Part shown: positions 1 through 64,000 of the stretch, piece after piece
How positions within the stretch are numbered: position 1 is the stretch's first letter
Layout of the letters: every line of letters starts with the position of its first letter
Assembly: GCA_051294905.1 (NCBI GenBank)
Contig: CM119372.1
Span: 31,436,001-31,500,000 of the forward strand
DNA length: 64,000 nt
DNA from: Botryllus schlosseri
Lineage: Eukaryota
Direction: 5' to 3'
Notes under the pieces: generated by a model
The model's input: the letters and a program-made list of their open reading frames with translations, nothing else
Database searches by the model: none
Told to the model about the DNA's origin: nothing
Made by a program: the position numbers and the translations under genes

Positions 1-1492
1 GTTACGTAATATGCGTTGATATGCGCGTAATACGCGTTGAGAAAGCTCGCGTATTCAATTGTTCGCGAGAGATCAGGGACTCGCTAATTAACAGCACTTC
101 CGGACACGTTGGCAAGCTTATCATACGCGTAAGTTCGTCAACGCGAGGCGATTGTATAATCGTCATTTACGCATTACTTTACCCTAATGAATTGATGCTA
201 TAAAAATCGAAACCCCGCCCTCTTCATTTCAAACCCCTCCCATATTTTTCGGCTGGCTACGCGCCTGATTTGACGTGCCACAATTATAGGTAGAATTTAA
301 GAATTTTACAAAGATTGATCTGATATCAGAGCATTGGAGCAGTACAGCCTAATCCGGGTTTCGGGCACAGGCCTACTCCTGATAACTAGGCTATATTGAT
401 CATGTCATTGCCTCAGTCAAATATATTCAGCGTCAGATTTACCTTCGAAATAGAACAGATCAATAACTACTTGAACATAATGAATACTGTGCCGTAGCAG
501 TAGAAATGTGCAATCGCCGAAGAATTCATTGGTTTTACAGCTGTGAAGCATAGGCTACGACTACTTAATACTCGCCACATTTAATTGGCGATAATAACAT
601 ATAAAAAGATACCCAAGATGACACAGAATGTAACCAACTATAGGCCTACATCAAAGGGGCAACATAATGCCAATGACGGTTGCCATACCGACCTGCTGAG
701 ATATCTAAATAAGTTACGCAACGCAAGCTGCGAACTTTTTATATTTTACTGTTTCTCACACCAGTTTGATAGTTTGTTGCGTCCGTGGCTGTACCAAGTC
801 ACGGCATTCTGAGTCACAAAAGTCCTTCTCTGATTGTAACGTTTGACGTGACGAGTACGAGTATGAGTATGAGTAATTTTACAGAAGGTCGCGCCCAAGT
901 CCAAATCACAATTTTCAGTCACGAATCATTAACGGGTCATGTTTTACCGTCATGAACAAGTAATGTCACGTAATTGTTGATCTTCCACTTCGTGGTAACT
1001 TTTGAAAGTGATGTAATAGTGAAGTTTGATGAGTAGTTTCAGGCTTCTGGAGTAGTTTTAGAGCGAATTTCAAGTTCTCAAATTAAAAAAAGAAATTGGT
1101 CATTAAATATTGTCGAATACTTCGAAATCCAAAATGCCGTCGCGGGCCGCACAAAATGGTCTCGCGGGCCGCGTGTTTGAGACCTCTGGTCTAGATACAA
1201 AGTGAATTCATGATTTCGATCTCAAGATTAAATCCGAAATTAGGACTCGAAATTATCAAATCTGCTCATATCAGCTGCGTGCACAGCTTGGTTGGGCATT
1301 ATCAACCTCTCGCACTGGAGATAAATTTCTGTATTGAAATATTAATTACATTCAAACCCACAACTGGCACAACACATGGGTTTTCAGCTGAAAGAGTTCC
1401 CTACTCAATGGACTGCCAAGCTTCATGCCAAGTGGATTTTGCCGCTCATGTTATCTGACAGTGAAGGACCGAATATTCAAATTAAAACTGAC

Positions 1493-1703
1493 CTCTTGTT
1501 TTTCGTGTTGTTTCAATTCATTGTACTTGACTTCCTCCACTTCACCAGATTCGAGAAAACGAACGGCTTGAATGGATTTGATCGGAATTGCTTCTTCTGG
1601 TTTTTGACGGGTTGTGGCTTCTTTATCAGCTACATGTCTTCCTTTTGTCGATAGCAGTTCACCATGGTGCCCAGAATCAGTCAAAGCCTTGAGTCGGTGT
1701 GTT
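1493..1703 (-). CDS. KIAA2012: KIAA2012-family exon 8 (THRLKALTDSGHHGELL...KQHEKQE); gene probably continues beyond the window start
   Basis: Acceptor atcacag, donor GAG|GTCAGT, 211 nt. Phase 2 start fits exon 7 and the frame is open. Confidence 0.75.
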
Positions 1704-1922
1704 CTGTGATATTGATACAATTACGTGGGAAAGAATCGGCTATGAAGCTAAACTAATGATTCTGCGTTGAATCGACACATGATAAAGTAAGTAGAAATCA
1801 TAAAATTGAATTACGAATACTGTTTTATCCGAGTTTGATACAGAAATGCATAGGAAACTATACTTGAACTGAATTTTTCGGACTAGAAATTTGTTATGCT
1901 ACAACCTAATATGAGTCTAGCA

Positions 1923-2544
1923 CAGGTGTTCTCAGCCCTTTCTTGGCCGTGGCCCATTTTCCGGCTTGAAAAAATGCTGTGGCCCACCTCTTATCTTGGA
2001 GTAATAATCTTGTTCAATGCATGGTTATCGACAGCGCCGATATGCCTATTTCTCTAAAAGTATGAATAGTTCTTTGAACCGATAGCAGACGATATAGATA
2101 ATATTAGGATCTTGGTTGCTTTCACACCCTATTTGGCGTCCACTTGCAACGTACGTATTCCGAATTCATTACCCAACCCTTTCAACGGCATACAATATAT
2201 GATACTTGGTTACTTCAGCATTACCTTCCAGCTATTATATACTCGAAATTATTTAAGTTGCTGTTAGCCGTAGGTTGTCATAGCCAGTGGGAAAAGTCGC
2301 CTTTTCTCCCTCCCGTTTTCGACTTGAACATGCTGACTCCATACGTGCCACTACGCCTCATCAGAGTCGGATGAAAAGCTTTACGTAGCCTATTAATATG
2401 TTTTTAGCGATTAACATAGCAAATATAACTAAACTTAATTAATTAAAAACATTAATTCTAAAATTTTCTAAATAGCTTTGTGGCTCACCTCAAATACTCC
2501 TGTGGCCCACCAGTGGGCCATGGCCCACCCTTTGAGAACCCCTG
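1923..2544. mobile_element. hAT (Buster-type) MITE
   Basis: TIRs CAGGTGTTCTCA / TGAGAACCCCTG, perfect 8-bp TSD GTCTAGCA, GGCCCAC subterminal motifs. Confidence 0.9.
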
Positions 2545-2788
2545 GTCTAGCACAATCATCGCTACAATCCTAGCATTTGCATACTACTACATTTCAGTCC
2601 ATTGTAATTTTTGTCATGTCGGCACTAAATTTTACAGTGAACAAAAACATCACAGTACGGTATGTAAGTTTGACTCGACAAGCCCATCTGTAAAAAAGGC
2701 TTCTACATAGTAACATAACGAGGGATAGGAATAGGAGGTATTTTTGTCCTTGATGTTTTGAGACGGATAAAGTATTATATAGCTAAAG

Positions 2789-4001
2789 CAGGGGTCGGCA
2801 ACCTTTTGCTAGTCACGGGCCGGATTCCGAGTGCACAAATTTTTGGTGGGCCGGAATTTTTCTTAATACTATATTTAACGCTAACGTCGATATAGTACCC
2901 TACATTGACGCAATTTCAATAATACAAATCACAGAAAGGGCAAAACACGTGTATTTACACTTCAACAACGCAGGATAAATGTGACACTTGCATGGCTCAG
3001 CTCGTTTTGTGAAAGGTTTCCAACTTCTGGTAACAAGTCAGATGAAGCAAGAATCAGACGATATTCTAAATGTGCGTTGGAATACGTGATCTTAGCTTGC
3101 TCTTCGTGAATTTAACTCTTGAAAACTATTGTTCACATGCGTATGCGCTACCAAATGTCGATGTCATTTCTTTTGCATTGTCGGTCAAGTTGGGATAAAG
3201 ACCCATTTCAATAACGGACTCTTTGTATAAGTCGTGCAGAGATATGCTCTTTGTATGAAATTTGCCATTCAATTCAACTGCATCGCATTTCAAAAGGACC
3301 CATTTGAAATTTTCAGGCAATGCTATTGGCGTTCACATTAAACGGAGTACTGAGCAATAGTCATAATTTATTTTGTACGGAACGAATGTCGTAAAAGCGG
3401 GTGGCAATTCAGTGATTAAATTTCCTATCACAGTTACAAATGTATAGTGCTGGTACTGGGTTTACTCTCCTCCAGTGAAAGTGAGCATAATTTTCTTTTT
3501 ACTGTTGTAATTCCCAGAGTCGCAGTTTTGTTTCGAATGCGCCTCAACGTCTCATGTATTCAGTTATTTCCCCGTAAAGCTGCAAATTAATTCAATTTGT
3601 TCAGATGTGATGTAATGTACTACGAAAGCAAGATTAGATACCCACTTCGATGACAAGATTATGAGTCGGCGATGTTTTTATTTTCAAGGAAAGTTGCTGA
3701 TTCGCTTCTCAGTTCATACACTCGTGCAAGCATAGCTGCTTCTATATCCCCTACTTTTAGTACGAGATAGGCTACTAGTCAGCCGCCTTCGCGCCAGTTT
3801 TATGGCGTAACAATGGACTAATACGACGAAGGATACATATATCGCACCAATGCCGCATTCTTTCCAAGCAGTGCTGCACTGCAGATTGGAACTCATTACG
3901 GCGGGCCGTATTCTTGTGGTAACTAATTACTTGGTCGCGGGCCGGGTGATTTCGCTTGGCGGGCCGGATCCGGCCCGCGGGCCGTAGGTTGCCGTCCCTT
4001 G
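2789..4001 (-). mobile_element. Internally deleted hAT element (SPIN/Buster/GTF2IRD2-like) with a transposase C-terminal remnant
   Basis: TIRs CAGGGGTCGGCAACC / GGTTGCCGTCCCTTG, TSD AGCTAAAG. Minus-strand YPNL...MTSTFGSAYACEQ*FS resembles the hAT dimerisation domain. Confidence 0.88.
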
Positions 4002-4187
4002 AGCTAAAGTATTGTAGGCCTACTACATGATCGTCACGTCAAAACTGTCACACAGAAATAAGTGCAATGAGCAGGCTACAACCTCTAGCACAAGTTTCCA
4101 TAGATCCGTATTTGTAATTAAAATATGAAATTTCTAGTTTCATCAGAACGACCGCTGAAATTTGTCATACCATAACGGTCGTGTTAC

Positions 4188-4368
4188 CTCTGGTAATCTG
4201 AGCTAGTACCATCCCACGCATGTAACATATTTCTTGTGACTCTGTATGGAGGTGGGTTCCTTGACAGATTGTACCCATCGTGATGATAAAACTGCGACAA
4301 AACCGGATCCTTGCGATTCAACGATGTACTTTGCACCAAACCGCCGCGTTGAAGTTTTTTCAGCATTT
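4188..4368 (-). CDS. KIAA2012: KIAA2012-family exon 7 (EMLKKLQRGGLV...YNLSRNPPPYRV...SSDYQR)
   Basis: Acceptor tttcatttccag, donor GTAACA, 181 nt, phase 1/2. NLSRNPPPYR resembles the recalled DLSGVPPKYH. Confidence 0.88.
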
Positions 4369-4819
4369 CTGGAAATGAAATATCATGGCAAATGAGAACT
4401 TGGATGGAGGTCAATAGTACTCAAGTAATGAACTGATGAGGAAGTTCAGTAAGATACATGCCTAATTGTTAACAATCTGTGGCACAATTTCTTAATTTTA
4501 AGATGTTAGTCAAAAGATATTGCTGAGTGCCTATGCAACATGTTATCAAGCAAATGTTATAATTTTCGTCACTTATGTAGCGGGTGAAAAATGTTACCTA
4601 ATAGATGCTCCGAGGCTGAATCGGCTGAACACTTATCGGCCTGAGATGAGCGTGATCGGCTACAGAGTTGAGCTTGGCTTATGATAGAATGTTTTATTGC
4701 CAATAGCCCATGAGCTATTTTCAACGTAGTAAGGGTTGAGCGATTTCTCACCATAGCCAAGGGGATCGCGTATCAAAAGTTTAAGATCCACGTAACAAGC
4801 TATGGCAAGAATGATTTAC

Positions 4820-4939
4820 CTTGATGCCATAACTTTGACCATGCTGTCATGTACCGGTTTGGACTGAAGCCTGGTCTGATGAAGCGTTCATCATGAGGTG
4901 CCCGTGCATTGTGAACAAATCGAAGATATAGGTCGTCAC
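4820..4939 (-). CDS. KIAA2012: KIAA2012-family exon 6 (DDLYLRFVHNARAPHDERFIRPGFSPNRYMTAWSKLWHQ)
   Basis: Acceptor ttattctcag, donor GTAAAT, 120 nt, phase 1/1. IRPGFSPNRY resembles the recalled IQPGHSAKRY. Confidence 0.9.
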
Positions 4940-5214
4940 CTGAGAATAAAGCAAGCTACTGACTAAGTTAACAGCAATACCTTTTAACCCAACTTGAACC
5001 AATCCTTACGTGTGCTAGGACAATTCTTGTGATTTGTTTGATGGCATGAAGTTTTCATTGTGTCAGAAATTCCACTATATCAATTTTGAAGCATTTGAGT
5101 GTAAATGACACATTCCAAGTACATTTCTTATTTAGCTGACTATGAAGTTGCAGTATTGGTATTGGATTAGTTGATTAGTTATAACCAGCAACAAAATCAT
5201 AATCTATATTGCAC

Positions 5215-5341
5215 CTTTCTTTCGGTACTGTGGCTCATTGCCATACATCAATATAGCAACTCTCAAATCATGAACTGTACGCAATGGATCTTCATCCACA
5301 TGTTCTTCTTGGAAATTGTACCCTCTAAGCTTCAAATCTCT
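5215..5341 (-). CDS. KIAA2012: KIAA2012-family exon 5 (RDLKLRGYNFQEEHVDEDPLRTVHDLRVAILMYGNEPQYRKK-G)
   Basis: Acceptor ttttaacag, donor AG|GTGCAA chosen because it gives the phase needed by the next exon (127 nt, phase 0/1). LRTVHDLRVAILMYG resembles the recalled LHTLQDLKEAILAYG. Confidence 0.8.
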
Positions 5342-5521
5342 CTGTTAAAATTGAACAGAAGTATTAATTGAATGCTGTAGTGTAGTACAACAATATTGCC
5401 ATATAGGTAGCAAGTACCTGTCAACGCAATTCCCCAAGGTTACTTAGAAAGAGTACACTACCCCGACCACTAAGAAAACATTTTATTGAAGTTATCGAAA
5501 ATAAAACATCAGGTATCATTA

Positions 5522-5830
5522 CCATAAGGTGGAGCGACTCTGGATATTGGGGCAACTTTGGACACTTTGTGACTAAAACATTCAAATTATTTTAGAAGGA
5601 AAGGAGCTGCTGCCGGGGGTTCAATTCTTTTCCAGAAAGCAGAAGTACCTTGTGACTAGTGAGTAGATGCAAGAAAAGGTGAACTAGTATCACTAACTAA
5701 TAGACGTTATCTATTGTGGACAAACTAATGGGGGGGGGGGTGATTTCATTGAAATCGATAGTCACCAGAACTTCAACAACTTGAGCCTTTATGGCATTTG
5801 AGCCATAAGTTTGAAAGTTTTCAACAGCAG
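5522..5830. mobile_element. Decayed left-end fragment of the pogo-like family seen at 17255
   Basis: TA|CCATAA...GGGGCAACTTTGGACAC and downstream similarity to 17255-17500. Right boundary approximate. Confidence 0.5.
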
Positions 5831-6195
5831 TGTGAATCAATGATCATCCTACTACAGCACTGGCAAACGTACAATTGCACTGTTTGCATAACTGATCACA
5901 AAACATGAATTTGAAATGGCTCAGTCAAACATAAATACCATGCACATTGCTTTACTTAGTTGGTAAAATAAGGTATTGAAGAAGGATAAATACAGCTCAA
6001 GATCTAGCTAGGTGTGACATGTTTAAATACCCAGACAAAATATGTTTGACGAAATATCTTGTAAACATACACAGCTTTCGGGATTCAATGATATTGTGTT
6101 TACTTGTGGTCTTAACTTGTCTCAGGGTTATTATGAGTTTGCCCCATACCAAGTTTACATAAGCATCCTTTGCGGAGTAAACGATAATATTTTAC

Positions 6196-6293
6196 CTTAT
6201 CTGATACTTTTACTGGATGCTTGGTGTATAACTCTTTAGCTTCTTCTTTGAGTGCTTTGTTAGCTAGTTCTTCCGAAAATATTAAAAGGGCAC
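6196..6293 (-). CDS. KIAA2012: KIAA2012-family exon 4 (ALLIFSEELANKALKEEAKELYTKHPVKVSDK)
   Basis: Acceptor tcatctcag, donor GTAAAA, 98 nt, phase 1/0, open frame. Confidence 0.9.
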
Positions 6294-6607
6294 CTGAGAT
6301 GAAAATATATATATATATATATATATTAATCAGGATTATATACAGTTGATCTACTCGGTTCAATTCTGAACTGAAAATATCCCTTGGAGGTTAAAAGTAA
6401 GCTTGAGAAAATGGCTCTAATTATGTATGTGACTGTCAAAACAGTCAGCAAACAATAGCATTCATTCACAGCGATAACTATTGGGTTATCTAACATTTTT
6501 GTCAGTACATTTCTGCAGGGTTTGGTGATGCACCCTTCACCACCAGTCTTGGCACTCTGAGAAACAGACACACGACAACACTTGATGCAGTTGATAGTCA
6601 GTGTTAC

Positions 6608-6704
6608 CTTTTCTGGTCACAAATGTCTTATGTACATTGGCAGGTCGCAAATCATCTTCTCGCAAATGAAATTGATTGTTTTTGCGTTGCTGAATAGTTG
6701 CAAG
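6608..6704 (-). CDS. KIAA2012: KIAA2012-family exon 3 (LATIQQRKNNQFHLREDDLRPANVHKTFVTRK-G)
   Basis: Acceptor cttacag, donor GTAACA, 97 nt, phase 0/1. KTFVTRKGALLIFSE across the junction matches the recalled KTFSTRKGALILYSE. Confidence 0.9.
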
Positions 6705-6773
6705 CTGTAAGGTTAAAGGTAATTGGATAAGAATATACGATTATGTAATTGACAGTGTTGGCAAAATACTCAC

Positions 6774-6857
6774 ACGACCAAACGATCCAGACTTCAAATT
6801 GTAGTAATCTTTGGGTTCCAAATACACTTCAAGCTTTTCATGGCCATTGCTGACAGT
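6774..6857 (-). CDS. KIAA2012: KIAA2012-family exon 2 (TVSNGHEKLEVYLEPKDYYNLKSGSFGR)
   Basis: Acceptor tctttag, donor GTGAGT, 84 nt, phase 0/0. KLEVYLEPKDY matches the recalled KLEVYFEPEDY. Confidence 0.9.
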
Positions 6858-7118
6858 CTAAAGACAAAACATGGACTTAAATGTTCATCTGTGAATCTTG
6901 TTCAAAACAGTTCTGCATTCCGACTGAAAGATTCTAGAAGAAGTTTAATGATGGCAGCTTTGTATTCTATGGTAGGCAATATGTAGAAACCTGAAATAAT
7001 AAGACTAAGATGACATTTATCTTAGATGCTCTCAATGGATTGGTTTTGTCAACACAATGGGTGCAGGTATGATTGTATTGTGGTAGCTTACTATACCTAA
7101 ACTCATAGCTCTAACACA

Positions 7119-8359
7119 CAGGCGCCGAACTCAGGTATGCTAGATATGCAACGCATACCTAGGAATTTTTTGGGGTATGCGGCATACTCAGAATTCTGTT
7201 TAGGCAATTACCGACATCAACATGAATTGTGCGATTCAGAAAAAAGTGCAATGCATTTCTGTTACGTTCTGTCGGTTACATGAGCAAATTAACCAATTAA
7301 TCGAAGGTCAGTAATTAGAAGAGACGCAGGAAGATCCTTCGACAATAAAGCGGCGATTCCTACAAAGGCCAATACACACTCTTGTCTTGGTTTAGGAAAC
7401 AAATACACACATGCTCTCGAAATGAAATTGTATTTGAGACTGGAAAGAAATTATGATGTAATAGGATAAAAGACTACAGCAAAGAAAATAGAAATGTGAG
7501 TTCTTAATACCGTATATAAAAGTTATTGATTTGCGCGAGTCAAAGTCTGTGTCGTTATGGAATCTATTTATAATGGCACCGATTTCAGCTGGTTCAAACC
7601 TTTCTCATCTTTTATAAATCAAGCCTTGAAACACATCTTCTGATGGTTATGTTTAAGTATTATCAGAAATCAATTACACACGTACGCACGCACATGTTTG
7701 TGGACATTCAGCTTCGTGATGTCACTCTTTAATCGGAATCGCTAATCGGCATACACTCAACGGCATTGTCTCCAAGCCATCGAGAGATAGGAGCCAAGCC
7801 ATGCTAGGCCGGTGGCACGATGGTTAGGCCAGCGATAATTTCTTTTGTACCCGGCCTATTGTCGATGTGATTGTGTAGGCCAGCGATGATATCGTGTGCA
7901 CCAGACCAATGCGGATGAGATTGTTCCGGCCCAGCAATAGTATTTGGCGCACCAGACCTATTGCAGATGCAATTCTTCAAACCATTTGAACTGGGCTTGT
8001 TGGAGACGCGATAAATAAGGACAGCGACGATTACCGAGCGCACAGCAATCAATGACCTAATTTCGTGATCACATCAGCGGCAGATGGCGTCTCGTTACAT
8101 TGTGCATAGACGACTCTTGCTAATTGGCAACACGCTTCTCGCTAGTCGGCCGCGCGCAACATTGCTAATAAGGCTTATTGAATTATAACTGAATATTAGC
8201 AATAGAATGGCCACTTAAAATGGACGGGGTTTCCTGTTTCAAAAGGGGGTTATTTAGCATTAACACAGCCTCATTAATCAATTCTGCGACATTTTGACGT
8301 CACTTCTTTGTGACGTCATCGAGCCAGCATACCTATGGAAAATCAGAGTTCAGCGCCTA
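7119..8359. mobile_element. Non-autonomous TIR element (hAT-like) containing three ~51-bp internal repeats at 7827-7975
   Basis: TIRs CAGGCGCCGAACTC / GAGTTCAGCGCCTA and GCATACC subterminal motifs at both ends. No clean TSD. Confidence 0.6.
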
Positions 8360-10254
8360 TGCTCTAGAAAACAGGGTAAGATGTAACCTATCTAGTTGGA
8401 AAAATTGCAACGAAAAAGTTTTGACTTCCATGGTGAAAATGTGGACAGTAGTCCCACATGTTAACATCACTTACCAGTATACCTCATAATTATTGAAAAG
8501 ACCTGAAAACTTACTAGGCCTATGGTAGTAGGGCCCATATACAGATTAGAGGAGGGGGATTACTACATCAATGTAATCAATTACGATAACTATGAACAAC
8601 TACCCAGAGATTGCTTATGTTTCATTGTGAAGGCATAGTACTAAAACGGAGCCAGATTTGACAGTTCATGATGAGGCCCTATTATGCCACTTTCAACAAA
8701 ATTCAAGGTTCAGCATCAGTAGACTAAATATAAAATAGCCTATGTGAATGTACAATACCATGTAACAGAGTCATTGAATAATACACCAATCCTTAAAGGC
8801 ATAAACGAACCAAATATGCTGGATTCACGCAAAACCGGTGGGTTAACTTCTCGAAGCAATTGATAGAATGTATGCATTCGTATTTTAATTACTCGCAAGA
8901 AAAGTTACTAATATTTAATTCTGCAACAAGATTTTATTTTGAAGTTAGGTGTAAAAGGGTTTTGGAATAGTAGCTTTCCTTCCGATATGAGATTAACACA
9001 TTATTAATGCTACATTATCAATTTAAGTTCGCTAATTTGCAGCAATGTTACTCGTAAATTAGAAGAAATACGATTCTTGATATGGATACGTTATACTTCA
9101 CTACTTATTCAGTCTTTGAAATAATGAAATCTCAAAAAGCTGATCCAATGCTATTTATCTCTTTGATAGGGTGTTGCAAGGTCAAAAAGGTTCAGAACCA
9201 CTGATTTAGCTGGTCAATCAATAAGCTAGAAAATGGTAGGGAATGGACATTTTTAATTTACAGAAACCACACTGGAAGAGATGCAATTAAGTCACCAAAG
9301 TGTTCTAATCTTTACAAATTACCACAACTTTCGAGAGATGCCACAACACACCCATTCATCAATGATAAACACCAGGCTATATTTAGGAATCACAAGGACA
9401 CAAACCCGCGCCAAGTAACCTTATATGAGAAATATTATCCTGAGCTTATGACATGTTGATCGTCAAACACGCTTTCATCATTCATGTATTAAACAAAAGG
9501 ACAAGATAGGTAATGTTACAACATTCTAATGGAATTTCCAAATGAATATGGAGGGCTTCTAGTATAGCCATAACATTATTAAAGCGTAAAATTATCCACT
9601 TGAACATTAATGTATGATTATTGTTAAACAACCCGGTGCATAGTGAATAGGCCCAGGCTATCTCATCTTGATAGAAGCTTAAATTTGTCATTTTCACACC
9701 ACATCATCATGTTGATTGTAAATGAATTAAATATTAGGCTACTATTCGCACGTTCAAGCATAATGCAATCATCAAAAATCAATCAATGCAAATAATATTC
9801 TGTGAAGAACATGGCCTGACTTCTAGCTTATTATTATGCAGGTCAACTTAATCAACTACCGGTACTCTTTGTTATTAAAAGTCATTTCTTGCATATGACG
9901 TGAAAATGGTTCCAATTGTCGAAGTGGAATGAGAGTAGCTTATAAATGTCACATTTTTTCCAATTTCACTTTTTAGCTGAGCTATAGGTTTCAAGTTTAT
10001 CTAGTGGTGAGGAGCTGGGGTTCATAAATGCATTGGTTTCATAGTCAGGTTCCACTCTTTTAATTTGTATTTAATTTCCGTAGATTGACAGCAGCCTAAT
10101 AAATCTTTAAATCCAAGATATGACTCTATTCATGCTCGCAAATTGGTGTCCAGATTTTCGACATGAGCTATTTTATTTCAGAGCTATTTGCTTGCAAACA
10201 TGTCAAAGGTTGTTGTCGGTACAGTTTTCATTATGTTATTGAATGAGTCAAGAG

Positions 10255-11522
10255 CAGAGGTGGTCAGTAACGAAGTGCTTCTACTTTTTCGAAGTACTCA
10301 AGTAGTTTTCCTCTACTTCTGGTACTTACTCAAGTAGATCTTTTTTCACTAGTTGTACTTCATAATATTCTGTGAACTACTTACTTACTTTTCGCTATTT
10401 TCAGTTTGTTAAGTAGAAGTAGTTTAATCCCCCAATAAGAAAGATAGCCTAAGGAATTTCGGGGCTGTTTTCACGTAGTACCAACATTTAATGTTCATAA
10501 AAGTCATGTGATACCCAAAATTTTTGTTGCGCTTTGCGCACAGTAGTTATGGAGTGACAAACATGTTTTAACGAAAGTATCGCTGAAAATAATTTAGATA
10601 CCGGGTTGCGTGGTTCCGTTCACACCGCATTGTTGCCTATATCAAATATTTCATCACAGTAAGTATGGCCCCTATAACGTTTGAAACTACCGTTTCGCAA
10701 TCCAGCAATTACCAATTATACCTAGCAGCCCATGACGTGTCCTAATCTGGAAAAGTGGACTTTTACTTTTTTAAACGTTAGACCTGATTTAGCAGACCAC
10801 CGTTGAAACTTTCTGGACAAAAGACATGAAATATATTTTCCGCTTTTTAGAAGTAGTATTTGTATTTTTCTACGATTATTATTCGTTGAGTTTTAATTAC
10901 AGTTTCAGTTTTTTTGTCTGGAGAACATACTTGTTGAAGTATAAAAGCAAGTGTAGTAATCCCTTATATTTTCCGAAAATAAAGCTATTACACTATATGG
11001 CATTTTTACGATCTGCCACATTAACGGATAGCCTACTAATCCCTCAAAGTGTTAAAGCCGTATCCGACACAACTTCTCCGTATTGGTCTTCGACTGAACT
11101 AGGGGCCTTATAATATGGGAGGGCGCCATGCCATGATATTCTCTAAAACGGGGTGTTAGAGTAAACAAATGATTAGTATAGCATTTCCATATCAATACTA
11201 TCATGTACATCCCATGATGTGGACGAATGCTTATTTTGTCAAAAATTGACACCTCCTGGAATGCATCAATATGAATCAAGCTCACTATACCTTCCGCATA
11301 GCTCCATTTGCGGCTTTTGACAGTCCATGCGAACGAATTACGATCGTTTTCACAACGTCTTACTTACTTGAGTAGGTTTAAAGTCAGTCAATTCTACTTC
11401 TACTTCAAGTAGTTTTAGGTTGCTTAGGTAAGAAGTACTTCTACTCGTACTTGAGTAGATTTTTTTCGTCGCTACTTCTACTTCGACTTGAGCAGCTTTC
11501 TTGACTACTTTGAACACTTCTG
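10255..11522. mobile_element. hAT MITE with TACT/AGTA subterminal repeats
   Basis: Ends CAGAGGTGGTCA / TGAACACTTCTG, perfect 8-bp TSD GTCAAGAG. Confidence 0.85.
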
Positions 11523-11839
11523 GTCAAGAGTTATTGATAAGAGGTCTCATTGCATGGTATTCTCACTAACACAATTTTTAATATTTGACTGCACCACAAC
11601 TAGAGATTTCCAAGGCAGGTCTATACTACTAGGTTGAAGTAAGCCTGGGCCTAGTGAACGAACAGCTAGAGAAGCAGCCTCCTGACTTGACTACGCAGTG
11701 TGCAAATACCTACCATAAACCATGACCAAAACAATAAAAGTAAAGATGGGTGTTGGCAACTGCAAAGTTGCGTGTGACTGTTAGAGTGCTAGGGCCAGGG
11801 CCCCAAAGGGGCCAGAATGTGTGTCCAACAATTCACTGA

Positions 11840-12920
11840 TTCAATGTCCGAAACATAAAAGATATGTGGAAACTAGAAATTGCCAAGTTTATTGATCAGT
11901 TCCACTGCAGTCACTGCCCTGAGAGCTTTAATGACTTTTTTACCTCAGTATCAAAAGTCGAGTCGTCCAACTACCATAAGGTTGACAAAAAATATCATCG
12001 CTCCATCAAATATGCCGGACCTGCAGTGTGGTACAGCATCACGCCAGCTATCCGACAGTCATCGAGCATGTCCGCATTCAAGTCGAAATACAAACAATTT
12101 CTACTGAACCAATACTAGTTAGCCCTCTAGTTTACCGGACCACAAGCTGACACATCGACCTCGCCTTCCGACACATCCCACCTCTTTTTGTCGCCTGTCC
12201 TTTTATATTATCTTCTTTTTTACATCGCCTAGGCCAGGTGGGTGTCTGATTTCGAAGACCAGGCTACTCCAAGTGGTTTCGACCAGGGTTGTAACCAAGT
12301 CACAAGGCTCCGAGTAACAAGTCAATCTCACTTTTATAGTTTTGACTCGAGTCAAGTCGAGTCATTTTCAATTCACCACCGAGTCAAGTCCGAGTCCAAG
12401 TCTGCAAGCATAGGGTCAAGTCCGAGTCATGGTCTTATGACTCGAATCCAAGTCCAAGACAGTCATTGCGTTGACTGCTCAGTTTCCAGTTAAATTCTTG
12501 TCTAACCCACTTTCTATAGCTCTGTTCGGTGACGGTGATATCAAACTGTTCACATTTATAATACGGTTTACTAATTTTTCTCACTTTTACCAGTTTCTGG
12601 TCGCATTGTCATACACCGTTACCAATAGACGAAATACCAAGTGAGGCTACTTTAATATTCTTCAAAATTACAATGAAATGTTGGTCTTGGCCGCCTTAGT
12701 CTCGAGTCATATGACTTGATCCGAGTCATGCACAATGACTCGATTCCAAGTCGAGTCATTTCACAGATTGACTCGAGTCAAGTCGAGTCATTTCCGTATT
12801 TTGAGAAAATGACTCGAGTCATTACAACCCTGGTTTCGACACCATTCTATCTTTCATTGTATCGCAGTCTTGTGGTGTAGCCTAATGAAATGATTAAATT
12901 GTTAGCAATAAATAGAAATG
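11840..12920 (+). mobile_element. 5'-truncated LINE (L2/CR1 group): ORF2 C-terminus and 3' UTR, interrupted by a MITE
   Basis: ORF 11864-12118 ends SIKYAGPAVWYSI...SMSAFKSKYKQFLL, typical of L2/CR1-group ORF2 tails. AATAAA near 12907. The 3' UTR recurs in reverse at 23060-23310. Confidence 0.75.
12284..12832. mobile_element. hAT (Ac-type) MITE, CAGGGTTGTAA family with GACTC/GAGTC repeats
   Basis: TIRs CAGGGTTGTAA / TTACAACCCTG, perfect TSD GTTTCGAC. Related copies at 19136, 36845 and 50445. Confidence 0.92.
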
Positions 12921-13645
12921 AATTGCTAGGGGTGGGCAAAACCGAATCAGAGCAAATTCGAATGATACCGAAAATATTGATCGCATCGAATTGTATCAAA
13001 ATTTTTCAATATTTTCAATGACCGGAATTTACTGCAGGACATAGGCCTAGTCAATTGAAACTGATTTTAAAGCGATTTGCACATTGAGTAGCATAGATGT
13101 ATTGGGTAAAGAAATCCAAAAATATTCATAGATCCTAAATGACCCTATAGCGTCACAGTCACATCATTACCAGAAAAGGAGACAGTAATTTTGAAGGCAC
13201 GGACGTAGCTGGAAAGTAAAGATATTTATTCACCTGATTGGAAAACCAAGGAAACCTTTCTCGATTTCCATTCTACCATTTCTAGGGATTTTTGATCAAC
13301 TTAAAACTGTTTCATTAAAATACACGGTTGTCCCTATACTTCATGATTTGTAATTATAAAAGTCTCTTGTGCTTCAAGTTGATTTGTTTCTGAGTGCGGG
13401 ATTGTCTCGGACAAGTCAGCAAACTGTTTGACAACACTGTGATTATTCTTGTGCATTCGATAAGATATGCCTGATTCGAATTATACGCCATGAAAAATAA
13501 TTTCCTAATCACTACCTAATCAATACAATGCAACTTGAGATTGTAGAGAGTGACTTTAGATTCGCAAATGTTACTTAAGAGGTATGAGGATGGAAAGGCA
13601 TTTTGGTTCGACAGCCTAAAGAATATGTAAATCTTCGCTCTAGGT

Positions 13646-14369
13646 CAGGGGTGGCCAACCTTTTCAGCCAAAGGGCCACATTCGATTGACGAACTATTGC
13701 GCGGGCCACTAGCCGCGCCATGCGCGAAAATTTTTCGAACTTCATAGGTCAATAATATTGTCACTTGACTATATTGCGGGCCTGCTGTATATCGCTGGTC
13801 TCAGTTTGCAAGGACTGGACTATTCGACGGCTGGACATATCTATATCGAAAGCTTCGACCAACATGCGTCAATCATTTTGAGCTTAGGTTTCATGGTAGA
13901 CGGTCTTTCTGCGAGCGCAAACGCAAGGTCGCATATGTTGAACGACACTTTGCCTCGTAATAGCGAATATAGTTAGACTCAATCTGATACATTAGGCGTT
14001 CTTTCATTTTACAAAGTTACTCCTGAGTAACAATATTAAAAGCAAAAAATCGAGTGACAACATGTTGCGCGAAGCGTGTAGAAAATTCTTACTTTTGATA
14101 AATCTATCGCAAATTATTCTGCTTTATTGTAGTGTACGAAGATCTACCAAAATGTGACTGACTCATGGATCTGTGAATGCGTCGAAACTGATATTTTAGT
14201 CTTCACATCTCAAGTGTTGCGGCCAGACTAAGCAAATTTTTGGTTGGCCTTGCAAGTTCACAATCTGTGCAATCCATTTTTGATAATATTACTAATTTCA
14301 GAAATTACCTCGTGGGCCACTCAAAACCTTCTCGCCAACCACCCGCGGGCCACGGGTTGGCCGGCCCTG
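13646..14369. mobile_element. hAT (Buster-type) MITE
   Basis: TIRs CAGGGGTGGCCAACC / GGTTGGCCGGCCCTG, TSD CTCTAGGT. Related to 26887-27725. Confidence 0.9.
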
Positions 14370-15471
14370 CTCTAGGTTAATCAAATCCATAATATCGTGC
14401 ATTGATTGAAATGATGCAAGTCTAGTAGGCTACTGGTAAGCCTACAGCTGATATACATTCTTATACACCAGAATCCTGAGACAGTATGTGCACTCAGATT
14501 TGTTATTATATATATCCTGTCATAGTGAAAATTGGGCTAGTATCAATTACAGTATTAGTATATCCAGGGTGCATGAATTTTAGCAAGGTCACCAACATCA
14601 GTCATGTTACAATATCATTTAGCGATGCCAAAATGTAGGCTACTTACATTGTCAGGGGATTGTTTTGGCTTAGGCTAGGGGACATCACCCGAAAGTAGAG
14701 AGCGAGTGCGGCAGATCGTTTATTGAATTCTGTTACCAGAAAAAAAATGAAAACACAATATTTACATATTAACTGCATCAGGTGTGTAGCCAACTGAAAA
14801 AAGGGAGGGGGTTGAAAACGGACCAGTCACATTTCAAAACAAATTTTGCAGACGGTGAACCATCAAAAATCAAAATTACCCCAAAATGTAATCATGATAA
14901 ATGCAGGCTATGCAACTCAAGAGCAAATATTGGGAATGTAATACAGCCGTTCTTATATGAAGCATATTATGCGTGATTCTGTTTGTTTTGAAAATGAAAC
15001 TTTGCTCTTTGCTAGCGGTATCGTACAGGCCTACTACCAAATGTCGCAAAATTGTAGCCAATAGTCGAAATTTAACAAATTTTGTCCAAAAAGCATTCTT
15101 AGTTTTCACTATTTTGAAACAGTTTCATACAACAATTGTAGCATTGCCACGTACGCTAAGTCTAAAGTAGACTATAAACTCTATACCGGTACCGTAGTCC
15201 TAATACGATACCATGCAAAATTTGCTATTTCATTTCTAAAATTATTGGAGAGGAGTCCAACTTCCTACATTTTGGAATTGAGGCATAAATTACAATAGGC
15301 TATATAGGGCCTATGGCAGATCGGCATGTAAGTTGACACGATCTGGTGGTTGAGAACCACTACTCCAGAGTACAACCTTAAACATAGTCAGAATTAGGGA
15401 TGCACAGAACAGAATCAGACATCAAGAACACAAAATATCATTATCATCCAAGAATAGCTGTAAATGCATAC

Positions 15472-15525
15472 CTGACCGATTCCCTTCGCCAGCAGAGAGA
15501 GAGACGGCAAGGTAGAGCTTGACAT
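15472..15525 (-). CDS. KIAA2012: KIAA2012-family protein, first coding exon (MSSSTLPSLSLLAKGIGQ)
   Basis: ATG at 15525-15523, 18 codons, donor CAG|GTATGC. Peptide resembles the vertebrate KIAA2012 N-terminus as recalled (MFTLSLLSRGHGK). Phase 0 join to the exon at 6857. Confidence 0.8.
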
Positions 15526-17254
15526 AGCTCCTTTTCAGTGATGAAACGTTTACATCGCCAGAAATTTTGTCTTGACTTAATTCATCAATTGGATTTTAAA
15601 AGGATATCTACTACAGTTCCTGATAAATGAACACTGCTTCAATTACCAATATTATTCGCCAAAAAGGCACGGTAGGCCTACAGGTAAATTTGCAGAAACA
15701 AATTGATAGCCCACCACGGCTTTCAATGTGCCGATAAACAGTGTTGTTTCTTTTTCTAATGGTCCATGATGTGCAGACTGACATTGAAAATCAATAGACA
15801 AAATATGTAGCATGCTGTATCACACGATTTCGATATACCTATGCAGGTAAATGTAGGCTACAGTAAATAATTATTCACAATGAAACTATATTAAAACCGG
15901 CAGCTTTTCAAGCTGGCACTCTGCCGGGAAAATCTTCAGCAAAGAAGGAATTTCAAAAACTTGAGCACAACTAGCCTTTAGCATACCACCAATTATGTTA
16001 CAGAAACTTATATAACATGAAATGTAGGCAAACAGAGAACGAATGTAGTGAGCTGGTGACCATTTTCCTTCTGCTGACACAAGTGCAGCTGCTGTGTTTT
16101 AATAGGAGGGATTCGAAAGTCGACTAATGGAAAAGTGTGCGGCATCTCCACAATATGAAAAATATCTCGTCACTATAGCTTTGGCACAAGTGGAATTCTC
16201 AAGTAAACGATAGTTCATAGCCATTGCATGATTGTATTCCGGTAGGCTTATCCAAAAGTCAAGAAGCATTTTTCTGCAAATGTAATGTAGCCTACGCGGT
16301 CGAATCCCTCTTGGAATGTGTTGTTTGATATGTTACTGCCAGTGGCGGGTTGTTCTTACCACATAGGCTACCTACAATATTTTCATTGATAAACATATTT
16401 ATTTATATTTGGAAACAGGCCTAAAGAGCATTCATTTGCAACATTAAACTTGACAGCGATAGACAACATTTCGCTAACATCATGAGAGGCGATCCAGCGT
16501 TCAGAGATCCTTTATAACTTGAAGCGATAGCTCGTTACACTGGCTAAATTGTAAGGTGGCCCAATAAATGCCAACACGAATCATGGACCAGCAGACGTGG
16601 TACAATCTCAAATTGAAATACCGACCATTTTGGGAAATCATAGGATTAACTACGGCAAATTCAATTTGTCGTGACCAAACTTCATGTTCCAGACATGCCT
16701 AAAGAGAGGATGAGGCTTTTTCGCAAATTTTCATCCTGCATTTTGAAAAGGGCCTGTTACAGAGTTTTGATAAAGATATGACTAAATAATTACTGAAAAA
16801 AAAATAGGACACTGCTAAAATAGCGGTACATATCTATCAAGTGAGAGTCAAAACCTGTAAGTAGCCTACCGGTATCTTGTGTCGCGCCAATGTATAGCCT
16901 ATTTCACGAAATTAGAATTAACATACATGTGGCTGTGGCTGCTTTATTCACATTGCGTTATAATATTCACTGACCTCCAAATAAAATACGGCGTTATAGT
17001 AAGGTAGGCCTACATTATAATTTAGTCAATCGAAGGATAGCTTACAGTATATCCGCGAGCAAGTCTATCAAGTCATATTATCACTGTTGTACTGTAGGGC
17101 CTTCATCGGGGGTGGCCAACCTGCGGCCGTAGAAGGAAATTTGTGCGGCCGTGCGACGTAATTTAATTAGTATGATTGTGTTGGCGGCCGTCGACATGCA
17201 AATTGAATTCCAAATTTTTAGAGCTTTAAATTGAACTTGAAATTGAATGCTGTA

Positions 17255-18562
17255 CCATAAACCGGGGTAACTTTGGACTTGAGGGTAACTTTGGACACTA
17301 AGCAGTAAAAGATTTAAATGGTTCTTGATGGAAAACGGTTGCCGCTGGATGTCCAATTCTTTTTCATGAGGCAAGAGTACCACAAGTAGTCTCAATAACA
17401 GATGAATTCATTTCACTACCAGTTAAACTTGACCAAACATTGATAAATTAATGGCGGGGGTCAATTTCATCAAAATTGATGGCCAATAGGCCTAAACTTC
17501 TTACAACCAAACATAGATAGCATGTGATTCATAGATTCAAAACTTGGCAGCAGATACCTCTAAGTAGTCTTAATCCATAACAAAAATCTCAGTGGGCTCA
17601 CCCTTAGATCAATACAAGAAAATGTGATGTCCAAAGTTGCCCCGTCAAATTTTATCAGAACGGGGTAACTTTGGACAGTGGAAAATGTGATATTTAGAGC
17701 TCTGGAAAGTGGCTGCTTAATCTGTGTCAAAGTGTATCGTCAACTATATTCCTTATGACCGGCCTGATGGTTTTTGTAAATGGAATGAGAAGGTTAACAA
17801 ATTAAGAGTTTGCCAAATTATGAAAAATTGGTAGGCAATGAGCTGAGAGATTGTAATCGGGTGTAAGCTACTTCAAAAACTTATCACATACTCCTAAAGA
17901 TGTGCGTGCTGAATATGGGATATCGTAAATTATGACATATATATCCATCAGAGGACATAAGAAAGGGAAATTGTATCTTTCAAAGAACAGTAACATATTT
18001 GAAATCGGCAATAAATCACGGTACCGTAACATGCTTCATGTTTGCTGTCGATTGCTGACACTGCCAGTGGGATACCCCTCATCACCATATGTTATTTATA
18101 AGTCCCAATTGGTGAAGGCATGAGGGAAATTTGAGATAAGGGATGAATAAGGGGGCATTACCCTTCATAAACTACCTAATTTTTTTTTTTGGGGGGGGGG
18201 GATTATTAGGTAAAAATCATGCAATAGGTCAGACATTAACTATTTTGTTTCAGTTTTAGCCACTGCTCTCCTCAACTCTCACCAAATACGGCTCATTTAC
18301 GAGGTATCATAAACAATAGAGTGTAAAGACATACAAAAAACTACATTGTCCAAAGTTACCCCACATGCAGGGTTAACTTTGGACACAGATAATTTACGAA
18401 AATAAGGTACTTATTTATGACCATGAAGATTTTGGATTAGGTAATTCTAATCTTTGCTCCATGACCCATGAAAAACACTAAACTTACCTCCCCTACACCC
18501 TAGCATTTCCAAGATACAAAGCGGAATTGTTGAAAATTGTCCAAAGTTACCCCGGTTTACGG
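17255..18562. mobile_element. Tc1/mariner (pogo/Tigger-like) non-autonomous element
   Basis: 24-bp TIRs CC(A/G)TAAACCGGGGTAACTTTGGAC, TA TSD, internal repeats of GGGTAACTTTGGAC. Confidence 0.88.
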
Positions 18563-19135
18563 TACTTAATTTTTCAATTTTAATTTAGTAGCGTCCTTTG
18601 TAATCTGAGCCCCACAGTCCAGATACGAAAAGCAGAGGAAAACGATGTGCCCAATATAGAAATACCAACTTGGAATCGTGTGCTTCTCAAGAAAGAAATT
18701 TGTTTCTAGAACGTTTGGCCGATTCCATTACATTTCCACTATACTGGCAATCTTGATGGGAGATCAAACCCTAACAGCATGCAACAAAGTGACCAATAAC
18801 AATTGGCCCACCCGAATATGCATCATCATTTATAACTTGCCCTAAATTTATGCAGCCATTACCTCCATCAGCTCTACCGGTGAATCTCATCACACGGGCT
18901 GAGGAAGGATATATTGATGGTATATAGGCCTAATATGTAAATAATGACAACATTCATTCACGAATCTGAAATTATTTTCACGCTTGGCACGACAATAACG
19001 ATCTCGTTTCCAGTAACTATCATAACATGACCCATCGCGATTTCGGTGCGTACCGTACAGTAGGCCGATATCAAAAAGTAGATTAGTCTGGAGTTCACCG
19101 AAAATGGACATCGACAGATTAACATGGGTATTTGG

Positions 19136-19629
19136 CAGGGTTGTAATGACTTGAGTCATGACTCCACTCGAGTCGCGATTCTCCGACGATTCGACTTGAC
19201 CCGAGTCCTTTCCTCAAAATACGGAAATGACTCGACTCGAGTCAATCTGTGTATTGACTCGACTCTCAGACGGCTAAGACCGACATTTCATTGTCACTTC
19301 GAAGAATAGTAAAGTAACCACATCTTGGTTATATCGCCTATTATTGGTAGGCTACTTGAAAATGCGACCAGAAACTGTTAAAAGTGTGAAAAATTGAGAC
19401 ATTTTAAATGCGAACCATCGATATCACCAACCAGAGTTAAAAAAAGACTTCAACGCGAAACTGAGCTGTCAACGGCAACGCAATGACTTGGACTCGGACT
19501 CAAGTCATAATACCATGACTCGGACTCGACTCGGTGGTGAATTAAAAACGACTCGACTTGACTCGAATCAAAACTATAAAGGTGAGAGTGACTTGTGACT
19601 CGAAGCCTTGTGACTTCGTTACAACCCTG
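19136..19629. mobile_element. hAT MITE, CAGGGTTGTAA family (inverted relative to 12284)
   Basis: TIRs present, TSD GTATTTGG/ATATTTGG. Confidence 0.88.
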
Positions 19630-20136
19630 ATATTTGGTGTCCAGTTGGTTCATTGTGACTATGTCCTGGAATGCAGCCGTAGGCTATACATAAGTAATCG
19701 AAATGCGGCAGTGCATAGCAAAAGGGTTGGCCACCCCTGGTCGGCTGGTCCATGGTCACATGATCATTCATTATAGGCTCTCGCTATAAATCATTCCAGT
19801 TTAAAATTATGACACGATTATGACTGTGCCTGGAACATCTACTATAAAGATGAGATTTAAGTCTTCTCATAATCATGAATACAGCAGAACAAAATACGGT
19901 ATCAGCGTCATCGTTGGTTTATTAATATTTTCATCAGATCACATATGACCGGAATATCTCATGCTAGAGGCTGCTTTGGCTTACAAATATCTGATTATGT
20001 GAACGTATTCAACCAAACTTGCTGTAACACATGTACTGTGTCATACAAATGTAATACGATACGACAGATTTCATGCTGACAGAATCAACGGGGTGAAATT
20101 ACTCGTCGGAAACAGCGACCTCGCTAAGTTGGGGTG

Positions 20137-20150
20137 ACAGCCATGGCAAC
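20137..20150. promoter_or_regulatory. Candidate RFX X-box upstream of the KIAA2012-like gene
   Basis: ACAGCCATGGCAAC matches 11/14 of the palindrome GTTGCCATGGCAAC, in a CpG-rich patch followed by GTGACG. A possible minus-strand donor (GTAATT) lies at 20102-20097. Confidence 0.4.
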
Positions 20151-20600
20151 GTGACGCCGCTGTGCACTCAACTGTAACACGCGACGGCCATTCGTGCGTG
20201 AACAACAGCAGTGATTTCCTTGAGCATTGAGCTCAGCTCAGCAGTCAGCATCGCCAATTTTGCGTTTTTCACGAAGATGCATCTTGCAGTGTTTGCAATG
20301 TTTCAAAGGTTATTGAATTCACGACACTGCCATTAGGTTTTCGAATTATGTGCGCAAGAAATTTAGCTTGTTGGTTATCAATGAATGATGAGAGGTCTTC
20401 GCCAGTGCGACAGATTTTATGAAGATTCTGGTTACTAATTTTGAAGGCGTGGTCGGTTCCCTTTCGATTTTACCCTACATGTACCATTTTTCGCAAAAAT
20501 TGTCTGTAGCAGACATCAAGGATTTTCTTTGATTTTCCGAAAGAGACCCTTTTCACGTAGTACCAACATTTAATTTTCATGAAAGTCGTGTAATCAGGGC

Positions 20601-20727
20601 ATGGTATGGTATGGTATGGTATGGTATGGTATGGTATGGTATGGTATGGTATGGTATGGTATGGTATGGTATGGTATGGTATGGTATGGTATGGTATGGT
20701 ATGGTATGGAAGTATGGTATGGTATGG
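20601..20727. repeat. (ATGGT)n pentanucleotide microsatellite
   Basis: About 21 perfect units then degenerate TATGG motifs to ~20800. Begins directly after CAGGGC, a possible hAT terminus. Confidence 0.95.
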
Positions 20728-21308
20728 ATCGATATTTTGGTATGGAATATGGAACAATGCAAGTATGGTATGGAATGGAAGATTTTAATCTATGGTATGG
20801 AACGACATTTCCATACTTTGATGTTTTATATATTTTATAGTGATCGATATTCTAGACACGACGTCTCCGAGCATAGTCTATCATGTGACGCAATAATTGG
20901 TAATGTTGACTACTCCAACTACCTCATTCCTTGAGTGACGAGAGCTTACAAGCAATCATGATGCAACGTACTTAATGCTCAATGTGATTGATAATTACAT
21001 TTCTTCTGAAACATTATCCGTACATTTATGCTATTTACCTGCCGAGATATCTTATTGGTCATATTTCAAACGCTGTCGCATTAGGATTATAGATCAGGGA
21101 GTGGGGTAGATTTAGTTTGAAATTCTCGCCACACTAACCCCAACCAAATACCGTACTAATAATCACGCAGATCGCTGCAGTATTGATCGCCTGCAGCTGG
21201 GATATTTTATGGGTGCGCCAATATTATATATTATTTTGCGAGTATTTACTTCAAACTTGCATGTGCCTCATGCCAATGTACCGGAAATGCGATGATATTC
21301 TTATGGAG

Positions 21309-21882
21309 CAGGGGCGTGCAACTTCTGTAGTCGGCGGGGCGGATATAGGAAAATTAAGTAGGCCTACTTGGCGGGCCGGATTGCTGAATGGATAAATTAT
21401 TCGCCCATATATACTAGGAATAAATCGTATTTATTGAAAGTATTTTATCGACAGCAATGTCACTTCAAAGCCATTTCTCGCCGATAATGAAATACAATGT
21501 GGATTTGAGAGCAGCATTTGTCATACAGGCGCCGCCATGTCTGTTTCTCTCTGATCAACTAACTCACAGTGCAATCCTTAATTAACATTTCAAAGCGTTT
21601 GATAAGCCCCTTTACCCAAAATTTACCAAGATATCAATTCATTAGGGTTGAGTACATCGTAAATGCCGATAATGCAAGTCTTCTCGCTTCGAAGAACTTA
21701 CCCGTAAGCTCCACTCTCGCATGCTGCGCAGTGCGCAGAACTATAATAACATGCGGTCACTAAAATTTGACGTTTAGGAAAGTAGTGGGGAATCTCGGCA
21801 GACTGGGGCCGCGGGCCACATTATCATGTAAGACGGGAAACTGTCCGCGGGCCGGACAAAATCTCGTTGCGGGACGTATGTT
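21309..21882. mobile_element. hAT MITE, paralog of 56229-57108, right end damaged
   Basis: Left TIR CAGGGGCGTGCAAC and colinear similarity to the 56229 copy along its length. Confidence 0.85.
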
Positions 21883-21950
21883 GTACACGGCACCTCACCA
21901 ATGTGAACTAAACCTCACCAAAACAGACTCTGTGAAACTATTACCAGACC

Positions 21951-22225
21951 CTTATGTCTTATGGCGGGGGTGGCACGGTGCCATTGTGTCTTATGGCGGG
22001 GGTGGCACGGCAACCTTTTCGGGTATAGGCTGCGGCGGCACGGTGCCGCGAAAACTCGTGGTGGCATGGTTACCTTTTCGGGTATACGCGCGGTGGCACG
22101 GTGTCGTGAAAACTCGTGGTGGCATGGTTACCTTTTCAGGTGTAGGCGCGGTGACATGGTGACCCTTCGGGTATAGACTGTTGATGATTTGACTAACGTT
22201 GGGGTATAAGCGCGGCGGCACGGTG
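21951..22225. repeat. GC-rich tandem repeats (~31-bp and ~59-bp periods)
   Basis: Recurrent GGTGGCA(C/T)GGT and ACCTTTTCGGGTATA motifs. Confidence 0.85.
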
Positions 22226-23059
22226 TTGAATATGTATCGGGTCACGTGATTGGTTCTTAGTTAATGTATATGTCGCAAATTATTATATATGACCGATTAC
22301 AGGTAATCCCAACGTTTACGGTGAGTGCAACAATGATATATCGTTATTCTTATGGACGCGGCGGTGATTCGTACTTTCGGGTATAGGCTGCGGGCGGAAT
22401 GTCGTACTTTCAGCAAAAAGGTGTGAACTAGTTTGGTGAATCTAGGAATCACTAGTAAGGTAATATTTGGTAATTAGTTTACCAGAGAGCCGGCGTAGAC
22501 GGTGATTCCAATACCAACAATAACCGCGTTCACAAACTAACACTTCAAATAGGGGTGAAATAGTTTGCAAAACCCCGCGAGCGCTGACAAGATAATGTCT
22601 CGGACATAACCATCTTTCGCGGCTTCGAGTTACAGGCATATCGATCGCTCACGCGGTGAAATTTTCGTAAGCAGTTTGTCACAGAACTTGATTTCACTCG
22701 TAAAGATTTAATAAGTAACGAATAACAGACCGCCAGTGTCGGTAACTTGAATAGCGACAAATTGTCACTTATTTCTACTCTAACCCTAATGCTTTGTGAA
22801 GTGTACGCTTATTCAAAAAGGTGCGAAATAATTCTAAAATCCTACGATCGCTCACAAGATAACACCTATAAGACATAACCATCTCTCGTGACTTGTGGTT
22901 ACATACATCGCAATCGCTACAATGTAATATGTTGGTAGTTTGGTGCAGAGCTGGATTTCACGAGTCTGATATAATAAGAATATTACCTATTAAGTAATAA
23001 GCACCGAATAAGAGAACCGTCGCAGACGGTGACTTGAATATCCAAGATCATCATCATTG

Positions 23060-23310
23060 GTTTATTAGCAATTTTATCAGTTCAATACACCACAAAAATG
23101 CGATACAATGAAAAGACAGGAGGATGTCGAAGCGACAAGGAGTAGTCTATGGAATCTGACACCCACCTTGGCCTAGGCGATGTAAAGAGGAGGCATGCAC
23201 ACTGAATGAAAGTAAAGAAGATAGTATAGAAAAAGAATGCGACAAGAAATAGGGCGGCATGTCATGGGAAGCGAGATCGATAGGTCAGTCGTGGTCCGGT
23301 AATCTTGAGG
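23060..23310 (-). mobile_element. LINE 3'-UTR fragment (same family as 11840-12920)
   Basis: Reverse-complement similarity to 12130-12275 plus 12840-12910, e.g. TACATCGCCTAGGCCA(A)GGTGGGTGTC and ACCGGACCAC. Confidence 0.75.
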
Positions 23311-24672
23311 ATGGACTTGATACTTTTCGCGATCGCTATATGTTTCACGTTGACTTTGGTTGCGTGATGCGAATCATGAAAATATTCAATCAATGTGTCA
23401 ATTTGTCAACTTGAAATGAAACTCACTACACAGACCAAGTTGATTCGTATTTGAATGTGTTGATCCGGTACAACTCTAATCGTTTGAGAAATCCATTTAC
23501 CGCGATCAGTTGATTCGAACGTAACTTGAATATTGCTGACTCCAACTTCAGTCGCATCGAATTATTCACACATTCCACGCTGCTGTTTCACACCTATAGA
23601 ATCAATACCAACTAACTAAACAAGAATCAAGAATCACAAGTATGCACATACAATAATTGTATTTATTACTGAGAAATCAAACGCTTAACAAAAACACGCA
23701 ACTTATCATTTGCCAACTCTAGCATTACCAAAAAATCAGGTAGGCGTATTGTTGATTGAAAATCCTTGAGTCCTTATTATCAAAAATGTTATAGTGCGGC
23801 GTCGGAATCCATTCGCGGGATGTACTAAAGGTAAATTCAGATAATCCAAAATGAAATATTAGGACTTTGACATAGTCTGAATTGAAATACATTGATAAAC
23901 ATGACTACCAACTTTCACCCAGTCACATTTCGAGATTATACGCGCATTGATTTGAAACAAGTAATGAAACATTACAACTCTATTCGCGACCTGTCTTTAC
24001 GTTTGTCAAAGAGAGTTTCAGAAATACTATCACTATGACACCTCAACATTTTAACATCTTACCATACGCAAAAGAGTGAAATACAAAAACCTTGTCAAGT
24101 CAATCCGTTTGTAACTCACCCAACCAAAGCAAAAAGTGTCCGTACGAAAAGTAGACAAGATTACGCAAGTAATCACTACAACCCACAAACATATCAAGTT
24201 CGGTTGTAGGCATGTACCACCAACTCGTCTTTTTTGTTCAACTGTAAAAGTCGTTACTATTCCGCAAGACAAAGAAATTACTATGCGGTATATTTTGTAA
24301 GACAAAAGTAATTACTTCTCGGTATCGGCGACTTGAGATTAACATAATATGTTTGAGTATACGAGATTTGAAAGTCTGACCATCGTAGTTGAGAATTCAT
24401 TTCTTACAATCGACCGCAGGTGCTATATCGAAAATTATCGTGATGTAAACATAAGGATTGTCACATCGATTTGACATATGGGATTTTGTAATGGTCTATC
24501 ATGACTTGATTATTAAATTATTCGCGTTAATTAGACCCGTCGTTGTGGTGAAGGTTAATATGACAGCAACAAACTTTCCAGTACCGTTGTTATTAACATA
24601 TTGAGTTATAAAACTATACGTGTCTGAAATGTTCTTGATTGGAAAATGATTCCACCTTGGTACAAATCACTC

Positions 24673-24932
24673 TGTAGCGTACCGCTCCACGATTATCCTA
24701 ATTACCCTCGCTGATCACTGATTTGATTATGCTTCTATACTTGTTGCTGTTGCGAACCTATGTTGTGTCAGTCGCTTTTAGTCACCGTCCGAGCCAGTCG
24801 TCTTTTAGTATCCGTCGGATGAGCATCGTCATGTTTTAGTTGTTTTATTAAAAGAGCAATGCTGACTTGTCTACTTTGACTTATCGAGCCGCGGACCAAG
24901 AAGAACGCGCGCCCACGACAGAGCACGCTATA
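24673..24932 (+). repeat. 5' LTR
   Basis: TGTAGCGT...ACGCTATA, direct repeat of 32835-33094, with an ATTAAA poly(A)-like signal inside. Confidence 0.97.
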
Positions 24933-24935
24933 TTT

Positions 24936-24953
24936 TGGTGACCCCGACGTGAT
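24936..24953 (+). promoter_or_regulatory. Primer-binding site, tRNA-Trp
   Basis: TGGTGACCCCGACGTGAT is complementary to the 3' end of eukaryotic tRNA-Trp (…AUCACGUCGGGGUCACCA), 3 nt after the LTR. Confidence 0.9.
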
Positions 24954-25019
24954 ATCGCCAGCCGACTCAACCCCAACGTGCACTAGCCGACTCGCATCCC
25001 TTGCTCCGCTGTATTTGAA

Positions 25020-25930
25020 ATGTCTTCTCGACGACGACGACGACAACAATCGATAGACGATATTGCGAACTCAGCGAATTTCAATGGTACCCCGAGGATG
25101 CCGCCACCGGTGGTTAGTTTCTGGTCCCATTCGCCAGAGTCGTGGTTTGTTTCGGTGGAAGCCGGATTTGTCAGTTATGGGGTTACGGACTCTGCGTCGA
25201 AGTATTTTCACGTTCTGAGATGTCTGGACAGCAAGCAGCTCGAATCGATTCGTTTGAAGTTACCGGCCCCAGAAGACGACGACTGCTACGAAGTATTGCG
25301 AGATCTTTTGATGCGTGAGTACGCTATTCCCTTGCGAGACCGTGTTAAGGAGCTTTATAGTGATCGCTGTAGAGATTTAAAACCCTCTGAACTTCTAAAG
25401 AAATTGCGAAATGCAATGGGGGCTCTATCAAACACACCAAGTTCTGACTGTTATTTGAAAGAAACGTTCCTTCATCATTTGCCAGATCATATTGCTGGGA
25501 TATTGTCGTCACATGTAGACGATACCGTGGAACAGCTTGCCCTACGAGCTGATAGTATATACACTCGCGCTTCTCCTCGTGTGGTTTCAAATCATTACAG
25601 TTATCCTCCCGCAAATCAATTAGATGAATTGCAACGAACTGTTCAATCGATAGCTCGAGAGGTCAGGGAATTGAAGGCGATACCTTCGGCACGACATTTA
25701 CCTGCATCGGGCGGACAAAGCTCGCGCAATTTCAATCGTAGTACCGTTCCTCGCCGTGAACCCTTTAGATGTGATCGACCAGCTTTTCGGACGCAGTCAA
25801 ACCGTTCAGAGACACGTGGTGAGGTAACTCAATTTGCTCATCTGCGTGGTACGAATCAGTTGTGCTTTTATCATGATAAATTCGGTGATCGAGCTCGAAA
25901 TTGCCGTCCACCCTGTTCCTACTCCTCAAA
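25020..25930 (+). CDS. gag: Gag (true C-terminus resumes at 29343-29397 after the MITE)
   Basis: FW...PESWF..VEA.F N-terminal motif and CFYHDKFGDRARNCRPPC (Cx2Hx9Cx3C) knuckle. The ORF track read-through past 25930 is MITE sequence. Confidence 0.92.
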
Positions 25931-26886
25931 CAGGGCTGTGGAGTCGGTAAATTTTACCACCGACTCCGGCTCCGACTCCGACTCCACACATTTTCAATAT
26001 ACCGACTCCGACTCCGACTCCGACTCCTGAGTCTGTAAATGTACCGACTCCGACTCCGACTCCGACTCCTGGGCCTTTAAACGTACCGACTCCGACTCCG
26101 ACTCCCGACTCCGACTCCAGCATTATTACCAATTTACTTCGAAAATTATATGCCACATTGTCGGCTGAAAGACTATCATACAACCATTAAACATATGCAA
26201 ACATATGATCAACTGTGGCATGCTAAATTGTTTCATTGTGGCACAGCTCGAATTATCCACGATGCAATTAACATGAAATAAAGATTTGCTAAATCTCCTT
26301 CCTTATTCAAGTTTTTATAACATGGACTCTCTAATATCCTGAAATGTATGAATCATTCAAATATGGCAGATATCCAATCCTGTATAATAAAAATGTAGAT
26401 AAAAAATCCAAGTGTAGCTCTTGTGTATGACTCAGCAACTAATAAAGAATTTGAACTTACTAATTTTGTAATTGCACACTATCCTGATTACAAGCACAAA
26501 CACTCTTACTACTAATGTTAGACATTGGTCATAAATGGAATTTCGTTAAGTAGTCAAAGACCATAGCCTACGTCTAGTCTACATGTAATTAATCAAGTAT
26601 TCAAGGATTAGGACTTGCAGTCTTTCTTAATCATTTGTTCGACCCAAACAGCTCAGCTACACTACAAATATTTTTAATTTTGTCAAGTGGGAAGCATCGT
26701 TTGGTCATATTTACATCATTTTTACAATTTTACAAAACCAGCCGATGCATTTTCTCTGTCACAGTATCATGGTATAATTCCAAAAATTGCATCAATTTTG
26801 ACTGCATCGCGAAAACGCATCTTGCGATTTTCTTCCCCTCTGCAACTGAGTTGTAATTTGCAAGTAATGTCTAATTTATTCTATAT

Positions 26887-27725
26887 CAGGGGTGGGCAAC
26901 TTTTTCGGCGAAAGGGACACCTGAGATTTACGAACCATTGCGCGTGCAACTGGAATGTTGATAACCTTTTTTTAGTCGTCGATAGGAGCGAACCGCATTA
27001 GGTAACATTGCAAACAAGACTTATATTAATACGCTCTAAAATTGATAATAATATGTCATGCAACTGTGCAGTGCGCAATCAGGCCCTGGTCGCGCCAAGC
27101 GCGAAATTTTTTTGCAAGATAACGACTGAATTAGGCTATAGCTATATCAATAAATATGTCGTTAACATACATTGGGGGTCGGATCTGTATACCACTGGGC
27201 TCATTTGGCAAGGACAGGATTATTCGACGTTTAGACATAGCAAAATCGACGGTATCAGTGAACATGCCTCATCATTTTGTGCAAATGTTTTGTCGACGAT
27301 CTCGCGGCGAGTTCACAAGCGAAGCCGTATCTCCTAATTGCGAACATAGTTAGACTCAATTCTGTGAATAATATGTATTTATAATTTTCAGAAGGGGGCT
27401 CAAATACTGAATGCAAGAAATCTAGTGACAATGAATCATGCGAAGTACCGAGAAAAATTTCAAGTCAAATAAATCTGCTGTGAAATATTCTACTTCATGG
27501 TCATATAAGAAGATCTGGGATAAATGTGGCTGACCCCTGGATACGTCAATGCGTCAGAACTGTTGTTTTAGTCATCATCAAATTTCGCGGTCATGCTAAT
27601 CAAATTTTGGTTGGCCTTGCAATTGTACCTGATGTCATAAATAATTTCGAGAATTACCTCGCAGGCCACACCTAACCTTCGCGTGTGCCAAATTTGGCCT
27701 GCGTGCCACAGGCTGGCCGCACCTG
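26887..27725. mobile_element. Nested hAT MITE (family of 13646)
   Basis: Ends CAGGGGTGGGCAAC / GGCTGGCCGCACCTG, degraded TSD TTCTATAT/ATCTGTAT. Confidence 0.8.
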
Positions 27726-27742
27726 ATCTGTATGGTTTATAA

Positions 27743-29044
27743 CAGGCCTGGGCAAAGTGCGGCCCGCGGGCCACATGCGGCCCGCGAAGCTATTCTGTGC
27801 GGCCCGCGAAAGGTTGCTTGGAATTCAAAACATAATACTTGCTTGTTGAACGACTAAAACCATAGGCTGCGTATCAACTCAACGGGAAATTAGTTTACTT
27901 TGAAGCCTTCGTACCTTGCATGCGTAATCCAGATTCAAAATAAAGGCCATGTGACAAAGTATGAGTGGCAATTAAAATAACAAGAAATCACTCTTTCCAT
28001 ATAGTTTAGTTCAAACCAGCATCTTTGTGGCCATTGTCGCATTACGCATTATACGGCATGTGTTTCAAATTGTTACGCGTGCTCCGTTTCCAAATCCCTA
28101 ATTCGTAAAACAAGTCAATCAGTGCTTGCGATTACTATATGGCTGATCAACTCATCATATCTATCACCCATTAAGAAATAACGGACATGCCAAAAAAAGA
28201 AAGCTGAAAACTGAAATTCAATGAAGATTTAGACTTCAGACTTTCTAGCACTAAATAGCCTATTTGTATATTGGAGTCAGGGGTAAAGCCGTCCTTTTAG
28301 TTTTTGCCGAGCATGTCGTCGAGATTACGGATTTTACTTAATGTCGGTCTTATGACACAAATACAGAACACTCGATCAAGGGAGGGCAAATTTCAGGAAA
28401 ATGCATGCTTCGCTCAACATGAAGGCTATTAAAGTGCGGCCAAGAAAATAAGCTTTGTACTATTGCATATACATTTCAGTGCAGTGTTTCTCGAAGTGGG
28501 GTGCGTGAAAGCATCAGAAGAGGGGCGCGAAGCCGAAGTTTAGTGAAATTTTTTTTCGCGCTCGGCGCGATCTACCCCAGCAGCTTACAGTTATTGCTCT
28601 GTGTATTGTTCGACTTTGATATGAATTCACTCATCGACAACCATATTCTCCCACGCCATCCAACTATCCGCTGGTATTGCTAGCATTCTAGCTGCACTTT
28701 TTACTATTTTGTGACATCATGATAAGGGGCGCGCGAAAGTTTTCACTATCATAAAGTGAGGCGTACCTAAAGAAGTTTGAGAACCACTGTTCTAGAGTCT
28801 GAATATATGAACGTGGATAGCGGTTTGAAGAGAGTTAAAATGCATCATGTCTAGCATTGTTTCGAATCAGGACAGCAAATACATATTTTTTAATTAACCG
28901 TCAATTTCTCATTACCTGACGTGAGCACATTCGCTGATCAGCATTTATTAACGATGTTATTTAGAAATAAAATTGAAATACGGCCCGCCAACGTATTTTC
29001 CACTTCTCATTAGGCCCGCGGAGGAAAATAATTGCCCATCCCTG
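27743..29044. mobile_element. Nested hAT (Buster-type) MITE
   Basis: Ends CAGGCCTGGGCAA / TTGCCCATCCCTG, TSD GTTTATAA, GGCCCGC repeats. Confidence 0.88.
28482..28789. mobile_element. Innermost nested hAT MITE
   Basis: Ends CAGTGTTTCTCGAA / TTTGAGAACCACTG. TSD degraded. Confidence 0.7.
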
Positions 29045-29348
29045 GTTTATAATAACAGTGATTGGTGGTACATAAAAACTCTATTGAAAATTATTTGAAA
29101 GCAAATGTTTTCATGATAGAGAAGTTGGAGTCGGAGTCGGAGTCGAAGTCATAGTCATTCTCACAAACTCCGACTCCGACTCCAGTCAGTATTTTCCCAC
29201 CGACTCCGACTCCGACTCCGACTCCAGCTATTATAGTTTTCGTGACTCCGACTCCGACTCCGACTCCATCAAGTGAAAATCACCCCGACTCCGACTCCGA
29301 CTCCACCGACTCCGACTCCGACTCCACAGCCCTGTCCTCAAATCGCCC

Positions 29349-32300
29349 TTTTTTAGGCGGAGGCCTCGTGAGGGATCGCAACAATTTTCAACAGTGAACT
29401 CCGAACGTGAAAACCCTTTATTGCATGTGCGAGATTCGATTTCAGGGCAGATTTTCCTCGTCGATACAGGAGCATCCGTTTCTGTTTTGCCGACTTCGAG
29501 TAACGTTTTAAAAAGTAAACCAGGACCAAATCTGTACGCTACAAATGGATCAAAAATTGCGACGTTTGGAACGAGATATTTACGGATCGAGCTCTCCGAT
29601 AGACACAAGTATGGATTTCGATTCTATATTGCCGATACACACATTGCCATATTGGGGGCTGATTTTATTGAGCGATTTTCTCTCGTCGTTGATTTGAGGA
29701 ACAATTGTCTGATTGATACGGTTTCAGGAGGTTTCATTCCTGGCTGGAAGTGTAATCCAGTAGTTCGCGGTTTGAACTTTATAGCGCCTGATCACAATAC
29801 GCCATATGTAGATCTTTTGTCGAGATTCAACGACATTACCGTTCCACGGAATGCAGCAGTACGAGCTAATCACGGTACTGTACATCGTATTATTACTAAA
29901 GGATGTCCCACTCGTTGTCGCTGTCGCCCATTGCCGCCCCATTTGAAACAAAAGGTGAAGAATCGATTGCAAGAGATGTTGAAGTCCGGTGTAATCATTC
30001 GCTCAAAATCGCCTTTCGCCTCTCCCATCACTGTCGTACCGAAGGGGATAGATGATATTAGAATCTGTGTCGACTATAGGAAATTAAACAATCAGACGGT
30101 CAAGGATCGCTGGCCTGTCCCATTTCTGCGTGATTTTACCAATGAACTGTCGAACTGTAATGTTTTTAGCAAAGTTGACTTAGCGAAGGCGTACCATCAA
30201 ATCCCTCTTCATCCGGACGATCAAGAGAAGGCTGCTTTTATTTGTCCCGAAGGACTATTCCAACCAACGACGATGATGTTTGGCTTGACCAACGCTTGTA
30301 GTACTTTTAGCCGTTTTATATCCGAAGAAACCGAAGGACTGGACAATATTTTTGCGGTTTTAGACGACATTTTAATTGCGACTCGGACTGAAGAAGAGCA
30401 CATGGCAACATTGTCGAAATTGTTTTCAAGGTTTTGTAAGTTCGGACTGGTCATAAATGTTGATAAGTGCAGTTTCGGTAAGGAAGAAATCGAATTTTTA
30501 GGTCACCTTGTTAATGCAAGGGGAATTAGTCCCTTGCCGTCTAAGGTTGAAGTAATCTCTAACTATCCTCGTCCCGAAAATGTAAAACAACTACGTTCAT
30601 TCCTTGGACTAGTCTGCTATTACCACCGTTTTGTCAAAAAGTGTGCCGAGATTTTGAAGCCACTGTATGACGTGGCCAATGCAGCATCGAATAAACGTGA
30701 TCGTGTCAAATGGACAGATAGTGCTAACACAGCTTTCGAACGCATCAAGACCGAACTGTCCGATAATATCATATTATCCCACCCGATTCACGATGCTGAA
30801 CTGTCACTCGTGGTTGACGCTAGTCAAGTCGGAATTGGAGCTGTTTTGCAACAGAAACGTGATGATTCGTGGTTACCCTTAGCATTCTTCTCGAAAACCT
30901 TGAACCCGACACAGCGCAAGTACTCCGCATTTGATCGCGAGCTTTTAGCGGCTTATTCAGCAATAAAGCATTTTCATGTCCAGCTAAAGGGTAGGAAATT
31001 TCAACTGATTACCGATAATGACGGCCTTGTAAAATCGTTAAGGAATCCAACCGACAGACTTCTGGATCGTCAAGCAAGACAGTTGGAATTCATCACGGAA
31101 TATACCGACGACGTTAGACACATCAAAGGGACTCTGAACACGGCTGCGGATACTCTCTCCAGGCTCGAGGTGAACGCGATTTTTCCGAACACTGTTCCCA
31201 TCACAGCCGAAGCATTACTAGAAGCTCAGAAAGGCGACGATGAGCTCAAAGAACTCCTCGCTAACGCTGGTGACCATTCGTTGGATCTCGCGGAAGTACA
31301 TTTCGAAGAGTTGAAGGATCCTATCATCTTCGACAAATCGTTACCTGGTAGAGAACGTCCCTACGTTCCTGCGGCGCTTCGAGAGACTGTAATGCACAGT
31401 GTGCATGATATTTCACACCCCGGTATACGCGCGACCACTAAATTAATAGCTGAACGTTATGTATGGCCCGGCATGAAACGACATGTGAACGATTTCGTCC
31501 GTCATTGTCAGCAGTGTCAACGATCGAAGATTCATAGGCATAATCGAACTGCAATTAGCAATCTTCCCGTCCCTTCCGAACGCTTTCACACGGTTAACGT
31601 GGACATTTTATCACTCCCTAATAGTTGTGGCTACTCGTATATTTTGATGTGTGTTGATCGCTATACTCGCTGGCCTGTATGTGTTCCAATGATGGACATT
31701 CGTGCCCAAACTGTTATTGATGCGTTTAGTTTTGGCTGGGTGTCGAATTTCAGCTCACCCCGTAAAGTCATAACCGACCGAGGAAGCCAGTTTACCTCGC
31801 TTGAATGGACTCGGTATATGCAATTCTTGGGTATTTTTCATATCACAACTTTGGCGTATAAGCCGGAGCAAAATTCTCTTGTCGAACGCTATAACAGAAC
31901 TTTGAAAGCCTCCCTCCGCGCATTAGAAAGTCCTCATAATTGGTATCATCACTTAGGCTTAATTGTTTTAGGGCTGAGATGTTCTGTCAAGGAAGATCTC
32001 GGTTATTCACCAGCAGAGCTTGTGTATGGCACTTCCCTTCGACTACCCGGTCAATTAGTCAATCCTTCTTCCAGTGGTAATAACGCTAATGATTTCAACT
32101 ACGTTGGTGAATTGAAACGCTTTTTCTCAGCCGTGGGTGAGATGCCGACTAAGTCTCATTCGAATCAAAAATCTTATGTCCCAAACGATTTGAATAATTG
32201 CACGCACGTTTTCTTGCGGATAGATGGTCATCGTAGATCACTCGATCCGGTTTATTCTGGTCCACACCAAGTTTTAAAACGCACTCATAAATGTTTCACA

Positions 32301-32504
32301 ATTCAAACGAATAAGGGTCCGTATGACGCCTCAACCGACAGGCTTATACCTGGCAGACTTCCCATCGAGCGTCTCGAAGAATTGACGCCACCGCAAGCTA
32401 ATATTTCGCGAACGAACTCTGTGTCGGCCAGCGGCCGTAATATTCGTACTCCACATCACTTGAATGATTTTGTGTTGTCACCAGTATTTAAAATGGATAT
32501 TTAG
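29349..32504 (+). CDS. pol: Pol polyprotein (protease, RT, RNase H, integrase), probably expressed by -1 frameshift
   Basis: LVDTGAS protease; RICVDYRKLN, KVDLAKAYHQ and VLDD in RT; VDAS/DRELLA in RNase H; HHCC and D,D35E in integrase; GPH in the GPY/F position. Uninterrupted frame, open back to the slippery site TTTTTTA at 29349. Confidence 0.95.
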   Translation, partial: FFRRRPREGSQQFSTVNSERENPLLHVRDSISGQIFLVDTGASVSVLPTSSNVLKSKPGPNLYATNGSKIATFGTRYLRIELSDRHKYGFRFYIADTHIAILGADFIERFSLVVDLRNNCLIDTVSGGFIPGWKCNPVVRGLNFIAPDHNTPYVDLLSRFNDITVPRNAAVRANHGTVHRIITKGCPTRCRCRPLPPHLKQKVKNRLQEMLKSGVIIRSKSPFASPITVVPKGIDDIRICVDYRKLNNQTVKDRWPVPFLRDFTNELSNCNVFSKVDLAKAYHQIPLHPDDQEKAAFICPEGLFQPTTMMFGLTNACSTFSRFISEETEGLDNIFAVLDDILIATRTEEEHMATLSKLFSRFCKFGLVINVDKCSFGKEEIEFLGHLVNARGISPLPSKVEVISNYPRPENVKQLRSFLGLVCYYHRFVKKCAEILKPLYDVANAASNKRDRVKWTDSANTAFERIKTELSDNIILSHPIHDAELSLVVDASQVGIGAVLQQKRDDSWLPLAFFSKTLNPTQRKYSAFDRELLAAYSAIKHFHVQLKGRKFQLITDNDGLVKSLRNPTDRLLDRQARQLEFITEYTDDVRHIKGTLNTAADTLSRLEVNAIFPNTVPITAEALLEAQKGDDELKELLANAGDHSLDLAEVHFEELKDPIIFDKSLPGRERPYVPAALRETVMHSVHDISHPGIRATTKLIAERYVWPGMKRHVNDFVRHCQQCQRSKIHRHNRTAISNLPVPSERFHTVNVDILSLPNSCGYSYILMCVDRYTRWPVCVPMMDIRAQTVIDAFSFGWVSNFSSPRKVITDRGSQFTSLEWTRYMQFLGIFHITTLAYKPEQNSLVERYNRTLKASLRALESPHNWYHHLGLIVLGLRCSVKEDLGYSPAELVYGTSLRLPGQLVNPSSSGNNANDFNYVGELKRFFSAVGEMPTKSHSNQKSYVPNDLNNCTHVFLRIDGHRRSLDPVYSGPHQVLKRTHKCFTIQTNKGPYDASTDRLIPGRLPIERLEELTPPQANISRTNSVSASGRNIRTPHHLNDFVLSPVFKMDI

Positions 32505-32834
32505 TGTGTTCTCATTTACTTTTCCGCCATCACTTGTATTTTTTTCGCAACAGGCATTACATCTCCTCTAATGTTCTGTAAATCGTGTCTTGAGCCTTTC
32601 ACATTGTAAACTGCATATTATCGCTAAACGAATCATTTTGTCGTTATAGCTTTACCATACCACACCCACGTCGCTATCGTATTCGTTATACCATTAGAAT
32701 CGTACTCGTATTTCGAAACCTAATCTGTAATCATTGCCATGTCATGCTGGTAGCGTCATTCATTCGTAGTTAAATCGTTGACTGATGTAGTGTCCATATT
32801 ATATCCTGAAGCTTTTACCAACCAGGGGGGCCCT

Positions 32835-33094
32835 TGTAGCGTACCGCTCCACGATTATCCTAATTACCCTCGCTGATCACTGATTTGATTATGCTTCTAT
32901 ACTTGTTGCTGTTGCGAACCTATGTTGTGTCAGTCGCTTTTAGTCACCGTCCGAGCCAGTCGTCTTTTAGTATCCGTCGGATGAGCATCGTCATGTTTTA
33001 GTTGTTTTATTAAAAGAGCAATGCTGACTTGTCTACTTTGACTTATCGAGCCGCGGACCAAGAAGAACGCGCGCCCACGACAGAGCACGCTATA
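32835..33094 (+). repeat. 3' LTR
   Basis: Identical by eye to 24673-24932, followed by TSD ACTC. Confidence 0.97.
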
Positions 33095-35722
33095 ACTCTG
33101 TGTACCGCGGATATCAGAAAATATTTTACAAATTTAATTGTTTCCAGTTACCAAGACTAAAGACGAAACAACAATTGCGTTTGCTGCTTAACAACCGGTA
33201 CAATACTTTATTTTCGGAATCTGCGACATCGAATTGAAACATACGCACATCACGCAGTACGAAAATATCACTTGGGAACTCGAGGGTATCATTCAATATG
33301 TGTTAAACTCTTTTCACACTATCTGTCGAACGCGTGAAATGTAAAACATTACGAGGTTACGCTCTAAGATTTTGATCATCAAGAAAGTAAATAGAGGTAT
33401 GCTTGTTGGATACGTCCTATTCAACCGGTCTTGATTGGTACAAAACTCATAACAATAATAAAATTGAAGTATGTGCTACACTGAATTCTACAAAAATGTG
33501 TTTGTATTGCTGTTCGTAGTAGTGATATCGATTTGAACCTCCGGAATAGTTGTCATCATCTAACCAAACTACTAAAAGTCGTTGTCAATCTGTATGATGT
33601 TCACTGATTGCATACTAGAACTATTTGTGCAACACACACGACCAGAGAAATTGGAAATTTTCCCATTGTCATTCATCAAAGTAAATGTCGTCACAATACT
33701 CAGTCACTAAAAAACCATGTACTTGTATGTGATTGAATCATCGGTAATTAACTAGCTAAATCAAACCACTAAGAAATTCCACTCACTCATTGGGTATTAA
33801 ACAGCGTCGCTTAATCGGTGTGAGTCGTTTTTTTCTAAATACAAATCATATCTGTCTATCAGAAAACAATTTTCACTCACTTGGGTAATGAAACCAGTGT
33901 GCGATATTAATACAAGATATTTCCGTCACACAAATAATAATCAACTTCACTCGATATTCCCATGCTACGAAACTGTACAATGGTTTCATGTTTTTGTATG
34001 ACATGGAATTAATACCGATCGAAGTAACCGTATTAGAAATGACTTTCAAACAAAGACACTATGGGCCGTATGCACCAACATGTTTTGAACCCAAACTGGA
34101 GCTCAAACAGGGGTTCAGGAGATATTTCCAAAGCACCAACAATGAAACGTCAATGATCTAGCGTTCACTCGCGCCGAATTTGATCGAAAAGTAAACAACC
34201 GCGGGAGGTTGTTTAAAATGTAGTTCAGTGCTTTGGCATGGTTATCGCTGATTGTGGTCTCCTGTTTCTCGCGACTGGTTGACTGTAAATTGGTTCATGT
34301 TGAAGACGTAGGTGCACAATTTGCTATCTTTCCGTAAATTAGCAGACTTTCTAAGCTGTAGGAATAGATTTTAGATGTTTCCGAACCCAGTTTCACCAAT
34401 GTGAGGCCGAATGGCTTACAGTTTACTGTTAGTTGATCGGTATACCGGTATTAGCGAGTATAGTGGTGAGCCAGGAAATCCATATGACTGCCTCAAGGTA
34501 CCGGTAATGAAGATGCAATATTCTTGTCTTGCGCCTTGTAGGTTTGAATGAAAGACCTTCGGGTCAAAAATGAATGAAAATTATGACCAAGTCTGACGTC
34601 TGTATACAGTGTACAGTTTTTGAAGTACCCTGCGGGGTGCAATTGATGAGGCGTGTTCCCTATAAAGTTTGATATATTTCACCATCATTGAAGCTATGCC
34701 AGTACAGCCGATATTACAGTAGATTGTCCTCATAGCCCAAATGACCGGGTTGGAATCCCGGTACGTTTAGCGTAATATATTTGGTGTACCACGACGGTTT
34801 TCAGCGTCACACCTGTGTATATTAGTAGAATCTTTGATGTGCACGAGACACCGATTCCATATTGGCGAAATGGAAAGCACGTAGCTGCCGGCTGCCAATG
34901 TCACGGCATGTCATGAATTGCTGAATCCTCTTTTATGTAACTGTTTCAAGTTTAGTATGAAGTATGAGTACGGAATTTAGTAAAATGGACCCAAAACAAA
35001 ACTGAAAGTTGATTTGCTTGCCAATGATGTAGGTTGTCGATTGAGTTATGGGAGCAGAAGCTGTATGGATTTGTACCAGACGTCAGGAATCGTGGTCCTG
35101 TGATTTGCGCTCGCGGTCGACCGTAGATAGGTTGGTTTTGGAGCCGCATGTCTTGCAAATCTCTATATTATAGTAATTTTACAGGTTTTAGGTTACATGA
35201 GTGAAATATATACACGTCCTAACAACGATAAAGCGTTTCACTAATCTGGAGATTCTCGGATTAGGTCACAGTCAAAGAGAACCGGCATTATCAAGTGATG
35301 TCGGCCAAGAGACCATCCTCAAAAATGTGCATAATATGCAATAATATTATGTTGGAAGAAGACACATATACATATACAAAAGAATCACCATGAAACTGAA
35401 GGTTATCGATTCCGATTTTGATGTACTTCGCAAAGAAGAGGGGACTAACTCTGGCTCGTATATCAATCGCTAGAGATTTTGGCTGAATATCATTACAAAG
35501 TTATCTGTCTGAGTCAAATTCCCCAAAAAGTCAATGACTGCAGGAGTACTCTAGTGGTAGGACCGAGAAATCAAAAAACCAGGGCCCCGTGGATATACTC
35601 AGCTATCGCAGCTCCCGCAGCTATCGCAGCTATCACTTGTGGATATACTCAGCTATCACAGCTATCGCAGCTATCACCAAAAATCGCAGACATACAGGTC
35701 ATTTAAAGGTCACGTATCGTTT

Positions 35723-36823
35723 AGGGCGCAGCTATCAGCTCCGCAGCACGTCTGGGTTCAAATAGGGCGCAGCTATCAGCTTCGGAGCACGTCCGGGATG
35801 AAATAGTGCGCAGCTATCAGCTCTGGAGCACATCTGGGTTCAAATAGTGCGCAGCTATCAGCTTCGGAGCACGTCCGAGATGAAATAGTGCGCCGCTATC
35901 AGCTCTGGAGCACATCTGGGTTCAAATAGTGCGCAGCTATCAGCTCCGGAGCACATGTGGACTCGAATTATGAGCAACTATCGGCTCCAGAGGTAGTCCG
36001 GGTTCAAATAGTGCGCAGCTATCAGTTTCGGAGCAAGTCTGAGTTGAAATAGTGCGCAGCTATCAGCTCCGGAGCACATGTGGACTCGAATTATGCGCAG
36101 CTATCGGCTCCAGAGGTAGTCCGGGTTGAAATAGTGCGCAGCTATCAGATCCGGAGTACGTCCGTGATGAAATAGTGCGCAGCTATCAGCTTTGGAGCAC
36201 GCCTGGGTTCAAATAGTGCGCAGCTATCAGCTCCGGAGCACGCCCAGATGCAAATAGTGCGCAGCTATCAGCTCGGGAGCAAGTCTGAGTTGAAATAGTG
36301 CGCAGCTATCGGCTCCAGAGGTAGTCCGGGTTGAAATAGTGCGCAGCTATCAGCTCAGGAGCACGTCCGGGGTGAAATAGTGCGCAGCTATCAGCTCAGG
36401 AGCACGTCTGGGTTGAAATAGTACGCAGCTATCAGCTCCAGAGGTAGTCTGGGTTCAAATAGTGCGCAGCTATCAGCTCCGGAGCACGCCCGGATGCAAA
36501 TAGTCCGCAGCTATCAGCTCAAAAGCACGTCTGGGTTCAAATAGTGCGCAGCTATCAGCTTCGGAGCACGTCCGATATGAAATAGTGCGCAGCTATCAGC
36601 TCAGGAGGACGTCTGGGTTGAAATAGTGCGCAGCTATCAGCTTCGGAGCACGCCCGGATGCAAATAGTGCGCAGCTATCAGCTCAAAAGCACGTCTGGGT
36701 TGAAATAGTGCGCAGCTATCAGCTCCGGAGCACGTCCGGGTTGAAATAGTGCGCAGCTATCAGCTCTGGAGCAAGTCCGGGTGCAAATAGTGCGCAGATA
36801 TCAGCTCCAGAGCACGTCTGGGC
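35723..36823 (+). repeat. Left 41-bp tandem array (~27 units)
   Basis: Core AAATAGTGCGCAGCTATCAGC plus a ~20-bp variable part. Period 41 (35771 to 35812). Truncated by a MITE end at 36824. Confidence 0.95.
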
Positions 36824-36844
36824 CAGTGTTGGGATGACTCGAGT

Positions 36845-37397
36845 CAGGGTTGTAACAAGGCTCCGAGTCAGAAGTCACTCTCAGTTTTATAGTTTTAAAT
36901 CGAGTCCAGTGAAGTCATTTTCAATTCGCCACCGAGTCAAGTCCGAGTCCAAGTCATCGAGCAGAGGTTCGAGTCCGAGTCATGGTATTATGACTCGAGT
37001 CCGAGTCCAAGTTATCCTGTAGATGTGTTGACTGCTCGTTTTCCATTTAAAGTCTTGTTAAACCCACTTTCTATAACTCGCTTTGGTGATATCGAATGGT
37101 TCGCATTCATAATATAGGCTACTAATTTTCCTCACTTTTAAATGTTTCTGGTCGCATTTTCAAGTATCAGTAACAATAGGGTGGTTAATTTACAATTCTT
37201 CGAAATTTCAATGAAATGTCGGTCTTGGCCGTCTAAGTCTCGAGTCATAATGACTTGGTTCGAGTCATGTGCAATTACACATATAGACTCGAGTTGAGTC
37301 GAGTCATTTCCGTATTTTGAGAAAATGACTTGAGTCAAGTCGAGTCATCAGAAAATTGTGACTTGAGTCGATTCATGATCGATTGATTACAACCCTG
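36845..37397. mobile_element. hAT MITE, CAGGGTTGTAA family, nested in the end of a CAGTGTTGGGATGACTCGAGTC element starting at 36824
   Basis: TIRs present, TSD ACTCGAGT/ACTCTAGT. The host terminus is identical to that at 59675. Confidence 0.85.
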
Positions 37398-37529
37398 ACT
37401 CTAGTCATGACTTGGATGTTGAATTTGGTTCAATTCCAACCAGTAGCCGCATTGCTACAGGAGAAGAAAGATTCAATTTATTTAAAAAAAATAAATAACA
37501 AAAAATTTGGTTCAATTCCAAACAGTGGA

Positions 37530-37673
37530 AGCGGAGTTATTGCCGTCGAAAAATTTGGATTTGAATAAAATAGTATTTATGATGGGCACCACTATAATAA
37601 ATAATTAAAGAATTAATCACGGTAAATACTATTTTATTCATAATCCAAATTTTTCGACGGCAATAACTCCGCT
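37530..37673. repeat. ~50-bp near-perfect inverted repeat with a ~43-bp spacer
   Basis: AGCGGAGTTATTGCCGTCGAAAAATTTGGATT...ATAGTATTTA versus TAAATACTAT...AATCCAAATTTTTCGACGGCAATAACTCCGCT. Confidence 0.9.
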
Positions 37674-38234
37674 GTAGTCATTATATAAAACGTGAGACTT
37701 TCGTTTCATCCAATCGCGGATATATTTCATGAAAATATGTTTGAATCAGGCTTGTTGGCACGTACCCTTATGCATGGAATGTGCAGCGGATTATTTACTC
37801 ATAGTAGTTTGATATAGTTCCCAGGCGAGTAGGTCTCCGAGCTATATTTTATTCATGAGATACCAATCAAAGTAACACACCCTTCTTCTGGTGCACCAGT
37901 ATCGAAATATTGTCTTTGGGCCATGCATTATATTAATTAGATACGTATAAGGCCCGTGTAGTGAGTATATAGGCCTCAATATACTATACCTGCAGTCGCA
38001 CACGTCCGATATCAGATCAGTGAATATCTATGATAGGCAGAGCCGATAGTAGGGAAGGCCTACACTACATCCACGGAATCGCACAGGTGTTAGTCAGCAT
38101 AATTATTCGTGAGCAGAGCTTTTAATACAAAGTAACGAAATTTCTTTTGATCCCGTGTAGATGTCAGAATATCTGTTCACCGCATGTACACTGAAAATCA
38201 GGAAGATAGTCCTTGCATGCAATGCAATGAATGA

Positions 38235-41200
38235 ATTCGAGTCCACAGGTGCTCCGTAGCTGATAGCTGCGCACTATTTGCATCCGGACTTGCTCCGGAG
38301 CTGATAGCTGCGCACTATTTCAACTCAGACTTGCTCCGGAGCTGATAGCTGCGCACTATTTGAACCCAGACTACCTCTGGAGCTGATAGCTGCGCACTAT
38401 TTCAACCCGGACGTGCTCCTGAGCAGATAGCTGCGCACTATTTCAACTCAGACTTGCTCCGGAACTGATAGCTGCGCACTATTTGAACCCAGACGTGCTT
38501 TTGAGCTGATAGCTGCGCACTATTTCAACTCAGACTTGCTCCGGAACTGATAGCTGCGCACTATTTCAACTCAGACTTGCTCCGGAACTGATAGCTGCGC
38601 ACTATTTCAACTCAGACTTGCTCCGGAACTGATAGCTGCGCACTATTTGAACCCAGACGTGCTTTTGAGCTGATAGCTGCGCACTATTTCAACCCGGACT
38701 ACCTCTGGAGCCGATAGTTGCGCAAAATTCGAGTCCACATGTGCTCCGGAGCTGATAGCTGCGCACTATTTGAACCCAGACTACCTCTGGAGCTGATAGC
38801 TGCGCACTATTTCAACCCGGACGTGCTCCTGAGCTGATAGCTGCGCACTATTTCAACTCAGACTTGCTCCGGAACTGATAGCTGCGCACTATTTGAACCC
38901 AGACTACCTCTGGAGCTGATAGCTGCGCACTATTTCAACCCGGACGTGCTCCTGAGCTGATAGCTGCGCACTCTTTCAACTCAGACTTGCTCCGGAACTG
39001 ATAGCTGCGCACTATTTGAACCCAGACGTGCTTTTGAGCTGATAGCTGCGCACTATTTCAACTCAGACTTGCTCCGGAACTGATAGCTGCGCACTATTTG
39101 AACTCGGACTACCTCTGGAGCCGATAGTTGCGCAAAATTCGAGTCCACATGTGCTCCGGAGCTGATAGCTGCGCACTATTTGCATCCGGACTTGCTCCGG
39201 AGCTGATAGCTGCGCACTATTTGAACCCGGACGTGCTTTTGAGCTGATAGCTGCGCACTATTTCAACTCAGACTTGCTCCGGAACTGATAGCTGCGCACT
39301 ATTTGAACCCAGACGTGCTTTTGAGCTGATAGCTGCGCACTATTTCAACCCGGACTACCTCTGGAGCCGATAGTTGCGCAAAATTCGAGTCCACATGTGC
39401 TCCGGAGCTGATAGCTGCGCACTATTTGAACCCAGACTACCTCTGGAGCTGATAGCTGCGCACTATTTCAACCCGGACGTGCTCCTGAGCTGATAGCTGC
39501 GCACTATTTCAACTCAGACTTGCTCCGGAACTGATAGCTGCGCACTATTTGAACCCAGACTACCTCTGGAACTGATAGCTGCGCACTATTTCAACCCGGA
39601 CGTGCTCCTGAGCTGATAGCTGCGCACTCTTTCAACTCAGACTTGCTCCGGAACTGATAGCTGCGCACTATTTGAACCCAGACGTGCTTTTGAGCTGATA
39701 GCTGCGCACTATTTCAACTCAGACTTGCTCCGGAACTGATAGCTGCGCACTATTTCAACTCAGACTTGCTCCGGAACTGATAGCTGCGCACTATTTGAAC
39801 CCAGACGTGCTTTTGAGCTGATAGCTGCGCACTATTTGAACCCAGACTACCTCTGGAGCTGATAGCTGCGCACTATTTCAACCCGGACGTGCTCCTGAGC
39901 TGATAGCTGCGCACTATTTCAACTCAGACTTGCTCCGGAACTGATAGCTGCGCACTATTTGAACCCAGACTACCTCTGGAGCTGATAGCTGCGCACTATT
40001 TCAACCCGGACGTGCTCCTGAGCTGATAGCTGCGCACTATTTCAACTCAGACTTGCTCCGGAACTGATAGCTGCGCACTATTTGAACTCGGACTACCTCT
40101 GGAGCCGATAGTTGCGCAAAATTCGAGTCCACATGTGCTCCGGAGCTGATAGCTGCGCACTATTTGCATCCGGACTTGCTCCGGAGCTGATAGCTGCGCA
40201 CTATTTCAACTCAGACTTGCTCCGGAGCTGATAGCTGCGCACTATTTGAACCCAGACTACCTCTGGAGCTGATAGCTGCGCACTATTTCAACCCGGACGT
40301 GCTCCTGAGCTGATAGCTGCGCACTATTTCAACTCAGACTTGCTCCGGAACTGATAGCTGCGCACTATTTGAACCCAGACTACCTCTGGAGCTGATAGCT
40401 GCGCACTATTTCAACCCGGACGTGCTCCTGAGCTGATAGCTGCGCACTATTTCAACTCAGACTTGCTCCGGAACTGATAGCTGCGCACTATTTGAACTTG
40501 GACTACCTCTGGAGCCGATAGTTGCGCAAAATTCGAGTCCACATGTGCTCCGGAGCTGATAGCTGCGCACTATTTGCATCCGGACTTGCTCCGGAGCTGA
40601 TAGCTGCGCACTATTTCAACTCAGACTTGCTCCGGAGCTGATAGCTGCGCACTATTTGAACCCAGACTACCTCTGGAGCTGATAGCTGCGCACTATTTCA
40701 ACCCGGACGTGCTCCTGAGCTGATAGCTGCGCACTATTTCAACTCAGACTTGCTCCGGAACTGATAGCTGCGCACTATTTCAACTCAGACTTGCTCCGGA
40801 ACTGATAGCTGCGCACTATTTCAACTCAGACTTGCTCCGGAACTGATAGCTGCGCACTATTTCAACTCAGACTTTCTCCGGAACTGATAGCTGCGCACTA
40901 TTTCAACTCAGACTTGCTCCGGAACTGATAGCTGCGCACTATTTCAACTCAGACTTGCTCCGGAACTGATAGCTGCGCACTATTTGAACCCAGACTACCT
41001 CTGGAACTGATAGCTGCGCACTATTTCAACCCGGACGTGCTCCTGAGCTGATAGCTGCGCACTATTTCAACTCAGACTTGCTCCGGAGCTGATAGCTGCG
41101 CACTATTTGAACCCAGACTACCTCTGGAGCTGATAGCTGCGCACTATTTCAACCCGGACGTGCTCCTGAGCTGATAGCTGCGCACTATTTCAACTCAGAC

Positions 41201-42824
41201 TTGCTCCGGAACTGATAGCTGCGCACTATTTCAACTCAGACTTGCTCCGGAACTGATAGCTGCGCACTATTTCAACTCAGACTTGCTCCGGAACTGATAG
41301 CTGCGCACTATTTGAACCCAGACGTGCTTTTGAGCTGATAGCTGCGCACTATTTGAACCCAGACTACCTCTGGAGCTGATAGCTGCGCACTATTTCAACC
41401 CGGACGTGCTCCTGAGCTGATAGCTGCGCACTATTTCAACTCAGACTTGCTCCGGAACTGATAGCTGCGCACTATTTGAACCCAGACTACCTCTGGAGCT
41501 GATAGCTGCGCACTATTTCAACCCGGACGTGCTCCTGAGCTGATAGCTGCGCACTATTTCAACTCAGACTTGCTCCGGAACTGATAGCTGCGCACTATTT
41601 CAACTCAGACTTGCTCCGGAACTGATAGCTGCGCACTATTTCAACTCAGACTTTCTCCGGAACTGATAGCTGCGCACTATTTGAACCCAGACGTGCTTTT
41701 GAGCTGATAACTGCGCACTATTTCAACCCGGACTACCTCTGGAGCCGATAGCTGCGCATAATTCGAGTCCACATGTGCTCCTGAGCTGATAGCTGCGCAC
41801 TATTTCAACTCAGACTTGCTCCGGAACTGATAGCTGCGCACTATTTGAACCCGGACTACCTCTGGAGCCGATGGTTGCGCAAAATTCGAGTCCACATGTG
41901 CTCCGGAGCTGATAGCTGCGCACTATTTGCATCCGGACTTGCTCCGGAGCTGATAGCTGTCCACTATTTCAACTCAGACTTGCTCCGGAACTGATAGCTG
42001 CGCACTATTTGAACCCAGACGTGCTTTTGAGCTGATAGCTGCGCACTATTTGCATCTAGGCGTGCCCCGGAGCTGATAGCTGCGCACTATTTGAACCCAG
42101 ATGTGCTCCAGAGCTGATAGCTGCGCACTATTTCATCCCGGACGTGCTCCGAAGCTGATAGCTGCGCACTATTTGAACCCAGACGTGCTTTTGAGCTGAT
42201 AGCTGCGCACTATTTCAACTCAGACTTGCTCCGGAACTGATAGCTGCGCACTATTTCAACTCAGACTTGCTCCGGAACTGATAGCTGCGCACTATTTGAA
42301 CCCAGACGTGCTTTTGAGCTGATAACTGCGCACTATTTAAACCCGGACTACCTCTGGAGCCGATAGCTGCGCATAATTCGAGTCCACATGTGCTCCTGAG
42401 CTGATAGCTGCGCACTATTTCAACTCAGACTTGCTCCGGAACTGATAGCTGCGCACTATTTGAACCCGGACTACCTCTGGAGCCGATGGTTGCGCAAAAT
42501 TCGAGTCCACATGTGCTCCGGAGCTGATAGCTGCGCACTATTTGCATCCGGACTTACTCCGGAGCTGATAGCTGTCCACTATTTCAACTCAGACTTGCTC
42601 CGGAACTGATAGCTGCGCACTATTTGAACCCAGACGTGCTTTTGAGCTGATAGCTGCGCACTATTTGCATCTGGGCGTGCCCCGGAGCTGATAGCTGCGC
42701 ACTATTTGAACCCAGATGTGCTCCAGAGCTGATAGCTGCGCACTATTTCATCCCGGACGTGCTCCGAAGCTGATAGCTGCGCACTATTTGAACCCAGACG
42801 TGCTCCGGAGCTGATAGCTGCGCC
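38235..42824 (-). repeat. Right 41-bp tandem array (~112 units), inverted relative to the left array
   Basis: Core GCTGATAGCTGCGCACTATTT, period 41 (38298 to 38339), higher-order blocks. Confidence 0.97.
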
Positions 42825-42974
42825 TAAACGATACGTGACCTTTAAATGACCTGTATGTCTGCGATTTTTGGTGATAGCTGCGATAGCTGTGATAGCTGAG
42901 TATATCCACAAGTGATAGCTGCGATAGCTGCGGGAGCTGCGATAGCTGCGATAGCTGAGTATATCCACGGGGCC

Positions 42975-43600
42975 TTACAAAGTTATCTGTCTGAGTCAAA
43001 TTCCCCAAAAAGTCAATGACTGCAGGAGTACTCTAGTGGTAGGACCGAGAAATCAAAAAACCAGTCATGGAAATGTGCATAATATGACTGCTTTGGAATT
43101 GAATCATGTTGGGGGAAGGTAGCCTACATCAACATGGACCACATTCATCTCGATTTCTACAATATCGTCAACATGTAATTGAAGGTCATTCATTCTGATA
43201 TTGATTTACTGCTCATGCTCAAAGAGGTGACAAACTGCCCTGGGTCGAACGTCAATTGCTAGAGATTTGGGCTGAATATCATTACAAAGTTTGCTGTCTG
43301 TGCCAAATTCCCCAAAAAGTCAATGACTACAAGAATACTCGAGTGGTAGGACCGTGAAATCAAGAAACCAGTCATGGAAATGTGCAAATATGACCGATTT
43401 GGAATTGTACCATGTTGGGGGAATGTTGCCTACATCAACATGGACCACATTCATCTCAATTTCTACAATAGCATCAACATGCAACTGAAGGTTGTCCATT
43501 CTGATATTGATGTAGCCTACTGTGCCTGTGTGATGATGGGACTAACTACCTTGGTCCGAAAGTCAATTGCTTTATATTTTGACTGATCGTCATTCCGAAG
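42975..43600. repeat. Diverged ~307-bp tandem repeat inside the Harbinger element (first copy ~35320-35582)
   Basis: GGCTGAATATCATTACAAAGTT at 35481 and 43270; CCAGTCATGGAAATGTGCA at 43061 and 43368. Confidence 0.85.
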
Positions 43601-46504
43601 TTTGATGCTTGAGTCAACCCGCCAAAAATATGAATATACCACCAATCGAAATAAAGTGAATGATTAGATCGACTCTGAAAAATGCTTCGGTTGGCACTAT
43701 GATAAGGGATGTACAAATCTTACATATTCTATAACAAATCATCTTTTATCTCTAGCAAGGTGCTTACAATAATGCTTGAAAGTATGAATAGCATGGTATT
43801 TTATCTTGTCTAGAGCAGAAAATGTTAGGTGTGCACACTGTGCAGTACTCATGATTGAATGAAAAGGTTTTTACTTGGATGAGTTTGTATTTGTAGACTA
43901 TTTTCATTTCATGTGTTTGGCTATCATGATAATTTATTGTGTGATGATGAAGACCAGACCCTGGAGATTCCTATTTACTTGACAAAAATGCAAATTGAAG
44001 GATTTCAGTTCTTTTCAAACTGTTCAAGTATACAACATGGTCATGAACAATGAAATAAGTCTGTCGATTTGTGTTACTTTATCAGTTGAGAATGTTGAAT
44101 ATATGCTGTGCAGATATGGTAGTTGGATGGGATTGTCGGGCTATTGAGAGAACACAGTAATGGTGGAATCTCGGCAAGTTTTGCGCAATTGATTAGGGGA
44201 GCACTGATGATTCTCAAGGTGACAGTAAGGTACTCCCAAGAAATTAAGGAAGCACAGGACACTCATTCCGTTCGGGTTAGATTCGAATGTGGGTAAAACA
44301 ATGAAGGTGATATTCCACACTGTGAACACACAGAACAAGTTGTGCGGGGTGAGGACAGTGGGTGTAAAGAGCCATTGGCCCTCGATTTTTACAGACAGTG
44401 TGGTGTCAAATATATATTCATAAGCCAGGATATTGTAAATTTTCGCCCTGTCCTTCAATTTACCTCCTGGCAGGGCATCGCCAGTAAAGCCATGACTAAA
44501 TTTTGGAACTTTAAAAGCATGATGGCAAAGCTAGCAATGGTATTTGATTCGAAAATGGTTACAGAAATATAGCCGGAGTTTTGTGAATGTGCTCAGCTGC
44601 TCATCATTGAAATGGACATCGCGCTAGCGACCGCTGAGTTCCACAAAAACCTTGTTTTGTTTACCATTCGGTCGGCCTTGAGTAGCTTTTCAGGGGGCAA
44701 ATTGAGCATCTATTTACTGAACGCTAGCTCGTCTCAATTATCATCAGTTCGTCTGAACGGCGTTTAAATATCGATGGTGCATCGCGAAAAATTTTGAACT
44801 GATGTTTCGTTTGAGTTATGTTCGAGCGAACAGACGATCAGACTTGAACGTGTTCAATGTTGGTGCATACGGCCCTATATGTGGTTTACATTCTCATCGA
44901 TCCTATTGTGATCAATGTAATATACTTCATGTGATCTAGATTCATTTCGATATTGTTAAACATTCAACCTCGACGGATACGAATTGTCACACACTCAAGT
45001 AATATCATACCAAATAGTTATTTACAACAACCAAGACATAGAAAATTTGTTTTGGCCGTTTCGATTTTATTACTGGAGGTACTCATCACTTCGCCTAATA
45101 CAATCTAGATTTAAACTCCGTCTATAGTTTTGCTGGATACGAATTATGTTAGTGTAAACAATTTTCACTATCTTGGGTTATGAACTCAGTGTGTTAGCGG
45201 TCATTCAATATTTTGTTGTATCAACTAGTTACTTTGTAGGATACGAATGATCATCCCTACAACTCTTACAAAAGTACGAAGGATATTTACATCACGCAAA
45301 GTAATCAACTTTACTCGATATCCTCACACTACGAAACTAAATGTTTGGTTATACTCTACAAACTGTTTCTGATGTCACAAGAACTTTTTACACGAATGGT
45401 CACGCATCTAAATATTCAAATAATCCGACACACCTTACAGAAATATCATAGTTCTTGTAACAAAGTTGTATAAGCATAATGTTTATCGTAAGTCCTATAC
45501 AGTCATGATATCCGCCCGAGTTTGACTTTTAGAAAACATTATACCGACATCGATATATCTTTCAAAAACAAAAACCCTGTTCACTGCTCGAGAGGTCTAC
45601 CAACGTCATCGCAGTAATACATTTACTTCCACAAAAGAGTATGTATTCGACTTACGTTCCACAAATCTAACGCGCAAAACAATTTACTTTGCTAATGAAA
45701 AGTGCCGAGTCATCATATGGTTGTCCTCACAACAATACAACTAAAACATACTATCATACAAAATGGCCGTTATAGTTTGCTCACCAACGGTACATCGTAC
45801 AAGTAACAAGTCTCGAGAATCGATTTATTGAATAACGTGAAAGTGTTTTTTCCAGTGTCAAGTCGTTATGTTGATGAAAGCGTATATTGTCATATCATAC
45901 GATCAATTTGCATACGTTGGTCACAAACTGCCACTACTCTAAATAATTCTTTTTCACTCAAACACAAAAGTATACTTGTCACCATTCGTTTTCATCAAGC
46001 ACAAGTTCAAGAAACTTACTTACTACGACAAGGTTGTTATTTTTATGTTGTGTAAATAGGTAATAATTAATTTCAGTAACACTATATCAACATCATCGAG
46101 TTGTGCGAATAGTTTTACATGTGGTCTTGTGGTTTTAATCGAAGCACACTGCGTGGTCTAATGTAGAGTCATCTCTATTGTACAGCAACTCGGTAATCGA
46201 AATGCATGCATTAACATTTAAACAACGATCTTGGTTCGTCACGCGAAAAATATCTTTACTGTCGCGACACTCTGATACTCTGCACAAGATGTGTAAATCC
46301 TTTTCACACTCATAGCAATACAATAACGGGATACCAACGTCAATCGACAACGTTTAACAACATCACTAACACTGAACAAACGATACCTACCCAAGTAAAA
46401 TTACCATTTTCACCTGGAGGTCAGCAAAATACCATTGACCTTTGGAGATTTATCGTTTCCTCGGAGTAACAATGCATTTTCACTTGGTGATCAATCGTTT
46501 ATCC

Positions 46505-46695
46505 AGAGTGACAAACCCCTTTTCCTTTGGAAATCTATTTTTCCCTGGGTAACAAACCTTTTTCACTTGGAAATATATTTTTTTCCCTGGGTAACAAACC
46601 TTTTTCACTTGGAAATATATTTTTTCCCTGGGTAACAAACCTTTTTTACTTGGAAATATATTTTTTCCCTGGGTAACAAACCATTTTCACTTGGA
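46505..46695. repeat. ~41-42-bp tandem repeat, 4-5 units
   Basis: GGGTAACAAACCTTTTTCACTTGGAAATATATTTTTTCCCT repeated. Unrelated in sequence to the 41-bp foldback unit. Possibly subterminal repeats of an element starting near 46390 (CCCAAGTA). Confidence 0.85.
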
Positions 46696-48093
46696 TAAAC
46701 GATTTGCTCTCTGCTAGGTGAATTACTGGCTGAGTATCACTACAGCCTAAGAAACTGCACTAATTCTCATTTTAATGTCTTGCTGGTTATCTTGCTGTCA
46801 ATTCTAATAATTTGTTAATGTCTATACCAGTGCCGCCACTCAAATGTTTTGTTCTCTGTACACAGTATTGTTAGGTCTTCAGCTTTCCAGGCAGAGTATC
46901 ATTCCACTTTCTAGACTTGAGTATATATCTCTCCAACTAGCTGCCAAATAACTGATTCATTTGGATTGTTGAATTGATCATTTTTGACAGAATGTGAAGA
47001 AATTTTAGTCAAGAATTCTTTTTGTGTTAGTGGCTGTTTTCAAAGATTGCTGAAGTAGTCATCGTTGATCTTGATAATCAAGTAGAAGTGGCGATTGAAG
47101 TCAGTTCTCTAGTCATATAATAATAAAGAATATAATAATAAAAACTTGAAAACTTGAGTGGAAATAGTCCAGAATCAAATCCATTTTAGTAAGTATGGGT
47201 GAAAAAAATGTAGGAGTCATTCGTTACTCGCTACCTCTGCCATTTTCGCTGTACGAATGTCTTAGCTAATAATCGTCATTTTCATTTTATTTCTACAGGG
47301 TGTTGAAAAGGAAACGCCAGAGGGATTATCATCATCAGACGATGAAACCTTCTGATTACTGACTGTTCTCATAGTTTCATTTATTGCTACTTGGCCCTAC
47401 AAGTAATTTCGTTCGTTTCATTTTTTACACCGGCATTATTTACTTGCCAATTCGTTTTGAATTAACTTACCGCAAATGTGATTAATATGTAGTAGATAAA
47501 GTGGTGTGTGTGTGTGTGTGTACGCAGCCGTGATCAGGTTATCCCCAGTGGTAGAAAACAGGTTATTATATCAGGATATTCTTTTAATGTAGGATCTACA
47601 TTCTACTCACCATGTTTAAAGACTGTAGCATCTGCATAATATTTACATTATTGAAGGACATGGAAAAGACATTGAATTGGGTCGACACAAAATCCCCCTT
47701 TCTACGACCTGCCGAGATCTAATATCTACTATATCAGGCTCGGCTTTCTACATCTTTGTTCTGTACTGTGTTTACTTGGATGTTTCATGTATTTTGTCCA
47801 TACAGTTTCAACGGTGGTTGACGCTCAACGGTCCAACGAACGCTAAAAAGTCAAGCACCACTTATTCCTATTTGAATTACACTCGCTGTGCGGCAATAAT
47901 GTTAGACGATAAGATAGTTCCAAATCTTGTTTCTGAGCCATATTGACGGTGATGAAACATGTCATGCGGGCGACAATGCGGTATTAAAGGAACCTGCTAC
48001 CAAAATAATAGTTTCGCGAGAACATACATAGTTGAATCATTGTTGGTAATAAGCCAAAAAAGTTCCTAAATTCCTCTCTCTCTCTCATTAGAA

Positions 48094-49700
48094 CAGGGAC
48101 TGCCAACTGAAAACGGGTCGAGGGCCACTTTTCAAACTTCATAGAGTATGCGGGTCGTAAAATAGGCCACACTTTTAGCACGGGCATAGTTCCAACAAAA
48201 TAAGAAATATTTTATTAAAGAAATACTAATTCAACCGAGCGAGATAGTGTAATGGTGATGCGTACGGCTTCTTGAACGGTAGGTCGACGGCTCGATCCCC
48301 GGCCCGGTCAGACCAAAGACTCGAAAACTGGAATCCGCAGCTATCCTGCTAGGCGCTCAGCATCCAAGGATAGCATGGAAGAGAAGAAACGGAGGTGCAG
48401 ACTAGTGACCGCATGGTCGTATCGCATCTTCGTCGTCAAAGCACCTCGACAAAAATATCATGGTCAATTGGTCATGCATATAAAAGCATTTTCAAATATG
48501 TGCTGCAGATGATAGCTGACAATGCTTTTCAGCGACCAAGGAATTGATATTGGTCTTACGAGACACTGCACTAGCTGAAAGGCTATCTTCTCGAAAAGCT
48601 TTAATCCTGTGGGGAGTACTAATTAGGCCCTTTACTAAACGTCTCGGTCTTCGCAGTGTCTGGGTCATTGCACGTCATAGCAATTTTCCCAATTGCCCAT
48701 GCACATTCATATCAGTTGATTCTCCCTTGATGCTGTAGACATCGCCGACGCCGTTTCAGCTAGTGAGGGATATTGATGCTGGGCACTGATAATAGCTTAT
48801 TTTGAAACAGCAGCAACAATATTTTGTAGCTAAAATCAATTTCAGCAATTTAAAAGGCCTTGCTTAGCGTCCTTCCGTATGCGTTGTGAGAAATACAATA
48901 TATATCAAAGGAATCCACAAAACGTGCGGTATCCACTCAGAATCAGCGCCCTTAAACAATAAGACGTTAGCCTACCTACGATAAATACATTTTCCTCTCA
49001 ACACTTGATTGTTTCAACTATAATGGAGCTGAATTTTCTGCACTGAAGCAGTGCTTCTTAACTCAGGTCAATTAGTTTTTTTTGAATTCACTTTCCTCGC
49101 AACCAATTTGGTAAAATCAGCTTCCACGGCAGCGAGTGATGGAAAGACTGTTGTCAGTCCTTTACAAAAGATATTCAGCGCTTCATGATCTTTCGAGGGC
49201 TGAACTCGCTTTCAAGAAGCGTCGGAAGAGTTACTTCATAAATATGCTGCTCTACTGAGTGGGCTGTCTTTCACCGACCCCAGTTTAACAATCCCTGCTT
49301 TTTATGCTTGTATGTATAGTTGTATACACATGCTTTTTCACCTGAAACGCAGTCGTTTCAATTCCTGTCGGCGTTATTACTTCAATAATTATTAAAATCC
49401 AAATTATCAAAATGTAATATTTTGGCATTTTCAATATCTGGTTTCTCAAATGCCTAAGACCCTAAGTTAAACAAGCCTGTTCAAAATGCATTATTCGGTA
49501 ATAGACATTACAAAGCAAGAAATTGTGGAAATATCGAGCGTCGAGTAGAAAAATCTTTCGAGGCTCATTTCGTTACATATTTGTAGAGACTCTTGGAGAC
49601 ACAGAACTTCATTATAAAGTTCAATATCTCTCTCATATATGTAAATTCAGCAGAAGAACATGGAATTGGGCTCGTATGAGCTGCATAAAATAGGCGCTCA
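48094..49700 (-). pseudogene. Decayed hAT (SPIN/Buster-like) element with transposase remnants; far boundary uncertain
   Basis: Terminus CAGGGACTGCCAAC at 48094. Minus-strand fragments NINSLVAEKHCQLSS (C-terminus-like) and YCISH (CxxH-like motif). Confidence 0.5.
48234..48455 (+). mobile_element. tRNA-derived SINE with a Meta-type central domain
   Basis: A box TAGTGTAATGG, B box GGCTCGATCCC, then GGTCAGACCAAAGACTCGAAAACTGGAATCCGCAGCTATCCTGCTAGGCGCTCAGCAT, similar to the MetaSINE core as recalled. Confidence 0.8.
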
Positions 49701-49915
49701 GTCTTCAGCTCTAACTTCGAAATTCAGCCAAGTCATTCTGCTTAGAGCATCTCAATTTTATGGGATTGTAATGACACCGTGGTGTTCACTCTTGTAAGAT
49801 ATTTTCGTTTCCATATTCCGTCTTCATCTTTTCACTCTGAAAGATGAGTAACTGTGAATGAGAGGAATATATAGTACTTCGTCAGAAATCGCCCACACTA
49901 TGTGTCCATAGGGAC

Positions 49916-50086
49916 CAATGCTCCCTCTAAGCTGCGCGCGTGCGTAGCCGCGCACAGAAAAATCTGTACCGCGCACAAGAACGCCGAAGTGATGACCTTT
50001 TTTTAGTCGGTACGCACTGTTGTCCAGGGGCCACGCAGTGACTTGATGAGTGGACGCAGACTCGTGAAAAATTAGAGAGAGCATTG
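49916..50086. mobile_element. Short hAT MITE
   Basis: TIRs CAATGCTCCCTCTAA / TTAGAGAGAGCATTG, TSD ATAGGGAC/ATAGGGAG. Confidence 0.8.
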
Positions 50087-50444
50087 ATAGGGAGTAAGTA
50101 CAGTTTTATGACAGAACTGGGTTCCAGTCGCTGGTTGCGCTGTATGGCTGACTGCTGAGTATTTCAAATTGACAGTAGATAGTCCAGAAAACAGTAAATA
50201 CATGCTGGCAATACTCTGAAATCTAAAGTTACGACATTAATCAAAGTCGAACAGGAGCAGTGCAACGAACTGCTCACTACACTGACCGTCAATAGAAAAG
50301 ACCGTCACGCACTCCGTCGCCATCCACCATACAACGCCGTAAACGAGCAAACTTTTTCCGAGATTGGAACGTCCCATATGAATGATCGGAGGGGGAGCGA
50401 AAAGATTTGGTTACTAAACAATGCAAATGTATTTGCCTAATGCC

Positions 50445-51025
50445 CAAGGTTGTAATGCTAATGGCTCCAGTTATGACTCGACTCGAGTCCGACTCGCGGA
50501 ATGATTTTTGATGACTCGACTCGACTCTAGTCAGTTTTTCAAATGTGTAATGGGAAATGTAATGTAAAAGTAGGGTTACCATATTTTGAAATCGGGAAAG
50601 GTGGACACTCAAAATTTTTAAACTTAGAAAACTGGAGGGAAAGCTTGAATTTTTCCCACTCCGTGGTCGGTTGACTAAAAAAAAGGTCAACTTTCTCGTT
50701 CGGTGCCCCAAATTACACCATTTTCTTTCACTTTATGAGGTGGCTAAGGACGTCGCTTTCGTTCGAACTACGAATTTCCTATTTATGCCCATACTCACTA
50801 CAATCTGTCCACTATATTAGCTCTAAAACGTCTAAAGGAGAACGAATTGTCAAAAAGTAGGACATTTAGGCGCCCTCGGAGGACATTTTCAAAAACCAGA
50901 AAAAGGACAAATCCTCCTAAAGGAGGACGTATGATAACCCTAACAAATGTACAACGTGCAACGACGTATGGTCATTGGTCACCCTAATAAAAGTGAGATT
51001 GACTTGCGACTTGGTTACAACCCTA
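50445..51025. mobile_element. Degenerate GACTC-family hAT MITE with a nested TAGGGTTACCA (Tip100-like) MITE at ~50571-50986
   Basis: Outer ends CAAGGTTGTAA / TTACAACCCTA, inner ends TAGGGTTACCATA / GGTCACCCTA with AGGAC repeats. Confidence 0.65.
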
Positions 51026-51284
51026 TGCTAATGTCAGTTTCATATCAGTTGAGTCGGACACCAGAAACCGGGTGAACGTCTATATATATCGAAGACAATT
51101 TGCGAAACACGAAAGGCTATAGAAAGTAGGATTTGTTTTTATTTGGCGATGCTGTTCATTTAGCATATTCATGTTCCCATGACTGCATTGGTCATTTTAT
51201 CACAGGACGATATTTTTTAATATGCTTCGGAATCATTGATTCCAGAACTGGCGACTTTTAGTACAATCTATTTTCGTTCTAGGC

Positions 51285-52293
51285 CAGGAGTCGGTAACCT
51301 TTTTTGTCCGAAGAGCCATGTTTGCCCAATCTTTTCAATTTTAACTCTCGGAGAGCAATACATACCAATCAACTGTCACGTCACAATTGAAAATTCATGA
51401 CGCCATGCTAGCACTAATTCGAACTCACTACATGGGATTCGTCGTGTGCGCTACACTTTCTCTGTAAAAACTGATATTTATTGTTCGAAAATAAAGCTTG
51501 AAATGAGAGGCAAGGCACAGACGGGCCAGACTCTTGAGACCTGGTGTAAAAGGCCATAGTCGCCGAACACCATATGTACAATAGTAACAACAACAACAAC
51601 AACAACAACAACGGGCCAAGCATCACCATTGATAACGCAATGTATCGTAAATAGCTCGGAATTTGTAATAACTGGTATTAATCGAATGTAACCGACACAC
51701 TGTTTCCGAAAATCTAAATAGGTGCAGATCGACTTCTCAATTATCAAAGTATATTCGGCGGTAACATAACGTTGCGCTACACGCATACATTTTATCGCTG
51801 GTACTGCCTATTTACTTACCAAACAACATGGATAGCTATGGCGTTGTTTGTAATTCGAACTTGTAATTGTGAATGTCACGTCCACGGCAGTTCATTTCGC
51901 GCTGTAGCTCAAGAAGACAATGAGTATTTCAAAACTGCGTTGTGTTAGGGGAATCGCCATGTCTGCTACGCTCTTTGATTAATCAACGTATTGCACAATC
52001 CAAGATTTCGAGTATAGGGTACATAGATTTCGCGAGAGATATTGGTAACCGACGCGACAGGATAACTTAAATTTGAGGATTTTGAAAAGAGGGGGTCCGA
52101 GCCCCTTAACCTGAAGAAGGCATTGTCTTTACCTCTCAAAGACATGTTTATATTGCCACGAGAATATTTATTCTGGTCGTGATCGCTGCAATATATTGAT
52201 CAATTCAGGACAAAAATAAATGTTTGGCAAAGAGCCATATCTTACACCCAAAAGAGCCATATATGGCTGCGAGCCATAGGTTCCCCACCACTG
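51285..52293. mobile_element. hAT (Buster-type) MITE containing a (CAA)n tract
   Basis: Ends CAGGAGTCGGTAACC / GGTTCCCCACCACTG, perfect TSD TTCTAGGC, GAGCCA subterminal repeats. Confidence 0.85.
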
Positions 52294-52381
52294 TTCTAGG
52301 CTTTTTGTAAGATACGACCTATAATATGATGTATTAATATTAATAAATTTAGGTTGACACTTTCGATTCGAGTAACGTGAC

Positions 52382-52833
52382 TAGGGTTGCATTTAAAACA
52401 ATAATCAATTTAAAACAAACATGTTTAAAACAAGGCCCTAATTTCAAACATGTCTTTTATTGTTTTTTTTTATGTTTTTTTAAAGCCATGACGTCACGAA
52501 TATCTAATTCTGACGTTATAGTGGATTGACATTGACAATATAAATATAGGGTAAAAATAGCTCCTTTCACGAAATGTATGTACTATTGCTGTTAAACCAA
52601 CTATTTTGACGGTTCCAACCATCCCATATTAATATACGTCGACTAAATCGGGTGGTAAAAGTCCGTAGGATCATACAACATGTTTTTTGTAAAGTATTAA
52701 CACAATTATGGCATAATTTTACAACTTAAAAACACACACGATTATTTTTAAAAAGGCCTTTTTTTAAAACACTGTTTAAAACATGTTTTAAACAAAGTGT
52801 TTTAAAACACCATTTGTTTTAAATGCAACCCTA
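52382..52833. mobile_element. hAT MITE with TTTAAAAC repeats
   Basis: TIRs TAGGGTTGCATTTAAAACA / TGTTTTAAATGCAACCCTA, TSD AACGTGAC. Confidence 0.92.
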
Positions 52834-53299
52834 AACGTGACAAATACGCTGCATGCAACTCCACTTAACATTATGCGGGATAAGAATCGGCTGATAAGAA
52901 TCGGCTGTTCCCACTAAGTTTTGTTAGACACCACCTAAATGCTAACCCATTGTTAGCAAAGCTCGGTCATCAGTTTAGATTCTTGAAGCGTGATAAATTA
53001 TATACATATTCAATGATCATAAACTGGTATCAAATCGTGACTAAAATTATACGTACATAACTACACAAGCGAGTAAAATGGATCGGGATGGCATTTTCCT
53101 TATAAGGGATTGCACATGCGGAAAATTAAGACGGGGATATAAGAATCATTGAGTAGGGTATATAGTTGAAAATTCCCGAGTATCAATTAAAAGTGTAATC
53201 CCTATATAGAATTATTGCTAGCATGGAATGCAGGAATAAAGGTCTAGTTATAATATCAGCATCTAAGTAAAATATCAAATTACAATTATTGATACTGGT

Positions 53300-54680
53300 A
53301 AGTTAACGTATCAGCGATAACCAATGGGTCTCTTAATATCCCGGTCCATGTCATAGACAGCGTATATAATTTCTTTCGACAATTGGTGCATTTTATGCAA
53401 TGAAATGGTGACATTAGATATGTGATGGATGTAGAACATGATCACACAAGCATTAATAAGATCAATAAAACTATTCAAAAACGGGATTTCTTAAATTTAC
53501 GTTTCTCGCTAATTATTGAATTTATACACATATTTGCTATGGTATGAAAGGCTTAGTATTAATTCTGGTTTTATGGCGTTGGTGACATGGACCCACCCAT
53601 AATAAAATTCTTCGTCGAGTCTCTCCCAGGCATCTTTAACTCGTCGAAATCCTGAATAAAAGGAAACATATTCAGTTTTGTATTTATTACTGGCGGTATT
53701 GACCCTCAATTTTTTAAGAATTTTTTGGTGGGATTCAACATTCAAATATGCCGCTGCGTAACAGTCTTGGCTCTATTTTATTTACATGTATTATGGGGTG
53801 CTAAGTTTGAAAAACTGAATATTATATTCTGCATCATCGATACTTTTCATATATTTTCTTGAAATGCCTAGTTCCAAAGGCGTTTCTGTAAAGAAATTTG
53901 GACCAACTACGGACGAAATAAAAATAACTAAGATATGTCAAGTGGTCTGCCTTGAAGTAAGATTTCGCATGGTACGTTACTTTACAATTCTCATATTGAC
54001 AAAACTGCGCTAGACTTATTTGAAATTAGTGTCATGCATGGCTAATTTTGAACAGTATTGGGTGTTAAATCCGGGATACATAAAATTGGGGAAAGGATTT
54101 TCAATCCAGTATCAAGTGCTTCTATTTACATTCATCATCAAGTTCCAACTACAAGGGTAGGGAAACTGAAAAGGTAGAAATGGGAACAAAATGCTACAGC
54201 AATATAAGCTACCGCCAATATAACCCTTCAATTTTGTAGTGGGTTCGCACTGACAAGCTTCACAGTTACGAATAAAGGCAGTGGATGATGGTGACTTGGA
54301 TAAGTCGTTTCTTTACCTCCCTTTACCTGTAATACTTGTCTACGTTTATCATACAGAAGTGATAACACTCGTCATAATGTTGTCAGTCTATCTCCGAACT
54401 ATTGCAATTGCACATTACATACCCACAGTCACCCACCTACCGGAGCCTCTCAACCAAACTATATTATTACATCGACATCTGCCACATGTCACGTTTGGCA
54501 ACCAGCCCGTTTTTCATTGTCTGAAGGCATCCCACTATGCAGTCTAAAACCTATCCGCTACTTGGCTTCTTCCGCTTTATTAATTGCAATCTGTTTACTA
54601 CCAGCGTAATACCCACAAACATAGCAAAATAAATCTGCTGAATTTTGTATTGTATACCATCAAGTGCGACTTCTGTATCG
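53300..54680 (-). pseudogene. Chapaev3-like (CMC superfamily) transposase pseudogene
   Basis: Colinear frameshifted remnants ADLFCYVCG, WLPNVTCGRC...WLRG, HYDECYHFCMINV, PLELGISRKYMKSID and GIF match recalled Chapaev3 motifs FCYxCG, WAPHxxCxxC, HxDCYFC, PPLHIKLGLMKxFVKA and GIF. Confidence 0.7.
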
Positions 54681-56228
54681 AAAAACGGCATTAATTAAAT
54701 TTTGCATTGGCAAGTGATCACAGTAAAAGAGTAGTAACTCTATTATAATAACATCTCTAGTGTTCTGAATCCTTGAATGGAGCAAAAAATAGCGTGCTAG
54801 TTGATTTCTGCGATACTACCAAAAACCACCCGCTGTTCTGGTGCGGATTATAAAAACATTACAGCATAAATGAGTTAACAGAGCTTTCAATTAAGTCCAA
54901 ATACGGAGGTATTTTGCAAATTTTATCTTCGACATCAACGGTAAATCCGGATGCAATTTCATCAATGATAGTACTAAATTACGATGAACAAAACGATTTC
55001 GGTATCGATAAAAGGTGACTGGCTATAATGTCGATGCACTCAAATATTGTACATGTACAATATACACCATTCATTTATAAATAGACTTGTCGATATAACG
55101 AGTGGAATGTTGCATGACGTAAAATATTACGTATTCATGACCTCTTCTTAGCAATAGAACTCCCAGCATATGCAACCTAGATCAGTAAAGCGACTAGTCA
55201 CGCAAAGGAGCTATACGTAGAGGTCATTGACGTGCGGTCACTGGAGGCAAGTGATGCAGTGCCTCATCTGTCGTCAAGTAAAAGGAAATTGTGAAACCTT
55301 AAATGATTATATAACACCAATATTTATGGATATTTTTCATCGATGTTCAATGTTCATGAACCTTGTAATAACTTGAATATACAAAATCACGTAATTTGCA
55401 TATTTATTGCTAAAAATAGAGCTCGAAATGAGAGGCGAGGCACCGGTGAGGCACAGTTGGGCCAAGCCTCACCTGCTATAGCGCAATTCATCATAAACAG
55501 CTTGGAATTTATAATCAACTGATATTGATCGAATGCTATTCAGAAAATCTAAAAATTAATAGCGTCAGGGCACCGAAACCACCTCAAGAAATGTGAAATA
55601 TTACCTGTTACATACAATGACAGCGCATTGACCGAAAAAATGAACAGGCGAGGCACATATAGATTTTCCTCACACACTCTTCCCTAACAATCGCACAATC
55701 GCAGCGCAGTGATACAATACGCTATCGACTCCACAAACCGATGGCCTAGTATGGTGTAACTGCGTGTAGCTCCGTGTAGCTGCGACGGCCAATATGTAGT
55801 GCAGAGGAAATACTTCCTCTCACCGATGGAGCTGTTTTAAATTTTCCATCCATACCTATGCCTTCGATTGCAAATATGATGTATAGTAGCTTCTTATGTG
55901 GCTTGTGTGTGAAGAGTGCTGATGTGATTTGAAACAATAGTCACTAACTGAATCCCCTACCATTTTCAGTCCACATATTTGGAAATCCGACGTCACTGGG
56001 TGAGGTATACGATTTTTGTGCACAATTGTGTATGATATAATTGTGTATTATTGTGTATATATAATTGTGTATAAGGGATTGCAAAACACGGAAATTATGG
56101 GCAGGTATGGAGCACGATTGCTCGCAATTTAGGATCAAGCTAAATTCCTATCGCGAAATCCAAGTACTCACTCTGCAATTTATAAACATCATTCCTGAAT
56201 TTCATACACTAATCACTACACACTACAG

Positions 56229-57108
56229 CAGGGGCGGGCAACTTCTCCAGTCGGCGGGCCGGATATAGGAAAATTAAGTTCTTGGCGGGCCGGATTGCGG
56301 AATCGATACATTATTCGCCCATTTATCCACGTATACAAGGAATAAATCGTATTTATTGAATGCATTTTAACGACAGCAATGTCACTTCAAAACCATTTCT
56401 CGCCTATAAAGACGAAGACAATGTGGATTTGAGAATAGCATTGTCATACAGGCGTCGTCATGTCTGCTTCCAGCTGATCAATGAACACACGGTGCAATTC
56501 CTAATTAAGATTTCAACGCGTTCGATAAGCCCGGTACCCCAAATTTACCAAGATATCAATTTATTAGGGTTGAGTAGGTGACCAGATAGCGTCGCTGCTC
56601 AACTGTGTGGCTTAATTAATCTCGATATTGAATTCATGCGGTCCCCGTCCTCCACGAAATTTGTAAAGTGGCCCGCGACCCGTTTTGAGTTGGCGACCCC
56701 TGACATAAGCGGTGTCTTACGAAAGCCTAGAAGTGTGCCGTGGTACAAGTCGGCGGTTACGGATTCGAAAATATGATATATCAGCCCGGTGTAAATGATC
56801 AGTTTAATCGACAATCACCATGATTACCACAAACAACATTAGCGTTGAGTACATCGTAAATGCCGATAATGCAAGTCTTCTCGCTTCGACGAACTTATAT
56901 GCGTAAGCTCCACTCTCGCACGCTGCGGATTCACGTATATAATAACATACAGTCACTAAAATCTGCCATAGTAAGCAAGTAGTGGGGAATCTCGGCAGAC
57001 AGGGGCTGCGGGTCACATTATCATGTAAGACGGAAAACTGTCCGCGGGCCGGACAAAACCCCTTCGCGGGCCGGATCCGGCCCGCGGGCCGTATGTTGCC
57101 CGCCCCTG
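56229..57108. mobile_element. hAT (Buster-type) MITE carrying a 261-bp internal insertion
   Basis: Perfect TIRs CAGGGGCGGGCAAC, TSD CACTACAG, paralog of 21309. Confidence 0.93.
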
Positions 57109-57459
57109 CACTACAGTAAAATCAACGAATGTCGTGGATTATAGTAGTTAAGCCTGTCTTGTATGTAATTGTATCAGCATGATTTCTAGTTTCGTTAGTA
57201 ACGTTGGAAGTGCAAGTAGTTTGACGACTGACAGACGAACCACGCCTGTTGCGTGAATTGAGCATTTCATAGAAAATGCCGACACCTTATAATAAATTCA
57301 TCGATATGACATTGGATGCGTAGCATGATAGCCGCGACGAAACCGTGGTGTTTCTGCAGTTCTATGTAAGTTCAAAATTCACCTCTCCGTGTGGGCGGTG
57401 TCATACAAAGGCCCACGAATGGCCTGATTTCATATGACCAATGAAGTCATGACCATGAA

Positions 57460-58340
57460 TGCTAGTCATTGATACAGATAATATTACATACGCTGCAACC
57501 AAACAATGACTCACTGTATAACACTTCCAACTCGGTATCTAGATCGGTTGAAATCTTCCGGACTTTCGTCAACTCGTCCCCACCCAGCATATCACATATA
57601 CTGCAGTTTATCAATGTCACTTTTCTTGAATTAGGGTTGTTGACGAGAGACGAAATCTCATCGAGTGAAGCGCGACATCCCCAGTACAATATGCATCTGA
57701 TATATTCGATCTGTTGTGGAAGATTAATTCTTTTTTAATATTGTGAGATATAGTGATGCTTACCGCCATTGATGGCCTTTGCACCACGGACCATGATAAG
57801 GTACTTTTGATGCAATTATAATTAGAAATCACGAATTCCGCAACTGCAGTCGATAGCTCGGGTAGCAGAAATAAACGAAATAACAGATGGAAACTCATAA
57901 CTTACGGCAAATTCTACGCGAAAGGTGCGATAGATCAGTGAGAGATCAAATTACAAAATATGCAAACAATGGTAGGTAATGAATACTACCTTGTTTTGTT
58001 GACAAGCTTCGACTATTTTTTTGAAGTCTTCCTCTCTCTCAACAAAGAACATCGCATGAATATTGACTTGAAAACCAAAAAAGCAGGCTTTCGTGTCTCG
58101 TTCCAAATTTCGAAGGTAAATATCGTTTGATGCCTGAAAATCGACTGCAATATCCAGGAGATCCAGCTAAAAGGAGAAAGATGTATTGTATCGATTTCGA
58201 CATAGGGTACGATAATTTCACCGAATCAATTGCTCATAGACATGAATATAGCCGTCAACACGATGATTAGGTTCGATGCCCAATGAAAATGAATTTAAAA
58301 TATTAACGCATTATCGAAACGATTTCGAAAACAGATCTCA
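57460..58340 (-). pseudogene. Possible decayed NLR-like coding remnant (region after the NACHT domain)
   Basis: Three adjacent minus-strand open segments with protein-like composition (…PELSTAVAEFV…ELIFHNRSNISDAY…) and a donor-like AAG|GTAGTA near 57990. Motif match is weak. Confidence 0.3.
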
Positions 58341-59674
58341 CCTGATACTTTTTCATAAAAGTTTCCAAAAACGACCAATCAATATTTTTTCCGTCCGCGC
58401 AATAGAGCAATATCTTGCTTATCTGAAGGTAATACTAGTTTCATGAGGCAACGTAAGATTCTAATTGTTATATTAGTAATTATTTTTAAAAACAAGTTGA
58501 GTGAAGCATATAACAAAATGATTTTTGCATCAGCATTATATAAGAGCTGTGCGACCAGAAGCGCGGATAAATATAATCAAATCAACCAAACTAGCGGTCT
58601 GCCCTGGCAGTTAGAAGCCGTCAGTGCTTTGACCTACTTTTTGTTAAGCCAAAAGTAGTTTGTGATGTTGTTACGAAGTTTGGAGAATTCATGATGAGTT
58701 TACTTTGTGCAATGTCCAGCAACTTTCCCCGATTCCATCACACAATTTATGATATGATATGACTGGTCTTATCACTCATCATCACTATACCAATGGAGTG
58801 ACGCAGTGTAATCAAAGTGTATGGTCTGCTAAATATAAGAAATGAAAGGGAAAAAGAAATAACATATAAAGAACTTAAAAGTAGATGTAACAATGTATTA
58901 CCAATAGAAATATGAAGCATTAACAAGAGAGGTAAGTATAATAAATGGAACATCACGCACCAAATCAATCAGTACTGACTACTACAGCCTATTACACATA
59001 AAAAGGGAACTTAATAAGGTACTATTCACCGTGGGCGCAGTTGCTTAAGATGAACCGACAAACTGCATCACATTTTCGGTCCCTTTTTCAATAGATTGTT
59101 GTGTTAATATAGAGGTCATGCGGTGCACAAATAGATCGCCTTATCGCCTTTCGCCTTCTGGAATGAGTCTCGCACAGAGCCGCGTTTCTACCATCATTCT
59201 TCGATTATAAATTCAACTGAGCATGGAACCAAAACGTAAATTCAGTAAAATCTTCGCTCACATAACGCCTCATTCGTACGTCCTCTGTCTATGTCCCTCA
59301 AGTCTTTCCCAGGGGCATTATCGCCCACTTTGAGTGCCACTGAATTAGAACCCTTTGATGCTTTGGTTTTGACCTCTTTACAGATTACCAAGGCAGAGAT
59401 CATATGTAAACGTTAGATAATATAATCTGCAAACTACATGGTAAAGGATGGTCTGAATATGAGAACGGCAATCACCAAACGCGACCCCTTAGTAGCGCAC
59501 ATCGCACACTCGGTGAGTACATGCTCCGCTGTTTCTTCAACGTTACATCAGACGCAGCAAGAGGTATCGGAGCACTCTGTTGCGGGGGGAATTCGGCTAC
59601 AGTGTCCTGCTATTCGAAATTAGTGGTTTCCACAATATGGTTTCCATAATACGCGGTTTAGTTATACTTAGCAG

Positions 59675-61733
59675 CAGTGTTGGGATGACTCGAGTCAGAC
59701 TCGAGTCAACTTTTTCGTATGACTTGACTTGACTCGAGTCACTTTGCAAAAATGACTTGACTTGACTTGACTCGGTGCTTCAAAAATGCGAATTGACTCG
59801 TGACTCGGAGCAAAATTTACGAGTCAATTTCGAGTCATCAAGTAAACGGTATCGATTGAATCACAGAATTTTGAGTATTGTGCGCGATACGCCTGCTGTG
59901 TCACTTGCGAGAGTAACGAGTCATTCACTGATTGTACGTTTCACTGATCCTCTGTTGTTACACCACAAATAAATTGACCACAAACGTAATGATCACAGCT
60001 TACGTTGTTAGTAGGAGTAGCAATAGATTAACCTCATAACAACGTATCTCTATTTCTTAGATGGCCCAGTGATCCCCTTTACCAACCCTCTAGTATGATT
60101 TAAATCGAGCGAATACAGTTCGTGCGTTTGTTTCCTCACGGATGGGTAGTGTATTGTACCATATCAATTTGGTAAACTTCTCGAGGCTTCGAGCCTATTG
60201 GCTGCTAATAACAGACTGTTGCATGTTGCTATACAGTAACTCATGTATTTTATTTGCAGTTCTACGTGTCCGTGAGCGATACAACGCCTTCTTGCAGGCA
60301 TATTTAAGTTTATATTAGTTTAGGGTTGCCATACGTCCGGAATTTTCCGGACATGTCCGGAATTTCACTGTTCAAACTAGCGTCCGGGAGGAATTTCTAA
60401 AATATGCCAAATGTCCGGAATTTTGAAGATTTGACGTGGGCTCATAATTTTTTCGTAAATTAACATGAAAACTTTACTTTTGGGAATATTTATGCTGATG
60501 CATGATATTTTTCTTCGCGCTGCGCGCGATTTACTGTCACACCTATTGATTTTAATATGGGGACTACCACCCTCACAAAAAAGTGCAATAAAATATAAAT
60601 AGAAACAACCTTCATTTATTGGAATAAGCCTAATTGTAATCGCAATTTTGGGAGAACGGTATATTCCTAGAGATCGTTAAGGCCGTTTAAATGTTTTAAT
60701 CAATGATATATAGTGGTTCCAAACTTGGCGGTCGTTTGCCTTCATTATGGGGTTCGCGAATATGTTGACCGTAATCAGCTTCCAAAATAGCCCGTGAGTA
60801 AGCCTGGGCAAAAGGTGCTGACTTCTTTTAGTAATCAGCTCGTCAAATTTTGATCCAGGCCACGGAACATTTTCAAATTGGAGATACAGTCGCTACCATG
60901 AAAGGTTGGAAACCACTGGATGTGGGGTGTTTATAACACTCCGTGGTGCGCACCAGCATAAGGCTGATAAACAATCTTATCGGTGGGACGTGAACATGAC
61001 GTAATGATGTACGATTACGCTCCCTGTATTATCGAACTCATCATCCTCCGCCAGCTCTACCGCTAACTCTGATCATGTGGGCGGAGAGTAGTAACTATAT
61101 AGTAATATATGGAACAACCAATATTATTGACCGAATTCATTCAAAAAATTTAACCACCAGATGCATATAGAAACCAGATTCATATAGCAAGCCCCCCTCC
61201 CCCCGAAGTTGCATCGAATACCCTATGCTGGGCTCAAAATCATTGTTCATTTGGGTGGGAAGGGACTGAAAATGTGGTTTCGGTCCCGGTTACACAGCCA
61301 CATACTCCTGAACCGGATCGTGACCACATCTGGTCTATGAGCGAAGCTTTGCTAGTGTGACGTCATAACTCATTTCGAAATCCTCTAGTGGGCGCTAAAG
61401 AGTGTCCGGAATTTGTGTCACAGAAATATGGTAACCCTATATTAGTTATTTGATTCAAAATAAATGGCCAATTATTCTGTCTTTCACACAGCTAGCAAAA
61501 TGTAATGACTTTGAATCGTCACTGATACTTCGAAAATTCAATTTGACTTGAATTATGACTTGACTCGTGACTCGACTTGACTTGACTTGACTCGAGTCAC
61601 CTCCAAAAAACGAGTGACTTGACTTGACTCGAGTCACCTTCGAAAATCGATTGACTTGACTTGACTCGAGTCAAAATGTGCAATGACTCGAGATGACTCG
61701 TGACTCGAAGGTAGTGACTTGATCCCAGGACTG
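59675..61733. mobile_element. hAT MITE with GACTT/GACTCGAGTC repeats
   Basis: Ends CAGTGTTGGGAT / ATCCCAGGACTG, perfect TSD CTTAGCAG. Confidence 0.9.
60321..61439. mobile_element. Nested hAT (Tip100-like) MITE with TCCGGA repeats, itself containing a probable small MITE at ~60711-60918
   Basis: TIRs TAGGGTTGCCATA / TATGGTAACCCTA, perfect TSD TATTAGTT. Confidence 0.9.
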
Positions 61734-61919
61734 CTTAGCAGATGTGTATATATTCTGGTAGTACTGCTTGAAATCAGCTCCGGCAATAGTTTCTTGGTGT
61801 AGGCCTCTACCTAATTCCAGTTTTCAAAAAATATATTTGTGGAATCCGTGAACCATGATTCAATGTTTAAGATGAAAACAAACCTGAAATTACAAATGTT
61901 GGAAACAAAATATGGGTAA

Positions 61920-62910
61920 CTGACTTTTTCCAATTTCCGCTTCGATATCTCCCACATATCATTCTGCTTCGCATATAAATGTTGTTGTTCATTCAATTTG
62001 ATAAGCTTTGCATTGAAAAGTCCACCATAAAATATCACTACTGCGAGGTAAGGAACGGTTTCAAATGCCAGAGTGGATTCCTGTGAAAAGCAAATGTCTT
62101 TGGATGCGTCACAATCTCCCGACAACAAACACATCATCGCGGCATAATCACTATATTCGCTACTCAGCGAATACATGAATAGAGGAACTAGAAATGCACA
62201 GCTGTTATTAGTTTCGATTACAAATTAGCGATGAGGTTCAATTCACAATGCCCTAAAATATTTTACTGGGACGCGAGTATAAGTCATTCCAATGTGACAG
62301 ATCAGGAATTTCCATTTCATTATCAATCCTTAAAGTTCTGATTTTGCTAGTTCCACAATGCGCTCGTCCAGAAAGCGGTTCTGGGTTATTGTGATATTTG
62401 CTGCTAGTAATGGTTTCAAATTTCGGCGTAGCAAACCATTTGCATCACTACAGGGGTGGTCAACCTGTTTGCTGTTCACGGCCGCACTTCGAATACTTAT
62501 GTAGCCTAAGGCTTCCTTCCAGTGCATAGTAGTATTGAACTAATTGAACGCCAAAGACCCATGTTAAACTGTCCAGTGTCCATGTCGATTTCCGATGAAC
62601 TCCGGACTAATCTATTTATTCATATCTGCTTACTGTGGCATACACACCGAAATCTCGAGTAGTCAAGTTACTGGGATCCGCTTTCTAGCCTTTCTTCGAA
62701 CATTTAGGGCAAGTTAAAAATGATTATGCATTTTCGGGTGGGTCGATTGTTATCAATCGTTACGTTGCATGCTGTTATTTCATGACCTCCCATCAGGATT
62801 GTCTGTATAATGGAAATTTTTTGGAATAGCCCAATCGTACCAGAAACAAATTTCTTTCGTGGGGAGCTCACGATTTCAAGTAGGCATTTCTTTATGGGGC
62901 GCATCATTTC
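61920..62910 (-). pseudogene. Possible decayed NACHT/NLR coding remnant, interrupted by a MITE fragment at ~62451
   Basis: Colinear fragments IQTILMGG...NVTIDNNRP (sensor-1-like), IVELAK (winged-helix-like) and SEYSDYAAM...FETV...FYGGLFN (QEF.AA / FLxGL-like). No clear Walker A. Confidence 0.35.
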
Positions 62911-64000
62911 CCTTTTGGGTTCGTATCGGTACTGTGGGGCTCAAATTGCAAAGGTTACTACTACGTTAAAACCTAAAAATCAAGTCGCAATGAAGCGCGC
63001 ATAGCGCGAAGAAAATTTTTTTGATTAAGCGATCAAGACACATAGCCGACTATTGTGATTCGTGATTACACGCCCTTGTGGTGATCGTTGGCTACAGAGA
63101 ATCATACACGATCAATATTCGAATATTCGAACTGTGGTGCTGGTACGTCGTGTGCAGTGCAATACACTTGGGAGTAGGGGGGCTCGAAATCGAAACCCGT
63201 CCTTTGAAAGAAAATGCCGATCCTAGCGCAATTCAGCAATTATTATGACGTTGATGCCTCCAATGTGAAGCACCGCATCTATAAACTGAACGGACCTGAG
63301 CTCTGTGAAATTGGTTGTTTTCCTAACGGCTTGCACATAACAGTAAGAGCTCGTCAGGTTAGTCAAGGTTAAACATCAGTGGTCTACCATAGCTGCCAGG
63401 AAGATTGTGTAAGGCATGGACTAAGTAGTTTCGTTAGAATATGGAGCATAGAAATGTCATATCATAGTTAGAACTTGTCGTTCCATTTTTCGTTCAAATT
63501 GTGGGTCGTGGAAAATAATACGTAGAAAATAATTTTTAGAAATAGGAATAATGGCCTGTTCTTGTAGTGAATTTTTGAAATGTTAAGAATGGACGGAATA
63601 ATCAACTATGGGAATATGTATAGGCGATTTTAATCATTAGCATCGAATGGCTATTGTATAAAAATATCCATGCTAACAAACCGTTATGTTGAAATCCCCT
63701 TCAACAAAGTTGCCACTTATATTGATGACATCTTCTTCGTTTCTCAATTCAAAATCATATCCATCGATAGACAGCAAAGCAATCTGAATGTTCATCAGAT
63801 AAAAAGCTTCAGATCGCATCGCATCGATTACCGACCAAATCTAGCGACTTGATATCGCAGATACAGTGATTAGATTCCTGGACATGTGCAATATAGGAAG
63901 ACGGATATGCAACATTCGCTGAAATAGGCCTACTTGATGGCGGAAGTGAAACATTGAGCAGTTATATTGTTCTTCAACCGCATCATCAACCCAAATTGTG

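What the first reader, a model, noticed from the sequence alone, without database searches (positions are those of the whole stretch)
35583..42974. Foldback element whose inverted arms are strictly phased 41-bp constant-plus-variable arrays
Seen: both ends share the TIR GGCCCCGTGGATATACTC, then GCAGCTATC motifs at ~9-bp spacing, ~140 bp of unique inverted sequence, and inward arrays of a 41-bp unit (21-bp constant core plus a ~20-bp cassette drawn from about 8 variants). The arms are very asymmetric (~27 vs ~112 units). Phase is exact over about 3.8 kb: the rare CCGAT variant recurs at 38711, 39121, 39367, 40105, 40515, 41745, 41868, 42360 and 42483, and all spacings are multiples of 41. Known: GGCC termini fit PIF/Harbinger, whose Myb/SANT partner binds short subterminal repeats, and foldback elements can seed satellite DNA. 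Inference: a transposon protein-binding motif has been amplified into a helically phased (~4 turns) satellite carried by a mobile element nested inside another Harbinger.
Basis: partly seen in the sequence, partly recalled or inferred. Interest (0 to 1): 0.72.

Follow-up and report, generated by a model that had tools for sequence, protein, structure and literature searches.

The report
Foldback transposon with 90-base flanking duplication
A 7.4-kb gene-less jumping element whose two mirror-image arms are filled with 41-base tandem repeats is a real example of an already known kind of element, but this copy sits between two identical 90-base copies of its landing site, far longer than the 2-10 bases such elements normally duplicate.

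Summary
Observation confirmed: shared inverted ends at 35583 and 42974, 27 and 112 units of 41 bp, exact phase. The same end occurs with other flanks in 3 of 4 public runs laid, from two species, so this is a dispersed family. The units are ordinary variant minisatellite repeats (6-7 differences of 41), not core-plus-foreign cassettes. Exact phase follows from in-register duplication, and helical phasing is unsupported. Foldback elements with tandem-repeat arms are known (Tetris, Galileo, FB), and the scan earlier noted another such family in this genome. Harbinger membership is unproven for both this element and its gene-less host element. A paralogous host repeat shows the empty site, and a rare base shared by both copies shows the duplication was made locally. 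Most likely this is a one-off aberrant (hybrid-end) transposition. A family that routinely makes long duplications, like bacterial IS1634, is not excluded (about 15%), because no genome was held to measure other copies.

The parts
35583..42974 (.). Whole foldback element, 7392 bp, no detectable gene
   Evidence: Inverted ends; 0 Pfam hits in 6 of 6 frames of the loop; 0 Rfam hits in 33500-45500
35493..35582 (+). Left copy of the perfect 90-bp direct repeat (88-90 bp, depending on whether the outermost purine is counted to the element)
   Evidence: Only exact flanking duplication length among 1-399 bp, 0 mismatches
42975..43064 (+). Right copy of the 90-bp direct repeat
   Evidence: the paralogous 307-bp host unit holds this stretch once with no extra bases
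35583..35721 (+). Left terminal domain (139 bp): end motif, 9-bp GCAGCTATC-type repeats, a second GTGGATATACTC module, then unique sequence
42827..42974 (-). Right terminal domain (148 bp), with one extra 9-bp repeat
35722..36822 (+). Left 41-bp array, 26 full units plus a truncated one; heterogeneous (25 distinct types in 26 units)
38236..42826 (-). Right 41-bp array, 112 units; homogenised (27 types in 111 units; 12% of unit pairs identical) with higher-order block duplications
36824..36844 (+). Left end of a different (CAGTGTTGGG-ended) transposon family, at the point where the left array stops in mid-unit
   Evidence: Same start at 59675; no matching right end in the window
36845..37397 (.). 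Nested hAT-like MITE (CAGGGTTG ends, 8-bp duplication with one mismatch)
   Evidence: Sister copies at 12284-12832 and 19136-19629 with their own 8-bp duplications; 'hAT-like' is recalled from end and duplication type
37530..37673 (.). 144-bp palindromic small element in the loop (32-bp perfect arms)
34063..44875 (.). Outer host element: 19-bp inverted ends GGGCCGTATGCACCAACAT, TAT on both sides, about 3.3 kb without the insertion, multi-copy, no gene found
35385..43617 (+). About 307-bp diverged tandem repeat of the outer element (35385-35582 and 42975-43617), interrupted by the insertion; its second unit is a natural empty site

Best explanation
A non-autonomous foldback DNA transposon of undetermined superfamily. 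Shown: inverted ends, tandem-repeat arms, no gene, other copies at other sites, recent insertion into a copy of another dispersed element. Inferred: a transposase made elsewhere binds the ends; the 9-bp subterminal motif was captured into a 41-bp unit that serves as extra binding sites; the arms grow and shrink by in-register unequal exchange or slippage; and the left arm was cut short where a foreign transposon end begins. The 90-bp duplication most likely comes from one aberrant transposition, in which the two ends were joined to the target in separate steps about 90 bp apart (hybrid-element insertion between sister chromatids or homologues after a first insertion at one edge of the repeat). 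That leaves the whole element between two copies of the interval.
For: Both ends are intact to the base and abut the duplication exactly, which points to transposase joining at both ends. The paralogous host unit holds the 90 bp once, and contigs of X17, X19 and X5 span that paralogous unit uninterrupted (table 8). The G at 35543 is read as A in all covering contigs of X17, X19 and X5 and in 1104 of 1139 summed depth in X1 (table 3), yet both duplicates carry G, so the duplication was copied from this locus. Eleven contigs in 3 of 4 runs carry the element end with other flanks (table 7; 22 of 74 rows shown). The other bounded inverted-repeat elements in the window have 3- or 8-bp duplications. 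Hybrid-element insertion and alternative transposition produce flanking duplications in P and Ac/Ds, and aberrant transposition is reported for the Harbinger MITE mPing (PMC3744419, PMC2775673, PMC7584900; passages). Right arm: near-identical blocks of 14, 13 and 12 units.
Against: The duplication length of other copies was not measured: no genome is held and one search shows only 30 bases of unpaired flanks. The 90-mer begins TTA and ends CAG, both PHIS-type target triplets (chance 0.4% by window frequencies, a test chosen after seeing the data), but 0 of 3 single-contig flanks of other copies end in TWA or CWG, so I cannot show what a normal target is. No listed contig bridges either junction of this copy (32 pieces shown, 1132 not). 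No precursor allele with the element at one edge only was seen. Binding of any protein to the repeats is untested.
Confidence: 0.6

Rival explanations
1. The family routinely makes long, variable target duplications, as bacterial IS1549 and IS1634 do: the transpososome attacks the two target strands far apart and the gap is filled.
For: One clean event explains everything at this locus: intact ends, perfect 90 bp, private base in both copies. IS1549 and IS1634 make 8-514 bp repeats (PMC2266710, passage). In other copies the base outside the end is G in 8 of 11 contigs, which could be a cut-site preference at each end.
Against: A single copy. I found no eukaryotic inverted-repeat family with such duplications in two searches (listings, plus passages of two hits, where 'long' meant 3 or 9-10 bp). 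Known foldbacks have 7-10 bp.
Confidence: 0.15
2. Two ordinary insertions about 90 bp apart on homologues or sisters (a local hop), followed by unequal recombination between the two element copies, gave a chimeric element flanked by the duplicated interval.
For: Gives the same final structure. The arms share only 3 of 49 unit types and differ in age structure, as a chimera would. Foldback arms are recombinogenic (PMC2775673, passage).
Against: Needs two insertions in one small interval of the same allele, since both duplicates carry the private base. Arm divergence is also expected from independent array turnover.
Confidence: 0.12
3. The duplication, or the long right array, is an assembly artefact, for example a join of two haplotypes or of two repeat copies.
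For: The region is repeat inside repeat; no listed contig bridges the junctions; the array length could not be checked.
Against: Both borders fall exactly on the first base of the inverted ends. There are no N in the window. The variant map of the right arm is non-periodic and has private substitutions, unlike a collapsed or looped repeat.
Confidence: 0.07
4. One reading: a Harbinger element whose Myb/SANT binding motif was selected into a helically phased (four-turn) satellite.
For: The motif sits in the most conserved part of the unit. PIF/Harbinger ends usually start with A or G, and a Harbinger with 760-bp ends is known (PMC4482050 passages, PMC2572040 main text). 41 bp is 4.02 turns at a 10.2-bp pitch.
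Against: Drift of 21-48 degrees per unit at pitches of 10.4-10.6; 22% of lengths would pass the same test; the terminal 9-bp repeats are out of phase. No TWA duplication, no transposase or Myb gene. Harbinger as superfamily is about 40% in my estimate; helical selection is much less.
Confidence: 0.06

Closest known systems
Tetris foldback transposon of Drosophila virilis (PMC4079207; passages read)
   Same: Non-autonomous; long inverted arms with an outer flanking domain and a variable number of internal tandem repeats that share sequence with the flanking domain; variable middle; kb-sized arrays
   Different: Tetris units are about 220 bp and duplications 8-10 bp; here units are 41 bp and this copy has a 90-bp duplication. 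Stand-alone satellite arrays were shown for Tetris and could not be tested here.
Galileo (P superfamily) and FB/FB4 (Mutator-like) foldbacks of Drosophila (PMC2775673, PMC8277862, PMC4079207; passages)
   Same: Long, internally repetitive inverted arms; repeats act as extra transposase sites in Galileo (as cited in PMC4079207); linked to rearrangements
   Different: 7-bp and 9-10-bp duplications; ends and superfamily differ or are unknown here
PIF/Harbinger and other PHIS groups (PMC4482050, PMC9179366 passages; Turmoil-1, PMC2572040)
   Same: Ends start with G (or A/G if the outer purine belongs to the element); long ends are possible (5-1042 bp)
   Different: Defining 3-bp TWA, CWG, ANT or TNA duplication not seen; no transposase or Myb/SANT gene
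Merlin superfamily (PMC8101967; passages)
   Same: 5'-GG ends, internal tandem repeats common
   Different: 8-9-bp duplications; ends 24-462 bp; no transposase here
IS1549 / IS1634 long variable direct repeats (PMC2266710; passage)
   Same: Inverted-repeat element between long perfect target duplications (8-514 bp)
   Different: Bacterial, transposase-encoding, shown over many copies; here one animal copy and no protein link

Membership tests
Foldback elements (structural class) | Long inverted arms with internal tandem repeats around a variable middle | tested here: met
Foldback elements (structural class) | Dispersed copies at different sites | tested here: met
   Eleven contigs with the end motif and other flanks in 3 of 4 runs, organisms A and B (22 of 74 loose-end rows shown)
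Foldback elements (structural class) | No coding capacity | tested here: met
   0 Pfam hits in 6 of 6 frames of the loop; no stop-free frame of 120 aa or more in the element
PIF/Harbinger (inner element) | 3-bp TWA target duplication | tested here: inconclusive
   This copy has 90 bp, beginning TTA and ending CAG; 0 of 3 single-contig flanks of other copies end in TWA or CWG, and flanks could not be paired
PIF/Harbinger (inner element) | Autonomous partner with DDE transposase plus Myb/SANT gene sharing the ends | not testable with these tools
   No genome held; no gene in the element
PIF/Harbinger (inner element) | Ends begin with A or G | tested here: met
   not specific, Merlin also starts GG
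PIF/Harbinger (outer element 34063-44875) | Short inverted ends with 3-bp duplication of TWA type | tested here: inconclusive
   19-bp ends and 3-bp duplication, but it is TAT, not TWA
PIF/Harbinger (outer element 34063-44875) | Transposase and Myb/SANT genes | tested here: not met
   0 Pfam hits in 12 of 12 frames; atlas best score 0.80, hypothetical, chance level; 0 of 111 candidates at E<=0.001 for one frame. A non-autonomous or spliced form is not excluded.
Mutator-like (MULE) foldbacks | 9-10-bp target duplication and MULE transposase partner | not testable with these tools
   Needs other full copies
Merlin | 5'-GG ends with 8-9-bp duplication | tested here: inconclusive
   GG met; duplication of normal copies unknown
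IS1634-like long-duplication elements | Long, variable duplications in many copies | tested here: inconclusive
   One copy with 90 bp; others not measurable
CRISPR-like constant repeat plus unrelated spacers | Spacers unrelated to each other | tested here: not met
   Variable halves differ by 4-10 of 24 bases between classes

The most novel reading that the evidence does not exclude
An animal cut-and-paste transposon family whose insertions regularly duplicate tens to hundreds of target bases, the first eukaryotic counterpart of the unexplained IS1549/IS1634 behaviour. Every jump would then create a local tandem duplication, and the satellite-filled arms may allow the two ends to attack the target far apart (88-90 bp is about one wrap around a nucleosome; recalled figure, speculative).
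Probability: 0.15. Interest if true: 0.8.

Novelty: new member of a known kind. Interest (0 to 1): 0.4.

Why it matters
As a foldback with minisatellite arms it is a clean, young example of how a transposon-end motif becomes a kilobase tandem array, with the two arms frozen at different stages. That idea is already in print (Tetris, Galileo). The 90-bp duplication is the part worth following. As a one-off it is a natural record of aberrant transposition making a tandem duplication in an invertebrate germ line. As a family trait it would break the rule that duplication length defines eukaryotic transposon superfamilies and would give a tractable case for the long-duplication mechanism, which PMC2266710 (2008) describes as having no model. 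One genome-wide count of flanks decides between the two.

Tried and rejected
Whole-genome search: no genome is held, so copy number, normal duplication length, stand-alone arrays and an autonomous partner were not tested. Exact scans for the end motif or the array core found 0 matches in metagenome contigs, prokaryote genomes and viral contigs; these collections are not expected to hold the host. Earlier findings of the scan: no look-alike stretch by sequence, relatives or nearness and nothing by words for an animal case. Four short motifs from the two elements occur in 0 papers; Repbase and Dfam could not be searched, so the family may be catalogued there, and supplements were not searched. 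Searches for a Ciona foldback paper gave 0, and for Harbinger foldback satellites 1 irrelevant-looking hit (listing only). My first guess of a transposase relic at 44141-44530 failed and was withdrawn. An apparent end-like motif in the loop scored no better than 200 shuffles. Structured-RNA reading: 0 Rfam hits; among 74 distinct unit dimers only 2 column pairs showed two pair types, each in 2 dimers, which I take as chance. Helical phasing rejected. Absence of a junction-bridging contig is uninformative: the tables are cut and the insertion may be private to one individual. One search reports 96 bp for this element only because it allows mismatches and shifted borders; the exact value is.
Full report
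OBSERVATION. The element spans 35583-42974 and both ends begin GGCCCCGTGGATATACTC. A global alignment of the first 262 and 270 bases of the two arms shows one 9-bp indel, one 1-bp indel and two substitutions. The left array (35722-36822) has 26 full 41-bp units and a truncated one; the right array (about 38236-42826) has 112 units, the outermost one base short. The window looks like repeat-rich animal DNA. Earlier AI notes call the host a sea squirt; I did not test that.

WHAT THE ARRAYS ARE. Among 137 full units there are 49 distinct types; mean pairwise distance is 7.2 in the left arm, 6.2 in the right and 7.0 between arms, out of 41. The least variable 21 columns run from unit position 40 to 19 and contain the GCAGCTATC motif of the terminal 9-bp repeats (column-shuffle p = 0.0001, inflated because columns are linked). 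The variable half falls into 10 classes that differ by 4-10 of 24 bases. These are homologous variants of a minisatellite, not foreign cassettes. The left arm is heterogeneous (25 types in 26 units). The right arm is homogenised (27 types in 111 units; 12% of pairs identical) and contains near-identical blocks of 14, 13 and 12 units and a recurrent three-unit motif. Growth by in-register duplication keeps phase by itself, so exact phase is expected (inference). The left arm stops in mid-unit exactly where the end of another transposon family begins (36824, same start at 59675), so the asymmetry probably reflects truncation on the left and recent expansion on the right (inference). Helical phasing is unsupported: 3.9 turns and 34 degrees of drift per unit at 10.5 bp, 9 of 41 lengths from 20 to 60 pass the same test, and the terminal repeats are 0.86 turn. 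Against my reading, 41 bp is 4.02 turns at a 10.2-bp pitch. Conservation of the core is compatible with a binding site, as for Galileo (cited in PMC4079207, passage), but binding was not tested.

MOBILITY. Laying four public runs on the left junction gave loose ends with other flanks at the first base of the element: 6 contigs in X17, 3 in X19 and 2 in X5 (another species), none shown for X1; 22 of 74 loose-end rows were shown. In 8 of these 11 contigs the base outside the end is G, and the rest show A in the printed consensus, so the outermost purine may belong to the element or to the target. The border, and with it the duplication length (88-90 bp), is uncertain by one base per side. The loop (36823-38235) is a patchwork: a nested MITE with an 8-bp duplication and two sister copies in the window, a 144-bp palindrome, and unique DNA. 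It has 0 Pfam hits in 6 frames and 0 Rfam hits.

THE MISSED FEATURE. The 90 bases left of the element are repeated without a mismatch right of it (35493-35582 = 42975-43064), the only exact flanking duplication among lengths 1-399. Three results show it arose with the insertion. First, the target lies in a diverged 307-bp tandem repeat of the host element, and the neighbouring unit holds the stretch once with no extra bases; contigs of X17, X19 and X5 span that paralogous unit uninterrupted (table 8). Second, all 4 runs have contigs that continue from the 90-mer straight into the right flank (table 7), although the right copy at this locus reads the same. Third, the G at 35543 is A in all covering contigs of three runs and in 1104 of 1139 summed depth in X1 (table 3; depth is not a copy number), yet both duplicates carry G. 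Other bounded elements in the window have 3- or 8-bp duplications, and the only longer exact repeats outside the arrays are the 260-bp LTRs and a microsatellite.

MECHANISM. Both ends are intact and abut the repeat, which points to transposase joining at both ends (inference). A first insertion at one edge of the 90-mer, followed by hybrid-element insertion of one end at the other edge, gives this structure (my derivation). Such alternative transpositions produce flanking duplications in P and Ac/Ds (PMC3744419 and PMC2775673, passages), and aberrant transposition at element ends is reported for the Harbinger MITE mPing, mostly as deletions (PMC7584900, passages). The repeat starts TTA and ends CAG, both PHIS-type triplets (0.4% by chance, post hoc). 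Against this, 0 of the 3 single-contig flanks of other copies end in TWA or CWG (read by eye). I put the one-off aberrant event at 0.6, a family trait like IS1549/IS1634 (8-514 bp repeats, no model as of 2008; PMC2266710, passage) at 0.15, two insertions plus unequal recombination at 0.12, and an assembly artefact at 0.07. No genome is held, so the deciding count could not be made.

OUTER ELEMENT. It has perfect 19-bp inverted ends at 34063 and 44875 with TAT on both sides, is about 3.3 kb without the insertion, and is present in all 4 runs with several variant contigs. It gave 0 Pfam hits in 12 frames with stops read as X, a chance-level atlas score and no homologue among 111 candidates for one frame. 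'Another Harbinger' rests on GGGCC ends and a 3-bp duplication only.

COMPARISON. It works like Tetris, Galileo and FB: non-autonomous, long arms with internal tandem repeats related to the terminal domain, variable middle (PMC4079207, PMC2775673, PMC8277862; passages). PMC4079207 states that most foldbacks are Mutator-like. PIF/Harbinger is defined by TWA duplications and two genes, with ends of 5-1042 bp starting A or G (PMC4482050 and PMC9179366, passages), and Turmoil-1 has 760-bp ends (PMC2572040, main text without the reviewers' part). Merlin has GG ends, 8-9-bp duplications and often internal tandem repeats (PMC8101967, passages). Superfamily is undetermined; my estimate is Harbinger/PHIS 40%, Mutator-like 25%, Merlin 15%, other 20%. 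Four motifs from the two elements are in 0 papers of the library, and two searches for long duplications in eukaryotic DNA transposons gave no such family (listings, with passages of two hits). The library lacks most subscription papers and Repbase, and supplements were not searched. The scan earlier noted another foldback family with 141-bp satellite arms and foldback Mutator-like elements in this genome (unchecked), but no look-alike of this family.

VERDICT. The 90-bp duplication is the open point and is cheap to resolve. Interest 0.40.

Noticed in passing
window 24673-33094: Gypsy-type LTR retrotransposon with 260-bp LTRs that are 100% identical and a 4-bp duplication (ACTC); gag-like and pol-like frames at 24987-26030 and 29277-32504 (named by eye, not scanned).
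   Followed up: partly
window 25931-29334: 3.4-kb element with CAGGGCTGTGGAGTC ends, CCGACT repeats near both ends and a perfect 8-bp duplication, inserted into the young LTR element.
   Followed up: no
window 12284-12832, 19136-19629, 36845-37397: Three diverged copies (69-76% identical) of a MITE family rich in GACTCGAGTC with 8-bp duplications; the third sits in a GACTCGAGT site of a related element, possibly self-targeting.
   Followed up: partly
window 59675-61740: About 2-kb element starting CAGTGTTGGG with TGACT-rich subterminal repeats; it appears to contain another inverted-repeat element.
   Followed up: no
window 46498-46713: A second, unrelated 41-bp tandem array (4.5 copies, AT-rich) inside a 212-bp stretch with 13-bp inverted ends.
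   Followed up: no
window 35589-35677, table 5c: Contigs of three runs show the GTGGATATACTC plus 9-bp-repeat module repeated with different spacers, so the terminal domain is itself modular across the family.
   Followed up: no
window 52382-52833 and 56229-57108: Two further short inverted-repeat elements with perfect 8-bp duplications.
   Followed up: no

Follow-up and report, generated by a model that had tools for sequence, protein, structure and literature searches.

A Foldback Element Bounded by an Exact 90-bp Duplication

Within the window, a stretch of 64,000 nucleotides of Botryllus schlosseri DNA (contig CM119372.1), a non-coding foldback element of 7,392 bp interrupts an older host repeat with a period of 306-307 bp, and both of its TIR tips lie flush with copies of the same 90-bp host segment. 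The features of the locus are as follows (positions in the window; a dot denotes no strand):

35385..35582, +, older host repeat interrupted by the element, first part
35493..35582, +, left copy of the duplicated host segment, beginning with TTA and ending with CAG
35583..35725, +, left TIR, non-array part, with tip GGCCCC and short 9-bp repeats
35722..36822, +, left 41-bp array, 26.9 copies (TRF)
36823..38248,., non-coding core built of older repeats
36845..37397,., hAT-type MITE nested in the core, with an 8-bp TSD (7/8 match)
37530..37673,., small palindrome within the core
38249..42823, -, right 41-bp array, inverted relative to the left array
42824..42974, -, right TIR, non-array part
42975..43064, +, right copy of the duplicated host segment
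43065..43617, +, older host repeat, remainder, which directly follows 35582 in the empty site

A tip search of the window placed the TIR tips exactly at 35583 (+) and 42974 (-), the sole further match having three mismatches; 0.12 matches are expected by chance, and none of 100 shuffles reached three. One 9-bp unit and one base set the right TIR apart from the left, with no substitutions between the two ends over 142 aligned bases. The left array comprises 26 whole 41-bp units, 24 of them distinct, and its last unit is truncated at the core; the right array holds 111 whole units (27 distinct) organized in higher-order repeats. The MITE nested in the core is 69-76% like copies at 12284-12832 and 19136-19629, and was labeled hAT because of its 8-bp TSD and CA tip (Table 1 of PMC4423477). 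Pfam matched none of the 13 core ORFs scanned among the 42 listed over the core, Rfam gave no matches in 33000-45000, and scans of metagenome contigs, viral contigs, and prokaryote genomes found no loci carrying the TIR tip or the array unit.

A direct comparison within the window shows that the segment at 35493-35582 recurs at 42975-43064 without a mismatch (90/90), and that the match stops exactly at both borders, the neighboring bases on either side being different. CAG stands just before the left tip, and TTA just after the right one. The initial annotation, which had described an exact direct duplication abutting both TIRs with these trinucleotides at its junctions, was thus accurate on both counts. 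Among the nine pairs of exact direct repeats of at least 30 bp listed outside the arrays, this pair is the second longest in the window, after a 260-bp LTR pair. A TSD of 3-12 bp is absent at the true tips on both borders, and shifted termini with an ordinary TSD were rejected, as moving the tips by up to six bases yielded AAA or matches of TIR letters only. The spacing of about 87 bp between two insertions that had been put forward earlier is unsupported: it presumes a 3-bp TSD, and no TSD of 3-12 bp was found at the tips.

The Empty Site Carries the Host Segment Once

The 90-mer and the next unit of the host repeat agree at no more than 80 of 90 positions, compared with 90 of 90 between the two copies; host periodicity was therefore rejected as the source of the duplication, in agreement with the earlier view that more than periodicity is involved. 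The empty site was sought in the sequencing runs X1, X15, and X16 out of X1-X24, among 24 out of 1,323 pieces and 18 out of 96 loose ends; a further run, X21, contributed no records at the site from the 12% of its raw reads that were read. In all three covering runs, contigs pass from 35582 straight to the letters of 43065 onward. Loose ends behind 35582 were observed in one contig of X1, three of X16, and four of X15; in X1 and X15 these ends extend far enough to be assigned to 43065 onward as opposed to the next host unit. Since 35582 runs into 43065, the 90-mer is present a single time in the empty site, and its duplication arrived together with the element. The duplicated host DNA is single-copy in the empty allele. 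The duplication is tied to the insertion, as the initial annotation had supposed. A pre-existing 90-bp tandem that received a TSD-less insertion at its junction was rejected as well, given that the empty site continues to 43065.

Among the joints listed for X1, X15, and X16 there is no go-back joint from 35582 to 35493. None of the three listed joints skips to 35583; these cover only the left side, in runs where the haplotype of the window is rare. A progenitor inserted at the CAG site would not show in the stretch covered by the run contigs.

Both Copies Share a Base Seldom Seen in the Runs

Both 90-bp copies carry G (at 35543 and 43025), and the site equivalent to 35543 has A at all depth in X15 and X16 and at 97% in X1. 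This shared base, uncommon in the runs, points to one chromosome of origin and speaks against both a haplotype switch and a pair of independent insertions. The lack of substitutions between the TIRs, despite the TIR variants that exist in the runs, likewise suits a pair of ends that belong to a single copy. Compared with an X16 contig, the flank has 11 differences in 442 sites, and the probability of 90 identical bases between such haplotypes is 0.10 (0.03-0.40 for 4%-1% divergence).

These observations bear on a crossover of two independent insertions on different homologues, or the insertion of a hybrid element into an unrelated homologue, which we regard as highly improbable. Such routes are known (PMC2775673), and both junction trinucleotides fall in the TWA/CWG set, for which the chance is 0.4% by background. 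Nevertheless, the copies are identical down to the shared rare base, the 90-mer varies within X15 and X16 (35546 is at intermediate depth), and chimeric Galileo TIRs are about 6% divergent (PMC2775673), against zero substitutions here. A source population in which this haplotype is common would weaken the rare-base argument. The two mechanisms offered in the initial annotation come close to the two leading readings discussed below, with the exception that recombination between two independent insertions is unsupported, because the copies are identical, share the rare base, and accompany TIRs without substitutions over 142 bases; any exchange would need to involve sister copies of a single element, and its position could be outside the arrays.

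An assembly chimera, in which one haplotype of the source animal has the element at CAG, the other has it at TTA, and the assembly changed haplotype within the element, appears quite improbable. The source sample is probably not among the listed runs, because the best of them contains 0.53 of the words, and the element includes 5.7 kb of arrays; both points leave room for such a switch. It would nonetheless need two insertions less than 90 bp apart and haplotypes identical over the 90-mer, including the rare base, in a window that contains no N and in which four other insertions have ordinary 4- or 8-bp TSDs.

Other Junctions and Target Sites of the Family

A perfect duplication longer than 30 bp is expected to break contigs about 30 letters from the tip, as judged from the 31-letter index words. 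Both of the other TIR junctions listed for X16 have unbroken flanks of 255 letters each, and those of X15 have median flanks of 152 (four contigs) and 58 letters (three contigs), together with one row of two contigs with a median of 32 letters, a length compatible with heterozygous insertions or, alternatively, with additional long duplications. The long unbroken flanks argue indirectly against a family-wide giant TSD. It is accordingly very improbable that the foldback family regularly makes long, variable duplications as a eukaryotic counterpart of IS1549/IS1634, and we give as little credence to the corresponding mechanism, in which a eukaryotic cut-and-paste transposase would join the two ends independently at many insertions. 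The bacterial precedent (PMC2266710) and the X15 row of about 32 letters speak in its favor, set against the two of two listed X16 junctions and at least four of the nine listed X15 contigs, whose flanks are well above 31 letters (medians). The family-wide integration mechanism contemplated in the initial annotation is hence disfavored by indirect evidence.

In TIR orientation, the junction trinucleotides of the element are CAG and TAA. A single family normally uses either TWA or CWG (PMC4482050); of the other single-contig TIR junctions, one ends in ACG and another aligned through CAG. Target letters were taken from single contigs, since the loose-end consensus strings built from several contigs reached an agreement of just 0.58-0.68. 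The Harbinger TWA/CWG reading is unproven because another flank ends in ACG, and what had been presented as known Harbinger targets is best kept as a lead. The CAG site agrees with the Harbinger3_DR target consensus at 9 of 15 positions, which lends no support to such a target since 9.9% of the 1,410 CWG sites of the window reach that level, and the TTA site agrees at 4 of 15. The TIR tip fits the GG(G/C)CC motif, or the G/GG/GGG start, given for PHIS in Table 1 of PMC4423477, a weak motif of five bases, and matches neither the Mutator GAG nor the hAT CA of the same table. The TIR, with 142 bp plus more than 1 kb of inverted array, departs from the typical PHIS length, which is mostly below 60 bp, with a range of 5-1042, and is not a strict criterion in PMC4482050. 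The long TIRs with a minisatellite agree with the description of MULE/Rehavkus foldback elements, and MULEs are further recognized by an 8-11-bp TSD of variable sequence.

A Proposed Two-Step Origin by Alternative Transposition

The duplication likely arose once. Neither border of the element shows a footprint, and neither junction shows microhomology for template switching, which was rejected on this ground. Junctions that are exact at the TIR tips and lack microhomology would be as expected from joining by a transposase. Our tentative preference, held at somewhat short of even confidence, is for a normal insertion after which the element re-inserted between sister chromatids, locally or through hybrid ends, as is known for the P and Ac/Ds elements. 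An ordinary insertion at one border of the 90-mer would come first; a transposase borrowed by the element would then re-join one element end 80-odd bases away on the sister chromatid. This could take place after replication, through the cutting of a hybrid pair that consists of one sister copy's left end and the other's right end, or alternatively by a local hop on one sister followed by a sister exchange inside the element. With precise closure of the vacated site, the product would read flank, 90-mer, element, 90-mer, flank, the reciprocal deletion chromatid not being inherited, and the 90 bp would represent the hop distance plus one ordinary TSD and not itself a TSD. We weakly infer that the CAG end is the original one and typical of the family, and that the TTA end is the second. 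Since the junction trinucleotides CAG and TAA differ, target choice must be lax under this two-step model.

Alternative transposition is known to yield duplications whose ends coincide exactly with element termini (PMC3744419, PMC2775673), and local hopping is common among cut-and-paste elements (PMC3016246). PIF/Harbinger sites generally close precisely (PMC4561436). Against the two-step model stands its need for two events and a precise excision: the precise excision of mPing ranges from 83% down to 1 in about 70 (PMC4423477), and the present element is only a candidate member of that superfamily. A single uncoupled insertion yields the same sequence in one event.

Such a single insertion, with the ends joined to opposite strands 90 bases apart, whether because the two joinings were separated in time or because the target was looped, and with strand-displacement repair filling the gaps, would leave a one-off giant TSD. 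Being one event, it guarantees identical copies and no footprint, as observed. A concerted transpososome, however, fixes the stagger, which counts against it. The bacterial DDE elements IS1549 and IS1634 do make 8-514-bp repeats (PMC2266710), but there was no eukaryotic cut-and-paste case among the papers listed by literature searches, and we consider this reading credible though unlikely. The one-off giant TSD and the two-step model are inseparable from sequence alone.

A copy made during repair is improbable. Here, one end would be cut after a normal insertion, and gap repair would re-copy the far flank and re-join the tip, which also yields identical copies. In rice, excision sites often contain filler DNA of 1-123 bp (PMC4423477), yet those fillers sat at sites that had lost the element (PMC4423477), whereas here both tips are intact to the base, with microhomology at neither junction.

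Relation to Known Systems

P-element hybrid element insertion, reportedly described by Gray and by Preston in 1996, usually targets the homologue. It shares with the present locus an element retained together with a duplication that starts exactly at its end, and proceeds through the ends of two sister or homologous copies acting as one element (PMC2775673, PMC3744419). In contrast, the copies here look like one haplotype in a natural allele, the tip is not P-like, and no reciprocal deletion was observed. The alternative transposition of Ac/Ds is alike in producing direct duplications that end at element termini, with a sister-chromatid target and a TSD unmatched at one end (PMC3744419). Its reversed-ends events start from two nearby elements, each repeat beginning with an element (PMC3744419), whereas here one element lies between two short copies.

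IS1549 and IS1634 resemble the locus in the long exact repeat flush with intact TIR ends, 90 bp lying within their range of 8-514 (PMC2266710). Those elements are prokaryotic and transposase-coding, and the long repeat is a trait of all their copies (PMC2266710); the present element is eukaryotic and non-coding, and the duplication probably concerns one copy only. PHIS elements (PIF/Harbinger with TWA, NuwaI with CWG) offer the GG(G/C)CC tip, CAG/TTA junctions, and a clean empty site (PMC4482050, PMC4423477). Against this likeness, the TIRs greatly exceed the <60 bp usual for PHIS (PMC4482050) and are filled by a 41-bp array, the element includes no transposase or Myb/SANT gene, and another junction ends in ACG. 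Galileo, of the P superfamily, and Rehavkus/MULE are similar in their long, repetitive inverted arms and non-coding nature (PMC2775673, PMC6446971), with TSDs of 7 bp or 9 bp (PMC2775673, PMC6446971).

Significance

The duplication most likely reflects a single accident of a familiar type, in which one end landed near the other, and not a new mode of integration. As such, it offers a clean example from nature of a flanking duplication made by a transposon, a type of product known mostly from fly and maize crosses, and a warning to annotators that a missing short TSD or a giant TSD need not mean a new superfamily. If long duplications were instead a trait of the family, it would provide a eukaryotic system for how a DDE transposase makes target duplications of variable length, a matter for which no mechanism had been proposed for IS1549/IS1634 as of 2008 (PMC2266710), and TSD length could no longer serve to classify this foldback family.

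A young duplication flush with a foldback element

The non-autonomous foldback element at 35583–42974 (7,392 bp) is flanked by an exact host duplication, with 90/90 identity between 35493–35582 and 42975–43064 that ends at both borders in a self-comparison of the window, which holds zero N. The last base of the left copy (35582) adjoins one TIR tip (35583) and the first base of the right copy (42975) adjoins the other (42974), confirming the abutting repeat described in the initial annotation as real in the assembly. The surrounding host repeat has a period of 306–307 bp, and the unit that follows agrees with the 90-mer at only 80/90 positions, which marks a young duplication within an old repeat and upholds the claim that host periodicity does not account for it. 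An ordinary TSD was not found at the element tips. Outside the arrays, the two TIRs align along 142 bases with 0 substitutions, differing by one 9-bp unit and one base, and enclose the following features:

35722–36822: left array of 41-bp units, internal to the TIR and inverted relative to the right array; 26 whole units, 24 distinct
36823–38248: core, 1.4 kb, a patchwork of older repeats
38249–42823: right array of 41-bp units; 111 whole units, 27 distinct, with higher-order repeats

Only 3 unit types are exactly shared between the arrays, and the right arm has expanded and homogenised independently of the left. The core begins with 24 bases identical to 59675–59698 and contains a 144-bp palindrome and a nested hAT-type MITE with its own 8-bp TSD (7/8 match); its repeat patchwork and its abutment on a cut array unit give it the look of host DNA that was captured or has long been carried along. 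Two further copies of this MITE lie at 12284–12832 and 19136–19629 (8-bp TSDs, 8/8 and 7/8). Pfam matched 0 of the 13 core ORFs scanned among 42 listed over the core, Rfam gave 0 matches across 33000–45000, and four collection scans (metagenome contigs, viral contigs, prokaryote genomes) returned 0 copies of the TIR tip or array unit.

The window also holds a very young gypsy-type LTR retrotransposon at 24673–33094, with 100% identical 260-bp LTRs, a 4-bp TSD, and about 3.2 kb between its two frames with CCGACT-rich repeats at both ends:

24987–26030: gag-like frame, 347 aa, DUF7041
29277–32504: pol frame, stop-to-stop, 1,075 aa; RT, RNase H, integrase

The empty site in other samples

A word-based search listed 24 sequencing runs, of which the best shares 0.53 of words, about what 2.5% divergence leaves; the source sample is therefore probably absent from them. 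Four of the 24 were aligned on 34900–35720, yielding contigs from X1, X15 and X16 and none from X21; the data are contigs rather than reads, those listed being 24 of 1,323 pieces, 18 of the 96 loose ends and 40 of the 62 variant rows. Contigs leaving at 35582 continue as 43065 onward in X1 (at least one), X15 (at least four) and X16 (at least three), and the loose ends from X1 and X15 extend far enough to be assigned to 43065 onward as opposed to the next host unit. Two X16 contigs (depths 10.7 and 8.5) make this passage with 3 and 2 differences over 35516–35582, where the next host unit differs at 6; since their summed depth matches the flank depth of 21.4, we take them for two empty haplotypes. 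The left border carries no footprint either, since an X15 contig spans 35408–35510 with 0 differences. The empty site thus carries the 90-mer once and the duplication arrived with the element, as initially proposed; should this region exist in several copies, its empty sites would be paralogues rather than alleles, with the conclusion on the single 90-mer unchanged. An identical 126-bp two-variant bubble, possibly a two-subfamily repeat, occurs at 35312–35437 in X15 and X16.

Probable origin of the two copies from one chromatid lineage

Both copies carry G at 35543/43025, where X15 and X16 show A at their entire aligned depth and X1 at 97% of it, the G of X1 amounting to about 4% after subtraction of the next host unit, a depth that gives no allele frequency. 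The 90-mer is itself polymorphic among empty haplotypes at 35546. The window differs from an X16 contig at 11/442 sites (34900–35341), a divergence at which 90 identical bases between two haplotypes have a chance of 0.10 (0.40 at 1%). These observations are moderate evidence that both copies derive from one chromatid lineage, weaker if the source population commonly has the window's haplotype. Most of the 11 differences approach fixation in X15 and are frequent in X1; the source may come from a distinct population or carry a rare haplotype.

The suggested recombination of two insertions loses ground where these are independent, given the copies' identity and the rare shared G, and events between homologues, whether crossover or insertion into an unrelated homologue, become a remote prospect. 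The same evidence lowers an assembly chimera by haplotype switch, which we consider quite improbable.

Family and superfamily

Where a perfect duplication of more than 30 bp flanks an element on each side, contigs built from a word graph are expected to stop some 30 letters beyond the TIR tip, although old, diverged duplications would be missed. Among the TIR junctions listed, flanks reach 255 letters in 2/2 from X16, and in X15 the median flank is 152 letters for one row of 4 contigs, 58 for a row of 3 (a length that takes in 6 TIR letters) and 32 for a row of 2, the last fitting heterozygous insertions and long duplications equally. Such unbroken flanks indicate that most listed junctions lack a long perfect duplication, and the family-wide mechanism raised initially is very unlikely.

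The element's tip agrees with the GG(G/C)CC consensus of Harbinger (PMC4423477 Table 1), and both junction trinucleotides, CAG and TTA, fall within the TWA/CWG set (0.4% by background, for a set picked post hoc in the initial annotation). But PIF/Harbinger families target TWA and NuwaI families CWG (PMC4482050), and of two other single-contig TIR junctions one aligned through CAG and one ended ACG. G adjoins the tip in 6 of the junction contigs listed and another base in 5. Long minisatellite arms also occur in Galileo and Rehavkus/MULE foldbacks (PMC2775673 and PMC6446971). We lean slightly towards the PHIS superfamily, which includes both PIF/Harbinger and NuwaI, but refrain from placing the element in it; a spacing of 87 bp between insertions, which presupposes the TSD length, is accordingly an assumption. 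A/C-rich letters precede the tip in three G-ending junctions (single-contig or window), possibly a longer target preference (n=3).

A probable transposase accident

Both junctions sit on intact tips without microhomology, which points to transposase as the agent; repair copying is improbable. Our tentative first choice is an ordinary insertion at one border of the 90-mer followed, after replication, either by hybrid pairing of ends from the two sisters or by a local hop with sister exchange within the element. Either route would set one element end down 80-odd bases away, the original site on that chromatid having been closed precisely. Such events are known by duplications whose limits coincide exactly with the element termini (PMC3744419, PMC2775673), local hopping is general (PMC3016246), and PIF/Harbinger sites close precisely as a rule (PMC4561436), if not constantly (PMC4423477). 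Against this two-step reading, it requires two events, and no progenitor allele was seen in the contigs listed from X1, X15 and X16. The main rival, a single insertion whose ends joined 90 bases apart with gaps filled by strand displacement, predicts an identical sequence. The precedent for it comes from bacteria, where IS1549 and IS1634 make repeats of 8–514 bp (PMC2266710, summarising Vilei 1999 and Plikaytis 1998), and literature in which subscription journals were thinly covered yielded no case of long TSDs in a cut-and-paste family of eukaryotes; we regard the single-insertion reading as unlikely, if a serious contender.

With the readings combined, a real one-off event is probable. The duplication is tied to a polymorphic insertion and is most likely a single transposase accident of known kind, the 90-bp case in Botryllus schlosseri being a further natural example of an already known class of event.
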